Position numbers and translations under genes: made by a program
The notes under the pieces: generated by a model
Told to the model about the DNA's origin: nothing
Seen by the model: the letters and a program-made list of their open reading frames with translations, nothing else
Databases searched by the model: none
Part shown: piece after piece, positions 1 through 64,000 of the stretch
How the letters are laid out: each line of letters opens with the position of its first letter
Position numbering within the stretch: position 1 is the stretch's first letter
From: Poseidonia sp.
GTDB taxonomy: Archaea; Thermoplasmatota; Poseidoniia; Poseidoniales; Poseidoniaceae
Direction: 5' to 3'
DNA: 64,000 nt
Assembly (NCBI GenBank): GCA_965661285.1
Contig: CBFIDD010000001.1
Span: 64,001 to 128,000 of the forward strand

Positions 1-343
1 CCCAGTTGTAAGGGGCGACATTGCCTGCACGGGCCGTATTCGTTTGTCCGAAGGAGGCCGACATGTAGGTGATGTAGACATACTCGTCGGGGTGGTTCTG
101 CTTGATGGCGTGGTGCGCATCAGAGCCACCGCCCGTCTTCGAGCAGTGACCGCAGTTATCCGAGGAGATGTACTGCCCAAAGACAACGTGTCCCGGGCTG
201 GTGGCTTGCGAGGGGTTGAGGACGACGGGATCTTCTTCGAGTTCAACGGCGGGTTGATACAATTCAGCCATCATTCCAGAAGCAAGACTGCCGAGGAAAA
301 CGGCAACAATGACCAAGGCGAGGCTACGCGAGGCGGTGTTCAT
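1..343 (-). CDS. Secreted thioredoxin-like (CxxC, Omp28-like) protein, N-terminal part; runs off the window edge
   Basis: Not in the ORF track. Read manually from ATG at 343: MNTASRSLALVIVAVFLGSLASG...GHVVFGQYISSDNCGHCSKTGGG... with no stop before position 1. It has a hydrophobic signal/anchor, a CGHC motif and an AT-rich TATA-like element ~25 nt upstream. Confidence 0.75.
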   Translation of the reverse strand, partial: MNTASRSLALVIVAVFLGSLASGMMAELYQPAVELEEDPVVLNPSQATSPGHVVFGQYISSDNCGHCSKTGGGSDAHHAIKQNHPDEYVYITYMSASFGQTNTARAGNVAPYNW

Positions 344-475
344 GTTATTATGTCGGCATGGTAGGTATATGAAATAACCCCCCCCGTGTCCAAACAAAAA
401 GTGGCGTGAACCAGCGCAGTCTGCGATTAATAGCCTTGAGGAGAACCTTAACATCAACCGCTCCATCCGGCGCCT

Positions 476-1261
476 GTGTCTTCTCCAGATTGGGCCGTGG
501 TCAGCGAAGAAAATGGGAAAACCTACGTTTTTGAATTCTCGGACAAACCGCTGAAAGTCAAGGGCCTGGGCGTGTTCAACCCGTACAATACCCTCAACGG
601 CCTCTCGGTGGGCGAGCAAACCACCATCGGTCAGAAAGAAGTTCGCCGTCTCCCGCCCCGCCTCCCAGAATTGAGCCGTGGCATGGTGCGTCGGGCGCAG
701 ACCATCGGCAGCAAGGATGCAGGCTTCTTCATCGCCCGATTGGGTCTCGGCCCGGGGGACGTTGTCCTTGAAGCCGGCATTGGAAGCGGCGGTCTGTCCA
801 TGTACATCCAACGGGTGCTTGGGAGCAGCGGCACACACGTGACCGTTGAGCCGCGCACGGAGCATGCTGAAGTGGCGCTTGAAAACCTCCGCAGAGCCGC
901 GGGATGCTGGGATGAAACACCCCGCCACCACCACATCGAAGGCACCGTGGAGGAGAGCGTTGCCAGCATCACCGACCTTACGGATGGGTTTCACGCCATC
1001 GTCCTTGATTTGCCCGAACATCCCTCCGCCATCAAGGCCACAGCCGACCTGCTTCTGCCAGGTGGCCGCCTCGCCTGTTACTGCCCCGTCAGTTCGCAAC
1101 TTGAACGAGCGTGGGAAACCTGTGAGGCAGAAGGCCTGACCGTGGAATGGGCGGGTGAGTTGATGGAACGTGAATGGGGACGTGCCTCGAAAGGCGGGAT
1201 GCGACCGGTCAACGGACCCTTCGGCCACACGGCGTTTTTACTCGTGGCTCAGCGAGCGTGA
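476..1261 (+). CDS. trmI: tRNA (adenine-N1)-methyltransferase, TrmI/GCD14 family
   Basis: RRAQTIGSKDAG, SAM-binding VLEAGIGSGGLS, LDLPEH, CYCP and C-terminal RP...GHTAFL motifs of m1A57/58 methyltransferases. Confidence 0.85.
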   Translation: MSSPDWAVVSEENGKTYVFEFSDKPLKVKGLGVFNPYNTLNGLSVGEQTTIGQKEVRRLPPRLPELSRGMVRRAQTIGSKDAGFFIARLGLGPGDVVLEAGIGSGGLSMYIQRVLGSSGTHVTVEPRTEHAEVALENLRRAAGCWDETPRHHHIEGTVEESVASITDLTDGFHAIVLDLPEHPSAIKATADLLLPGGRLACYCPVSSQLERAWETCEAEGLTVEWAGELMEREWGRASKGGMRPVNGPFGHTAFLLVAQRA

Positions 1262-4200
1262 TCACTCGACCACACGTATCTTGTTCTCACACTGCGGGCA
1301 AGAGAAACGGAACGGCGGTGTGCTTCCACGAGGAACGCCCAGGCGTGCGTCGCAGGAAGGGCAGTTCACCTTGGAGTCGCCGTCCATGCGGCATTCGTTG
1401 TAGCCAAGTTCCGGGACGTCTTTCTCTTCTTCCGCTTCTTCCTCCTCCACATCGTCGCCCCCCAGTTCTTCTTCCTTGGGCGAACGACGGCGGAGAAGTT
1501 GGATGGCCACGATGGCCACAAGCCACCCGGCGCCCATGAGGCCCAAGGTTGCGGGTTGACTCACACTGACACCCAAGGGCAAAGCAAGACCGTTGGGGGG
1601 TAGAGCAGGCCCCTCGATGGAGACAGGGAGCGGAATTGATTCATCGGTGGTCAACACGCCGCCGCCTGTGGATGTGGCCCGAACCGTCAGTTCCGTGGCG
1701 GCCGTTCGTGCTGTGTTGGAGACGACCGTGAGTTGGAAATCCACGCTGGAACCCGGCGTGAGCGCGTAATCGGTGGTCGCTTCTCCATCGCTCAGACGTT
1801 CCCAAACCAACACCACCAATCCGGTGTCCTGTCCGAAAGCATCGAGGGTTCCCGTGACGTCGGCGTTCCCGAGATTTTGAACCGTCAAGATGGTCGTGGT
1901 CGAACTGTCAACGCCAAGCGACAAACGACCGTCCACAAAGGAGACCGCCACCAGCGAATCGCCCGGCCAGTCTGCTTCTACCGTGTACAGCGTGCTGTAT
2001 TCAACGACCACATTGCTGCGCACCGTACTCACGGCGCGGAAGGTGAGCGCACGCTGTCCCGCATCGGCATCGTTAGGGACGACACACGACCAACCAAGCG
2101 GTTCTGAGGCGAGCCCAGCAGGAACGGTCACCGAAAGGTCGAGACCGCAATCAACGCCAACGGTTGAAATCGAGAAGGTGTCCTCCGTATTGCCGGTGTT
2201 GGTCAATCGCAGGGTTCCGTACACCGACCCGCTGGGGGCGGCGGTGCTGACATCCGTGAGCACCGACAGGTTGGCCGAGGCCGAAACGGGCTGAATCGTC
2301 ATGGCGACTTCATCGTGCACCGCTGCGTTGGTGGTCGACACAACGCGGAGCGTGTAGACCACGCCGATGTCGGGTGCACCGCTGCTGACCTCACGCACGT
2401 CGACAGAAATCGATTGCGTCGAACCGGAACTGAGTTGGAAGGTGGTCGGGGAAATGGTGAATTCAAACCAGTCTCCCTGGCTTTCCGTCGTCCATTCCAC
2501 GAGGTACACATCGCCGTTCGTCCCAAGGTTGGTGGCTTCAACCACCGAAGAGGAAACCGAAGCGGGGCCAGCCAGAAGACGTTGTTGTACGGTGTTGACG
2601 ACGATTTCTTCCCGCTCAACGACCACGACTTCAAATTCATAGGCGACGCTCATCGAGCCTGATGTGTAGGTGAGGACGGCAGAAGAGGAACCCGGTGTTG
2701 CGCTGTTGGATGCGCTCAGCGTCAAGACGACGGCCTGTTGTTCGTTGCGATCCAGGCCAAACGCTTCGATGTCAAAGTCGACATCCACCGCAGATGGAAG
2801 ACCCGAAAGGGCCGGGGTGAGCGAGAGGTTTGACGTGCCGGTGTTCTCGAGCACAACGGTGTGGGTGGCGGTCGCACCCGGGGTCACCAACACTCTGGTG
2901 TCGCTGGGAGGTAGGATGTTCAGCCCGTCAACCTCGAGGAGATGAATGTCCACATCGAGTTGGGAGGTTTGTCCGCTGTAGGCGGTGGAGAACGTTTGTT
3001 GCAGCATCCCTGAAAGCGATGCATCACCCTTGGTGTTCACCGTCCAGGTGCCGGCCCCGCCGGCAGCAACCGTGATGCCCGAGGCAGAAACAAGCACCGT
3101 TGTTAGGCCCGCTGATTCGACGATATCAAGGAAGAAGGTGGCTTCGTCGCTGCCGTGGTTGTTGAGGCGAATTTCGTAATTCGCACCCGTGTTGGGAACG
3201 ATGTCAACGGTGGCCATCGGCCCTGCAAGTGCGAAGCTGACGTTTTCGTCAATCTCGACGTTGAAAGTCAATTCATCAAGAACCATTGAGGCGTCTTCGA
3301 CGTCGTAATGGGCGGTCAACACCATGGGACAGGTGGCTGAACCGTCGGCGTTCTCCGAGACATCAACCATGATCTCAACTTCACCCACCGCGCCCGGTTG
3401 AAGGTCGAGCAGTTGTGGCGTGACGAGCGAGGACGTGCAGGGTGTGGAGGCGACCGTCGAAGGCATGTCGAGGGTCCAATCAAGGTCAAGGGGAGCATTT
3501 CCTGTGTTGGTGACCTGAACCGCTGTTGTGGTGCTTGCACCCGGGAGGAAAACATCGTCTTGGCGGAGGAAGGCCGTGGAAAGCGAGGGTTCCGCCTCAA
3601 CCCCGACCACGATGATGGTGGAAGAGGTGATGTTTCCGTTGGTCGAACCGATGGTGAGACGGAAACCGTAGAAATCTGGTGCGGCATCGGAAGGAACGGT
3701 GATCGAAAGGGTGGCCGGCTCGCCGTCTCCCGCCGGAATGTTGGCCAGTTCGTCATCCTGCCACTGGATGTACCATCCTTGTGGAATGGAGGAACCAAGA
3801 CCAAACGCTGCCGTGCCCGAAACTTCCCACGGGTAGTAGGACATACCGGCTGTCTGGTTGAACACCGTGTCATCAGCGGCTTGCTGCAGGGCGAGTTTCA
3901 CGTTGGCGTTCAGGTTCACCGTATCGTTTGAACCCACGCAGGTTTCTCCGGTGGTGCTGGAATGGAAGACACAAGCTGCGAGGTAGGACCCTGAAAGGGA
4001 GGGGTGGCTGCCGTCTGCAGCGTAGAGGTCGTAAAACAGATTGCCCGAGGCGGTGGGGTCGTCGCCATCAGCAACCACGTCATCGTGGACCGTTTTGTAG
4101 GCCAATCCCACGGGAGCAATCCATACGCTGTTGCCCGCGTTGGAGATGTTCTCGGCGTAGCGTGTGTAGCCCTCGGTCAGTCGAGCCTGCATGGACGTGA

Positions 4201-5269
4201 AGTTGTTGTTGAAACTGTTGAGGCTGTCGCCGTCGCGGTACCCCCATGTCATGAACAGCACGGTTTCAGCACCTTCGTCTTCGATGGCGTTGCTGATGTT
4301 AACCGATGCGTTCTTGCTTTGCTGCCACATCAATTCTGTGGTCGGGAACGAGGGGACCTGGCTTTGGTCTTGAAGGATGACGTAATCCCAGTTTGAGCCT
4401 CGCAGCGTGGTGTTCCATTGATGTCCGGAAGTGTTCACGTTTTGCCAGTGTGCAGGGAGCTTCATCCCCCCGGCGGTAACCGATTGGACGGTGGCGTTGT
4501 AGCCGTCTGCGTCCATGATGCCTTCAACCACGGACGCCAAATTGTTGGCGTTGGTGTAACTGTTCCCCATCATCATCACCGAAACCGAAGCAGTGGTGGT
4601 GTTGGTCGTGCCGTTGGTGCCGTTGGAGTTCCCTTCGTCGTCATCGCTTGAGTTTCCGGAGGAATTCTCAGAGGAACTGTTGGTGTGGTTCGCCCACCAT
4701 GCGGCCAGGTCGGGTTGAACTTCGACATCGAGAAGGAAGGTGTCGGTGACCGAACCCAAATTTTGTGCGTTGAAACTCACGTTGGTGCTTTCACCGGCCG
4801 CCAAGGACAGCAGTGGAGAGCCCGAAACGCTCAACGAGGGATGGTAAGCGGGAGCGACCGAGACAAGTACGGTGAGAAACGTTGAGACACCTGCGTCCGG
4901 CTCCGTGACGTTGACAACAAAGGAACCGCTGTCCGCCACCGTCGCACCCTCTGTCAGACGAACGACGAGCGTGGTGTTCTTTGACCACGTCGGGAACACA
5001 TTGGACACCGTGGTTTCAACCGGTTGAACACTCCACGGTGATGCGAGGCCTGCCAAATCAACACTCACGTTATAGGATTCGATGGCTGAGGCGTTGTTTT
5101 CAATGGTGAGCGTGATGTTGGTGGTCTGTCCCGGTTCAAGGACGACGTGTTGCATGTCAACCGTCAGCAGGATGGAGTCGTCCGCCGCGACTGGCATCAC
5201 GAGGGGCGTGAGGCTCATGGCCATCAAGACGAGAACACAGAACACAGCACGGCCTGCACGGCTGGACAT
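1262..5269 (-). CDS. Large membrane-anchored surface protein: NEW3/CARDB-like Ig repeats with an inserted SGNH hydrolase domain, a C-terminal TM helix and a cytoplasmic Zn ribbon
   Basis: Signal peptide; repeated N-x-G-N/T-x-x-D motifs; GNSYT...QDQS...DGSHPS SGNH motifs; TM LGLMGAGWLVAIVAIQLL followed by RRR; acidic linker; CPSC...CPQC at the end. Confidence 0.8.
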   Translation of the reverse strand: MSSRAGRAVFCVLVLMAMSLTPLVMPVAADDSILLTVDMQHVVLEPGQTTNITLTIENNASAIESYNVSVDLAGLASPWSVQPVETTVSNVFPTWSKNTTLVVRLTEGATVADSGSFVVNVTEPDAGVSTFLTVLVSVAPAYHPSLSVSGSPLLSLAAGESTNVSFNAQNLGSVTDTFLLDVEVQPDLAAWWANHTNSSSENSSGNSSDDDEGNSNGTNGTTNTTTASVSVMMMGNSYTNANNLASVVEGIMDADGYNATVQSVTAGGMKLPAHWQNVNTSGHQWNTTLRGSNWDYVILQDQSQVPSFPTTELMWQQSKNASVNISNAIEDEGAETVLFMTWGYRDGDSLNSFNNNFTSMQARLTEGYTRYAENISNAGNSVWIAPVGLAYKTVHDDVVADGDDPTASGNLFYDLYAADGSHPSLSGSYLAACVFHSSTTGETCVGSNDTVNLNANVKLALQQAADDTVFNQTAGMSYYPWEVSGTAAFGLGSSIPQGWYIQWQDDELANIPAGDGEPATLSITVPSDAAPDFYGFRLTIGSTNGNITSSTIIVVGVEAEPSLSTAFLRQDDVFLPGASTTTAVQVTNTGNAPLDLDWTLDMPSTVASTPCTSSLVTPQLLDLQPGAVGEVEIMVDVSENADGSATCPMVLTAHYDVEDASMVLDELTFNVEIDENVSFALAGPMATVDIVPNTGANYEIRLNNHGSDEATFFLDIVESAGLTTVLVSASGITVAAGGAGTWTVNTKGDASLSGMLQQTFSTAYSGQTSQLDVDIHLLEVDGLNILPPSDTRVLVTPGATATHTVVLENTGTSNLSLTPALSGLPSAVDVDFDIEAFGLDRNEQQAVVLTLSASNSATPGSSSAVLTYTSGSMSVAYEFEVVVVEREEIVVNTVQQRLLAGPASVSSSVVEATNLGTNGDVYLVEWTTESQGDWFEFTISPTTFQLSSGSTQSISVDVREVSSGAPDIGVVYTLRVVSTTNAAVHDEVAMTIQPVSASANLSVLTDVSTAAPSGSVYGTLRLTNTGNTEDTFSISTVGVDCGLDLSVTVPAGLASEPLGWSCVVPNDADAGQRALTFRAVSTVRSNVVVEYSTLYTVEADWPGDSLVAVSFVDGRLSLGVDSSTTTILTVQNLGNADVTGTLDAFGQDTGLVVLVWERLSDGEATTDYALTPGSSVDFQLTVVSNTARTAATELTVRATSTGGGVLTTDESIPLPVSIEGPALPPNGLALPLGVSVSQPATLGLMGAGWLVAIVAIQLLRRRSPKEEELGGDDVEEEEAEEEKDVPELGYNECRMDGDSKVNCPSCDARLGVPRGSTPPFRFSCPQCENKIRVVE

Positions 5270-5391
5270 GCACCAACCAAAGCGGCACTGTTCAAGAGAC
5301 TTCGGGCCACCAGCACCCGCTTCGCTTGTGCTTTGAATGGACCAGCCACGCCCGGCGAATGGTTCATGTTCTGTGCCTCAACCCCCGTGGC

Positions 5392-6798
5392 ATGACCACA
5401 TGGGTTCCAACCGCCTACCGCACGCACACGCTGGGTGAATTGCAGACACACGGAGCAGACCTTATCGACGCCGAAGTCACCGTGATTGGCTTTATGGAGG
5501 CCAACCGAGGAAAGGGGGCCATTTGTTTTGTTGACCTTCGGGACGGTACGGGAAAAACCCAGGTGTTCCTCAAGGCGGACAATGTTGGCGAAGAGGCCCT
5601 TGACACCGTTCAGCGGATGACACGAGAGTCCACCCTCCAATTCACCGGAACCGTCGCCCTCAAGCGGCCGCCCAAGGTGAAGGAAGGGGAACCAACGCCC
5701 CCTCCCGCTTACGAAGTGTTGGCGACGTCCGTCCACGTCATCGCTCGAGCCGAAGCCCCGCTCCCGTTGGGCGTCACCGACACCGTCAAGGTCGAACTTG
5801 ATACGCGGCTCGACAACCGATTCCTCGACTTGCGTCGAGCCCACGTGAACGCCATGTTCCGATTGCGTGGAAAGGTTCTGCAGTACGGACGTGAGCACCT
5901 CATCACCGAGGGCTTTGTTGAAACACACACGCCAAAAATCGTCGCCACCGCCACCGAAGGAGGAGCGGATTTGTTCCCCATGCAATACTTCGACCGCCCC
6001 GCCTTCCTGAACCAGTCCCCGCAGTTGTTCAAGCAACTCTGCATGAGCGGAGGCTTGGAGCGGGTCTTTGAAATTGGACCTGCGTTCCGAGCGGAGAAGA
6101 GCGACACCTACCGCCACTTGGCTGAGTTCATCTCGTTTGATATTGAGTGTTCGTGGGCCAACGACGACGACGTGATGGGTGTGCTCGAGCGTATGCTCCA
6201 CCACATCTGGAAATCCGTGGCAGAGGACGAAGAGTCGCAGCGCCTCATCGCCACCATCAACGCCTTCCGAGCAGAACAGGGCGAAGAACTGGTCGAGATC
6301 ATCGTCCCCGAATTGCCCTTCCCTCGGGTGGAGTACGACGACGCCATTCGCATCATCAAAGAAAAAGGCGGAAGCATCGAATGGGGCGATGACATCGACG
6401 CTGAAAATTCCGACCTCCTGGCCCAAGATCTGCCCCAATTCTACTTCCTGCCGCGTTGGCCCATGTCCCTCAAGCCGTTTTACATCCACCAAATCGAAGG
6501 TGAAATTGGGAGCACGGGCGAGCAACTCTCTCGAGGCTTTGACCTCAATTTCGGCAGGGACGAGATGACCTCGGGCGGCCAGCGAGAGCACCGCATCGAT
6601 GTGTTGGTTGAGAACCTCCGCAACATGGATTTGGACCCTGAGGAATTCGAGTTCTACGTGGCTGGATTCCGCCACGGTGTACCGCCTCACGCCGGGTGGG
6701 GCCTCGGTGTTGAACGTATTCTGATGAAACTCACCGGAGCCAAGAACGTTCGAGAAACGGTACTCTTCCCACGAGACCTACGCCGCTATTGCCCCTGA
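5392..6798 (+). CDS. aspS: Aspartate--tRNA ligase, archaeal type
   Basis: YRTH N-terminus, RLDNRFLDLR, LNQSPQLFKQ, motif 2 FRAE...RHLAEF, motif 3 PPHAGWGLGVER, LFPRD. Start placed at ATG 5392; the track extends the ORF to 5326. Confidence 0.93.
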   Translation: MTTWVPTAYRTHTLGELQTHGADLIDAEVTVIGFMEANRGKGAICFVDLRDGTGKTQVFLKADNVGEEALDTVQRMTRESTLQFTGTVALKRPPKVKEGEPTPPPAYEVLATSVHVIARAEAPLPLGVTDTVKVELDTRLDNRFLDLRRAHVNAMFRLRGKVLQYGREHLITEGFVETHTPKIVATATEGGADLFPMQYFDRPAFLNQSPQLFKQLCMSGGLERVFEIGPAFRAEKSDTYRHLAEFISFDIECSWANDDDVMGVLERMLHHIWKSVAEDEESQRLIATINAFRAEQGEELVEIIVPELPFPRVEYDDAIRIIKEKGGSIEWGDDIDAENSDLLAQDLPQFYFLPRWPMSLKPFYIHQIEGEIGSTGEQLSRGFDLNFGRDEMTSGGQREHRIDVLVENLRNMDLDPEEFEFYVAGFRHGVPPHAGWGLGVERILMKLTGAKNVRETVLFPRDLRRYCP

Positions 6799-6816
6799 GG
6801 GTCAACGGGACCTGAA

Positions 6817-7503
6817 TCATCCGAACAGGAGGATGTACCCGACGGCAAAGACCACCACATCGCACATGGCATGGGTGATGTAGGGAATCCAGATGCTTCG
6901 GTAGCGAACGTAGAGCCAACTGAACGCCGCTCCCCCAACGAACAGACCGAGGCAGGCCAAGAGGTTGGCTGTCAGGGAAAATCCGAGGAACCACAGGGCG
7001 AAAAAATGGTGCACCACGAAAACAAAAGCCGATGCGAAAATGGTCGGCCAGCCAGGGCCAAAAACAACCTCGCCTTTCTCAACGAGGAACCATCGAAACA
7101 CGTATTCCTCCAACACCGAATTTCCAACGGTCCAAAACACCGCCGCCGCAAGGTAGGTGCTGGGGTTGGTCAATCCGAAGGGTTCAAGGGTCAAGCGAAA
7201 CGTTTCGAGGTCCACACGAGACGCACCAATGAGGAACCATGCGAGCACCATGATGACGCAAAAAACAACCCCCATGGCCGTTGCCGCGACGATACCGCCG
7301 TTGTTGACCGGCGACCACGACCATGGTTTTCGGTCGACCTTGAGATGCCACCACAGCGGCAGGCCAAGCATCCAAGCCTTTGACAAAAACCATGCGAGTT
7401 GTCCCAGCAGACCTTCCCCCGTACCGAAGGACGTCAAAATGGAGGCGGTGGGGGCCAAGCCAACCAAAACGAGGGCCAGCCATGCCAGTCGTTTTTCCGA
7501 CAC
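6817..7503 (-). CDS. CPBP (CAAX protease/Abi) family intramembrane metalloprotease
   Basis: EEYVFR, FVVHH and HAMCD motifs, with multiple TM helices. Start taken at GTG 7503 after a GAGGTG SD; the longer track ORF overlaps the divergent gene. Confidence 0.8.
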   Translation of the reverse strand: MSEKRLAWLALVLVGLAPTASILTSFGTGEGLLGQLAWFLSKAWMLGLPLWWHLKVDRKPWSWSPVNNGGIVAATAMGVVFCVIMVLAWFLIGASRVDLETFRLTLEPFGLTNPSTYLAAAVFWTVGNSVLEEYVFRWFLVEKGEVVFGPGWPTIFASAFVFVVHHFFALWFLGFSLTANLLACLGLFVGGAAFSWLYVRYRSIWIPYITHAMCDVVVFAVGYILLFG

Positions 7504-7629
7504 GCCATGCACCTCATTCGATGAGCCGACATCATTGATGTTGGCCTTTCCGTGCTCCCCTCCTTGGTTTGTAAGCCCTTTCCCATCGTGCAGCACAAGC
7601 ATCATAGCCCAACCTCTCGTGTTTGTGGC

Positions 7630-8376
7630 ATGGCCGTTGACCGGGTGCAATGGGGGGCAGAGGCCTGGCAGTTTGCGGACCTCTACATGCCCGACGATCC
7701 CTCCCCGTTCCAGAAAGACGAGGGGATTCCCTGCGTCATGCTCATCCACGGTGGATTTTGGAAAGCGAAGTACACGCTCGACCTCATGCAGCCCATCGCT
7801 GAAGACCTGGCGGAAGCCGGTGTGGCTGCATGGAACGTTGAATTCAAGCGATGGTCACCCGATGAGGAGGGGGTGTGGATGGACACCCTCTCGGATGTGC
7901 TACGAGCGTGGGGCCACCTCGGCTTGCTGCGCGGCATCGACATCGCCCGCTCCATGGTGATGGGCCATTCGGCAGGCGGGCAACTCGCGCTCTTGATGAG
8001 CGCCAAGGCGGAACGAAAACCATGGCTGGCCGTGGCCCAAGCGCCCCTCACCGATTTGGTGGGTGCTGACCACGCATCGCTTTCCGACGAAGGTGATGCT
8101 GTTCGACGGTGGATTGGCTGCGCACCGGAAAGCAATCCAACCTTGTGGAGTCAACTCAACCCCGTTGACCATCCGCCGAAAACCAGCGTGTTGCTGTTTC
8201 ATGGCGAGGAGGACGTCGACGTTCCTCTTGAGCAATCCGAAACCTACGCCCGAGTGATGAAGGCCAAGGGCGCCGATGTCCAGAAGGTATGGCTTCCCGG
8301 CAATCACTACGACATCATTGACGTGGCTTCCGACGATTGGCTGGTTCAACTCAACACCGTCCTCGACTGGTTGTAA
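7630..8376 (+). CDS. Alpha/beta hydrolase, HSL/BD-FAE/arylformamidase-like
   Basis: HGGFW oxyanion motif, GHSAGG nucleophile elbow, HGEEDVDVP acid, GNHY histidine. Confidence 0.85.
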   Translation: MAVDRVQWGAEAWQFADLYMPDDPSPFQKDEGIPCVMLIHGGFWKAKYTLDLMQPIAEDLAEAGVAAWNVEFKRWSPDEEGVWMDTLSDVLRAWGHLGLLRGIDIARSMVMGHSAGGQLALLMSAKAERKPWLAVAQAPLTDLVGADHASLSDEGDAVRRWIGCAPESNPTLWSQLNPVDHPPKTSVLLFHGEEDVDVPLEQSETYARVMKAKGADVQKVWLPGNHYDIIDVASDDWLVQLNTVLDWL

Positions 8377-8457
8377 AACCAACAACCGCATCCGACGATG
8401 ACCTCCTGCTTTTGGCCGCATCCCAAGGCCTATGACCTATGGGGAATTCCACCGCTC

Positions 8458-9273
8458 ATGGACCTCCTCGGCAGCGACTACCCGTTTCTCCCAACCGCCC
8501 TCGAGGGCAAGCACGCCTTTGTTTGCGGTGCGAGCAAAGGCATCGGTGAAGCCACTGCGAAAATGATGGCCAAAGCCGGTGCCCATGTGACGGTGTGTGC
8601 GCGAAACGGTGCTGCGTTGACCGCCCTGTGCGAGGAACTTGATCGCCTCGGTTCAGGCCGACACCAGGCGCTGATGCTCGATTTGGAAGAAACGGACAGC
8701 ATCGCATCGGCCTTTGACTCCGCTGTGGAGACGCTCGGCCCGGTTCACATCCTCATCAACAACGCCGGCGGCCCACCTGGAGGACCCCTGCTGAACAACG
8801 AAGTGGGCGACTTTGAAGCCCCGTTCCGCCGCCACCTTCACGCCGCTCACACCTTGGTCAAAGCCGCTGCCCCCGGGATGGAAGCAGCCGGCTACGGCCG
8901 CATCATCCAAATCATCTCAACATCGGTGAAAGAACCCATTCCAAACATTGGCCTGTCCAATACACTCCGAGGCGCCATGGCGTCGTGGGCCAAATCCATG
9001 TCCAACGAACTGGCGCCCTGCATCACCATCAACAACGTGCTGCCTGGATTCACCGACACCGACCGACTGGGCAACCTTTCCGCATCCATTCAGGAACGGA
9101 CAGGTAAATCTGCCGCCGATGTTCGAGCAGGCTGGTTGAACCAAGTGCCCATCGGCCGCCTCATCGACCCGCTTGAGACCGCCAGTGCCATCACATACCT
9201 CAGCCTGCCAGCCTCCGGTGGTATTCGAGGCGTGAGCTTGGCGGTTGATGGCGGACGACTTCGCTCCATCTGA
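8458..9273 (+). CDS. Short-chain dehydrogenase/reductase (GGPP subtype)
   Basis: CGASKGIG Rossmann motif, NNAGGPPGG, STSVKEPI..LSNTLR (no canonical YxxxK), NNVLPG, VDGG. Confidence 0.88.
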   Translation: MDLLGSDYPFLPTALEGKHAFVCGASKGIGEATAKMMAKAGAHVTVCARNGAALTALCEELDRLGSGRHQALMLDLEETDSIASAFDSAVETLGPVHILINNAGGPPGGPLLNNEVGDFEAPFRRHLHAAHTLVKAAAPGMEAAGYGRIIQIISTSVKEPIPNIGLSNTLRGAMASWAKSMSNELAPCITINNVLPGFTDTDRLGNLSASIQERTGKSAADVRAGWLNQVPIGRLIDPLETASAITYLSLPASGGIRGVSLAVDGGRLRSI

Positions 9274-9282
9274 GGTGAAATC

Positions 9283-10131
9283 ATGGATGCCGAAGTCTCC
9301 CCTGAAATGGCTGCTCAAGTGCTGAGTATGCTCACAGACGGCGGGTCAATGGACCACATCAACACTTCCTTGGCCCTTCACTTGATTCCTCTCGCACAGG
9401 AACTCGACGACCACGAACTGGTGGAGCAGCTCTTGGAACACGCCAGGAACATCGCCTCCAACGACGAAGAGCGAGGGTGGGCGAAATTTGAGGCCCTCAA
9501 GGTGATGGAAGCGAAGATCGAAAGTTATCTCCCCCTCGCTGAAGAAGCCGAGCAACTCGAAGGTGCACAAGCGCTCTCAGCAGCGGTCAATCACTACGTG
9601 GCTCTGCTCTATCTGGCAGAAGACCGGCTGGACGAAGCCCGGGCAACCGCCCAACATGCGCTTCGCCTTCGCCACCTGCTCGAAGACAAGCAAGGCCTCT
9701 CGTACGGCATGGCGCTCCTGATGGCTATCGCCAAGCGGCAACACGATGAGGAGACGGCCATCGCGGTTGGAACGGAACGATTGGAATTGCTCATGACCCT
9801 CAAAGACGAGGAAGGCCAAATGGAGGTTCTGGCAGATTTGGCCCACAGTCAAGCGACCATCGGCGAGTTCAACACCGCACAGGACCTGTTCGAACAATCC
9901 TTGGAACGAGCCAAGGCCTTGGGAAGCCTCTCGGGTCAACTGGTTGCGAGGTGGGGGCTGGCGGATTTGGCCGAGATACGCGAAGACTACCAAGCCGCCA
10001 TGCTGGTCCTCTCCGATGCACTCCACGAATTCATCGGCGAAGACTTGGCCGCCCCTGCACAACTCAAACAACGCATCAACGATTTGACCAACCTGAAGGA
10101 CAAGCCAAACCCGAGCGGCGACGAAGCCTAG
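9283..10131 (+). CDS. TPR-like helical repeat protein
   Basis: Repeated helix pairs (LADLAHSQATIGEFNTAQDLFEQSLE; LADLAEIREDYQAAM); GAGGTG SD upstream. Confidence 0.7.
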   Translation: MDAEVSPEMAAQVLSMLTDGGSMDHINTSLALHLIPLAQELDDHELVEQLLEHARNIASNDEERGWAKFEALKVMEAKIESYLPLAEEAEQLEGAQALSAAVNHYVALLYLAEDRLDEARATAQHALRLRHLLEDKQGLSYGMALLMAIAKRQHDEETAIAVGTERLELLMTLKDEEGQMEVLADLAHSQATIGEFNTAQDLFEQSLERAKALGSLSGQLVARWGLADLAEIREDYQAAMLVLSDALHEFIGEDLAAPAQLKQRINDLTNLKDKPNPSGDEA

Positions 10132-10183
10132 TGCTCCACACCCATTATGAGCCATGGCGGTTTGGGAAGAACGGTGAGTGAAC

Positions 10184-11434
10184 ATGGAGCATGACATCTT
10201 CTTCTCCATCTCACAAACCCCTGATGAAGACGGCCATATTCCATCCGAGGCCACGATGTTGCGGAATTATTTCCAGCAACTGGAATGCGCTGACCGTCTT
10301 GGTTTCGGCGTGGGATGGATTGCTCAAGCCCACCTCTCAACCGAGACCCAGAAGTCAAACCAACGTCCGGTCGTGCCCCATTGGAAGGGCGAGGTTGGGC
10401 TCTGCACCGACTTTCCTCAACTCGCTTTGGAATCGTTTCGCCGCACCAACCGCATCGAAATTGGCAGCGCAGTGGTGTCCATTCTCGCCTCCGGAGGCCC
10501 CATCGCTCAGGCCGAACGCATGGCGAACCTCTTGAGCCTGCACGGCCTTGATGAGGACGAACACCGATGCTTGCACGTCGGGTTCTCAGCAGGGCGGTTT
10601 GAATTCATGGCCCGGCCCTATGGCGTCGTGCCCCGCAACGCGATTGAGGAAGCCGCGTGGCCGGCCCTACGAGGTCAAATCTTCATGGAGGCCGCCGAGA
10701 TTTTCCTGCGATTGTTGCGTGGCGACGTCATCAACTCCACCATGATTCGACCCACCGTGTTGACCCGAGCAAACTTCCGAAGCGATGGGGATTGGGAGGC
10801 CGTCCAAGACGCAGCGGTTGAATTTGAGGCGCTCGAAACGAGGCCTGAATCCATTGCGATTCCATCGAAGTACGTGTTTGAAGACCTCAAAATCATTCCA
10901 ACTGAGTTCCGTCGGTCGTTGTTGAAATTGGTCGCAGGCACGCACGACCCTCGAGCACAAACCTTCGTGAACAGCATTCTTCCCGTGAAGGTCTTCAACC
11001 TCTCCATCACCTCGCCCGAGGTCATTGATGCGACGCACGAGCGCATGCGGGAAGTCTACCACCCCGACGGCGGTGCTTGGAAGCGTAGCGACATGCCCCG
11101 AACGAGTTTTGTGTTCTTGAACGCCGAGGCCGGATTGACGCCGGAAGAACAGAGTGCTGCGGCGCAAATTGAAGCCGACCAGGCCCTCAGCGCTTACTGG
11201 AACGCACTCGAGGGGACCATCGACCCGGACAAGGTTTCCAAAGCCGCCAACAACGCTCTCATCGGCAACGTCGAAGAGGTGGCCCAACAGATGGTCGAAC
11301 GGTTCCACCCCGAGGACCGCATCATGGCGTGGTTTGATTTCTTCAACCACGATTCAGAACGTGTCTGCCGAAACATGACGGCCTACATGGAACAGGTGGT
11401 GCCACTGGTTGAGACGATGCTCAAGGAGGCGTAA
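10184..11434 (+). CDS. LLM-class (luciferase-like) flavin-dependent oxidoreductase
   Basis: ADRLGF..GWIAQAH, RTNRIEIGSAV, PIAQAE, GFSAGR, and C-terminal LIGNVEEV pattern of the luciferase-like TIM barrel. Confidence 0.75.
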   Translation: MEHDIFFSISQTPDEDGHIPSEATMLRNYFQQLECADRLGFGVGWIAQAHLSTETQKSNQRPVVPHWKGEVGLCTDFPQLALESFRRTNRIEIGSAVVSILASGGPIAQAERMANLLSLHGLDEDEHRCLHVGFSAGRFEFMARPYGVVPRNAIEEAAWPALRGQIFMEAAEIFLRLLRGDVINSTMIRPTVLTRANFRSDGDWEAVQDAAVEFEALETRPESIAIPSKYVFEDLKIIPTEFRRSLLKLVAGTHDPRAQTFVNSILPVKVFNLSITSPEVIDATHERMREVYHPDGGAWKRSDMPRTSFVFLNAEAGLTPEEQSAAAQIEADQALSAYWNALEGTIDPDKVSKAANNALIGNVEEVAQQMVERFHPEDRIMAWFDFFNHDSERVCRNMTAYMEQVVPLVETMLKEA

Positions 11435-11436
11435 TC

Positions 11437-12555
11437 ATGGGGGTTCACCACGATACTTTTTCGGCCGTTCAACCCGGAAAACCCGGCTCTGCCATGTACC
11501 CCGAATCGCCGCTGGGCGAAAAGGTCGAAGGCATCCCGACCGGCCGGGATGTTGACTGGGAGCCGCTCGTGGACTATCGCCGAAACGGTGTCTCGGAAAC
11601 CACCATTCATGGTGCCGTCGCTTGGGCGCACGGCGACGAAGTGATCCACTCCTTTGGAGGCGACGTCCTCTGCTACGGCCGCTCAATGATGAAGCCCTTC
11701 ATGCTGAAAGCGTTCACGGACGAACTCGAAGATTGTTCATGGGAACAGAAGGCCATCGCCGTCGCCTCGCACAACGGCGACACCGAACACGTCGCGGCCG
11801 CCCAATCGCTGCTCAGCGAATCTGAATGGCCACTGATGCTCACGCCGCTGGATGTGCCACTGATTCAATTCGGGCGACAGGTTCGGCGGCCACGGCGCTG
11901 GTTTCACACCTGTTCGGGTGAACATGCAGCCATTCTGCGAGGCTGTCGCATGAAAGGCTGGAAGCGGGCCGGCTACACGCTACCAACGCACGAAGTCTTC
12001 CACGCCTACATGGAACAGTTGCGCACCTACCTCGGCGAGGATTGGGAGCCTCTTCGCATCGCCAAAGACGGTTGCGGCTTACCAACCGTCTCCAACACCG
12101 TCTCTGAATTGGCACAGATTTACGCCGGTCTGGTCCGCGACAAGGACGACGACTGGATTTGGGAAGCCATGGTACGACACCCCGACCTTGTGGGTGGATT
12201 CAATCGCCTCGATTCCACCGTCCTCAAAGCGGGGGAAGGCCGCGTCATCGCCAAGGAAGGCGCCGATGGTTTGCTTGGCATGGCCATTGAACACCCCGAC
12301 TATCCCAAAGGGCTGGGCATCGTCGTGAAAATTGCTCATGGTTGGAACTCCCAGGCCACATGGTATGTCGCAAGGGCGTTGCTGGGTGTGCTCGGCATCA
12401 ACTTGCGGAACCCCTACCCGCTCCACCGCCAAAAGGCGTTCATCGTCCCGGGCATCGTGCCCGAACGCTATGTTGAGGTCCTCGAAACCGTACCGACATG
12501 GGACGAATGGGACCCCGACCAGGACCGTTGGCATTTCGACCATGAGGTGAGTTGA
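11437..12555 (+). CDS. L-asparaginase II (class 3) family amidohydrolase
   Basis: RSMMKPF, ASHNG, CSGEH, DGCGLP and AKEGADG motifs; GGAGG SD upstream. Confidence 0.8.
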   Translation: MGVHHDTFSAVQPGKPGSAMYPESPLGEKVEGIPTGRDVDWEPLVDYRRNGVSETTIHGAVAWAHGDEVIHSFGGDVLCYGRSMMKPFMLKAFTDELEDCSWEQKAIAVASHNGDTEHVAAAQSLLSESEWPLMLTPLDVPLIQFGRQVRRPRRWFHTCSGEHAAILRGCRMKGWKRAGYTLPTHEVFHAYMEQLRTYLGEDWEPLRIAKDGCGLPTVSNTVSELAQIYAGLVRDKDDDWIWEAMVRHPDLVGGFNRLDSTVLKAGEGRVIAKEGADGLLGMAIEHPDYPKGLGIVVKIAHGWNSQATWYVARALLGVLGINLRNPYPLHRQKAFIVPGIVPERYVEVLETVPTWDEWDPDQDRWHFDHEVS

Positions 12556-14003
12556 TGAAGCCGATCATGAACTTCATCAACGGCGAATTTCAGCCCGCTG
12601 CTTCCGGAGCGGTCATGGAAACGGTCAATCCGGCTACAGGCGAAAGCATCACCACCCTGCCACGCTCCAACGCTGAAGATGTGGCACTCGCCACACGGGC
12701 CGCCCTCGAAGCAGGACCGGCATGGGCCGCCACGAGCCTCGAAGAACGCATGGCCTGGCTTCACCGCATCGCTGATGCGCTCGAGGAGGAGGCTGAAACC
12801 ATTGCACAACTCGAAAGCATGGACACCGGGAAACCCATCGCATTGGCCCGCCAAGTTGACGCTGCTCGTTCCGTGGCAAATTTCCGTTTTTTCGCTGACT
12901 TTGGACGCGACCACACCGAGCCGACCTTCGTTGACCATGGGGCCATCAACCACGTGCACCGCTCACCGGTCGGCTGCGTTGGACTCATCACGCCGTGGAA
13001 TCTCCCCCTCTACTTGCTCACCTGGAAAGTCGCGCCCGCCTTGTTGATGGGCAACACCATCGTGGCCAAACCCTCGGAACTGACCCCGATGACCGCCAAC
13101 CACCTCGCCAAGGTGCTGAAGCGTCTCGACTTTCCAAAGGGCGTTTTCAACCTCGTACACGGTCTTGGCCCCGAGGTGGGACAGGCCATTGTTGAACACC
13201 CAGACATACGAGGTATCTCCTTCACCGGCGGCACGGCCACGGGGAAAATCGTCGCTGCCACAGCCGCTCCGATGTTCAAGAAACTCTCCCTTGAACTCGG
13301 CGGAAAAAACGCCACCATCGTTCTGGCCGATGCACCGCTTGATTCGGTCATGGACGGGATCGTCCGAGCCTCGTTTACCAACTCCGGACAGGTGTGCTTG
13401 TGCGGCTCACGTGTGCTGGTGGACGCCACCATCTACGACCGCTTCAAGGCCAAGTTTATCGAAGCCGTCAACGGCATCGTCGTTGGCGACCCCACCAAGG
13501 AGAACACGGTCATGGGGTCGGTGATCTCCTCGGACCACCAAGCCAAAGTCGAATCGTACATCGAACTCGGCCGGCAAGAAGGCGGTACGGTGTTGACCGG
13601 TGGGCTGGCTTCTGAGGCACCGGTGGAGGGTGTCTCACCAAACGGAGCCTTTCTTCGACCGACCGTCATTGAAGGCTTGAGCCACACCACTCGCACCGCC
13701 ACCGAGGAAATCTTCGGGCCGGTGGTCACCCTTCATGCCTTCACCACGGAAGACGAAGCTGTTGCGATGGCCAACGCCACCGAATACGGCTTGGCAGGTT
13801 CGGTGTGGACGGCCGATGTGGAGCATGGACACGCCTTTGCGCAACGAATTGATACCGGCATCGTCTGGGTGAACACGTGGCTCAACCGAGACTTGCGGAC
13901 ACCCTTCGGCGGCGTCAAACAATCGGGAGTGGGAAGGGAAGGCGGTGCATGGTCGCTGAACTTTTTCTCTGAATTGACCAACATCTGTGTTCAGCAACCC
14001 TGA
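12552..14003 (+). CDS. amnC: Aldehyde dehydrogenase, 2-aminomuconate/2-hydroxymuconate semialdehyde dehydrogenase (ALDH8) type
   Basis: PWNLPLYLLTWKVAPAL, FTGGT, LELGGKN, GQVCLCGSR, EEIFGPV, WLNRDLRTPFGG..SGVGREGG. Confidence 0.8.
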   Translation: MMKPIMNFINGEFQPAASGAVMETVNPATGESITTLPRSNAEDVALATRAALEAGPAWAATSLEERMAWLHRIADALEEEAETIAQLESMDTGKPIALARQVDAARSVANFRFFADFGRDHTEPTFVDHGAINHVHRSPVGCVGLITPWNLPLYLLTWKVAPALLMGNTIVAKPSELTPMTANHLAKVLKRLDFPKGVFNLVHGLGPEVGQAIVEHPDIRGISFTGGTATGKIVAATAAPMFKKLSLELGGKNATIVLADAPLDSVMDGIVRASFTNSGQVCLCGSRVLVDATIYDRFKAKFIEAVNGIVVGDPTKENTVMGSVISSDHQAKVESYIELGRQEGGTVLTGGLASEAPVEGVSPNGAFLRPTVIEGLSHTTRTATEEIFGPVVTLHAFTTEDEAVAMANATEYGLAGSVWTADVEHGHAFAQRIDTGIVWVNTWLNRDLRTPFGGVKQSGVGREGGAWSLNFFSELTNICVQQP

Positions 14004-14041
14004 GAACACATGTTCAAATGCTAGCCAAGCGGAGGCAAACC

Positions 14042-14770
14042 ATGGACGACAAAGCCCTTCCGCTGTTCGTCCTGCCCATGGTCTTGTTTCCCGGTGAACT
14101 TCAGGAACTGCGTGTGTTTGAACCAAGGTACCGACAGATGCTGGATACCTGCATTTTGGATGAGCGCCCGTTTGGTTTGGTGATGAACGACCCCTTCGCA
14201 CCCACCAACGGTTGGGATGGCCCCCGGCCGCACGGATGCGAGGCCATCATTCTCAATCACGAGACACGGGGCGTAAATCATTTCATCACCATCACCGGAG
14301 GACGTCGTTTCTTTGTCGAAGAGGTCATTGAGCCAGCACTCCCTCCGTTTTCTGACCCGTCCATGGCCACGCTGGTTGAAGAAGGATTAACCCCGGACGT
14401 CGACACCTTGCTGCAACATCTTCCGGAAGACGCCAACCACAGCAAATTGTACATCTCTGCCAAGGTCAACTACCTCGAGGAGGTGGGCGAATTGAACGAG
14501 GACGACAAAGGGTTCTTGCGCACACTGACCCGAACCATCGTCCACCGTGCGGGCCGCGGCATGAACGTGGACGTCGATGTGTTGGACGGCTGGGTCGAAT
14601 CCATCTGTGAGGAACAAATCTCTGAGCGAAAAGAGTCCATCTACAACATCGCCGCCTTGTGCCTTAACGACTTGGAAGGGCGTCAACAACTGCTGGCGAG
14701 TGCCAACGCAGAAGAGGCCCTGCACGAGCTTCAAAACCAAGTCTTTGGCTTCGCTGGCGAGGCAGAATAA
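14042..14770 (+). CDS. Stand-alone Lon peptidase substrate-binding (LON_N) domain protein
   Basis: [13 protein letters not shown]...[13 protein letters not shown]...FGLV signature; no AAA+ or protease domain. Confidence 0.8.
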
Positions 14771-14813
14771 CCGCAGGCGACGAGTTCAAAACACCGTGAG
14801 CGGTGGAACCGCT

Positions 14814-15635
14814 ATGTCCGTTTACAGCGAAGCGCGGAAAGTCACCACGCACACGCTTCAGGAAATGAAGCGCGCAGGTGAGAAAATCACCATGCTCACC
14901 GCCTACGACTATTCCCTGGCGCGACTTGTCGACCAGGCGGGTGTTGATGTCATTCTTGTTGGCGACTCCGCCTCCAACGTCATGGCAGGCCAAGTCACCA
15001 CGGTGCCGATGACCCTCGACCACATGATCTACCACGCCCAATGCGTTGAGCGGGCCGTTGACCGCGCCCTCCTCGTGGTGGACATGCCGTTTGGCTCCTA
15101 CCAGGGCAATTCTCGCCAAGCCCTTGAGTCGGCCATTCGCATCATGAAAGAATCGAGCGGCCACGCCGTCAAACTGGAAGGTGGCGCTGAAATCGTGGAA
15201 TCCATTGAACGCATCTTAACCGCCGGCATCCCCGTCATGGGACATCTCGGATTGACCCCACAGTCCATCTACAAATTTGGCACCTACTCCGTCCGTGCCA
15301 AAGAAGAGGAGGAAGCGGAGAAGTTGATCGCCGACGCCAAGGTGTTGGAGGCTGCTGGATGCTTTGCCATCGTGCTTGAAAAAATTCCACGCGAACTCGC
15401 CAAGCGTGTCTCGCAAGCCCTAACCATTCCCACCATCGGCATCGGTGCTGGGCCTGATGTGGACGGGCAAGTGCTCGTGCTTCACGACCTGTTGGGCATC
15501 ACGATGGACTTCTCTCCACGCTTCCTTCGCCGCTACCTCAACCTCGCAGAGGACATCGACGGGGCCATCAAGGGATACTGTGCCGATGTGCGCTCCGGGG
15601 ACTTTCCCAACGACGATGAATCGTACACCTCGTGA
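14814..15635 (+). CDS. panB: 3-methyl-2-oxobutanoate hydroxymethyltransferase
   Basis: [49 protein letters not shown]. Confidence 0.95.
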
Positions 15636-16130
15636 TCACATCAGCAGGCTGAAGTACAACAGCGAGCCACCCAAGGCCCCGATGTTCACGCCCATGGTGT
15701 GCCAAATGGCGAGCCGAAACGGAGGCAAGTGAAAACGCCACCATGAGGTGCTGACCCATATCCACAACACGGTGGCGAGATAGCCACCGCACACAAACCC
15801 ACCCATACCGGTGGACCAGACGAACAACAGCGGTACGCCGAGTGCGGCAATGCCGCCGAGATAGTCCAACCACATGGATTGGGGATGCGGCGTCAGCCAG
15901 CGGTGAAGCAACGGGGAAAAGAGCATCATGATGAGCAATCCGCCCTGAGGTGGATTGGGCAAGCCGTAGGTCAAATGCGGGGAAACCGTGGCCTGCCAAA
16001 CGGCACCTGCGACCATACCAAACAGCGTGGGGAACATGACGTTGACCCACGTTTCGGACCAGGTTGCGGAGACGGGTTGCTGAACGAGGAGTTCAGTCGA
16101 AGGGGACGCTTCGGCCTCTCCCGCTTCCAT
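15636..16130 (-). CDS. Hypothetical multi-pass membrane protein
   Basis: About five hydrophobic segments; start taken at ATG 16130 with a TATA-like element ~25 nt upstream; fills the gap between panB and the dioxygenase. Confidence 0.65.
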   Translation of the reverse strand: MEAGEAEASPSTELLVQQPVSATWSETWVNVMFPTLFGMVAGAVWQATVSPHLTYGLPNPPQGGLLIMMLFSPLLHRWLTPHPQSMWLDYLGGIAALGVPLLFVWSTGMGGFVCGGYLATVLWIWVSTSWWRFHLPPFRLAIWHTMGVNIGALGGSLLYFSLLM

Positions 16131-16200
16131 GTGTAGACCCAATCCTGCCGCTTGTTTAGGGCTTCGTGTTGACCTTGGCTTGGTGGGGTGCCGATGATGA

Positions 16201-16208
16201 ATTAAACC
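16201..16208 (+). promoter_or_regulatory. Putative TATA box for a leaderless amnB-amnA/ridA transcript
   Basis: ATTAAACC ends 19 nt before the ATG at 16228, with no SD. The same spacing recurs at other operon-first genes (e.g. CTTAACAT before 476, CTTAAAGG before 46193). Confidence 0.5.
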
Positions 16209-16227
16209 TCGGTGCAGTGCGACATCC

Positions 16228-17130
16228 ATGGGCAAAGGCCAGATTGTCGCTGGATGCATTGCACCGCATCCGCCACACCTTGTGTATGCGGAAAACCCCC
16301 CTCAGAACGAGCCGGTCGCTGAAGGTGGTTGGGAACAACTGCGCTGGGGCTATGAACGCCTCCGTGCCTCCCTTGCCCAGCATGATTACGACGCCATCGT
16401 TCTTCTCTCACCGCACTGGCAAACCTACGTTGGCACCCATTTTCTCGGTCTGCCGCATTTTGAGGGGCTTTCGGTCGACCCGATTTTCCCCAATCTCTTT
16501 CGCTACCACTACGACATGAACGTGGACGTCGAACTTGCGAAGGCCATCCATGACGAAGCGGCCAAAGCTGGGCTGCCGGTGAAGATGATGGAAAATCCTG
16601 ACTTCCGTGTTGACTACGGTACCATCACCACCGGGCACCTGTTCAACCCCGAATGGGACAAACCGCTCGTGGTGATTTCCAGTAACCGCTCCACGGCCTA
16701 CTACTCGGTCGAGGTCATGCAAGAAATCATGATCGAACTCGGAAAAGTCACCCGCAAGGCCATTGAGGCCAGCGGAAAGAAGGTCGTGGTCCTCGCCAGC
16801 AATTCACTCTCCCACCGCCACTTCACCACCGAATCGGAGGTTCCCGAAGACATGAGCAAAGAACACATCACCAGCCACGCCATGCATCTGTGGGACATGC
16901 GGATGATCGATTACATGCGCAGCGGACAAGCCCAACGCATTCTTGACGAAATGCCCGAATTCACCGAACAGGCCATCGCAGAGAGCGACGGTGGCGGCCT
17001 CTCATGGCTGCTCTCCGCCCTGGATGTCCCGGATTACCCAGCCATCCTCCACGGCTATGGCACCATCATCGGGACCGGAAACGCCGTGGTCGAATGGCCC
17101 TGTTATGCTCACGAGGTGAACGACGCATGA
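16228..17130 (+). CDS. amnB: 2-aminophenol 1,6-dioxygenase beta (catalytic) subunit, LigB-type extradiol dioxygenase
   Basis: APHPPHLVYAENPPQNEP..EGGWEQLRW.YER N-terminus characteristic of AmnB/CnbCb; SPHW, VDYGT, SLSHRHF, E.DGG, YGTIIGTGNAV. Confidence 0.88.
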   Translation: MGKGQIVAGCIAPHPPHLVYAENPPQNEPVAEGGWEQLRWGYERLRASLAQHDYDAIVLLSPHWQTYVGTHFLGLPHFEGLSVDPIFPNLFRYHYDMNVDVELAKAIHDEAAKAGLPVKMMENPDFRVDYGTITTGHLFNPEWDKPLVVISSNRSTAYYSVEVMQEIMIELGKVTRKAIEASGKKVVVLASNSLSHRHFTTESEVPEDMSKEHITSHAMHLWDMRMIDYMRSGQAQRILDEMPEFTEQAIAESDGGGLSWLLSALDVPDYPAILHGYGTIIGTGNAVVEWPCYAHEVNDA

Positions 17131-18572
17131 GTGCAGGCGACGTGGTGGCCTCGTTTGTTGTGCCCGTTCACCCCCATACGGTGCTGGCGCCCGACCAAAG
17201 CCCGGGATGGCGCCGATTGCGAGACGCATTCGACGAAGCCGCTCAAACCATTCGCGACCTCGAAGCGGATTTGCTCATCATCTACTCGACCACATGGCCC
17301 TCCATCATCGGCCATCAAATCCAAGCCGACCCCAATCCCGAGTGGGTCATGGTGGACCACGATTTCCACGACCTTGGCTCCATTCCCTATTCGTTCAACA
17401 TCGACGCTGAATTCGCCCACGCGTGGAACGAAGCCAACGAAAAGCGAGGCCTCCAGAGCCGCTGTGTGAACTACAAGGGCTTCCCCATCGATGTCGGTTC
17501 CGTGGTGGCACTCACGCTGCTCAATCCCGACAACACCATCCCGGCCGTCATCGTCTCCTCAAACATGTACGCCAACCGGAGCGAGACAACGGTGCTGGCC
17601 AAGTCCTGCCTTGACGTGGTGAAAGCCCAAGGACGCCGCGCGGTGGCCATCACCGCCATGTCCCTCTCCAACCGGATGTTCACCGATTTCATCCAGCCTG
17701 AGGAGGACAAGATTCACTCCCTCAAGGACGACGAGTGGAACAGGAAAATATTGGAATTCCTCGAACAGGGACGCCTGGAAGATGTCGGTCAACTTTCGCG
17801 GACCATCCACCGTCAAATTCGAGTGCAAAAAGTGGTCGCGTTCAAGCCCATGTGGTGGCTTTCGGCGATGAACGGAAATCGCAACGATTTGACCGGGCGC
17901 GTCATGGCCTACGAGGCCATCCACGGTGCTGGAGGTGCCGTTGTTCACCTCGACCCAACGCCATCAGGTGCAGGGGACAAGGAATACGACGAGGATGATG
18001 TGGAGTATTTCCACGGCGAGCGTGGTGTGCTTGACGCAGGGGCGGACGACGTCGATTCGCCAACAGCGTCCGAGCCGGCCGAGGCTGGCAGCGAAGAGCC
18101 AGCATCCGTGACACAAGCCAACGGCCCCGCCTTGTGGGACCCAACCCAAGCCGAGGGTTCGGTCAACACCGAGGCAGCGCCAAAACCGGTGGGCGCCTAC
18201 CCGCACGCTCGGAAAGTGGGCGATATGCTCTACCTTTCCGGCGTTGGTCCTCGGCAACCCGGCACCAACGCCATCCCCGGAGGACCGATTCACGACGAGG
18301 ACGGCGATCCACTTGACTACGATATCAAAGCGCAGACACACGCTGTCGTGGAAAACATCCGCCGTATCGTCGAAGAAGCCGGAGCTCGGTTTGACCAGAT
18401 CGTGGATGTCACCACCTTCCTCGTTGACATGAAGCGGGATTTCGCGGGGTACAACGAAGTGTGGGCTGAAACCCTTGGAACGGTTGGGCCCACCCGCACC
18501 ACCCTTGCCATCGATGCGCTACCAACGCCCATCGCGGTGGAGATGAAGGTCATCGTCCACCTCGGGGAATGA
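17127..18572 (+). CDS. amnA: Fusion of a 2-aminophenol 1,6-dioxygenase alpha-like subunit and a RidA-family (2-aminomuconate deaminase-like) domain
   Basis: ATGA overlap with amnB. The N-terminal LigB-fold domain has YSTTW in place of the metal His, plus GFPIDVG and EDKI...DD.WN. An acidic/Pro linker follows, then PVGAYPHARKVG.MLYLSGVGPR...RTT..IDALPTPIAVEMK (RidA). Confidence 0.82.
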   Translation: MSAGDVVASFVVPVHPHTVLAPDQSPGWRRLRDAFDEAAQTIRDLEADLLIIYSTTWPSIIGHQIQADPNPEWVMVDHDFHDLGSIPYSFNIDAEFAHAWNEANEKRGLQSRCVNYKGFPIDVGSVVALTLLNPDNTIPAVIVSSNMYANRSETTVLAKSCLDVVKAQGRRAVAITAMSLSNRMFTDFIQPEEDKIHSLKDDEWNRKILEFLEQGRLEDVGQLSRTIHRQIRVQKVVAFKPMWWLSAMNGNRNDLTGRVMAYEAIHGAGGAVVHLDPTPSGAGDKEYDEDDVEYFHGERGVLDAGADDVDSPTASEPAEAGSEEPASVTQANGPALWDPTQAEGSVNTEAAPKPVGAYPHARKVGDMLYLSGVGPRQPGTNAIPGGPIHDEDGDPLDYDIKAQTHAVVENIRRIVEEAGARFDQIVDVTTFLVDMKRDFAGYNEVWAETLGTVGPTRTTLAIDALPTPIAVEMKVIVHLGE

Positions 18573-18680
18573 TTTCCGGAATCCGGCGTTTGTTTATCGA
18601 ATACATACAAATTGCTAATATCCTTTGGCGATTATCACGAAACAACACAGCATTCTGGTGTTAGAAATCGGGGAATGTTC

Positions 18681-20078
18681 ATGGGTGTTGATAAAACCGT
18701 TGAATTGGCTCGTAGCATTGGCCTGAAAACGCTGGTCGTCCTCTCGCTATCTTCCATGTTGGGTTCCGGCCTGTTTTTGCTTCCGGCCTTTGCACAGGAA
18801 GTTGTAGGCCCCGGCATGTGGTTTGCGTTCCTGCTGGCCGGAAGCGTCGTCATCGCCAGCGCCTACTCAAAGGCCGAACTGGCGAGCGCCATGCCCCAGT
18901 CTGGCGGATTCTACGTGTACGCCGAGCGAACGTACGGACATTTGGTGGGCACCATCAGTGGTTTGGGCCTCTTTGCATCCTTTATGCTAAAATCCGCTTT
19001 TGCCCTTGTTGGTTTTGCAGCGTATATGGAGGTCATCACAACCCACTTTGGCATTGATGATGTGAATTCAAAAGCCATCGCCATGGTCCTTCTCGTCCTC
19101 ATTTTGGTCGTGAACATCACCGGCGTGAAAGCCATCAAGAAAGTGCAGGTGCCCATCGTTACCGGTGCGGTCGCTACCGTCGTCCTCCTGTGTATCATGG
19201 CGTTGTTTTCCAATGATTTGGACCTCAGTCGACCCGTACAAGACTTCCAACCGGTCAGTCTGAAGATGGGCACTGCTGCTGCACTGGTCTTTGTCGCCTT
19301 TTCAGGTGCCATCAAAGTTGGTGCTATCGGCGGCGAAGTGCTCGACCCGGAAACAAACCTCCCACGTGGCATGATTCAGTCCCTGTTCATCGCCACCGCC
19401 CTTTACGCCGTCGTCGCCTACATCATGGTGGCCGTCATGGCGCCGGACTGGTACATGACCGACGGTCATGCAGTTGAAAATCCAATCAGCGTCTTTGCCG
19501 ACTCGGTCGCCGGCACCACTGTGGTACTGCTCGCCTCCTTCGTCGCCATCATCGCCATGGCTTCAATGGCCCTGGCGGGCGTGCTTTCGTCCTCTCGGTT
19601 CATCTATGCCATGGCCAAGGACGGCGTCCTTCCAGCCCCGCTCGCTGAGTTGAACGAACGCTACAAGACGCCTCACTGGCCAATTTTGTTGACGGGGTTG
19701 TTGATGGCGATCTCCATCTATTCCTTCGATGTCCATGTCATTGCAGAACTTGCCTCCGGATTCATCCTCATGGTCTTCATCGTGCTCAACTTGACCGTCG
19801 TGGTGCTTCGTGGTGCAGAACCAAGGCATGCTTGGGACCCACCTTACCGTTCACCTTTGTATCCAATTCCGCAAATCTACGGAACCATTGCGGGAATTGC
19901 AATGTTGATTCTCATGGGGGAAAAGGCGCTTTATGGCGGTCTGGGCGCCGTCGCCATCGGTATGTTGGCGTGGTACGCCTACGGTCGTCGAAACGTCAAA
20001 CCTCGTGAAGGCGAAACGCCACTCAATGCGTTCTTGAACCGTGATGGAGAGCCATCGACTCCAAAAGAGCAAGAATAA
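18681..20078 (+). CDS. APC family amino acid/polyamine permease
   Basis: MLGSGLF, ELASAMPQSGGFY, GGEVLDP..NLPR, SRFIYAMAKDG..P, PYRSPLYP; about 12 TM helices. Confidence 0.9.
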   Translation: MGVDKTVELARSIGLKTLVVLSLSSMLGSGLFLLPAFAQEVVGPGMWFAFLLAGSVVIASAYSKAELASAMPQSGGFYVYAERTYGHLVGTISGLGLFASFMLKSAFALVGFAAYMEVITTHFGIDDVNSKAIAMVLLVLILVVNITGVKAIKKVQVPIVTGAVATVVLLCIMALFSNDLDLSRPVQDFQPVSLKMGTAAALVFVAFSGAIKVGAIGGEVLDPETNLPRGMIQSLFIATALYAVVAYIMVAVMAPDWYMTDGHAVENPISVFADSVAGTTVVLLASFVAIIAMASMALAGVLSSSRFIYAMAKDGVLPAPLAELNERYKTPHWPILLTGLLMAISIYSFDVHVIAELASGFILMVFIVLNLTVVVLRGAEPRHAWDPPYRSPLYPIPQIYGTIAGIAMLILMGEKALYGGLGAVAIGMLAWYAYGRRNVKPREGETPLNAFLNRDGEPSTPKEQE

Positions 20079-20098
20079 CCTCGCCAACCCTCAAGTCC

Positions 20099-20518
20099 TC
20101 AAGCGAGGATGAGACGGAGGTTTTCGAGGCTGCGGAGTTCTGCAAAGTAAATTTGTTCAATCGCATCGTACATCTCCTGGTCGCCAACCTCTTCGAGCAG
20201 TTGGGTGATGCCTGCATAGACTTCAGCCGCTTTTGTTTCGGTCTCCAACGAGCATTCGAGCATGGTCTTGTAGTCCGTCGTGTGGACGATCGCGTGGCCG
20301 TTTCGTTCCGTGACGGGAACACCGCCCAACTTCACGATGGCTCTGCGAACCACATCGGCGTGGGCCATTGATTCTGTGGCTTCTTCGTTGAACATCGGGT
20401 CCAACTGGAGACGGTGAATTCCCTGAACGTTCGCAGCATAATGTGCGTACATGGTCATGGCACGCAATTCCCATCCGAGGGCTTCGTTGAGGCTTTCAAT
20501 CAATTCGTCGGCACCCAT
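20099..20518 (-). CDS. Ferritin-like (bacterioferritin-related) four-helix bundle protein
   Basis: LNEAL..E..A..MY, E...H...I..LGGVP, LE.E..A...Y and GD...E spacing match bacterioferritin. Confidence 0.85.
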   Translation of the reverse strand: MGADELIESLNEALGWELRAMTMYAHYAANVQGIHRLQLDPMFNEEATESMAHADVVRRAIVKLGGVPVTERNGHAIVHTTDYKTMLECSLETETKAAEVYAGITQLLEEVGDQEMYDAIEQIYFAELRSLENLRLILA

Positions 20519-20580
20519 GCTATCAAAAAAACCGAGGCTGTCCTCCGCTATGAACCCCTGCGCTCATGGAAAAACGCCTT

Positions 20581-23175
20581 TCATTCGTGACGAATCCACT
20601 CGCCATCGGGCGTAACTTCCCAGTATTGCAGTTCTTCAGAGACATCAACATACCAGCCGGTCTGCCCCTGGACGGTCGAGGGGGTGGCCTGCATGACGCC
20701 GACGTTTCCTGCCTCTTGTGCCAGCGCCCTCATCGATTCCAAGGTCAAGCCGTGGCGTTCGTGGAGCGGTGTGTCGTCAACAACAAGGTCGCCCGGTTGC
20801 TGATCCACCTCGTCTTCCTCCTCGTCATCGTCAAAGACGTCTTCCACCCACGCTTCATCCGAAGCTTCGGATGCCTTCTTGGTGAGCGTCACCAACACGG
20901 CCAAGAGCAAGAAAAGCAGCACAGCAGCCATGGTCATGGCGGTGTTGGTCGAACCGACTGCACCGCCGAGGAGAACCTCGTCAACATCGTAGAAGGTTTG
21001 TGCGAGCAGGCCACTCCAACGAATGGTGCACGAACGGTCTGTTCCTCCGTTCTGGACATCAATTTCCCACGTCCCGTTGGTCACAAACGAGGCGGGTCCC
21101 GATGTGCAAGAAACACTCGTGTTCGCTTTGGGAATACTCAACGTGTTTCCGTACGCATCCGTACCAAATGCGTTCATCAACACGACATCGCCCTCGGCAA
21201 TCGCACTGCGGCTCATCGAGGCTTGGATCCGAACGGGGGCACCGGCTTCGACGGTCAAGGGGACGGTATGGCTTGCACCCTCATCTTGGAGGACCAGCTC
21301 ATAGGTGCCAACTTTCTTGCCCGTGAACTGCCAGTAACCCAATCCGGTTGGCGAGGCCTCCAGTTCCCCAAGCGAGGCGTTGAGCGTGGTCGAAACCGAG
21401 GTTGATTCGGCAATGTTGCCGTGAACATCCACAACTTGAATGAAAAGGTCGAACGGTTCGCCTGCATTCACAACCAGCCCCTCATCCACATCGGTGACCA
21501 AACCGTAAGCGCTTCCGGCCACCACGGTGAACCGTACGGTTGCAAAGACCCCGTCGGCATTGACTCGAAGTTCGTGCCCGCCAACGGACGTGGCCTTCCA
21601 GCGCCCGTCGTTGAGCAACATGTCAAGAGTAATGTCCTCGCCGTCCAGCGTCCAGTTGAGCGCAATACCATTCAACTCGTTCCCGAAGGCGTCATAGAAC
21701 ATCGGGTTCAGTGCCAGTTCACCGTCCGCAGGGACGCGGCTTCCCTCGCCGTCGAGGGTGATGAAGGCAAGGCGACCGACCTGAACGTCAAAAGCGGCAT
21801 CGGTCACAAACATCGCACCCGTTGAGTTGTCAAACCAACTGCCGTCAAATCGCCAAGAACCGGCGCTTTGAGCTTGCAGCAACGCAAAGGATGTCTCGGT
21901 CGTGAGTTCGGTCTCCTCACCCATGGTCATGTCGATGGTTCCGTTCACGACCCATCGATTTCCTTTGACGTCCTCTGCAACGAGTTCAATCACGACCTGG
22001 TCGCCTGCAGAAGGGACACGCGGCGATACCTGGAAACCGATATCGATAGCACGGCCGTGCTCAACCTTCAACAGAAGTGAACTGCTCACCGTGCCGTCGT
22101 TGCCAGAAAGCGTGGCTTCACCCGTTGCGGATGGATTCCAGTACACTCGACCCTCATCGTCGACCGAGAGGCCGCCCGATGAGGCGGTGAGGGCGTGGAT
22201 GGAAGGTGAGACGAAACCGATGTAGCCGTTCGCATCTCGACGTTCGAACACCAATTGGTACGACTCTCCCGCCATGAACACCTCCGGTGCATCGACCACC
22301 AACAACTCAGAGGCTACGGCATCGCCGGGAATCACGTGGAGTGTCGTGCTGCCGGTGATGTTGCCTGCCGATACGGTGATGAGCCAACTGCCCGTGTTGG
22401 TAGCGAGGTATTCGCCTTGAGCGTTAAACGAGCCGTTCTCAGCGAACCAGGCCAGCGAACCAACCGTGGAGAGCGGCATCTCATATCCGTTGATGTCGAC
22501 CAAACGAGGCGTGATTTTTTCCAAGGTGCCGGCACGCACCATCAAGGGTTCATCAAAGACAAATTCGTAAGGTGAGCCGGCGGTGACCGTGATGGTTGTT
22601 CGGGCCTCGAGTTGATTGTAGCGAACACGAACGTCGTAGTCTCCGATGGTTTGCGCCGTCCACGTGGGTTGACCGTGCCCGATGTAGGTCCCATCAATAT
22701 CCCAAACCATGGACGAAGCACCCGGCATTCGATTGCCTCTTGCGTCGAGAAGGTCGGCTGCCATGCTGGTGGGCTCGAGCACACCGATGCTGGTTCGGGT
22801 GATTTCGATGGATGTGGGCACACCAGCCTCCACCGTGATGTTGTGGTGACCCAGAAGACCGTTGTGTTCAGCCATGATTTCGACCACGCCAGACGACCAC
22901 GGGTAGAACAGACCGTCATCGGTGATGGTACCGTTGCTTGCAGACCAACTGATATCCCCGGAAACGAGGTTGTTGACCGGGTCGTAAATCAGGGCCTCAA
23001 ACATCACCACTTCGTCAGCCGACATGGTGGCAGGCGGGTCGTCAATCACCACACGATCTGCAGTTCCCGAGCGGTGAATTACAGCCTCTTCATCGAGCAA
23101 CGCAGGAAGGCTTGCAGACCATGTGCCCAACACAACGAGCGTCGCAAGAACAACGCAGGCCTTTGGAAAGTTCAC
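20581..23175 (-). CDS. Membrane-anchored Ig-like repeat surface protein
   Basis: Signal peptide; about eight repeats with V.AG.P...D..GN; C-terminal TM, acidic stretch and Trp-rich tail; starts 12 nt after the giant upstream gene. Confidence 0.8.
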   Translation of the reverse strand: MNFPKACVVLATLVVLGTWSASLPALLDEEAVIHRSGTADRVVIDDPPATMSADEVVMFEALIYDPVNNLVSGDISWSASNGTITDDGLFYPWSSGVVEIMAEHNGLLGHHNITVEAGVPTSIEITRTSIGVLEPTSMAADLLDARGNRMPGASSMVWDIDGTYIGHGQPTWTAQTIGDYDVRVRYNQLEARTTITVTAGSPYEFVFDEPLMVRAGTLEKITPRLVDINGYEMPLSTVGSLAWFAENGSFNAQGEYLATNTGSWLITVSAGNITGSTTLHVIPGDAVASELLVVDAPEVFMAGESYQLVFERRDANGYIGFVSPSIHALTASSGGLSVDDEGRVYWNPSATGEATLSGNDGTVSSSLLLKVEHGRAIDIGFQVSPRVPSAGDQVVIELVAEDVKGNRWVVNGTIDMTMGEETELTTETSFALLQAQSAGSWRFDGSWFDNSTGAMFVTDAAFDVQVGRLAFITLDGEGSRVPADGELALNPMFYDAFGNELNGIALNWTLDGEDITLDMLLNDGRWKATSVGGHELRVNADGVFATVRFTVVAGSAYGLVTDVDEGLVVNAGEPFDLFIQVVDVHGNIAESTSVSTTLNASLGELEASPTGLGYWQFTGKKVGTYELVLQDEGASHTVPLTVEAGAPVRIQASMSRSAIAEGDVVLMNAFGTDAYGNTLSIPKANTSVSCTSGPASFVTNGTWEIDVQNGGTDRSCTIRWSGLLAQTFYDVDEVLLGGAVGSTNTAMTMAAVLLFLLLAVLVTLTKKASEASDEAWVEDVFDDDEEEDEVDQQPGDLVVDDTPLHERHGLTLESMRALAQEAGNVGVMQATPSTVQGQTGWYVDVSEELQYWEVTPDGEWIRHE

Positions 23176-23187
23176 GACACCACGACC

Positions 23188-26100
23188 TCAATCAGTGTAT
23201 TCTTGCCACTCTTCTTCACCGGGGTTGCGATACCACCAGGCACCGTCCTCGTCTTCCCACCATTCCACGCCGTCTTCGTCAAAGGTGGTTTCGAGTTCTT
23301 TCTCGACCTCCTCCTCTGCAGGGGGCTCATCAGCTGAGGGACCGCTTGGCCCAGGTGCGGGGCCTGTCGGTCCAGGTGCAGGGCCTGTCGGACCGGGTGC
23401 AGGACCGGTTGGACCCGGAGCGGGACCTGTCGGACCGGAGGGACGGTCGTCATCGTCGTCGTCATAATCATCGTCGTCCCAGTCGCCCGAACCACCGTTT
23501 CTCATGAACATGACACCAAGGCCGAGGAGGACAACGGCCACCAAAGCGAGCAATCCAGCACCGACGTAGTACAACGTTCCGCCAGCCTCGAAGAAGCCTT
23601 GGAAGTTTCCGGTGACACTGATCTCCTCGTTCACACGGACCGCACCAACGCTCACCGTGATGGTTTGTGGTCCGTCATCCAAGGTGGTGACCGTCCACTG
23701 GTCCGAGGAGGTCATCATGGCTGTTCCTCGACCCGTTGCTTCGACTTGAACGCTTCCAGGAACCGAGATTTCGTTGTCAAAGGCGTCAAAGGCACGAATT
23801 GACACGTCAAGGCTCTCGAGTTGTTCAAGACTGTCGGTTGACAAATTCACTTCCAACCGTGCAACGATGTTCTGGGCTGCAACCGTGATTTCAGCGGTCG
23901 ACATCGCTCCACCGACGCTGTACTCGAGGGTGTGTACGCCAGCAACCTCTGCGTCGTAGGTGTAGGTGCCTTCGGAGGACGTGATGATGCTCAAGGTGGG
24001 CACCGTTTGGCCATTTTCCGTCCAGGCCACATCCTGCGCAAACTGGTTGCCATCAGCGTCGGTTCCTGTCACCTGGATGTCCACGCGGTCGCCCGCTGTG
24101 GGGGTGGTGGTGGAGAGGTCCGCTGCCACCGTGACCGCCTCACCGTGCAGGACGGTGATGGAAACACTGTCCGAGATGTTGAAACCTGTACCGCTGATGC
24201 TGTAAGCTTCAATGCGCCATTCGCCGACCGTGGTCGCTTCCCAGCGCATGGCGTCAAGAAGCAATTGGGTCGTGATGTCGCGCGACTCACCGGATTCGAC
24301 ATTGACCTCGAGCCAGGTCAATTCATCCGACGAAATTTGGTTGTTGTCCGTGTCAAACAATTCGGAGGTGAAATCGATGGCGAAATCTGAGGTGATTTCA
24401 ATCACTGCACCGGTCGACTGAAGCGGGTCATTGGCCACGGCTTCGACGGTCACAGTGTTGAGCATACCGTGGTCAACCGTGATGTTGATGGAAACGCTGA
24501 GGTCAGTATTGGCATCGCTGTAGGACGCCGTGAGCATGTAGGGCAGGTCCGAGGCGTAATACGGCGTGAAGGTCGTTGCATCACCGGACAAGACCTCAAG
24601 GAAATTCGAAGCGTCGGTGATGGTCGGATGGTCAAGCGACCAATTGGATTCGGGAACCGACCACTGGTTGCCCTTAGCGTCAATGGCGAAAATTTTCGCT
24701 TCCAAGGTGTCATCGGCCGTGATGTCAAAGTGTTGCCATGTCGCAATTTCGTTATCAACGGTGATGCGGAGGGTCTGGGTTTGTCCTCGCTCCACATCGA
24801 TGATAATCTGAGTTAGCTCGTTCTCATAGCGTGCCTCGAGGAGTTTTGAACCGGTCTTGATAGGGTCCCAAATCGCAGGAGCACCCGGCGTCAACTGACC
24901 GTCGGACGTCTTGGTCCAGTTGCTGGCAGGGAGGACAACGGCCAACCGGTTCCCACGAACGTCCACTCGCGTGGTGTTAATGTACACTCGCTCGTCAGCG
25001 GTTATGCTTGTGGATGATGCATTCAATTCCAGATAATCGATGGCTCCGTGGCCAACATCGATTTGAAGCTGGCCAGCTGCACCCGACACGGACGTGAGGT
25101 TCAACCACCAAACACCAACATGGTCGGGGAAGTATTCCTGATTCGATTCGGAGTAATTCCCGTTGGTGGTTGTCCACGTCAAGTTTCCAGCCTCAGAAAC
25201 ATTGAGGGCGTTTCCAAACTGGTCGTAGAGGTCGATGGAAATCGCGCATTCAATGCCGGCAGGGACGGTGCCCTCGCACCCGCCCAACTCAAAGTAGGAC
25301 GGAGCACCGGCTTCGACGGTAACCGAGACATCAACATAATCGCCAGAAGGGACACCGTGCGCCACACGAACGACGTGAGTGCCAATGGCATAGGGCTGGA
25401 AGATGTTCGGCACGACGGCGCTCATGCTACCGTTGGTTGGCGAATACGTGATGGGCTCGCCAGGAACCATGTTGCCGTGTTGATCGACCATGTGGGCCGT
25501 GATTGTCAGCGTCTCGTCAGCAGTGATATTTGCAGACAGCGGGGTGACGATGAGATCGGTCGGTGCGCCGGCTGTCACGGTGATCGATTGGGTGCCGCAG
25601 ACGAGCCCGAAACACGACGAGATGGTGACGGTGCCCGTCGTGGTTGGCGTGAACAGTCCATTGGTCCCGATGCTTCCCGAGGAAGCAGACCATGTCATCG
25701 GCGGTGCACGAACCATCGCTTGGTGATCGTAGGCTATGGAATTGAAGTTCACCGGCGTGTCTGCATCGGTGGTCAAACTTCCCGTAGGACTGATCGATAC
25801 GGTCGTGATGTTCGTTGTGTTGAAAAGCACCTTCGGACGGTAATCGGCGTTGGCTGCTGAACCGGAGTGGAACGAAGCATGTGCGTGACCCGTGTTGGGC
25901 GTGGCGATGATGATCCATGCTTCTTCGCCGGTGATGGTCATGCCGGCCGTGCTGATGTCAAACCACACCCAACCGGAGGCCCCGATGGTCGCCGTCGTGG
26001 ATGAAATCGCATCACCATAATCCACGCCCAGCTGCATTCCTGGGGCACCCCATGAAGCACCTGAGGTGGTGCCATCCCATGTCGCTGAGGAAGCGGCCCA

Positions 26101-29100
26101 GTTGGTAGCCAACAGTGGATGAACGCTGAAGGAGACAGAGGTAGCGCCTTGGTCAAACGTCCACGATTCAAGGTAAAGTCCCAAAGAAGCGGAATGGACC
26201 TGTTGGTATTGTGCGAACGGAATTTGTGCTGCGTTCAAGCCGATGTTAATGCGACATTCGTCGGTGAAGGAAGAGCCACAAAAATCTCCAGCGCTTAGCG
26301 TGCTTGCTCCTGCAAAGTTATTCGTTGGGTTGGCACTGGAGAGAACGGTGTTTTGGATATTGGTGTGTCCGTACTCGGATACTTCATTGCCGGTTTGGAA
26401 GGTGTATGTGTAGGTGAAATCGTTGTTGTAAACATGATTTGGCGCACCAATGGCGAAACTCCAGCGAGCAGAGGAGGGTCCGGGAATGGATTGGTTGACT
26501 GCTTGGACCCACCAGGTGAAGAGTTGTCCATCGGGAAGGTCAGCCCCGAAACGGAAACTGGTGTTGGTAATTTCATCGTCCTCCCATGATTTGAATTTGT
26601 AGACGCCGGTTTCGTTTGAAATGGTGACGATGTATCCGGTTGCACCTGCGACGGGGGCCCATGACAAGACAGGCTGGGTTGAGGACGTCAACAACCCGTC
26701 GTTTTCCTGGTAGAGGACTTCGCCGTCCGCTGGCGAGTTCAAGACCGGCTGACCTGGCGGGAGGATACCTGCGACATTGTCAACATACTGTAATACCAAG
26801 TGAGGGTGGCGGGAGGCGTTGGAATTTTCTGATGAGGCGAGCGTGTGTGAAGATCCTGTCGATCCGACCATCTCAAGTTTGAATGTCATCGTGGTGTTTC
26901 CGTTGGCAATATTACTTTGTGCAAGGCTGGTAAGGTCCCACTCCACCCACCCCGTAGGTGAACCAACAGAGAGCGTAGAACGGGTAATCTCCGTGGTCGA
27001 GCATGTCGGAGAAGAAATCCACAGAACGGTTGACTCGCTGAACCCGCTGCAGGCATACGCTGCAACCGTGGTAGAAGATGACCCTGCGATACCGGTTTGG
27101 TACATCCTGAGCATCATCTGCGTCGGGGTCATCGCTGCGGGCCAAGGGATGTTCGTGAGGTCAAACTCCATGAGAACGCTGCTCTGTCCGGTACCCAGGC
27201 GATTCGCACCCAAATACACCAACGTCGAGCCACCGCGATTGACAGTGGCGTTGGAATCGATCTCAACATCCTTGACTGCGGGAAGGTCACCCGTTGAGTC
27301 AAAGATGGACCCACGAGAGAGGACAACCGTGTGATTCCCACTTCCGTCATCGCTTCCCTGATCCTCGGGATTTCGATATTTATTAACGGCGGACCATTGA
27401 CCAATCCTGTCGCCTTGGTCGGCTCGCACACGCCAATAGACCCACTCATCTCCTTTTGAGTGATTGGCCACCGTGATGGTCAAATTGGTCGAGTCGAACG
27501 TGAGATTGGTGTGATCACCCGCGAGGATTTCGTCAGAGGTGTAGCAATCGAGATCGTCCACCATTCGACTGTCGGGGGACACACAAGCAACCCAACGGGT
27601 CTGGTTCGTGTAGGACGCGGTCCAGTTGAAATCAGATGTGTTTTGTCCGGAAGGACGAGGTTTCGACGTGTCCCAAAGCGTCGCACCGTCAACTGGCTGA
27701 AGGTTGGCAGGCGAAGGAACAACCCACGGCGTGTCCACGGCGTAGGTCATGTTCAGGCGAGGGCGCAAACTGAGCGTGGAGGCTTCACTGCTCGCAAATT
27801 GGACACGGCCATCCCAAAGTCCGTCAACATACTCACCTTGGATGAGAACGTTGAGCTCGCTCAACCCCGCTGCGCGAGCGTGTTGAACAAGTGCGGTCAC
27901 ATTGAACGAAACCGTACCGGTGGCGTTCACCCACTGTGGTGAATTGAACGGGGGCATTGAATCCCCGGAGTGGTGGGCACCCGTGCCCTGCCACGAACTC
28001 GTGTTGCCAGAAGGATAGGCCCAAACCGATGATTCCGACCATGGCGTAATCATCTGTGAAACCGAGACATAGGTGCCCCGGTAGGTCGAAATGGCATCCA
28101 ATTCAAGATGCGCATCGAGGACTTCGTACGTTGAAGGCAACGGCAAGCCGCTGAAATCAATCGACATCAAGGTGGCTGTGCGGTAGGTGGTGATTGGCGA
28201 GCCAGGACGAAGACCAACATAGAGGGAAGACGACGAGCCTTGACTTGCGTAGGGATTGCCGTTGTCGAGGTAGGTATCCGAGGTGGCCGCAGGATAGGCG
28301 ATGGAGGGAATCATCCCACCGTCCTGGATTGAAACAGTGGCGTGCGTAGAATTGAGTTCCTCACCGACATCGTTTGGCAAATAGAACACGCTGGAGTTGC
28401 TACGTGGACCGATCATGCCGTTGTTAATCGGTTGAACCATCCAGCGAATCGTCTGGGCAAACGAGAGGTTGGAACTGGGTGTGAAGGTAAGGTTGGCCGT
28501 ATCGAAAGCTGCAGGAGTGATGCGAGAATCGTAGGTAATTAACCCCGCCATGTCGTTGTTCGCATCGGTTTGAATGAAAACTCGCCAGTCTGAGACGGTC
28601 GTGGTCCCGTTGTACGTCCAGGAAAAGGTAGGCGTCCGGTCGGCTTTGAGTGCATGAGACGCTGTGTCCCACACAACCGCTCCGTTTGCAGGTCCGACGT
28701 TTACACCACTGGCTGTGGGCGTTGCCACAGAGCCGGCCTCCCAAACCAACGTCAAATACGGAGCTTGTGCTGCGTTGCCCTCGGTCGAGGTGATGACGAT
28801 GTCATCTGTGGTTTGGGAAGCGGTGTAAACGACCAACGAAACAAAATTTTGATTGTTGGCAAGAGCGGCTTGAACCGCCTCTGTCACGTCGAACTCCATC
28901 CAGTCATCAGCAACACTGTCGACGAGGTCAACGTATTCGCCGAGATCCACGCCGATGTCTCGACCACCCCGCTCGGACCAGTTGTTGGTTCCGTCGTAGG
29001 TTGTAGCGTTTGCAGAGGTCGTCCATGGCTGCAGCGATGGTCGAACAGCAACGGGTTCATCTACGGCAGAACCAGATTGCGCAAACAAACTCAATTCCGC

Positions 29101-32100
29101 TCCGGTGACGCGAGCACCCGATGGTTGAGGCACCTCAGCGAGCGGAATGCGAATCAAGGCTGCACTCTGATAGCCGCTGGATTGTTCTCCGATTCGAAGT
29201 GTGGTTGCGTTCTCGTGGGTGTCGTCTGAACCCGAACCGTTCTCGATGACATAGGTGTCGACAAAGTGGGGTGTGTTCAATTGAGGAAGTGCACCATGGT
29301 GCCGCAACTCGACGGAGGCTTTGGTTGAATTGAAGACGACCGTTTCTAAGTCGGGGACCTGGAAGTGGTAGGCAGAAGACCAGTTTCCAATTTGATTCGT
29401 TGCCGAGATGGCTCGAACTCTCCAGTACCACGTCTCCCCTTCTTCAAGGTCGGTCTGTTGCGTGTAGGTGGTGTTCGCCACATCGAACCCTGCATTGTTC
29501 CATGAGGTGTAGGTCAGACTGTTTGTGGAAGAAAAGTCGCTTTCTGTATCAAGTTGAACGATGTACCCTGCCAGCGGCATCGCCCCGGAATAATTCCAAA
29601 CGAGAGTTGGTGTTGTTATTGGCGTCAAATCAACCCCACTGCCGATGGACCATGAACCGTTAAGCGGCAGCGATGGAGACGGATCGGTTGGCAAGGCATC
29701 CGAACCCGGCACGTACACGAACGTCAACTCAGGGCGATTCGCCATCGAATCTTCTGCCGTGCTAAAGTAAGCGGTTCGCGCACCGCCCGAGCCTGCGCCA
29801 AGCATGCCAGCAATGAAATCCACCCTGCGGTCTTCACGCATGGCGTTTTGCACGGCGAGCGACACGTTCCACTGCACAGTATCGCCTTCTGAGAAGGTAC
29901 TGCCGAGGCTCACGCTGTCCAGAAGGGAACCACGGTCGGTTCCCTTTGCCCCAGCCGTATCCCAAGCGTTTGAACCATCATAGCTAGCCCACGTCGCATC
30001 CTCTGCGTTCCAGTTGTTTTGATGACTTTCCCACACAGCAACGGTTGGACTGCCAAACGTTGAGGACGTGAGTTTCATGCTCAGGTGGGCGGACTCAACG
30101 GCATATCCATCCGGAAGAAGATTCGAGACGAGATTGCAACCGATCAACCCTGTAATTTCTGCTCCCGACGGGTTGTAATCAACGGTCATTTCGGAGTCGC
30201 CGTCAAAATTATCGGTGGGTGCGGTGCTTTCGATGTAGGTGTCCATGCATTCAGGATATTGGTTGTCCTGCGAGCCGTTGCCGTGTTTCATTCTAAACTC
30301 GTATCGGTCACCGCCCAACCAAGTGCTCTCAGCATCGGAAACAAAGAAACTGGAACTGACCCACTGCCCGTAGTGATCGTTGCTGTCAACAGTGGCCATT
30401 CGCCAATAGTACATGTTGCCGGTTTCAAGTGTTCTCGAACCGTTCATCGGGAGCGTACCGTCTGTAGGGTTGAAGTCGTTGTCAACTCGGGTATCCACAA
30501 CCAATTCTTGGAGGCGGAAATCTTCGTCGGTTGCCAACTCAAATAAAATGTCGTGGCCCGATGAGGGAGCGGTCCAGTTCAGTGATGGTTGGGTGTTTCC
30601 TGACAGATTATGTCCCGATTGATTCCAAACGGCCAAACCGTCAACCGGAGCCGTCAGGTTCACCGGCGTGGGCGGGACACTGCTGCCCCACTCATAGGTG
30701 ATCGAGAAGGTGGGGGCGTTGGCGAGGTTCGCTGCCTCCGTGGAGTGGAACACAATGCCTTCGCCGTTGGTGTAACCTTCGAACTTTCCTCGGACGGCGA
30801 TCAGCATGTCGAGCGGTTCGCTATCACCACCGTTAAGGTAGTTCTGAACGGCATGGTCAAGGTCGAACGTGAAGGTTGAATCGGTTTGATTTCCGTCGGC
30901 AAGCGCCATGGTGGCTGTTCCGTTTGAACGACCGCCATCGTACCATTGGACACCGCCTGCAGACATGCGATTCCATGTCACCTCGGTTTCATCCCAAAGT
31001 CCTGATTCCTCCATGCCGTGGACGGACACCAGGGGGTTGCCGGTATACGAAGAGCGTGTCAACTCCATTTCGGCATTCACGATGGTCAAGTTATCGTGCA
31101 TCCCAAGTTGGTTCAGTGACGCACGGAGATGAATCAAACGTTCCTTGCTTGAGGTCATGCTTGCCTCAAGGGTTGTACCTGCACCCAAGGTTGTCGTTTT
31201 GCTGGTTTCGCTCACGGTCGCATCTTGAATAAAGTCATCCTCGAGCCCGGTTGCCGTAGGTCCGAACGTCATCGTTGCCGTGCCGTCGCCGTTGTCAACA
31301 ACGTTGTGTGCAGGGAGAAGGAAACTGGTGGTCTCCCAAGGCCCCCATTGACCGGATGTGTCGACGGCTCGCACGCGCATGTGCATCGTCGTGCCGTTGG
31401 AGAGCGAGAGCGATGAAGGAAGGACGTAAGAGCCGGTGGTACCTGTGGATGTAAAGGTGGACCACAGCGTTGAGAAATGCCAGTCTTCATCCGTTTCAGA
31501 GCGCCATTGCTCATCATTGCTGAGCTGAATCTCAACATCGGTTCCCGTGTTCGCATCGTAGCTGAGAAGCGGGGTTGTGACAGCCTGCAAAAGGAAATCA
31601 GATTTCATCCATGGCTCGCCGTCCTCAACTGGGAGTGCCGTGGAAACGGTTGCACCGCTCGTTGCGGCCGTCCCGTTGGTTGTATCCATGAGGAGACGAG
31701 GACGTTCCACCGGGTTGAGCGACTCCGACATCCCACAATCATAACTCGCACCGAAGGATGAGACGACGACAGAGAGGTACGGGAGATTTGATCGGGCAGA
31801 TTGTTGGGCAATGGAGGTGACGTTCAAGCTCAATGTGCCGTTTCCTGAGATGGTGGTTGGTGGCTCCCAAGCGCCCCGATCCCCCGTGCCGTCTGCGCCT
31901 GGCATCGTCCAAGGAGAATTGCTGGCAAAGGCAGTCCAGGAAGCGAACGAGCCGTTCCACGCGCGATCCACGGCGGCGACGAAAGCGGTCATTTCAGTGG
32001 AGGACAACGAGGTTGTTGTGCATGCCAATTCAACGCTTGCAACGTGGACCGTGTCACCGGCTGAGAAATTCATGGGAAACCGAAGGAGCAGGCGAGACTC

Positions 32101-32343
32101 CTGGCCGAGACCCGCCGAAAGGGTTCCCGTGGCCGAGGTGTTGTAAGTGGAGGTGGGCGAACTGGCCGTGATGTAGGTGTCTGCATGAATGGCGTGGGTT
32201 GAAATGGCTCGATGGACGGTGTTTTCCTCCTCCAATTGCGACCAGCCCTCCATGGTTTGAGGGAGCGAAAGGTCGGCGAAGATAAACATGAACACGAGCA
32301 AAAGCGCCGTGGCTCGGGGACGGACAATTCGTACGCTACGCAT
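23188..32343 (-). CDS. Giant (3051 aa) surface protein with about seven DNRLRE/CBM96-like modules alternating with FN3-like domains, then Ig repeats, TM and a cytoplasmic Pro/Gly- and Trp-rich tail
   Basis: Recurrent DTY/DAT...F-D-(V/L)-T...S(S/T)E...RP-x-L modules and P..L..P.DG...P.L.W / YWRVRA segments; TM YVGAGLLALVAVVLLGLGVMFMR. Confidence 0.85.
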   Translation of the reverse strand: MRSVRIVRPRATALLLVFMFIFADLSLPQTMEGWSQLEEENTVHRAISTHAIHADTYITASSPTSTYNTSATGTLSAGLGQESRLLLRFPMNFSAGDTVHVASVELACTTTSLSSTEMTAFVAAVDRAWNGSFASWTAFASNSPWTMPGADGTGDRGAWEPPTTISGNGTLSLNVTSIAQQSARSNLPYLSVVVSSFGASYDCGMSESLNPVERPRLLMDTTNGTAATSGATVSTALPVEDGEPWMKSDFLLQAVTTPLLSYDANTGTDVEIQLSNDEQWRSETDEDWHFSTLWSTFTSTGTTGSYVLPSSLSLSNGTTMHMRVRAVDTSGQWGPWETTSFLLPAHNVVDNGDGTATMTFGPTATGLEDDFIQDATVSETSKTTTLGAGTTLEASMTSSKERLIHLRASLNQLGMHDNLTIVNAEMELTRSSYTGNPLVSVHGMEESGLWDETEVTWNRMSAGGVQWYDGGRSNGTATMALADGNQTDSTFTFDLDHAVQNYLNGGDSEPLDMLIAVRGKFEGYTNGEGIVFHSTEAANLANAPTFSITYEWGSSVPPTPVNLTAPVDGLAVWNQSGHNLSGNTQPSLNWTAPSSGHDILFELATDEDFRLQELVVDTRVDNDFNPTDGTLPMNGSRTLETGNMYYWRMATVDSNDHYGQWVSSSFFVSDAESTWLGGDRYEFRMKHGNGSQDNQYPECMDTYIESTAPTDNFDGDSEMTVDYNPSGAEITGLIGCNLVSNLLPDGYAVESAHLSMKLTSSTFGSPTVAVWESHQNNWNAEDATWASYDGSNAWDTAGAKGTDRGSLLDSVSLGSTFSEGDTVQWNVSLAVQNAMREDRRVDFIAGMLGAGSGGARTAYFSTAEDSMANRPELTFVYVPGSDALPTDPSPSLPLNGSWSIGSGVDLTPITTPTLVWNYSGAMPLAGYIVQLDTESDFSSTNSLTYTSWNNAGFDVANTTYTQQTDLEEGETWYWRVRAISATNQIGNWSSAYHFQVPDLETVVFNSTKASVELRHHGALPQLNTPHFVDTYVIENGSGSDDTHENATTLRIGEQSSGYQSAALIRIPLAEVPQPSGARVTGAELSLFAQSGSAVDEPVAVRPSLQPWTTSANATTYDGTNNWSERGGRDIGVDLGEYVDLVDSVADDWMEFDVTEAVQAALANNQNFVSLVVYTASQTTDDIVITSTEGNAAQAPYLTLVWEAGSVATPTASGVNVGPANGAVVWDTASHALKADRTPTFSWTYNGTTTVSDWRVFIQTDANNDMAGLITYDSRITPAAFDTANLTFTPSSNLSFAQTIRWMVQPINNGMIGPRSNSSVFYLPNDVGEELNSTHATVSIQDGGMIPSIAYPAATSDTYLDNGNPYASQGSSSSLYVGLRPGSPITTYRTATLMSIDFSGLPLPSTYEVLDAHLELDAISTYRGTYVSVSQMITPWSESSVWAYPSGNTSSWQGTGAHHSGDSMPPFNSPQWVNATGTVSFNVTALVQHARAAGLSELNVLIQGEYVDGLWDGRVQFASSEASTLSLRPRLNMTYAVDTPWVVPSPANLQPVDGATLWDTSKPRPSGQNTSDFNWTASYTNQTRWVACVSPDSRMVDDLDCYTSDEILAGDHTNLTFDSTNLTITVANHSKGDEWVYWRVRADQGDRIGQWSAVNKYRNPEDQGSDDGSGNHTVVLSRGSIFDSTGDLPAVKDVEIDSNATVNRGGSTLVYLGANRLGTGQSSVLMEFDLTNIPWPAAMTPTQMMLRMYQTGIAGSSSTTVAAYACSGFSESTVLWISSPTCSTTEITRSTLSVGSPTGWVEWDLTSLAQSNIANGNTTMTFKLEMVGSTGSSHTLASSENSNASRHPHLVLQYVDNVAGILPPGQPVLNSPADGEVLYQENDGLLTSSTQPVLSWAPVAGATGYIVTISNETGVYKFKSWEDDEITNTSFRFGADLPDGQLFTWWVQAVNQSIPGPSSARWSFAIGAPNHVYNNDFTYTYTFQTGNEVSEYGHTNIQNTVLSSANPTNNFAGASTLSAGDFCGSSFTDECRINIGLNAAQIPFAQYQQVHSASLGLYLESWTFDQGATSVSFSVHPLLATNWAASSATWDGTTSGASWGAPGMQLGVDYGDAISSTTATIGASGWVWFDISTAGMTITGEEAWIIIATPNTGHAHASFHSGSAANADYRPKVLFNTTNITTVSISPTGSLTTDADTPVNFNSIAYDHQAMVRAPPMTWSASSGSIGTNGLFTPTTTGTVTISSCFGLVCGTQSITVTAGAPTDLIVTPLSANITADETLTITAHMVDQHGNMVPGEPITYSPTNGSMSAVVPNIFQPYAIGTHVVRVAHGVPSGDYVDVSVTVEAGAPSYFELGGCEGTVPAGIECAISIDLYDQFGNALNVSEAGNLTWTTTNGNYSESNQEYFPDHVGVWWLNLTSVSGAAGQLQIDVGHGAIDYLELNASSTSITADERVYINTTRVDVRGNRLAVVLPASNWTKTSDGQLTPGAPAIWDPIKTGSKLLEARYENELTQIIIDVERGQTQTLRITVDNEIATWQHFDITADDTLEAKIFAIDAKGNQWSVPESNWSLDHPTITDASNFLEVLSGDATTFTPYYASDLPYMLTASYSDANTDLSVSINITVDHGMLNTVTVEAVANDPLQSTGAVIEITSDFAIDFTSELFDTDNNQISSDELTWLEVNVESGESRDITTQLLLDAMRWEATTVGEWRIEAYSISGTGFNISDSVSITVLHGEAVTVAADLSTTTPTAGDRVDIQVTGTDADGNQFAQDVAWTENGQTVPTLSIITSSEGTYTYDAEVAGVHTLEYSVGGAMSTAEITVAAQNIVARLEVNLSTDSLEQLESLDVSIRAFDAFDNEISVPGSVQVEATGRGTAMMTSSDQWTVTTLDDGPQTITVSVGAVRVNEEISVTGNFQGFFEAGGTLYYVGAGLLALVAVVLLGLGVMFMRNGGSGDWDDDDYDDDDDDRPSGPTGPAPGPTGPAPGPTGPAPGPTGPAPGPSGPSADEPPAEEEVEKELETTFDEDGVEWWEDEDGAWWYRNPGEEEWQEYTD
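23338..23436 (-). repeat. Coding 21-bp tandem repeat encoding (GPTGPAP)x4 + GPSGP
   Basis: Four 21-nt units with synonymous variation in the cytoplasmic tail of the 3051-aa protein. Confidence 0.9.
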
Positions 32344-32492
32344 GGGACTCGTTCCTTACACCACTCCCCATTATAGGGACTTTTCCCTCTCGGGGATTGA
32401 GGCTTTGGCGAGCGAGGAAGAAGCGTTGAGGGGATGAGACGTCGTATCACCATGCGAATGTTGAAGGAGGCTCGTCAACGAGAAGGGAGGGT

Positions 32493-33449
32493 ATGAGCGA
32501 ACTTTGGGTCGAAAAGCACCGCCCCCAATCGGTGTCCCAAATCAAAGGTCAAGCGGCCGTCGTTCAGCGATTGGGAACCTATGCGGGAAACAAGAATTTC
32601 CCGCACCTCTTGTTCGCTGGACCTCCCGGCACGGGCAAAACAACAGCGGCCATGGCCTTGACAAAGGACATCTTTGGTGAGGCGTTCCGACAAAACCTGC
32701 TTGAAATGAACGCTTCTGACGAGCGCAAGCTTGAGAGCATTCGCACCAAGGTCAAACAATTCGCCCGTACGCAGCCTTACGGCGGCGCGGCCTTCAAAAT
32801 CATCTTCTTGGACGAGGCCGATGCGTTGACCAACGATGCGCAGGGAGCACTCCGTCGCATCATGGAGCAGTATGCGGAAACATGTCGCTTTATCCTCTCA
32901 TGCAACTACTCCTCGAAGATCATCGAACCCATTCAGTCCCGCTGTGCGGTGTTCCGTTTCCGACCGCTGTCCGATGCGGACGTCGCCTCTCAAGTCGTCC
33001 ACGTCGCCGAACTCGAAGCGTTGACGCTCGAAGAGGGGGCCGTTGAAGCGTTGACGCGTATTTCTCAAGGTGATTTGCGAAAAGCCCTCACCGCCCTTCA
33101 AGTCGCTGCCGCCCTCAACACCACGGTTGGACGGGAACTGGTCTACGAAACCTCTGCTACAGCACCGCCGGAGGCGCTTCACAACTACCTCATGGCGTGT
33201 CGTGACGATGGATTCCACGTTGCCCGACGGCGCCTACGAGAACTGTTGGACAAGTTTGGTTTGGCCGGTACCGATTTTGTCAACCAGCTTCACCGAGAAT
33301 TGTACAGCGCGGACTTCCTCGGCGAGCGGTCAAAACTCGCCCTGACCGAATGGATGGCCGAAATTGATTATCGTCTTGTTGAAGGGGGCGGGGAACAGAT
33401 TCAACTCGATGCGTTGACGGCTCAAATCGTTCAACACCTCCATGCCTGA
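32493..33449 (+). CDS. rfcS: Replication factor C small subunit
   Basis: WVEKHRP, GPPGTGKT, EMNASDER, IFLDEADALT..AQ.ALRR.ME, SRC; no intein. Confidence 0.95.
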   Translation: MSELWVEKHRPQSVSQIKGQAAVVQRLGTYAGNKNFPHLLFAGPPGTGKTTAAMALTKDIFGEAFRQNLLEMNASDERKLESIRTKVKQFARTQPYGGAAFKIIFLDEADALTNDAQGALRRIMEQYAETCRFILSCNYSSKIIEPIQSRCAVFRFRPLSDADVASQVVHVAELEALTLEEGAVEALTRISQGDLRKALTALQVAAALNTTVGRELVYETSATAPPEALHNYLMACRDDGFHVARRRLRELLDKFGLAGTDFVNQLHRELYSADFLGERSKLALTEWMAEIDYRLVEGGGEQIQLDALTAQIVQHLHA

Positions 33450-33515
33450 TTCACTTTCAGTTTTCACGGGGGGGGTCAACGCAACAGAACAGTAGGGGAG
33501 CCGTGAGGGCGTTGC

Positions 33516-33692
33516 ATGCCTCACGTCATATCTCAGGTCGAAGAAGCGCTTTGTTGGACCGTTTTCGCACCCCTTGTCCGTGCAAGGCGGCGACGACTCG
33601 AACGTCGTGTCTCACGAGAACTTCACGACAGGGCCAAGATTGACCGTGTCCTCAACGACATCGTTGAACAGCACGCCGACCTACTCTGCTGA
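33516..33692 (+). CDS. Small hypothetical protein (58 aa)
   Basis: Below the ORF-track cutoff: MPHVISQVEEALCWTVFAPLVRARRRRLERRVSRELHDRAKIDRVLNDIVEQHADLLC*. It has a GTGAGGG SD-like sequence upstream, fills the intergenic gap, and overlaps the convergent gene by 12 nt. Confidence 0.55.
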   Translation: MPHVISQVEEALCWTVFAPLVRARRRRLERRVSRELHDRAKIDRVLNDIVEQHADLLC

Positions 33693-34589
33693 CGTGGCTG
33701 GCGGATTGACCGAAAACGTCCACGTGTACGTGCGCTTGTTTTCCCAGGGGTCGCCCTGCTCGACGATCTCAACAAGAATGGTGTGGTCGCCCACAGGCAA
33801 ATCCTCTCCCAAGAAAATCGCAAACGGCATGTCAAGGTCTGTATGGGGCAGCAAGATGGGTGCGGACTTGTTTTCGGCGGTTCGCCAAGTTCCAATTTCC
33901 GTGCCGTGCTCTTCCCAAAACGAAGCGTTTGAATCAATCACCACCTCTGTGTTTTGGTATTGATGAACGACGGTGACGTTGGCACCCGTATCGTCAACAT
34001 TGTCAGCCAAACCAAACAGTACCCACGCACCTCCCTGGATGTACTCGCCTTCCTCCAACGTCCAGGTGTTTTCTCCTGCGTTGACCTTGTCGGCGAAGAT
34101 GTATGTTCCGTCGTGCTCAATCACCACGCCCCATTCATCCGCAAGTTGAGGTGCCACGATATCTCCGAACGGGGGATTGACCACCAAAAACGAAAGCGAG
34201 AGGAACGTAAAGGTGTAGAGGAAGAAAGCCTTGAACCACGTACCTTTGGTGTAATGTTCCTTGAAGCGTTCTGGCATGACCATACGGTGAATCTGTGGGA
34301 TGAGAATCAACATGGTGAGGGGCAAAATGTAGAGGACGTCCGTCTTGTCAAGGGTGGTCGATGGCATCAATACAAAACGCATCATCATCGTGACGATGAA
34401 CGCATATGCGATGACGAGCCACATCGAAGCGGTCTCAGCTCGCTCCTTGTTGACATATTTCACGGGATCAAACGGTTCGATGCCAAGGTCGGCTCCCGAG
34501 CGGCGTTTCTTCTTCTCAGCGTTCTTGGCCCCATCACGCTTCATGCGCTCGGCTTGAGCCGCCGCCATGGCCGTTTTGAGGTCCACCAT
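33681..34589 (-). CDS. Hypothetical membrane protein (basic N-terminus, 3 TM, extracellular beta domain)
   Basis: Lys/Arg-rich N-terminus, three hydrophobic helices, then ..D.VAPQL and an acidic beta-rich domain. Confidence 0.75.
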   Translation of the reverse strand: MVDLKTAMAAAQAERMKRDGAKNAEKKKRRSGADLGIEPFDPVKYVNKERAETASMWLVIAYAFIVTMMMRFVLMPSTTLDKTDVLYILPLTMLILIPQIHRMVMPERFKEHYTKGTWFKAFFLYTFTFLSLSFLVVNPPFGDIVAPQLADEWGVVIEHDGTYIFADKVNAGENTWTLEEGEYIQGGAWVLFGLADNVDDTGANVTVVHQYQNTEVVIDSNASFWEEHGTEIGTWRTAENKSAPILLPHTDLDMPFAIFLGEDLPVGDHTILVEIVEQGDPWENKRTYTWTFSVNPPATSAE

Positions 34590-34711
34590 GAACCGTTGGG
34601 AGGCGAGCAAGTGTTAGAACACTGCGGTTGATTTTAGTTCAACAGGGATGGGTTTCCTCCGGATTGTTCTTCCGATTTGTTCAAAGAGGGAAGGGCTCAC
34701 CCACGGGACAG

Positions 34712-34841
34712 GCCGGGGTGGCGTAGTTGGTAGCGCGTCGGACTCATAGGGCAGCCTCCAAGGCGATCGTATGACGTGCAAGCCCCTTGTGGTGTCTGAG
34801 ACATCCGAAGGTCGCGGGTTCGAGCCCCGCTCCCGGCACCA
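34712..34841 (+). tRNA. tRNA-Met(CAT), elongator, with a 54-nt intron (34749-34802) at the canonical 37/38 position; CCA encoded
   Basis: Acceptor GCCGGGG/TCCCGGC-ACCA; anticodon arm TCGGA-CTCATA|intron|A-TCCGA; bulge-helix-bulge CTCA/TGAG with TAG and ACA bulges; T arm GCGGG-TTCGAGC-CCCGC. It lacks the initiator A1-U72 pair. Confidence 0.92.
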
Positions 34842-34901
34842 TACGGTTCACTCCCATGCTCAACCCACATATACTTGGTTTCGTTGGACGGGACGAACGA
34901 C

Positions 34902-35600
34902 ATGACTGAACCGCTCCTCGCCATGAACGATGTCCAGCGCTACTACGAAACGCCTGCAGGAACGGTCAAGGCGCTTGACGGTGTAAGTTTCGAAATTCAC
35001 GAAGGCGAGCGTGTGATTTTGCTCGGGCCATCCGGCTCCGGAAAAACCACCCTCCTCAATTGCCTCTCGGCGTTGGACAGTCCTACGGGAGGGTCCTACA
35101 TTTTCCTCGGCGAGGAGGTTCCCCGTCATCACTCGGAAAAAATGACCTCGTTTCGAAGAGACAACATCGGTTATGTGTTCCAATTCTTCAATCTCCTCCA
35201 GGACCTCACCGTTTTGGAAAACATCCTTCTCATCCAAGAACTCGCCGGAAAGAAAGACCCGGCTCGGGCCAAAGAATTGCTTGAACTCGTCGGGCTTCAG
35301 GCAGAGATCAACCGGTTCCCCGGAGAGATCAGCGGCGGTCAGCAACAACGTGTCGCCATCGCTCGAAGCATCGCCAAGCGACCCACGTTGCTTCTGGGGG
35401 ATGAATTGACGGGCAACCTCGACACGGAGACCTCAAACAAGGTCATGGAGGCTTTGGTCAGTGCATGCAAGCAAGAAAACATCACGTCGGTCTTTGTCAC
35501 CCACGACGAGGGACTGGTTCGTTATGCCACCCGAGTGATTCGCATCGACAGTGGGAAAATTGTGTCGGACGAGCGCCTCACCAACGATGAAGAAGCTTGA
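34902..35600 (+). CDS. ABC transporter ATP-binding protein (LolD/MacB-like)
   Basis: GPSGSGKTT, FQFFNL, ISGGQQQRVAIAR, DELTGNLD, VTHD. Confidence 0.92.
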   Translation: MTEPLLAMNDVQRYYETPAGTVKALDGVSFEIHEGERVILLGPSGSGKTTLLNCLSALDSPTGGSYIFLGEEVPRHHSEKMTSFRRDNIGYVFQFFNLLQDLTVLENILLIQELAGKKDPARAKELLELVGLQAEINRFPGEISGGQQQRVAIARSIAKRPTLLLGDELTGNLDTETSNKVMEALVSACKQENITSVFVTHDEGLVRYATRVIRIDSGKIVSDERLTNDEEA

Positions 35601-35609
35601 GGTGGAATC

Positions 35610-38051
35610 ATGTCAAACCTCCTCAACAAACGCTTGGCGAGAAGCCTGTGGCGCACAAAATTGCGCCTTGTGGCCGTTGTCCTGATGGTCTCCGTTGGCG
35701 TGTTTGCCGGCATCACCTTCGGCGGCTATTCGCACAACGTCGAAGGCATGTACGAGACCCTCCAGGCCGACGATGAGGGCGGAGCCAACCTGGCTGACCT
35801 TTGGATTGACAACCGAAGCACCTCGTGGTCAGCAGAAGAGGTGAACACCTTCTGCAGTGCCCTTGAAACGTCATGGCCAGCCGCGATGCCCTCACTCGAT
35901 TCATGCGAATCTCGCAGCATCGTCCAAGGCACCATGTTCCACACCAACGAGACGGGAACCCACATCATCAACTCACTCTGGCACGGCATCCCTGCCGACG
36001 CCAATGCCGACAAAGTGTGGATGCCAAACGGCCATTCCGAGGGTCGGGTGGCTTCGAGTGCGAATGAAATTGTCATCGACGCGCACGTCGTTGAGGCACT
36101 GGATTTGTCACTCGACGATACGGTGACCATCAGCGCTGGTAGCGCATCGCTTGACTTCACCATCGTGGGCATCGGTTATCATCCCCTCCACGTCTTCATG
36201 GCCCCCGAAGGCTCGCTCTTTCCTCCCGAAGCAGGTCAGTATGTTGTTGGCTACGTCTCCGACAGCGGCATGGCGAGGCTGACCAACACCTCCCTTGGTG
36301 CCAGCAACACCTTGCTCTTGGATGTCGAAGGCACGCCTTCGTTTGACCTCCCGGACACAGAAGCCTACGAGGGAGATGAAATCGACGACGTCAAATCACT
36401 CGTGACCGACGCTTTGGCGTCGGCTGCCTTGGACGGCCGCATCCGGGACCGAGGGCAAAACGAGCCGGTTGAAATCATGCGTCAAGATCTTGAGAGCGCC
36501 AAGCGCACCAGTGTACCCTTCACGGTGATGATCGCAGCCATCGCAGCCATCACCATCGTGCTCAGCCTTCAGCGCTTGGTACAAAGTCAGGCAAAGGAAA
36601 TCGCTGTTCTTCGAACCCTTGGCGTCAATCGCACCTCCATGATGACCGGCTACCTCATCGCACCGGTCGTCATCGGTGCTGTTGGGTGTGTGCTCGGTGC
36701 CTTGGTGGGGCCGTGGGGCGTCAACGGCATGCTCGATTTCTATGAGGGCATCGTTGGCCTCCCCATCACCGACCGTGAAGTCCCGCTTTCGTTGTACATG
36801 GCCACCACCCTTCCAACGATGTTGGTGGTGTTCCTCTCCGGGGCCTTCCCCGCGTGGAAATCCAGTCGGCTTGACCCACTCGAGGTGTTGAGCGGCCAAA
36901 ACCAGATGAGGGTCGGGTCAAACCTGCTTCGCCGCATGACAGCATGGATGCCGACGACGTTGGGCTTGTCCATCCGCTCCAGCGTCCGCAAACCCATCCG
37001 CCTCTTCATGACCTTCCTTGCCGTTGGCATCTCGCTGATGCTCTTCGGGTCAGTGCAGATGATGTCGGCCGGTTTGGAAGACACCATCGTCGGAGGACTT
37101 GAAGAACAGCAATCTTGGGATGCGCAGGTCTACATTTCCGACGGCGGGGAAGCGGACATTATCGCTTGGGCGGACGAACGCGGGGTTACTTACGAATCGT
37201 TGATCGAGACACCCCTTGGCTCTGTTGAGGACGCCGATGGATTGGAACGTGTCTTCACGCTCGTCGGGTTTGACACCTTTGAGGAAGGCATGCGTAGCGT
37301 CAACATCATTGAGGGAGAACAGCCGCAGGTATCCAGTACCGTCAGTCAGGTGATGGTGGATGAAGGCGCCATGAACTTCCTCGGATGGAACGTCGGTGAG
37401 GAGCACACCGTTCTGGTCAACGGGGCAGAACATGAGGTCAGCGTTGTCGGTGTGTCGCGAGGCGAATTGGCCCGCACCATGTACTTCCTGCGAGCGGACT
37501 TGAGTGAATCGTTGGGCGTCAATGCCACCTCGATGTACCTCGCATTCCCGGACGGTGTGGAGGTCGATGCCTCCCTCGCTGAGATGTCCATGGGCGTGGT
37601 TGAACGTCAAACGCTCATTGACGGCATGAACAGCCTCATCGACCAGCAGACCCAAATTTTCCAAGCGATGATGTATCTCGGCCTGTTGTTCACCATCGCT
37701 GTCATGTTTAACACGATGATCATGAACATCGCCGAGCGAGACTTTGAACTCGCCACCCTTCGTGTTCTCGGAGCATCAACGCGGAGTCTTGGATTCATGT
37801 TGCTCTTTGAAAGCCTGCTCATCGGCTTCATCGGCGGACTGGTCGGTGTTGCCTTCGCCTACGGCGGAGCGGTGGGGTTGGCGGCCTCGTTTTCTTCTTG
37901 GCAGTTCTATGTCGCCATCGTCATCGTACCAAGCGTGGCCTACCAACTGATGGCGGCTGTGATGATCGTCGCCGTAGCCATGACTCCCATCGGCATTTGG
38001 CGCCTGCGCCGGATGGACTTGGTTGAGAAAGTCAAGGACCTTTCTCAGTGA
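35610..38051 (+). CDS. FtsX-like ABC permease (duplicated MacB-type)
   Basis: Two FtsX-type halves (QAKEIAVLRTLG; RDFELATLRVLG) with large extracytoplasmic loops; GAGGTGG SD. Confidence 0.88.
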   Translation: MSNLLNKRLARSLWRTKLRLVAVVLMVSVGVFAGITFGGYSHNVEGMYETLQADDEGGANLADLWIDNRSTSWSAEEVNTFCSALETSWPAAMPSLDSCESRSIVQGTMFHTNETGTHIINSLWHGIPADANADKVWMPNGHSEGRVASSANEIVIDAHVVEALDLSLDDTVTISAGSASLDFTIVGIGYHPLHVFMAPEGSLFPPEAGQYVVGYVSDSGMARLTNTSLGASNTLLLDVEGTPSFDLPDTEAYEGDEIDDVKSLVTDALASAALDGRIRDRGQNEPVEIMRQDLESAKRTSVPFTVMIAAIAAITIVLSLQRLVQSQAKEIAVLRTLGVNRTSMMTGYLIAPVVIGAVGCVLGALVGPWGVNGMLDFYEGIVGLPITDREVPLSLYMATTLPTMLVVFLSGAFPAWKSSRLDPLEVLSGQNQMRVGSNLLRRMTAWMPTTLGLSIRSSVRKPIRLFMTFLAVGISLMLFGSVQMMSAGLEDTIVGGLEEQQSWDAQVYISDGGEADIIAWADERGVTYESLIETPLGSVEDADGLERVFTLVGFDTFEEGMRSVNIIEGEQPQVSSTVSQVMVDEGAMNFLGWNVGEEHTVLVNGAEHEVSVVGVSRGELARTMYFLRADLSESLGVNATSMYLAFPDGVEVDASLAEMSMGVVERQTLIDGMNSLIDQQTQIFQAMMYLGLLFTIAVMFNTMIMNIAERDFELATLRVLGASTRSLGFMLLFESLLIGFIGGLVGVAFAYGGAVGLAASFSSWQFYVAIVIVPSVAYQLMAAVMIVAVAMTPIGIWRLRRMDLVEKVKDLSQ

Positions 38052-38090
38052 AGCGATTGATTCATGAGGCGACTGCTACACCTTGCTTCT

Positions 38091-39446
38091 ATGGTGGAAC
38101 TGCCGGCCCCCGGATGTCGTATCAAAACGCGAATCACCACCCTCAACGAAACGGTGGAACACGTTGGTCTTGTTCTTCCACCTGCGGAACCAAACCACCT
38201 CTCCATCAAACTCGACAACGGCTACAACGTCTCCTACCCGGTTGACACTGTGGAGGCGTGGGAGGAACTCGAACCCCGTGAGAGACCCGCACCTGGTGAA
38301 TTGCACCAACCGGAGGAGCGTGAAGAGCTCCCAAGAGTACGGCTGATTCACACCGGCGGCACCATCGCCTCAAAGGTGGACTATGCCACGGGGGCTGTCG
38401 AGGCGAAATTCGAACCCGAAGAATTGCTTGATGCCATCCCAGAACTCGCTCAAATCGCTCGTTTGGACGTCGTCAAAATTGGCAACATGTTCAGCGACGA
38501 CATTCGGCCGCAACACTGGAACATTATGGCAGAGGCCTGTGCCGACGCCTTTTCAGAGGGCTGTCGAGGCGTGGTCATCGCCCACGGAACGGACACGCTT
38601 CACATCTCATCTGCCGCACTCAACTTTGCTTTTGCAGGCCAAGGAACGCGCCCCGCCGGGCCCATCGTGATGGTTGGCTCGCAGCGTTCAAGCGACCGTG
38701 GGTCATCTGATGCCACCGAGAACTTGCTGGCGGCGGTCCACTGGGCCGCGACCGGACCGCTGCCCACCGGTCATGCCGGCGATGCCGTAGCGGTGGTCAT
38801 GCACGACACCCAAAGTGACGGCGTGATGGCGGTCCATTCCGGCCTCGGTGTTCGCAAAATGCATTCCTCTCGGCGAGATGCCTTCCAGGCGGTGAACTGT
38901 CAGCCACTCGCCAAGGTAGCGCTTCACCCCGAGGGCTTTGACACGACCTGCTTGCCGTGGTACGAGGAAGCGCAACGAGAGTCTGAACAACGACCCGTCG
39001 CCGACCGACCAACGAGCTACGAGCCCGGGCAACGCTTCGCCCAATTCATTGCGGGTCCGTGGCTGCATGCAGAGCACGTTGAGGCCGTGGTGAACACCGG
39101 TGTCCAAGGCGTGGTTCTTCACGGGACCGGGCTTGGGCATCTTCCCATTGACGACACTCAAAAAGACGCCCCCGAAAACGCCCTTTTGTGGCGTACTCTG
39201 ACGCGATGTGTCAACCGTGAATTACCGGTCCTCGTCGTCAATCAATGCATTCACGGACCGGTGGACATGAACGTGTATTCCAAAGGCCGAAAGCAGCAAG
39301 CCATGGGGCTCTTGGGCCACGGCGTGAACTCAACGCCCGAAGCGATGACGGCCAAACTCCACTGGGTCTTATCACAAAACACGGACATCAAGAAGGCGCT
39401 GGCCTCGAATTTGTGCGGTGAACATCGAACGTCCTTGTGGGAATGA
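38091..39446 (+). CDS. gatD: Glu-tRNA(Gln) amidotransferase subunit D
   Basis: IKLDNGYN, HTGGTIAS.VDY.TG, HGTDT, GSQRSSDRGSSD, KMHSSRRDAF, GTGLGH, MNVYS.GR. Confidence 0.93.
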   Translation: MVELPAPGCRIKTRITTLNETVEHVGLVLPPAEPNHLSIKLDNGYNVSYPVDTVEAWEELEPRERPAPGELHQPEEREELPRVRLIHTGGTIASKVDYATGAVEAKFEPEELLDAIPELAQIARLDVVKIGNMFSDDIRPQHWNIMAEACADAFSEGCRGVVIAHGTDTLHISSAALNFAFAGQGTRPAGPIVMVGSQRSSDRGSSDATENLLAAVHWAATGPLPTGHAGDAVAVVMHDTQSDGVMAVHSGLGVRKMHSSRRDAFQAVNCQPLAKVALHPEGFDTTCLPWYEEAQRESEQRPVADRPTSYEPGQRFAQFIAGPWLHAEHVEAVVNTGVQGVVLHGTGLGHLPIDDTQKDAPENALLWRTLTRCVNRELPVLVVNQCIHGPVDMNVYSKGRKQQAMGLLGHGVNSTPEAMTAKLHWVLSQNTDIKKALASNLCGEHRTSLWE

Positions 39447-39484
39447 GCGCTTGAATCAAAAACCGAGTCGGATGTGAGGAGTTC

Positions 39485-41047
39485 GTGGACAACCAAGTCA
39501 ACGAGGCGCTCGAAGACCTCCGAGCCAAGCGAGAAACCGCTCGGCTTGGCGGCGGTCTCAAGCGCCAGGAAGCCATTCGCTCCAGCGGTCGTGGGACTGC
39601 AAGGGACCGGATTGGACTGCTGCTCGACGAAGGGTCGTTTCTGGAGGTTGACACCTTCGTCACGCACAGAACCGATGACCACAACATGTTCCTCCACCAA
39701 ACCCTCGGCGACGGTGTTGTCACTGGACAGGGCACCGTCGAGGGACGCAGAGTGTACTGCTTTGCCCAAGATTTCAGCGTTCACGGCGGAAGCATGGGCG
39801 AAATGCACGCTCTAAAAATTGCAAAAATCGTCGAAATGGCCGAGCGCGCAAAAGCGCCCCTTATCGCCATGTGGGACGGTGGGGGACAGCGCGCCCATGA
39901 CGGTGTGAATGCGTTGGCAGGAACGGGAGAAATGCTCGACCGCCTTGTCCAGTGCAGCGGACGCATCCCGATGATCAGCGTGGTCCTCGGCCCCGTGGTC
40001 GGTGTCTCGGCCCTGGCCGCGTCGCTCTCAGATTTCACCATCCTCGGTGAAGAGCACGGCCAGTTATTCCTCTCTTCACCCCTTGAAACACCAGAAGTCA
40101 TCAGCGGCGAAGTCGACGCAGCCGGCCTGGGTGGTGCGAACCTCCACGCCTCGCGTTCCGGTATTGCCTCACTCATCGCAGCCGACGAAGAGGACGCCTG
40201 CGAGTTGGCTGCCACCGTCCTCTCCTACCTGCCCGACCACAACATGGCCGACCCCCCGGTGTTCCCCACCGCCGACCCTACGAATCGCCTGAACGAAACC
40301 CTTCAGGACATCGTCCCGGACAACCCCAACAAACCATACGACATGGTGAGCGTCGTTGAGGAGGTCGTTGATGACGGGGTGTTCATGGAGTTGTTCCCCT
40401 CCTATGCCGACAACATCATCATCGGCTTTGCAAGAATGAACGGCTCAACCGTGGGCATCGTCGGCAATCAACCAAAAGTACTCGCTGGCTGTCTCGATAT
40501 CGATGCCTCCATCAAAGCCGCACGCTTTATTCGAACCTGTGATGCGTTCAACATCCCCCTTCTCACCTTTGAGGACGTTCCCGGCTTCCTTCCGGGTGTT
40601 GTTCAAGAATGGGGCGGCATCATTCGACACGGCGCCAAATTGCTGTTTGCCTACGCCGAAGCCACGGTGCCAAAACTCACGTTGGTCACCCGCAAAGCCT
40701 ACGGTGGCGCCTACCTCGCCATGTCGTGCAAACACCTGCAAAGCGACTACAATGTGGCATGGCCCACGGCTGAACTCGCCGTCATGGGGGCCGAAGGTGC
40801 GGTGAACATCATTCATCGAAGGGAAATTGGCGCCGTACCGGATGAGGAAAAGGAAGGCGTGCGCCAGCGGCTGGTCAACGAATACAAAGCCAAATTCGGC
40901 GACCCGTATGTGGCGGCTCGCAACGGTTGGCTGGACGATGTCATCGAACCGCAAGAAAGCCGACTTCGACTCTGCAGGGCGCTGAACATTCTCAAGTCAA
41001 AACGCGAGTGGTCCCCGCCGAAAAAACACGGCAACATTCCGCTGTGA
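39485..41047 (+). CDS. pccB: Acyl-CoA carboxylase carboxyltransferase (beta) subunit, PccB-like
   Basis: GDGVVTG.G, QDF.V.GGS.G, DVPGFLPG..QE.GGIIRHGAKLL.AY.EATVP, RKAYGGAY, KKHGNIPL. Confidence 0.85.
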   Translation: MDNQVNEALEDLRAKRETARLGGGLKRQEAIRSSGRGTARDRIGLLLDEGSFLEVDTFVTHRTDDHNMFLHQTLGDGVVTGQGTVEGRRVYCFAQDFSVHGGSMGEMHALKIAKIVEMAERAKAPLIAMWDGGGQRAHDGVNALAGTGEMLDRLVQCSGRIPMISVVLGPVVGVSALAASLSDFTILGEEHGQLFLSSPLETPEVISGEVDAAGLGGANLHASRSGIASLIAADEEDACELAATVLSYLPDHNMADPPVFPTADPTNRLNETLQDIVPDNPNKPYDMVSVVEEVVDDGVFMELFPSYADNIIIGFARMNGSTVGIVGNQPKVLAGCLDIDASIKAARFIRTCDAFNIPLLTFEDVPGFLPGVVQEWGGIIRHGAKLLFAYAEATVPKLTLVTRKAYGGAYLAMSCKHLQSDYNVAWPTAELAVMGAEGAVNIIHRREIGAVPDEEKEGVRQRLVNEYKAKFGDPYVAARNGWLDDVIEPQESRLRLCRALNILKSKREWSPPKKHGNIPL

Positions 41048-43801
41048 TCATTTCAATCGGTTCGCTCGCTCCAAGAGCCCGCCGCTGCTGCGCGCTGTTA
41101 GCTGCTCGGTTTCCGGCGCAATTGAGACATCCTCCTCTGAAGTGCGAGGTCCTCGGCTGCGTGAAAACATGACAACTGCAGCCACGAGCACAGCGAGAAG
41201 AGCAAGACCAGCACCAACCAAGAGTGCACCGGCGGTTCCACTGGATTCGTCCTCGACGGTTTCGCCTTGACCGCCGTTGGTGGTGTTGCCCAGCGTGGGG
41301 TCAAACACGAAGGTGGAGACGACGCTGCGTTGGAGTTCGTCGTCGTAGACTTCCAATTTGATGGTCTTTGATGTCGACGAATCATCGCTGATGGGAAGCA
41401 GCGTGACACACTGATAGACGCCGCTGGTACTGCTCAGGCAGGAATGGTTCACATCCACCACCGCATTATCCACCGAGACGATAGCGTCGGTGTTGACAAC
41501 ACCGTCGACATCGGTGACCGACCAGTACATGTTGGCAGTGGAGCCTCCAACGCCCTGAACGGATTCGATGGCGACAAACGGAAGGTCGGGCACGGGTTCA
41601 ACCGTGAGCGAAATGGAAGCGCTGTGGGTCGATGTACCGTCAGAAACATTGAGCCACACCCCGTTGATGACACCAAAGAAATCCAGGCTGGGCGTGAAGA
41701 CCATCGAGCCGTTCACTTGCGAAACAACAACATCCGATGTGATGTTTTCCAAGGTCCACGCCAACGGGTCGCCGTCAACATCGTAGGCCATGGCTGACAA
41801 ATCCAAACGCAGGGCTTCATCTTCGGCCAGCGTGAGGTTGCCCCAGGCAGAGGCGTTGACGACCACCGGGTCGTTGATGGGATTGACCACGACCGGTATT
41901 TCCAGCATGAGTGAGGGATTGACGCCATCCGAAATCAACACCTGAAGCACCGTTGCTCCATGCTCGTTCGGGAGTGGCGTGATGGTGATTTCCTCGCCTT
42001 GAATACTGTAGCGAACGGGCGACTGAAGGCCGGTTTTCTCGTCGCCAATACGAACATCAAGTTCTTCGCCCTCCGGGTCAGAAACCACCTGACGGATGTT
42101 GTACGACACGCTAGGACCGTCTTCGTCCATCTCCTGAATCGCAACCGTTCCGTCCTTCACGGGCGGGTCGTCAACCGGTGTCAGGACAACCCGCAGTTGA
42201 GTTGAAGCTTCATCCAGTGTCAAACCATCACTGCGAAGCACGAGGTCCACCTTGCACTCTCCTAGCCATTCCTCATCAACCGCATGATTGACGACGAGGG
42301 AGCGTCCATCTTCGGCGATGCTCACGCCAAAGTGATTCGCATCAACCCCCGAGAGACTGGCGGTCATGAGACGAACGAGTTGCCCGTCCGGGTCAACGGC
42401 AATCTCCGATGCGTTGATGGATTTCTGACCGTGCTGGGGCACGTACACCACCGGCTTTGGCGAAAGGAGTTCAAGGGGTGTGTTTTCTCGCAACACCGCG
42501 GTGGTGAAGAGACTGGGTGCACCCTCCACCTCAACCCTCATCCAGGCCTTCTGAAGACCTGGGGCGACGGGTGCCAAGGGGTAGTCACAGCCGGCAGTAC
42601 CGTTTGCAGACAGGGAGGGCGTGGCCTCCCACGGACCGTTGAACCAACCGCAGGTGATGTTCACATCCCACCCCGCAGGAAGGTCAGCGAAGGTGGTGCC
42701 GTCCCGTAGCGTCCAGTTGAGTTGGATGTTGAGGGTCTCGGTGCCGTTGACCGAAGTCGAGGCGTTATGGCTCAAAGCCTGCGAAGACCACCGAAGAAAG
42801 GATGCGTCCGTCAAGTCTTCATCGACATAGGCATCAGGATCGCTGACCGTTCGAGGCCCCTCGCCTCGATTCAACGCGTCGCGGAATCGGCTATGATCGC
42901 CGTGAAGAACGGTGTCCAAATACGCAACGACATGGCTGGATGTGATGGAGATCTGTGCTGTTTGGCTCATCGTGGCATCGCCGTCGCTTTCAAAGAAATT
43001 CTGGCTGTCCTGGAATTGGTAATGATTGGCTCCCAAAAGGTGCATCCAATGCCACGCGACGCCTCCGTTCGCTTCCACGCGCTCCATCGTGTCCTGCGAA
43101 GGGGCGACCTCGTCAACGGTTCCCGTGATGAACAATCCCGTATTGGGTGTTGGTGGATTTGGCGTGGCAATGTCTGACCACGTAAAGCCCTCTTCCAACC
43201 CCTCGAGGTTGAGACCGAGACCCACCAGACCTCGTGGAGGATGGGTGGTCTGCGAACGCTCGGTCAAGTCCCAAAACGGAAAGGCAAGGTAGGCTGCGGC
43301 CGCACCCAAACCGTGACCTCCGACCGCCCAGTGGTCGAGGTCAATGTTCCCAGTGCTGCCCATCACGTGCAGGTTGCTTTGGTTCTGCTGGTCCATGATT
43401 TCAACAATATCGGTGAGCAATTCAAGGGTCTCCTCGACATCGGTTTCCTCTGAGACAGGGCCGGTGACGACCACGATGAAACCACGCTTGACCAGTTCAT
43501 CGGTGAGCAGCGTGTAACTGTCAACGGATTCACCGCTGTCGCCGATGAAGACCACCCACGAAAACGGACCGTTGCCCGCCATGTCCTTGTCCTCACCGTC
43601 AAACATGGCCGGGTAAACCATCCTGACCTCGGGCGAAAATGGGCCGCCGAGACGGAACTCGGTCCAACCTACGGGGAAATCAACGCCTGCGTGGCTTTCT
43701 TCGAAGTCCATACCTTCCTCAAGCAAGGCGTGCACAGAAGTGGATGAAAGCAGGAGGATGACGACGCACGTCAGCATTGCGTGTAGCCGGACCACGCTCA
43801 T
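41048..43801 (-). CDS. Membrane-anchored protein: chlorophyllase/cutinase-like alpha/beta-hydrolase domain plus cadherin-like Ig repeats
   Basis: Signal peptide; YPA...GPF, GFIVV, GGHGLGA elbow, GTVD, GANH.QF; DED/DPEG/PVDDPP/PINDP cadherin-like motifs; C-terminal TM. Confidence 0.78.
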   Translation of the reverse strand: MSVVRLHAMLTCVVILLLSSTSVHALLEEGMDFEESHAGVDFPVGWTEFRLGGPFSPEVRMVYPAMFDGEDKDMAGNGPFSWVVFIGDSGESVDSYTLLTDELVKRGFIVVVTGPVSEETDVEETLELLTDIVEIMDQQNQSNLHVMGSTGNIDLDHWAVGGHGLGAAAAYLAFPFWDLTERSQTTHPPRGLVGLGLNLEGLEEGFTWSDIATPNPPTPNTGLFITGTVDEVAPSQDTMERVEANGGVAWHWMHLLGANHYQFQDSQNFFESDGDATMSQTAQISITSSHVVAYLDTVLHGDHSRFRDALNRGEGPRTVSDPDAYVDEDLTDASFLRWSSQALSHNASTSVNGTETLNIQLNWTLRDGTTFADLPAGWDVNITCGWFNGPWEATPSLSANGTAGCDYPLAPVAPGLQKAWMRVEVEGAPSLFTTAVLRENTPLELLSPKPVVYVPQHGQKSINASEIAVDPDGQLVRLMTASLSGVDANHFGVSIAEDGRSLVVNHAVDEEWLGECKVDLVLRSDGLTLDEASTQLRVVLTPVDDPPVKDGTVAIQEMDEDGPSVSYNIRQVVSDPEGEELDVRIGDEKTGLQSPVRYSIQGEEITITPLPNEHGATVLQVLISDGVNPSLMLEIPVVVNPINDPVVVNASAWGNLTLAEDEALRLDLSAMAYDVDGDPLAWTLENITSDVVVSQVNGSMVFTPSLDFFGVINGVWLNVSDGTSTHSASISLTVEPVPDLPFVAIESVQGVGGSTANMYWSVTDVDGVVNTDAIVSVDNAVVDVNHSCLSSTSGVYQCVTLLPISDDSSTSKTIKLEVYDDELQRSVVSTFVFDPTLGNTTNGGQGETVEDESSGTAGALLVGAGLALLAVLVAAVVMFSRSRGPRTSEEDVSIAPETEQLTARSSGGLLERANRLK

Positions 43802-43841
43802 CACATTGATGGCGACGCTGTGAATCAAAGAGTCTTCCCTT

Positions 43842-44840
43842 TCATGCATAGGAGGCCAGCACCGATTCGGCCTCGAGGAGCCGAGTCAACAGAAGCCCGA
43901 GACTTGGAAGCTCTGACGCCCGCTCGGGAGCCCACAAACGTCGCCAGCATGCCAAATGCTGCGCAACGAGAAGCCAACGACCGTCTAAGCCATCGTTCGT
44001 GATGGTCGCAACACGTTCGTCCGTATTTCCTGTCATCGGTGCGTAAGATGAATGGAGCACAAGGACATCGGCCTGCCCAGCGTACGTGTTGTCAAAATCG
44101 ACAACCACCGTCGGGTCGTCCTCTGTGATGCTGTCGGACCAAGGCCCCTCTTCCAACGAACGGCGACTCGGCAAGATAGAAATTTGGCCGCCGGCCGCTG
44201 ACCATGCGGCTGCGGTCGACCGAGCCGCACCGCCACCGCCGACCAAGCCAAGCACATGCTCGGAGGCTTCAACACCGTGATGCTCGAGAACGTGCACAAC
44301 GCCTTCGCCATCGACACCTGCACACCACCACCCGCGTCCGTCCCAACGGAGGGCATTGACGCATTTGTTCACCATGCAATCATCAACGGCAACGACGGCC
44401 CCGGAATCCAGTTGGTGCTTTAGCGGAGCCGTGAGGTTGAGCCATATCTCCTCCTCAAACATACGGGTAGGGAGACTCTTTGCGGGGGACATATGGTGGT
44501 CCACGGTCGTGTTGACGGGCTCCAAGAGCGGATGGCATGACGTTTGTTGTGAGGCAGTGTCAACGGCTTTTCTTAGCAAGGCCTTTGTTCGAAATTGCGT
44601 GAACAATGATTGGGTATAGCGCCAGGGGAGGGGTTCGGGAACAGCACCGGCATAGCCCCACGCAAGGGCATCTTGAATCGTGGAAACATCGACGAGTTCC
44701 ATGCGGAGATGCTTGTCATCCATCTTCAATCCAAGATGGCTCGCCACCAAAGCGGTCAACAACGGCGAGAGGCTATGGTCGACGGGTCGGCCCGCAATTC
44801 CGTATCGAATTGCTGCCATGGACCAACCACGGGCTTTCAA
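43842..44840 (-). CDS. aroE: Shikimate dehydrogenase-like protein (divergent)
   Basis: G.PVDHSLSP, NLTAPLK, VN...DGEG, GGGGAAR, DG..LLVAQ. Confidence 0.7.
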   Translation of the reverse strand: MKARGWSMAAIRYGIAGRPVDHSLSPLLTALVASHLGLKMDDKHLRMELVDVSTIQDALAWGYAGAVPEPLPWRYTQSLFTQFRTKALLRKAVDTASQQTSCHPLLEPVNTTVDHHMSPAKSLPTRMFEEEIWLNLTAPLKHQLDSGAVVAVDDCMVNKCVNALRWDGRGWWCAGVDGEGVVHVLEHHGVEASEHVLGLVGGGGAARSTAAAWSAAGGQISILPSRRSLEEGPWSDSITEDDPTVVVDFDNTYAGQADVLVLHSSYAPMTGNTDERVATITNDGLDGRWLLVAQHLACWRRLWAPERASELPSLGLLLTRLLEAESVLASYA

Positions 44841-44899
44841 CTCAAAAAGGCGACGAATGCCGTCTTAACCTTCAAGAGGGAGTATGGCGTAGCCATCCC

Positions 44900-45211
44900 A
44901 TGGGAAGAGCCGTTGGACTGATGACTGCTGGCCTTGGCACCTACATGACATTCAAGATGTGGGCTGAATTTCAAGACGCTCTCGGAACCGTCTTCGGCGC
45001 CTCATGGGGGATCATCATCGCCACCGTGGTGTTTTTGATTTACCAATCGAACAAAAACGATAAAGCCTACGAAGCGTCCTTCGGAGAAGCCATTCCAGCC
45101 TCCATCAGCAAGGGAAATATGGAGGCTGAAAATCCACAACCCTTGGTCTTCATCGCGGGTCTTTACGTGTTCATTATCGTGATTTTCGAGATCCTGCTCG
45201 CAGCCGTGTGA
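44900..45211 (+). CDS. Small membrane protein (about 3 TM)
   Basis: Hydrophobic segments; TATA-like element ~25 nt upstream; first gene before nfeD-flotillin. Confidence 0.65.
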   Translation: MGRAVGLMTAGLGTYMTFKMWAEFQDALGTVFGASWGIIIATVVFLIYQSNKNDKAYEASFGEAIPASISKGNMEAENPQPLVFIAGLYVFIIVIFEILLAAV

Positions 45212-45223
45212 GGATGAACCCTC

Positions 45224-45508
45224 ATGCCCGGACTCATGGAGGTCTTTATCCTCAAAGACCGAGTCAACGGCAACAGAGATAACATCTTTCTGATCCTGTT
45301 TGAGAAGGCCTTCATTCTCATCTCCTTGCTTGTGGTCCTTCTGGTGGGTGTATCGCTCAATCTCCCTGCATGGGGCGTAGGTGCGTTGGTGGGTGGAGCC
45401 CTCGGGCCCATCGTGTACGGACACTACTACGTCATTTACATCAGACCTGTGAAAAAACAGCAGAAGATTGATGTGGCCAAGAAGCAAGCAAAGAATAAGA
45501 GGCGATGA
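45224..45508 (+). CDS. Small membrane protein (2 TM, basic C-terminal tail)
   Basis: GAGGATG SD, two hydrophobic helices, Lys-rich tail. Confidence 0.65.
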   Translation: MPGLMEVFILKDRVNGNRDNIFLILFEKAFILISLLVVLLVGVSLNLPAWGVGALVGGALGPIVYGHYYVIYIRPVKKQQKIDVAKKQAKNKRR

Positions 45509-45509
45509 T

Positions 45510-46142
45510 ATGGTGCTTGGATTCTCAACCATTCTGGAATTTTTCGGGCTTGAAGGCATTGAAGGCATTGATGTGTTCTTTGCTGCGATGGCGATCATCG
45601 GGACGGTCTTGTTTACCATTTACTTCATTCTCGTCCTCATTGGCGGCGTTGCCGACGGTATTGCGGACGCCATCCCGTTCTTCGACGTCAGTTTCGAGAT
45701 GGATGCGGAAGGCGTCTTCCACATGCTTACCATCCAGGGCCTCTTGAGTTTCATGATGATGTTCGGCATCTTTGGCCTGGCTGTTTCACAAGGCGATTAC
45801 CCTGCAGGCCTTGCCATCGGCGCCGGCTCGATTGCCGGCCTGAGCTCCATGTGGATCGTCGGGAAAGTCTTCCAGGCCATCGCAGGATTGGAAACCGACG
45901 GCACCGTCGTGCACAACCAAGCCATCGGAGCGAAAGGCACGGTCTACCGAACGATTCGACCCGGCATCTCGGGCCAAATTCAAGTTGAGTTCCAGGACGC
46001 TCTACGAACGTGCGAAGCGGTCGCAGAGGACGAAGGCCTCACCATTGAGACGGGGAAATTCGTGGTTGTAACCGGGAACATTGCCGAGATTCTGGTCGTC
46101 AAGCCCCTCAAGGTCGCCGACGCGATGGCTGAGGATGAATAA
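45510..46142 (+). CDS. NfeD-like membrane protein (C-terminal OB fold)
   Basis: TM helices, then IGAKGTVY.TI.P...GQIQV...A......I..G..V.V; directly upstream of flotillin. Confidence 0.8.
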   Translation: MVLGFSTILEFFGLEGIEGIDVFFAAMAIIGTVLFTIYFILVLIGGVADGIADAIPFFDVSFEMDAEGVFHMLTIQGLLSFMMMFGIFGLAVSQGDYPAGLAIGAGSIAGLSSMWIVGKVFQAIAGLETDGTVVHNQAIGAKGTVYRTIRPGISGQIQVEFQDALRTCEAVAEDEGLTIETGKFVVVTGNIAEILVVKPLKVADAMAEDE

Positions 46143-46192
46143 GACTTCTCGCCGTGTTAAGTCTCTTAAAGGAGAACGGGCGTGGCTCAACC

Positions 46193-47578
46193 ATGATGGA
46201 TACACTTATTCTCATCGGCATCAGCCTGTTTGTGATTACCGTCCTCGCCACGGTTTACATTGCAACAAGCCGCTACAAGCTCGCACCCGCAAACAAAATT
46301 CTCGTCGTCTACGGTAATACCCAAGGCGCAGGTGCAGCAAAATGTTACCACGGTGGCGGAAAAATCGTCTGGCCGCTGGTGCAAAACTACGCCTTCCTTG
46401 ACCTCAAACCCATGACCATCAACATCAATCTTGAGCACGCTCTCTCGCAACAAAACATCCGCATCAACGTTCCATCAACCTTTACCATCGGAATCGACAC
46501 CAAGCCCTCCATCATGCAAAACGCAGCGGTTCGCCTGCTCAACCTCGACCAGGTGGCCATTGAAGACATGGCCAAGGAGATCATCTTTGGTCAACTGCGT
46601 CTTACCGTCGCCTCACTCACCATTGAGGAGATCAACGGGGACCGTGAGGCGTTCCTCAGCCAAGTGGTCAACAACGTGGACACCGAATTGCACAAGATCG
46701 GCCTCTACCTCATCAACGTCAACATCACGGACATCACCGACGAAGCCGACTACATCATGTCCATCGGTGCCAAGGCTGCCGCCCAAGCCATCGCTGCAGC
46801 CGATGTTGACCGAGCCAACGCCACCCGAGACGGTGCCGTCGGTCAGGCCGAAGCCGACCGAGCCCGTGAAATTCAGGTGGCCAAGAACCGTGCAGAATCC
46901 GACAAGGGTCAGAAAGAGGCAGAAGCCGACCGACGTGTCTACGTCCAACAGCAAGAATCCAAGGCCGTTGAAGGTGAAAACCTGTCCCGTGCTGAAATCG
47001 CCAGCTACAACGCCGACCTTGCTGAGAAAGAGGCCGAGGCCCTCAAGCGTTCGGAAGTCGCCAAGCGCAAGGCTCAGGTTGAGATTGAGAAGGCTCAGTA
47101 CGAGTTTGAAGGCCAGCGCCTGCGAGCCGATGAGATCGCCCGTGAGGAAGTCTCGAAGCAGCAAATCGAAATCGCAGCCGAAGCCGAAGCCGAACGCCAA
47201 CGCCGCATCGCCAAGGGTCAGGCCGACGCCACCCTCGCTGCTTACAACGCCGAGGCAGAAGGTCAGCGTGCCGTGCTCGAAGCGAAGGCCGAAGGATACG
47301 CCCGCTTAGTAGCCAGTGCCGGTGGCGATGCCAAGGCCGCTGCTACGCTGCTGATGGTTGAGAAGATCGAAGAATTGGTCGCTCGTCAAACCGAAGCCAT
47401 TGCCAACCTCAAGATCGACAAGATCACCGTTTGGGATTCCGGCAACAACGGCGGCGAAGGCGGAGCCACCTCGAACTTTGTTTCATCGCTCATCCAGAGC
47501 CTCCCACCCGTTCACGACGTCGCCAAGATGGCTGGCGTCGACCTGCCCGATTACTTGGGCACGATGAAAGACGAGTGA
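46193..47578 (+). CDS. Flotillin family (SPFH/band 7) protein
   Basis: N-terminal TM, RYK..P.N..LV.YG, GQLR...LTIEEIN.DR, GL.LINVNI.DI.D, Ala/Glu-rich coiled coil, IDKITVWD. Confidence 0.9.
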   Translation: MMDTLILIGISLFVITVLATVYIATSRYKLAPANKILVVYGNTQGAGAAKCYHGGGKIVWPLVQNYAFLDLKPMTININLEHALSQQNIRINVPSTFTIGIDTKPSIMQNAAVRLLNLDQVAIEDMAKEIIFGQLRLTVASLTIEEINGDREAFLSQVVNNVDTELHKIGLYLINVNITDITDEADYIMSIGAKAAAQAIAAADVDRANATRDGAVGQAEADRAREIQVAKNRAESDKGQKEAEADRRVYVQQQESKAVEGENLSRAEIASYNADLAEKEAEALKRSEVAKRKAQVEIEKAQYEFEGQRLRADEIAREEVSKQQIEIAAEAEAERQRRIAKGQADATLAAYNAEAEGQRAVLEAKAEGYARLVASAGGDAKAAATLLMVEKIEELVARQTEAIANLKIDKITVWDSGNNGGEGGATSNFVSSLIQSLPPVHDVAKMAGVDLPDYLGTMKDE

Positions 47579-47667
47579 GTTGGGTCGGGACCTGAGGTCC
47601 TGAAACCGGCTTCGGACTGAACCCCTCAAGCGAGGGTTTCAAAGACCCATTCTGCCGCATGCAGCCT

Positions 47668-57100: not shown

Positions 57101-60100
57101 CAGCAAGCGATGTGGAGAAGTCCACATCGATGTTAGCGTTGCTCAGCGCGGATGAGCTCCAGCCGAGGAAACCGTAGCTGTACAGGTCGTAGGAGCCAGC
57201 ACCGTCAGCCCAAAGCACGTAGTTGGCGTTGAAGGGCAAGTTGTGTGCACCACCAAGACCGTTGTAGCCAACATCGGAACCACCGCTACCGGTGTTGAGA
57301 TAAATCAACACGTCCGAGTTGGTCAGGTCGGTGTTGGTCATGCCGAAGTAAATGCCGTCACCTTCGATGTAGGTCACAAGGAAGTCGTCGGTACCGTCGC
57401 CGCTCATCACACCGGGCATGGCATAGCCGGACGGGTTGAGTGCGTTGCCGCCGATCCAGTCCTCGTTCGAACCGTCAACCGTGATGGCCTCGGGCTGGAA
57501 GGAAGTGGAAACGTAAGCTGCACGCTCGTCGTCGGTGGAGGTCAAAAGCAGACCAACCTCGTTGGTTGGGTCCACACCCAAATGGGTGGAAACGATGCTC
57601 AACAGGTTCGCTTCATCGATGACAGCCGATGGAGCAACAACGAGTTTGCTGCTGTCCAGGGTGTTGCCAATCGAGGTGACGTGGGCGTTGTTGCCAGCGT
57701 TCACTTGCGTGGTGGCATCTGCCCAGGTCATGTTCTCAACACTTCCCTCAGCGTCAACGACCGACAGAGCGGTCGTCGCATCCACGACACCGCCATCCCA
57801 TCGGAACGGTGAGTTTTCGACGTACATACCGACGAGACCGGAAGCGTCCATTGGATAAACCCAGACGTCCGGGCTGTCCTCGACATGGAGACCGGTTCCC
57901 AATGTACCGCCGTCAACGTGTGCGTCGATGGCAATCACGGAGGTGGCCTCGGCATAGACACCGTAGGTCGTACCAGCAAGCGTGGCATCACCAATCATGT
58001 ACAGGTCGCCGTTTTCCTTGATGACACCGATGTCGTAACCGCTCACATCCGTACCGTTCAGCGTCAACACCGAATTGGTGTCGTCGCCGACGATACCGAC
58101 GGTCGAAGCCAGACTATCACCGGTCAAGGTCGAGCCAACATCTGAGAAATCACAGTCTTCAATGAGGATGGCATTGTCGCCCAAATTGATGGTGTTGGCC
58201 GCCGACTGGATAGCAATGCTGCTTTCACAGGATTCAGCGGTGATTCCAACAGCGTTGAAGGCCGTACGTCCTGCAGACACACCGATGGTGTTTCCACTGA
58301 CTTCCGGTCCAGCGTAATCGTTTGCCTTGAGCACACGAACCTCTGCACCACCATCACCGTAGGTATCGGTGAGGGTCAAGGTGTAGCTGCCAGCGTCCGT
58401 GTAGGTGGCGAGCGTGTACAACGTGTTTCGGCTAAAGCCACCGGCAGGCCAGCTGTCGGTGGTGCCGTTGGGCAGAGCGATTTCGAGTCCAGTTTCGTAG
58501 CCCCAGTAATCGGTTTCAAGCGTCACAAAGGCTTCTTCACCAGCGACGAGCGTCCACGTGCACGTGGTCGAACGGCGATAGTCATCATCGTCGATCGAAC
58601 AGAGCGTGTTTGAGGTGCTCGCTGGTGGCTCTTCCAGACCGGAGAGGAAAAGACCGCCGTCGGCGTTGGTCATCGTGTTGTCGGTGATATCACCGTGGCC
58701 ACCGTCGACGTAAATACCAGCATAGCGGGAGTCAGCGGCGCCGGTAATGTCGTTGCCGTCAATCACGAAGTCGTTGAGGTCGTTGATGCGAATCGCATCG
58801 GTCCCTGCGACAATCGTGTTGTCCTGGATGAGAACATCCTCTGTATTTCCAGACTCAATCTCGATGGCATGGTCGTGCGCCGAGAAGGTGTTGCCGGAAA
58901 TGTTGGCATGCTGAACTTCGTTTTGGAAGTACAGCCAAATGTCCGCAAGTTCACCGCCGTTCACGAACGTGTTGTCCGTGATCGTCATGTTGTCTGCACC
59001 GATTTCATGCGCCTGATGGCCGTAGTAGTACGGAGAGCGCTGCGCCATGATACCGACGCCACAGTCATCAAAGGTGTTGCCGGAGATGATGTTTCCGTCG
59101 CCGCCTTGGATGTTAAGACAGATGTCCTTGTTGTTGATGGCAACTTGTGTTCCGCCAACCACCGGCTCGAGCCCTTCAAAGTGGGTGAAGGTGCTGTCGA
59201 CAATACGAAGGAAGTCAAAGGCGTAGGCGTAGTTGCTCCAGAAACTTCGATAGCCCATTCCGGCCGTGATACCGGCTGTTCCGGTGATGGTGGTGTTCTC
59301 AATGTCCATGCTCATCGGTCGGTATACATAGCCCATGTTGAAACCTTGAGCTGCTCCGTTATCAGATGCAACAGCAACAATCTCAGCATCGTGAACGTAG
59401 AGTTCCACATCGCCAGAGAGCGGGTACACGCGGTTGTGTTCAAGAACATTGTACGAACCGGTTGAGATGATGGTTGACCCGTTCCAGCTCGTTGTGCCTG
59501 CAGCGACGTACATGGTTGGTACGTCCATCATCACAACTTCGTTCACCAAATCCGTTCCGTCTGCAGCGGCGTAGTAGCCGTACTCAACCAAACCGTTGGC
59601 GTACGTTCGACTCGAACGGGTGTTGAGGTAGCCGGCACAGTAGTCCTGAACCGTGTACGAGGTTGAACTGAACGAGTAGCAGATACGTGCGGTGTACTGG
59701 TCTTCAAGATAGACCGTGTCGCTGTTTCCGGGCTCGTCCGTGAGGGAGACGCCTTCGAAGACATAACGGAAGTCTGCGTTGTTGATCGTGCTGCTGGTCC
59801 AGTAGTAATCAATGGTGGCCGAAGCGACCACCTCGTAGCCGTTGAGGTTGGCATTACAGATGTTCATACAGGAGATGTTATCGATGGTCTGCGTGGTGTA
59901 CAAGATGTCTTCTGCAACACCGTTGGAATCGGTTTCGGAAGTACCTGAGATCTTGCCGTTCTCGTCTTTGAGAATGACGGTGGTGTCCTCCACGTCCTCA
60001 GCCGTACCGGAGACGTTCGCCTGAAGCGTGACATCTAGTTGTCGCATTCGCACGAACTCTCCGGTTCCAGTGACGTCCACGGTCGTGGTGTCAACGGTCC

Positions 60101-63100
60101 CTTCAATGAAGTCCATGGTTGACGACCCTTGGATCACGACATCCTGAGTGTTGGACATGTCAACATCCGTGAGCGTGAATTCACCGCTTCCCTCCAACAA
60201 CATACCCATGGCGTTGTTTTCGATGGTGATGGTGTTGAGATCCACGTTCTGAGCTGTTCGAGTACCGTACTTGAACGCAGCACCCAGTGAACCCGTGACT
60301 TCTCCCGAAAGGGTGCCACGGATGTCGTTTTGGTAGAAGACACCAGCCACGGCTTGGTCTTCCAAATCGAGGTTCTCAAGGTCCAGCGTTCCCGAACCGG
60401 TGTTCGACACAAGAACACCGTAGTTGCCGTTCGAGACGTTCACTCGGTTGGTGGTCGCAGCGGTTTGGCCAACGACCTCAAGACCGGATTGGACGGGTGA
60501 GATCACATCGATGTCTTCGAAGTGTCCGGCAGCAAAGGCGCCGCCAATCTCAATTCCGGTGGTCGCTCCGGTAATGGTGCCCTCTGTGAAGAGTGGAGTA
60601 CCGGACTCACGGGCGTAGTTGCCGAGATCACTTGGATCGTTTCCGGACCGAGCGACAAAGTCGTATCGGTCTTGGAAGTTGTCAGCACCCTTGTGAAGCA
60701 CATCAATCCAAATGTAAACCTTCGAGACGTTGCCGCCATTGGCAACGGCGTTGGAAATATCGACAACGGGGAAGGTCATTCGGGCACCCTGACCGCTGGA
60801 GACTGCATACTTGTACACGTAGTCTTCACAGACACCGTAGTTGTTGTAGTAGCCGCCTGTGGCGTAGCTCGGTGGATTTCCGACATTGCCTGGCTGACCG
60901 GGTCCAGTTGTTGGTTGTCCGTTGGGCCCTTCCGGTGGTGCATAGACGCCACCGTAGTAGAAGGATGGCGAATAGCCAGCCCAGTACTTGTACGGGTACC
61001 GAGATGCGGACGAGCCGGTTGGACTGACCTCTGTTGCTTCCCAATCGAAACCGAATTCGTCGGGTGCAACGGATGAACTGCCGGACTTACCGAGCCAGTA
61101 TCGGTACATAGCGAAGAAATAGCCGTCGCTGTACTGGTAGTTAGGACCGAAGTTGTATCCATAATAATTGCAGTGCCACGAGGGGGCACCACCCGTACCA
61201 CCGTTGTAGGCGTGGGTTCCAGCGACGACCGCTGGGTCGTTGCTGCCGTAGGGGTAGTATCCCTCTTGTCCACTGTCCGTGATGTTCCAGGCGTTGCCTG
61301 CGTCGTCTTCGAACATGATGTTGTAGCGGTCGGAAATGAAGTAGTCCGAGCTGTAGCTGGAGGTGAACCTTGGGTGTGCGCTACCACCGGCGTAGATGGA
61401 GTTGGCACCGACTTGGAGGTAGTTGCCCGTTCCCAAGTACGTGGAAATGTCCATCTTGTAGGTGGTCCAACCGGTCGATTGTCCCGAAAGCGTTGTGCTT
61501 CGGTAGATGGTTGGCAGTGACATACCGCCGTAGGTGTCAATACCCACGGTGTTTCCGTTTGAGGTGAATCCATCAACCTGAGGTGCGCCGTTGTAGCTTG
61601 CGATTCCAACAGCTGCGTTCTTCACGATGATGTTGGTCATAGCAGCAGCGGAATTTTCCACCCAGATCGCCGTTCCGGTTTGACCGGTGTTGATGATGCT
61701 GGACGACTCAATGTTTGCCGAACCACCTTGAATCTTCACGGTTGCCATCTCATCAGAAGATGCAGAAGAACCGAAGATGATGGCAGAGTTCATCATGTTC
61801 AACGTTGCGCCAGCTCCGACCAGAAGTCCAGAGTTGGTGGTCGTGTCCCATGCGAGGTCTCGCATGTTGGCGTTGTCGAGCGTGAGGGTTCCGCCGTTCT
61901 GCAAGTCAATGTTCATGCCGTAAGTTGAAGAGACCGCTCGGATGGCGGCGGGGTTACCCGTTGTACCGTCGTTGTTGGCAGTGATGAAACCGGTGTCCTT
62001 GATGGTGATGACCGGCGTGGTGGTCGCTGTGCTCAACACTCGGAACGAGCCGCCTTGAAGTTCAAATCCACAGGTGTCGAGCATCAAATCTGCTGCCACC
62101 GTAATGGATGTGTCGTCAAAGGTGAACGTTGAGGTTGCCACGTTGTAGTTTGCGGAAAGGTTGGTGTAAGCGGGGTCGTTGATCAACTTGTAACAGTCCA
62201 GCGTGGGGTCGTTGAAGACGATTGGAGCGGGCTCCAATGCCAAATCGAGATGGGTACCCCAGGTGTATCCGTTGGCAGGATACCACGAGCTCGCCAGCGT
62301 TGCGTCTGGGAAGTTGTCGGGGTAGGTCTCGTTTTGTCCAGCGGTACCAAAGGCACGCACAATGTGGTCTTCGTAGCCGGTTCCATCGCTGTCGTTGACG
62401 ACCACCCATACGCTGGTGTTGCCGTTGGCGTCGGTGATGTGACGGCCGATTTGGAACAGTTCGTTCATGCTGCTGTCAACGAGCGATGCGGAGACAGCGT
62501 GGTCGGCCTTGTAGACCTTGGCGTTGCCCTGTGCGTATCGGAATACCGACACATTCGCAAGTCCGCCAAAGTAAACCATGGACGGGTTGGAACTCGAGGA
62601 TGAAACATCATAGGAACAATCGCCCGTGTCGCCGTCGGCGTCCGAACAATCGTTTCCGTTGAGATCAACATCAATGAGGACCACGTTGGAGCCCGAACGA
62701 GCCTTGGCGACTTCTGTTGTTCCGGTGCTGATGGCAGTGCTTGTGATGGACGATTCACCGACAGTGATGTGCGAGTTGCGACCGTCGATAACGTGGTCTG
62801 AACTGGATCCGTGGGTGATGTCGGAATAAGCAATGGTGATCTTGTTCTTGGCCGATGAGCTGGAACATGAGCTCTTGAACGATTCAATCGTAGAATCCGT
62901 CATCTCAGCAGTCCAACCGCAGCCGGTCAACGTGAATCCATCAATATCAAAGTCCACGAGATCGAGGATTTCCGTGTTGATGGACGAACCACTCATCGAT
63001 ACGTCTTCAGCGGTGATGTCCGTGAAGGTACCAGGATGGATACGCTGCATCGTGATGTCGCCCGCGGTGATGGTGTCAAACACGGCACTGGAACTCGAAG

Positions 63101-64000
63101 GTCCGTTGCCTGTCTGCGACAATCCACCAGGTATGAGCGATAGGTCGGCGCTTCCGAGGTCCACATCCGTCATGCTGATGCTGCCCATGGCGTTGATGCC
63201 AGAGCTAGCGTAGCTGTCAACGTCAACATTGTTGAGCACAACGTTGGAGTTGGAGCCAGCCATTGCGTCGATGGCCACACCGGTCTGAGCCGATGGGTTG
63301 GTGACCGAGACGTTGGATACGGTGACATCCTTGAGGTCAACGTCGATGAAGTTCACGTAAGAGTTCTCGACCGTTAAGTTCTCTGCGTGCAGAGCACCTG
63401 CGGTGGAACCGGGGTAGTTCACAATGGTACCGCCACCTGACGTACCGTCGGTGTTACAATTCTTGATCGTCCCTTCCTTGAGCGTCGCAATGGCGTTCTC
63501 GGGGAAGTTGAAACAAGCCTCGTCAACACCGTCGATGGAGAAGTCTTCCATGGTGAGGACCGTGCCTTGGCCGCTGCCGTGCGTGAATACTGCACCGACA
63601 TTGGTGAAGGTGACGTCACTCATCGTGTAGTTTCCGGTGTTACAGTCAGCCGTAGCACTTCCACACGAAGGACCGGTGTTGTCGTGTCGGCTACCTGAGC
63701 GGAACACGGCATCGCTGGTGTTGAGGAAATTCACGTGGCTGAACTGGTGTCGGTCGTTGGTACCGCCGGCGGTCGTACAGTCGTCAGTGAAGGCCATGCC
63801 GACCCACTCAGCACCGTTCAAGCCGGTGATGTTGATGGGGTGGGTGGCGTTTGCAAGCGCTGTCATCTTGGTGCATGCACCGTCGAATGAAATTCCCTTG
63901 CCCGCAGCAACGTAGATCTCAACACCGGGTTTAATGGTCAGATCCGAAGAGACCACGAGGTAATCGTTGGTCGGGTTGATTCGGATTGGGCTATCGGTCA
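54108..64000 (-). CDS. Giant (>3,290 aa, 5'-truncated) surface protein: parallel beta-helix repeats, DOMON/CBM9-like and cadherin-like domains, a PGF-CTERM-like helix, and a C-terminal archaeal type IV pilin domain
   Basis: The frame stays open to the window edge (…TDSPIRINPTNDYLVVSSD). It has I.GNTF/I.DNT beta-helix repeats, DED…NDAP motifs, VPSF-TM-RR and AVSPVIATILMVAITVVL. Confidence 0.88.
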   Translation of the reverse strand, partial: TDSPIRINPTNDYLVVSSDLTIKPGVEIYVAAGKGISFDGACTKMTALANATHPINITGLNGAEWVGMAFTDDCTTAGGTNDRHQFSHVNFLNTSDAVFRSGSRHDNTGPSCGSATADCNTGNYTMSDVTFTNVGAVFTHGSGQGTVLTMEDFSIDGVDEACFNFPENAIATLKEGTIKNCNTDGTSGGGTIVNYPGSTAGALHAENLTVENSYVNFIDVDLKDVTVSNVSVTNPSAQTGVAIDAMAGSNSNVVLNNVDVDSYASSGINAMGSISMTDVDLGSADLSLIPGGLSQTGNGPSSSSAVFDTITAGDITMQRIHPGTFTDITAEDVSMSGSSINTEILDLVDFDIDGFTLTGCGWTAEMTDSTIESFKSSCSSSSAKNKITIAYSDITHGSSSDHVIDGRNSHITVGESSITSTAISTGTTEVAKARSGSNVVLIDVDLNGNDCSDADGDTGDCSYDVSSSSSNPSMVYFGGLANVSVFRYAQGNAKVYKADHAVSASLVDSSMNELFQIGRHITDANGNTSVWVVVNDSDGTGYEDHIVRAFGTAGQNETYPDNFPDATLASSWYPANGYTWGTHLDLALEPAPIVFNDPTLDCYKLINDPAYTNLSANYNVATSTFTFDDTSITVAADLMLDTCGFELQGGSFRVLSTATTTPVITIKDTGFITANNDGTTGNPAAIRAVSSTYGMNIDLQNGGTLTLDNANMRDLAWDTTTNSGLLVGAGATLNMMNSAIIFGSSASSDEMATVKIQGGSANIESSSIINTGQTGTAIWVENSAAAMTNIIVKNAAVGIASYNGAPQVDGFTSNGNTVGIDTYGGMSLPTIYRSTTLSGQSTGWTTYKMDISTYLGTGNYLQVGANSIYAGGSAHPRFTSSYSSDYFISDRYNIMFEDDAGNAWNITDSGQEGYYPYGSNDPAVVAGTHAYNGGTGGAPSWHCNYYGYNFGPNYQYSDGYFFAMYRYWLGKSGSSSVAPDEFGFDWEATEVSPTGSSASRYPYKYWAGYSPSFYYGGVYAPPEGPNGQPTTGPGQPGNVGNPPSYATGGYYNNYGVCEDYVYKYAVSSGQGARMTFPVVDISNAVANGGNVSKVYIWIDVLHKGADNFQDRYDFVARSGNDPSDLGNYARESGTPLFTEGTITGATTGIEIGGAFAAGHFEDIDVISPVQSGLEVVGQTAATTNRVNVSNGNYGVLVSNTGSGTLDLENLDLEDQAVAGVFYQNDIRGTLSGEVTGSLGAAFKYGTRTAQNVDLNTITIENNAMGMLLEGSGEFTLTDVDMSNTQDVVIQGSSTMDFIEGTVDTTTVDVTGTGEFVRMRQLDVTLQANVSGTAEDVEDTTVILKDENGKISGTSETDSNGVAEDILYTTQTIDNISCMNICNANLNGYEVVASATIDYYWTSSTINNADFRYVFEGVSLTDEPGNSDTVYLEDQYTARICYSFSSTSYTVQDYCAGYLNTRSSRTYANGLVEYGYYAAADGTDLVNEVVMMDVPTMYVAAGTTSWNGSTIISTGSYNVLEHNRVYPLSGDVELYVHDAEIVAVASDNGAAQGFNMGYVYRPMSMDIENTTITGTAGITAGMGYRSFWSNYAYAFDFLRIVDSTFTHFEGLEPVVGGTQVAINNKDICLNIQGGDGNIISGNTFDDCGVGIMAQRSPYYYGHQAHEIGADNMTITDNTFVNGGELADIWLYFQNEVQHANISGNTFSAHDHAIEIESGNTEDVLIQDNTIVAGTDAIRINDLNDFVIDGNDITGAADSRYAGIYVDGGHGDITDNTMTNADGGLFLSGLEEPPASTSNTLCSIDDDDYRRSTTCTWTLVAGEEAFVTLETDYWGYETGLEIALPNGTTDSWPAGGFSRNTLYTLATYTDAGSYTLTLTDTYGDGGAEVRVLKANDYAGPEVSGNTIGVSAGRTAFNAVGITAESCESSIAIQSAANTINLGDNAILIEDCDFSDVGSTLTGDSLASTVGIVGDDTNSVLTLNGTDVSGYDIGVIKENGDLYMIGDATLAGTTYGVYAEATSVIAIDAHVDGGTLGTGLHVEDSPDVWVYPMDASGLVGMYVENSPFRWDGGVVDATTALSVVDAEGSVENMTWADATTQVNAGNNAHVTSIGNTLDSSKLVVAPSAVIDEANLLSIVSTHLGVDPTNEVGLLLTSTDDERAAYVSTSFQPEAITVDGSNEDWIGGNALNPSGYAMPGVMSGDGTDDFLVTYIEGDGIYFGMTNTDLTNSDVLIYLNTGSGGSDVGYNGLGGAHNLPFNANYVLWADGAGSYDLYSYGFLGWSSSALSNANIDVDFSTSLAEFGVPWSRIGGMPDEIDIVAVVQAETTADISVAHPTQTLDSSATLQNLSKFMTVELTHDDLLDGTLTSEVLVYQSFKGSTTATGQKNYDLMLKTPATCAYDWATVEDISMATNVVFDNTYVTGTGDTTNVQSTIDIKRACPVIDTDGADTSDGLVDFSRDEDSGAFTFSLTNLADDVQDQESDLTWTMAEGTQVAFNNDDLLHSALNDQDVTITPHVDQFGTQVFSFVVTDSNGLSDTHNITFTVNNINDAPVICATNPTLGASCMPEISVDTRVDENGDDEDIFNILPEGFGTHTKFLGDVSNASRSYIWDMANEQSPTRQSYVWTASAVDTGDASATTCSAFEVDIVNNELVITENTANELGGKCTITLGLSDDGAENQDATPLDVVFSVAPVNDAPVIKDWNRTAGDVIEADNGSIPALPWSISLMEDDENVANLTYDLSAIKTDVDHEMDDLTWTVESTDQCVYTNYFTTTIVGDDLVFDLIEDATTNANDWEIDYLNNNGIHQIGPSGSEYCQIRLVLRDTPTAPTTQGEYDTYVPNYDQSVMAIADYQQGVATKEIGVRVENVREQVPDYFFDDEAGFSFNGVTNVMTGTYVPVTVAVNGGGDEGPYRYDHMLAITYHTDGHDDVELTRYYAVPDYGASVKYTEDVYITKDTTHVWVEMDVVTCLANPCDMSVTAADRFQADEPSSHYAIINNVQSDDPWSKPGQYGKNATKTSERRPLLEDSNWCNNIMTSLATADVCNHANQPASNFLATDQFLPDVVETIGASAVPSFAPSIVAVALTGLFVSALSFASRRADDEEEVETMAEDDAAVSPVIATILMVAITVVLSGVIYVWASSLAETDVKGVPRVTFDIEDINGFDADEGHWRITVEQSQTPLATQAVEVKVFYTNATGALNTYSVNLADSAGVYGFNPANSDAFVTFVDSVTKEQISETETRSVSTFNSGDTIFVRTHAPDGTPLEDVTITLSYAPINGDGALLRTWDDLSYDKKA

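Follow-up and report, generated by a model that had tools for sequence, protein, structure and literature searches.

A gene cluster of Candidatus Poseidonia that probably encodes a kynureninase-independent route of tryptophan catabolism via 2-aminophenol

The window, the whole 64,000-nt stretch of archaeal DNA analysed here, carries a gene cluster at 7630–20078; the genome from which it comes is 93% complete. The genes were identified from the ORF listing combined with Pfam and NCBIfam scans. They are listed below with coordinates, strand, product and basis.

7630–8376, plus strand: alpha/beta hydrolase with HGGFW and GHSAGG motifs (Pfam BD-FAE / Peptidase_S9 / Abhydrolase_3)
8398–9273, plus strand: SDR (Pfam adh_short 130.7 bits, adh_short_C2 125.8 bits)
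9283–10131, plus strand: TPR-repeat protein (Pfam TPR_12, 31.5 bits)
10184–11434, plus strand: divergent luciferase-like flavin monooxygenase, LLM (family profile, homologues, AlphaFold model)
11437–12555, plus strand: Asparaginase_II-family (class 3 asparaginase-like) serine hydrolase, AsnaseII-like (PF06089, 163.7 bits)
12555–14003, plus strand: 2-aminomuconate-6-semialdehyde dehydrogenase-like ALDH of the AmnC/NbaE type (PDB matches)
14018–14770, plus strand: stand-alone LON N-terminal (substrate-binding) domain protein, LON-N (PF02190, 51.8 bits)
14814–15635, plus strand: PanB, 3-methyl-2-oxobutanoate hydroxymethyltransferase (PF02548, 382.9 bits; TIGR00222, 334.5 bits, over its cut-off)
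15636–16259, minus strand: hydrophobic membrane-protein ORF without a family (ORF listing)
16228–17130, plus strand: AmnB, catalytic beta subunit of 2-aminophenol 1,6-dioxygenase, a LigB-type extradiol dioxygenase (PDB matches)
17127–18572, plus strand: AmnA-RidA fusion (PDB matches)
18612–20078, plus strand: APC-family amino-acid permease (AA_permease_2, 138.2 bits; TIGR00909, 199.8 bits, below its cut-off)

All nine genes named in the earlier note were present in the order given there, but the note had omitted LON-N, panB and the antisense membrane ORF, which lie between the ALDH gene and amnB. It had rightly placed the cluster in a marine archaeon: the host is Candidatus Poseidonia (Marine Group II), and near-identical database proteins are labelled Candidatus Poseidonia sp., Euryarchaeota archaeon or Thermoplasmatota archaeon. 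The LLM and AsnaseII-like genes are separated by a 2-nt gap (11435–11436), the AsnaseII-like stop overlaps the ALDH start (TGATG, 12553–12557), and amnB and amnA overlap by ATGA (17127–17130). Such junctions would be compatible with co-translation.

We compared the cluster across the order. Five further genomes of the genus, those in which the compared stretch spanned the whole cluster, repeat its order, and the core SDR-LLM-AsnaseII-ALDH-AmnB-AmnA-APC was found again in other families. The arrangement is not a product of chance. Since the pathway genes occur in 38–40 of 41 Poseidoniales genomes (amnB in 39), their co-occurrence inside the order tells little. No LLM, AsnaseII-like or ALDH match lay near amnBA within the compared stretch in 7 of 20 order loci, and in genome G039 the LLM block is about 125 kb from amnBA. 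In every genome of the 41-genome sample where both could be placed, G039 included, the AsnaseII-like gene directly follows the LLM gene, so that the two form a fixed pair.

By sequence comparison, the best solved relatives of AmnB, AmnA, the ALDH and the RidA domain are enzymes of the 2-aminophenol meta-cleavage pathway, known from Pseudomonas and Comamonas as AmnBA/CnbCaCb, AmnC/NbaE and the AmnD-type RidA (8ihg, 3vsg, 7txy, 4i1w, 6izh). AmnB matched 8ihg_A over residues 1–291 (E 1.9e-110) and 3vsg_B (E 2.9e-107). Its His14, His63 and Glu252, which we take to be the iron ligands, aligned with identical residues of 8ihg_A. The AmnA part (residues ~1–280) corresponds to the non-catalytic alpha subunit (3vsg_A, E 6.6e-41) and is joined by an acidic linker to a RidA-type 2-aminomuconate deaminase domain (residues ~345–481), whose best match is 2-aminomuconate deaminase 6izh (E 1.7e-25), followed by a RidA at 7.4e-19. 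The fusion match extends to residue 476 or further in 12 of 20 order loci and ends near residue 305–309 in the other 8; in one of these (L013), RidA is a separate adjoining ORF. Each of the top seven PDB matches of the ALDH is a 2-aminomuconate 6-semialdehyde dehydrogenase (E 1.4e-137 to 8.9e-132), and it scored 542 bits against TIGR03216, under the cut-off of 693.25. Together, AmnBA, the ALDH and the deaminase would convert 2-aminophenol to 4-oxalocrotonate and ammonia. The beta-alpha gene order and translational coupling are common to the Pseudomonas/Comamonas amn systems and the archaeal cluster, which differs from them in its host and in the fusion of AmnA to the deaminase. The later steps of the meta-cleavage pathway also set the archaeon apart: no gene for the decarboxylase, hydratase, aldolase or acetaldehyde dehydrogenase was found in its genome. 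Searches there gave no match to a DmpG-type aldolase or a 4-OT tautomerase, and the single FAA_hydrolase is unlinked to the cluster. Complete mineralisation is therefore unexplained.

The LLM ORF opens at GTG 10178, with possible starts at 10178 and 10184; database proteins identical to it across the match are 416 residues long. The protein itself has no Pfam or NCBIfam match and falls below the Pfam LLM model, and its identity to any solved LLM is only 11–16%. Its homologues, close and distant, pass PF00296, and the family profile matches bacterial luciferases in the PDB (E 6.5e-6). The AlphaFold model (pLDDT 90.5) has a luciferase-like TIM-barrel fold, and Foldseek returned luciferase-like TIM barrels at probability 1.0. 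The matches included the type II Baeyer-Villiger enzyme 3,6-diketocamphane monooxygenase (E about 1e-10), with equal or better scores for LLMs of other chemistry, namely RutA, alkanesulfonate monooxygenases, HcbA1 and luciferases. Because CofD, a marker of F420 biosynthesis, was over the cut-off in none of the 41 order genomes, a flavin oxygenase is favoured over an F420 reductase. No flavin reductase partner was seen within the cluster.

The AsnaseII-like protein resembles the class 3 L-asparaginases ReAV and ReAIV of Rhizobium etli (7os3, 8cly). The PF06089 match is full-length, and Ser-x-x-Lys, SHNG, two Cys and KxGAxG are conserved in both. RS..KP, the two Cys and an AKEGADGLL block did not vary among 8 archaeal and bacterial members, and the Ser-x-x-Lys, Cys and AKEGADGLL positions align with the same residues of the R. 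etli type. Unlike ReAV and ReAIV, however, it lies beside an LLM gene, and bacterial members often carry a fused KynB; the match to the R. etli type reaches only E 2.5e-16, and the asparaginase motif CSGKHA reads CSGEHA in an archaeal and acidobacterial subgroup that includes the protein studied here. The changed residue is presumably a zinc ligand in asparaginases, so one presumed zinc ligand differs in this subgroup.

The gene context of these two families in bacteria is the key evidence for a link to tryptophan. We examined 50 bacterial loci with an LLM homologue (Bdellovibrionota, Oligoflexales, Myxococcota and Acidobacteriota), 44 of which could be assessed; in most, the proteins are 26–37% identical to the archaeal ones. 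An AsnaseII-like gene directly followed the LLM homologue on the same strand, starting less than 500 nt downstream, in 39 of the 44; it lay 4.4–5.7 kb downstream in 3 and was missing in 2. In 18 loci the AsnaseII-like domain was followed by a PF04199 domain (KynB family, kynurenine formamidase), and in 17 of these both formed a single ORF of 505–646 aa; both Pfam domains of the fusion were confirmed in L069 and L073. A tryptophan 2,3-dioxygenase (TDO) gene was adjacent in 14 of the loci with a KynB domain, and where TDO was absent from the locus it was found elsewhere in the genome in 5 of 5 checked. Within 10 kb we found AmnB (7 loci), ALDH (9), RidA (7) and an FAA-hydrolase pair (6). Three loci (L060, L069 and L081) carry full operons, AmnB-AmnA-RidA-ALDH-FAAh-FAAh-LLM-(AsnaseII-KynB)-TDO. 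The Oligoflexales-type loci have LLM and AsnaseII only; kynA, kynB and amn genes were all absent within 10 kb, and TDO and AmnB were present elsewhere in 3 of 3 such genomes checked. Two large myxobacterial genomes with an LLM have a kynureninase and no AmnB match, and one of them (L052) also lacks the adjacent AsnaseII-like gene. No homologue of the SDR was seen in the 50 bacterial loci, nor of the APC permease. The earlier note had made co-occurrence of the LLM and asparaginase genes with amnAB elsewhere decisive for its reading. Outside the archaea they do travel with amnBA, ALDH and RidA genes, and also with kynA, the AsnaseII-like gene being fused to kynB.

Searching for kynurenine-pathway genes, as the earlier note had suggested, located kynA: a TDO gene lies on another contig (G000:C3:140831-141934), unlinked to the cluster on C1, and TDO occurs in 40 of 41 Poseidoniales genomes. 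Neither kynureninase (over the cut-off) nor KynB was found in any of the 41, and the archaeon's own genome had no Amidohydro_2/ACMSD match. The own genome likewise had no match to 3-HAO, for which the control was weak, matching nowhere either. The classical kynurenine pathway runs through TDO, KynB, KMO, kynureninase, 3-HAO, ACMSD and AMSDH; the archaeon shares with it TDO and AMSDH and differs in kynureninase, KynB, ACMSD and 3-HAO, for which these searches gave no match.

The alpha/beta hydrolase ORF opens at 7552. ATG 7630, the start given in the earlier note, is likely, because in relatives most of the matches starting upstream of residue ~19 contain TGA stops. The eukaryote-type kynurenine formamidase of Drosophila (KFase, 4e11) is likewise an alpha/beta hydrolase with HGGxW and GxSxG motifs, and the archaeal protein matched it weakly but over its full length (residues 8–262, E 2.4e-4); its best solved relative, however, is a carboxylesterase (E 9.6e-16), and the nearest protein-atlas clusters bear generic hydrolase names only. 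The gene is present in 23 of 24 genus genomes, with one weak match in 16 genomes outside the genus. The slot upstream of the SDR, which holds this gene here, holds a Formyl_trans_N-like gene in four MGIIb-type loci. Based on operon position rather than sequence, the hydrolase is a candidate N-formylkynurenine formamidase, which is more likely than an enzyme releasing an aminophenol. The earlier note had given that releasing role to both amide hydrolases; it is retained as a proposal for the AsnaseII-like protein and judged less likely for the HGGxW hydrolase, which lies outside the conserved core.

From sequence and gene context, we consider it fairly probable that the cluster represents, in archaeal form, a pathway of tryptophan catabolism via 2-aminophenol that needs no kynureninase. 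TDO would convert tryptophan to N-formylkynurenine, and a formamidase would remove formate to give kynurenine. The candidates for this step are the HGGFW hydrolase in this genus, the formyltransferase-like protein in the same operon slot in MGIIb-type relatives, and in bacteria the KynB domain fused to the AsnaseII-like protein. On the basis of gene context and family chemistry, the LLM is proposed to be a type II Baeyer-Villiger oxygenase that places an oxygen atom between ketone carbon and aryl ring in kynurenine (or N-formylkynurenine). The product would be the 4-(2-aminophenyl) ester of L-aspartate, which could go to N4-(2-hydroxyphenyl)-asparagine by an O-to-N acyl shift. On the same basis, the AsnaseII-like enzyme is proposed to hydrolyse this beta-aspartyl 2-aminophenyl ester or amide, attacking the beta-carboxyl derivative as its relatives attack asparagine, to release L-aspartate and 2-aminophenol. 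AmnBA, the ALDH and the fused RidA deaminase would then handle the ring. ReAV and ReAIV also act on a side-chain carboxyl derivative of aspartate, which for them is asparagine rather than an aspartyl aryl ester or anilide. Type II Baeyer-Villiger monooxygenases, which are FMN-dependent and luciferase-like (for example 3,6-diketocamphane monooxygenase, 4uwm and 5aec), share the TIM-barrel fold and the proposed logic of turning a ketone into an ester that is hydrolysed to a phenol. The LLM family is a small one of its own (315 clusters at E<=0.001 in a set of 1.84 billion representatives), and it differs from them also in having an amino acid as putative substrate and in that its Baeyer-Villiger activity is a proposal. 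4-Hydroxyacetophenone monooxygenase and an esterase yield hydroquinone in a similar way, a likeness to the LLM/AsnaseII pair by function only.

The proposed route and the classical pathway converge on 2-aminomuconate semialdehyde, with LLM, AsnaseII-like and AmnBA replacing the classical steps from kynurenine to that compound. The source of 2-aminophenol would be kynurenine, compared with nitrobenzene in the Pseudomonas/Comamonas pathway. The earlier interpretation thus stands in outline and is refined in detail. Its idea that the upper-pathway enzymes feed a tryptophan- or kynurenine-derived aminophenol into AmnBA, bypassing 3-HAO and ACMSD, agrees with the bacterial kynA, kynB and amnBA links; anthranilate derivatives or N-acyl aminophenols as the source found no support, the evidence pointing specifically to kynurenine. 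If the route is correct, KMO and kynureninase are replaced as well, and tryptophan breakdown in an abundant ocean archaeon follows an undescribed route, with kynurenine being split by two uncharacterised enzymes. We found no paper on a conversion of kynurenine to aspartate and 2-aminophenol.

The TDO and KynB links show only that the substrate derives from tryptophan, and the LLM might thus serve AmnBA by other than Baeyer-Villiger chemistry, with the AsnaseII-like enzyme acting on a later amide. It could substitute for KMO, making 3-hydroxykynurenine (itself an o-aminophenol), with AmnBA cleaving this compound or 3-hydroxyanthranilate directly, or it could perform a RutA-like or ipso-substitution cleavage; the fold-search scores of the non-Baeyer-Villiger LLMs fit such alternatives. 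We nevertheless regard them as unlikely. No kynureninase was found to make 3-hydroxyanthranilate and no ACMSD-type decarboxylase, which its cleavage would need; luciferase-like enzymes are rarely aromatic hydroxylases, and the asparaginase-family hydrolase, the most constant partner of the LLM, would have no role. A biosynthetic or nitrogen-scavenging function has a slim chance of being correct. 2-Aminomuconate semialdehyde cyclises spontaneously to picolinate, 2-aminophenol could give a phenoxazinone, or aspartate, formate and ammonia could be harvested from kynurenine, and both the lower-pathway genes missing from the own genome (with its one unlinked FAA_hydrolase) and the two myxobacterial LLM genomes without AmnB would suit this. 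The dehydrogenase and the AmnA-fused deaminase, however, speak for oxidation and deamination of the semialdehyde rather than cyclisation, and the bacterial operons add a pair of FAA hydrolases of the kind typical for the decarboxylase and hydratase steps.

It is quite improbable that the cluster degrades environmental 2-aminophenol or N-acyl/N-aryl aminophenols (natural products or pollutants) with no tie to tryptophan. The amn, cnb and nbz clusters with the closest solved relatives serve nitrobenzene, chloronitrobenzene or aminophenol degradation, judging by PDB titles, and TDO is unlinked in the archaeal genome; yet the AsnaseII-KynB fusion in 17 bacterial loci and the adjacent TDO in 14 tell against this, and a presence in 38–40 of 41 genomes of a streamlined planktonic order is unlike a pollutant-degradation island. 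That the genes form no functional unit and are neighbours by chance or genome streamlining is strongly disfavoured: LON-N, panB and the membrane ORF do break up the cluster in this genus, and amnBA stands apart from LLM/AsnaseII-like/ALDH in the 7 order loci and in G039, but the same families recur as neighbours in four bacterial phyla at low identity and with gene fusions. Degradation of tryptophan through kynurenine and 2-aminophenol is the reading we prefer.

LON-N, matched only in genus loci and there between ALDH and amnB, is probably a passenger. PanB (start ATG 14814), which belongs to pantothenate synthesis, is a passenger; its gene is found downstream of APC in several further genera of the order, either immediately or no more than a few kb away. 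The minus-strand ORF (no Pfam or NCBIfam match) has counterparts of 48–80% identity in five genus loci. The matches start between residues 2 and 31, and the start of the ORF is uncertain because its 5' end overlaps amnB. Five genus loci encode a TPR protein of 62–85% identity in the corresponding position, and a 28% match lies upstream of the LLM in L028. The SDR, whose PDB matches are generic SDRs, is conserved upstream of the LLM in the order: the two genes are direct neighbours in the four MGIIb-type loci, and in this genus the TPR gene separates them. The APC permease gene lies downstream of amnA in 16 of 20 order loci (adjacent in 11, about 2.3–2.8 kb off in 5), and the protein probably imports the substrate, for which tryptophan and kynurenine are candidates.

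The cluster was mapped over positions 7552-20078 of the window by combining an ORF listing with Pfam and NCBIfam scans, and its genes are listed below.

Genes of the cluster
7630-8376, plus strand, alpha/beta hydrolase (likely start at 7630; Pfam BD-FAE, Peptidase_S9 and Abhydrolase_3)
8398-9273, plus strand, SDR
9283-10131, plus strand, TPR protein
10178/10184-11434, plus strand, divergent luciferase-like monooxygenase (LLM), 418/416 aa, no matching Pfam or NCBIfam family
11437-12555, plus strand, Asparaginase_II (PF06089, 163.7 bits)
12555-14003, plus strand, 2-aminomuconate-6-semialdehyde dehydrogenase-like protein (ALDH)
14018-14770, plus strand, LON N-terminal-domain protein
14814-15635, plus strand, PanB
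15636-16259, minus strand, hydrophobic ORF without a family
16228-17130, plus strand, AmnB (LigB family)
17127-18572, plus strand, AmnA-RidA (LigB and RidA fusion)
18612-20078, plus strand, APC permease

All nine genes that the earlier note had named for a candidate 2-aminophenol cluster were present, in the correct order and with end coordinates that coincide with the gene ends; its list had left out the LON-N protein, PanB and the minus-strand ORF. All three appear to be genus-specific passengers; other genera have PanB downstream of APC. The junction sequences revealed tight packing: 2 nt separate the LLM gene from the asparaginase-II-like (AsnaseII-like) gene, the latter meets the ALDH gene at TGATG, and amnA overlaps the amnB stop at ATGA. 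A flavin reductase was not seen within the cluster. For the alpha/beta hydrolase, the longest ORF opens at 7552, but translation probably starts at the ATG at 7630, since TGA stops interrupt most of those matches of relatives that extend upstream of residue ~19. A CAAX-protease gene (Rce1-like; 6817-7749, minus strand) is overlapped for about 200 nt by the longest hydrolase ORF (7552-8376, plus strand) and for only about 120 nt if the ATG at 7630 is used.

The lower half of the cluster was compared with solved structures. In the PDB search, AmnB matched 8ihg_A, the beta subunit of a 2-aminophenol 1,6-dioxygenase, over residues 1-291 with an E-value of 1.9e-110; further matches were 3vsg_B (2.9e-107) and 7txy_B (1.2e-93). 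His14, His63 and Glu252 of AmnB are identical in the aligned 8ihg_A and probably correspond, with a shift of one position, to the residues that bind iron in the Comamonas enzyme (CnbCab structure). AmnA, encoded by the adjoining gene, matched the alpha subunits 3vsg_A (6.6e-41) and 7txy_A (1.4e-39), and is followed by an acidic linker and a RidA domain (PF01042, 85 bits). The best solved relative of this domain was the 2-aminomuconate deaminase 6izh_A (1.7e-25), and the next-best RidA match had an E-value of 7.4e-19. The seven best PDB sequences for ALDH were all 2-aminomuconate-6-semialdehyde dehydrogenases, with E-values from 1.4e-137 to 8.9e-132. Against TIGR03216, the equivalog of 2-hydroxymuconic semialdehyde dehydrogenase, ALDH scored 542 bits, less than the cut-off of 693.25, and by this score it is not filed under that sister family. 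Given these best solved relatives, the three steps from 2-aminophenol to 4-oxalocrotonate and ammonia are encoded by close relatives of characterised enzymes, and we consider the predicted 2-aminophenol module bona fide. The lower module belongs to an already known type; the upper module would comprise two new activities in known superfamilies.

The earlier note had the cluster stand in for the 3-hydroxyanthranilate dioxygenase (3-HAO) and ACMSD steps, and a search of the source genome (1.98 Mb in 8 contigs, 93% complete) was in line with this. Kynureninase reached 29.3 bits against a TIGR01814 cut-off of 246.4, no gene matched ACMSD (PF04909, Amidohydro_2), and none matched 3-HAO (PF06052), the last being a weak blank since no control genome matched either. 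The genome does carry tryptophan 2,3-dioxygenase (TDO, kynA) at C3:140831-141934, among unrelated neighbours. The idea that AmnBA substitutes for 3-HAO in NAD synthesis was rejected, because the search revealed no ACMSD-type decarboxylase and because a dehydrogenase and a deaminase together indicate catabolism.

Near-identical public proteins are assigned to Candidatus Poseidonia sp., Euryarchaeota archaeon or Thermoplasmatota archaeon, which places the host in Marine Group II. Conservation was examined in 41 genomes of Poseidoniales, namely the source genome, 24 more of its genus and 16 from two other families. AmnB was found in 39 of them, LLM and AsnaseII-like in 38 each and TDO in 40, and kynureninase passed the TIGR01814 cut-off in none. 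The LLM and AsnaseII-like genes were neighbours wherever both could be located; they still adjoin each other even in genomes such as G039, in which about 125 kb separate them from amnBA. Twenty loci around amnB were fetched and compared with the window proteins by tblastn. The full window order recurred in five loci of the genus (L011, L012, L020, L023 and L030). Three loci of another family (L015, L016 and L025) had SDR-LLM-AsnaseII-ALDH-...-AmnB-AmnA-(APC)-PanB, and L028 was alike without an SDR match. The third family had AsnaseII-ALDH-AmnB-AmnA, and seven of the 20 loci had only AmnB-AmnA, in most with APC and PanB, inside the fetched stretch. The AmnA match extended to at least residue 476 in 12 of the 20 and ended near residue 305-309 in the other 8, one of which (L013) encodes RidA as a separate adjoining ORF. 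At L013, from the MGIIb-type G039, genes for a Ca2+-dependent PI-PLC-like phospholipase and an FKBP sit between amnBA-RidA and the APC permease (13838-14857, minus strand). The SDR is kept upstream of LLM in archaea, and the 50 bacterial loci described below hold no homologue of it; roles as an enoyl-reductase-like enzyme (4-oxalocrotonate to 2-oxoadipate) or as a flavin reductase were considered and neither was supported. Because AmnB, LLM, AsnaseII-like and TDO are all near-universal in the order, co-occurrence within it is uninformative, and genomes beyond the order were needed for decisive evidence.

One genome per prokaryote species was scanned with an alignment of five distant LLM relatives, which yielded 50 bacterial loci, assigned by record title to Bdellovibrionota, Oligoflexales, Myxococcota/Polyangiaceae and Acidobacteriota/Thermoanaerobaculia. 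This set leaves out the closest bacterial relatives of LLM, a deltaproteobacterial MAG protein (61% identity) and a Micromonosporaceae protein (49%). In tblastn comparisons of these loci with proteins of the window and of L069, LLM matched over more than 40% of the query in 49 of the 50. Among the 44 loci with at least 600 nt available downstream, the AsnaseII-like gene followed LLM on the same strand within 500 nt in 39, lay 4.4-5.7 kb downstream in 3 and was missing in 2 (L052 and L063); its beginning was also visible in L037 and L044, which have slightly less than 600 nt of room. In 18 loci, a 'cyclase' domain of PF04199, to which the bacterial kynurenine formamidase KynB belongs, directly followed the AsnaseII-like part, and in 17 of these a single ORF (505-646 aa) covered the two parts; for L069 and L073, both domains were confirmed by Pfam. 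Fourteen loci contained a TDO gene, which in most cases was convergent with the fusion gene and followed it immediately. Within 10 kb, AmnB was found in 7 loci, ALDH in 9, RidA in 7 and paired genes of the FAA-hydrolase family, which includes 4-oxalocrotonate decarboxylase and 2-oxopent-4-enoate hydratase, in 6.

Three loci (L060, L069 and L081) had the arrangement AmnB-AmnA-RidA-ALDH-FAAh-FAAh-LLM-...-(AsnaseII-KynB)-TDO, and most of this operon was present in L070 and L071. The acidobacterial loci L074, L075 and L078 had LLM-AsnaseII-ALDH-AmnB and were the closest to the archaeal genes among the fetched loci (identities of 49-50% for LLM, 62-64% for AsnaseII, 50-52% for ALDH and 59% for AmnB); the partial loci L077 and L083 were consistent with them where they overlap. 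Proteins of the other bacterial phyla were 32-37% (LLM) and 26-35% (AsnaseII) identical to the archaeal ones. The earlier note had made its reading hinge on LLM and asparaginase genes accompanying amnAB elsewhere, and outside the archaea they do accompany amnB. In five genomes without TDO and AmnB at the LLM locus, TDO was encoded elsewhere in all five and AmnB in three. Kynureninase passed the cut-off only in the two of these five that lack AmnB, both large myxobacterial genomes, and not in the three with AmnB. The two AmnB-less genomes, G044 and G045 (loci L052 and L076), combine LLM and TDO with a true kynureninase, L076 also with an AsnaseII-like gene; their use of 2-aminophenol may differ, or both routes may operate in them.

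We then characterised the two proteins of the conserved pair. The LLM protein of the window had no Pfam match, PF00296 included, at E<=0.001. The PF00296 cut-off was passed by homologues with 61% (35.9 bits) and 49% (50.8 bits) identity and by bacterial cluster members of the family. The family is small: only 315 relatives, many of them fragments, were found at E<=0.001 among 1.84 billion cluster representatives. A profile of 15 members matched bacterial luciferases in the PDB (E-values of 6.5e-6, 2e-5 and 9e-4). A single-sequence structure model (pLDDT 36) was discarded, and the alignment-based model (pLDDT 90.5, pTM 0.89) was used for the fold search. The predicted fold matched luciferase-like TIM barrels with a Foldseek probability of 1.0, and the top matches of the model (2i7g, 7bip, 8k74, 8cbb and 1brl) had TM-scores of 0.57-0.80, normalised to target length. 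The matches included RslO1, luciferases, SsuD/MsuD, RutA, the F420-dependent Adf and Mer, and 3,6-diketocamphane monooxygenase, all of them only 11-16% identical in sequence. The model resembled the type II Baeyer-Villiger enzymes 4uwm and 5aec at the fold level only (E about 1e-10, ranks 26-27). An F420-dependent reductase is disfavoured and a flavin-dependent oxygenase is more likely, since none of the 41 Poseidoniales genomes had a match above the cut-off for the F420 synthesis marker CofD; the one sub-threshold match was in a genome with 6% contamination. The metagenomic protein P0123 (1501 aa) is 46% identical to LLM over its own first 211 residues and also contains GATase and ApbE (flavin transferase) domains. 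Either the fusion is real and hints at flavin handling, or gene calling has read through.

The AsnaseII-like protein matched PF06089 over its full length (163.7 bits against a cut-off of 25). In all eight aligned archaeal and bacterial members, the RS..KP motif (Ser-x-x-Lys) is invariant and aligns with RSACKA of 8cly; SHNG/SxS, two Cys residues and AKEGADGLL are likewise invariant and have aligned counterparts in the R. etli enzymes. In CSGKHA, the archaeal and acidobacterial subgroup has Glu in place of the Lys that the other bacterial members retain. Cys-Lys-Cys is presumably the metal site of the R. etli class 3 asparaginases. The gene context argues for a substrate other than L-asparagine.

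Given that KynB (PF04199) was found in 0 of the 41 genomes, the source genome included, the archaeal formamidase must be another protein. The alpha/beta hydrolase, with HGGFW and GHSAGG motifs, is the first gene of the cluster in genus Poseidonia; it was present in 23 of 24 genus genomes, with one weak match among the 16 genomes outside the genus. Its match to Drosophila kynurenine formamidase (4e11_A) was weak and ranked eighth (E 2.4e-4), the best being a carboxylesterase (9.6e-16), and in the protein atlas it fell only into generic hydrolase clusters. In four MGIIb-type loci, the SDR-LLM-AsnaseII-ALDH operon is headed by a Formyl_trans_N-like gene (~280 aa), which lies between AspRS and SDR, in the slot that the alpha/beta hydrolase occupies in the window.

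Formyl_trans_N-like genes of the MGIIb-type loci
L015:17324-18169
L016:5018-5773
L025:2431-3171
L034:12093-12866

The encoded protein is a candidate for deformylating N-formylkynurenine. Its orthologue was not found in the source genome by tblastn, which returned one weak paralogue (29% over 86 residues). The shared operon position, the HGGxW/GxSxG architecture and the weak 4e11 match suggest that the alpha/beta hydrolase and the Formyl_trans_N-like protein may represent a non-orthologous displacement at the deformylation step.

Taken with the inseparable pair, the gene content points to a route from kynurenine to 2-aminophenol that dispenses with kynureninase and uses a flavin monooxygenase and an asparaginase-family hydrolase. 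Kynurenine is an aryl ketone. By analogy with established flavoenzyme chemistry, LLM would insert oxygen in a Baeyer-Villiger reaction, in which the electron-rich 2-aminophenyl group migrates to give the 4-(2-aminophenyl) ester of L-aspartate. The acyl group could then shift to the neighbouring amine and yield N4-(2-hydroxyphenyl)-asparagine. Either product would be a derivative of the aspartate side-chain carboxyl, the type of bond that asparaginase cleaves, and hydrolysis by the AsnaseII-like enzyme would release aspartate and 2-aminophenol, the AmnBA substrate. Deformylation could precede or follow oxygen insertion, and the KynB fusion would fit two hydrolytic steps, consecutive or alternative, on one scaffold. 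We infer the Baeyer-Villiger and hydrolase activities from gene context. As to the fate of the ring, a DmpG-type aldolase and a 4-OT tautomerase were not found in the source genome, and neither the bacterial FAA-hydrolase pair nor the KynB domain had a tblastn match there; the genome has one FAA_hydrolase, unlinked and beside an aminotransferase. The pathway may mainly recover aspartate, formate and ammonia.

We consider it very probable that the cluster belongs to a kynureninase-independent tryptophan/kynurenine pathway through AmnBA, and the specific Baeyer-Villiger and hydrolase mechanism fairly likely on the sequence evidence. The earlier interpretation, in which LLM and two amide hydrolases make an aminophenol from a natural substrate, stands in outline; its open choice of substrates is now narrowed, most likely to kynurenine derived from tryptophan. 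In a broader reading, towards which we lean slightly, a third, undescribed type of tryptophan degradation is common to Marine Group II (MGII) archaea, which belong to the most abundant archaeal plankton in the surface ocean, predatory bacteria (Bdellovibrionota, Oligoflexales and Myxococcota) and Acidobacteriota. In this type, LLM would perform the Baeyer-Villiger reaction on kynurenine, and the AsnaseII-like protein, recruited to hydrolyse beta-aspartyl aryl esters/anilides, would release aspartate and 2-aminophenol. 2-Aminophenol would then be a central metabolite of natural origin instead of an intermediate of pollutant breakdown. The formamidase role would have been filled three times independently, by KynB, a formyltransferase-like protein and an alpha/beta hydrolase.

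A literature search, with subscription journals and bioRxiv supplements outside its coverage, found no description of a route from kynurenine to 2-aminophenol. For aminophenol in Marine Group II/Poseidoniales it yielded one amplicon study, which gives predicted pathways only (PMC12113859), and kynurenine is reported as measured among reef exometabolites (PMC9723752). If the proposed route is true, the kynurenine pathway gains a new branch with two new activities, a kynurenine Baeyer-Villiger monooxygenase and a beta-aspartyl-aminophenol hydrolase; together, these would make the upper module a new variant of tryptophan catabolism, which bears on microbial metabolism and marine microbiology. The 'xenobiotic' amnBA genes would have a natural reason, explaining their spread in uncontaminated oceans. 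The uncultured Marine Group II would have a defined amino-acid catabolic trait, by which tryptophan or dissolved kynurenine supplies them with aspartate, formate and ammonia. The small LLM clade, so far an orphan, would also receive a function, as would a large part of the PF06089 proteins presently annotated as asparaginases.

Two further observations concern the surroundings of these genes. G008, a genome of the same genus, has an intact LLM/AsnaseII-like copy on contig C2 and a second copy in pieces (C6:23613-25982), in which the LLM match contains 7 TGA stops; the second copy could be a decayed duplicate, the product of a mixed-strain bin or a frame-shifted assembly. In the window, the cluster is flanked by long ORFs on the minus strand, of 1335 aa (1262-5269), 864 aa (20581-23175) and 3051 aa (23188-32343). 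A sub-threshold CarboxypepD_reg match was the sole family match of the 864-aa ORF, and paralogues again lie beside the cluster in relatives. The long flanking ORFs are probably large surface proteins.
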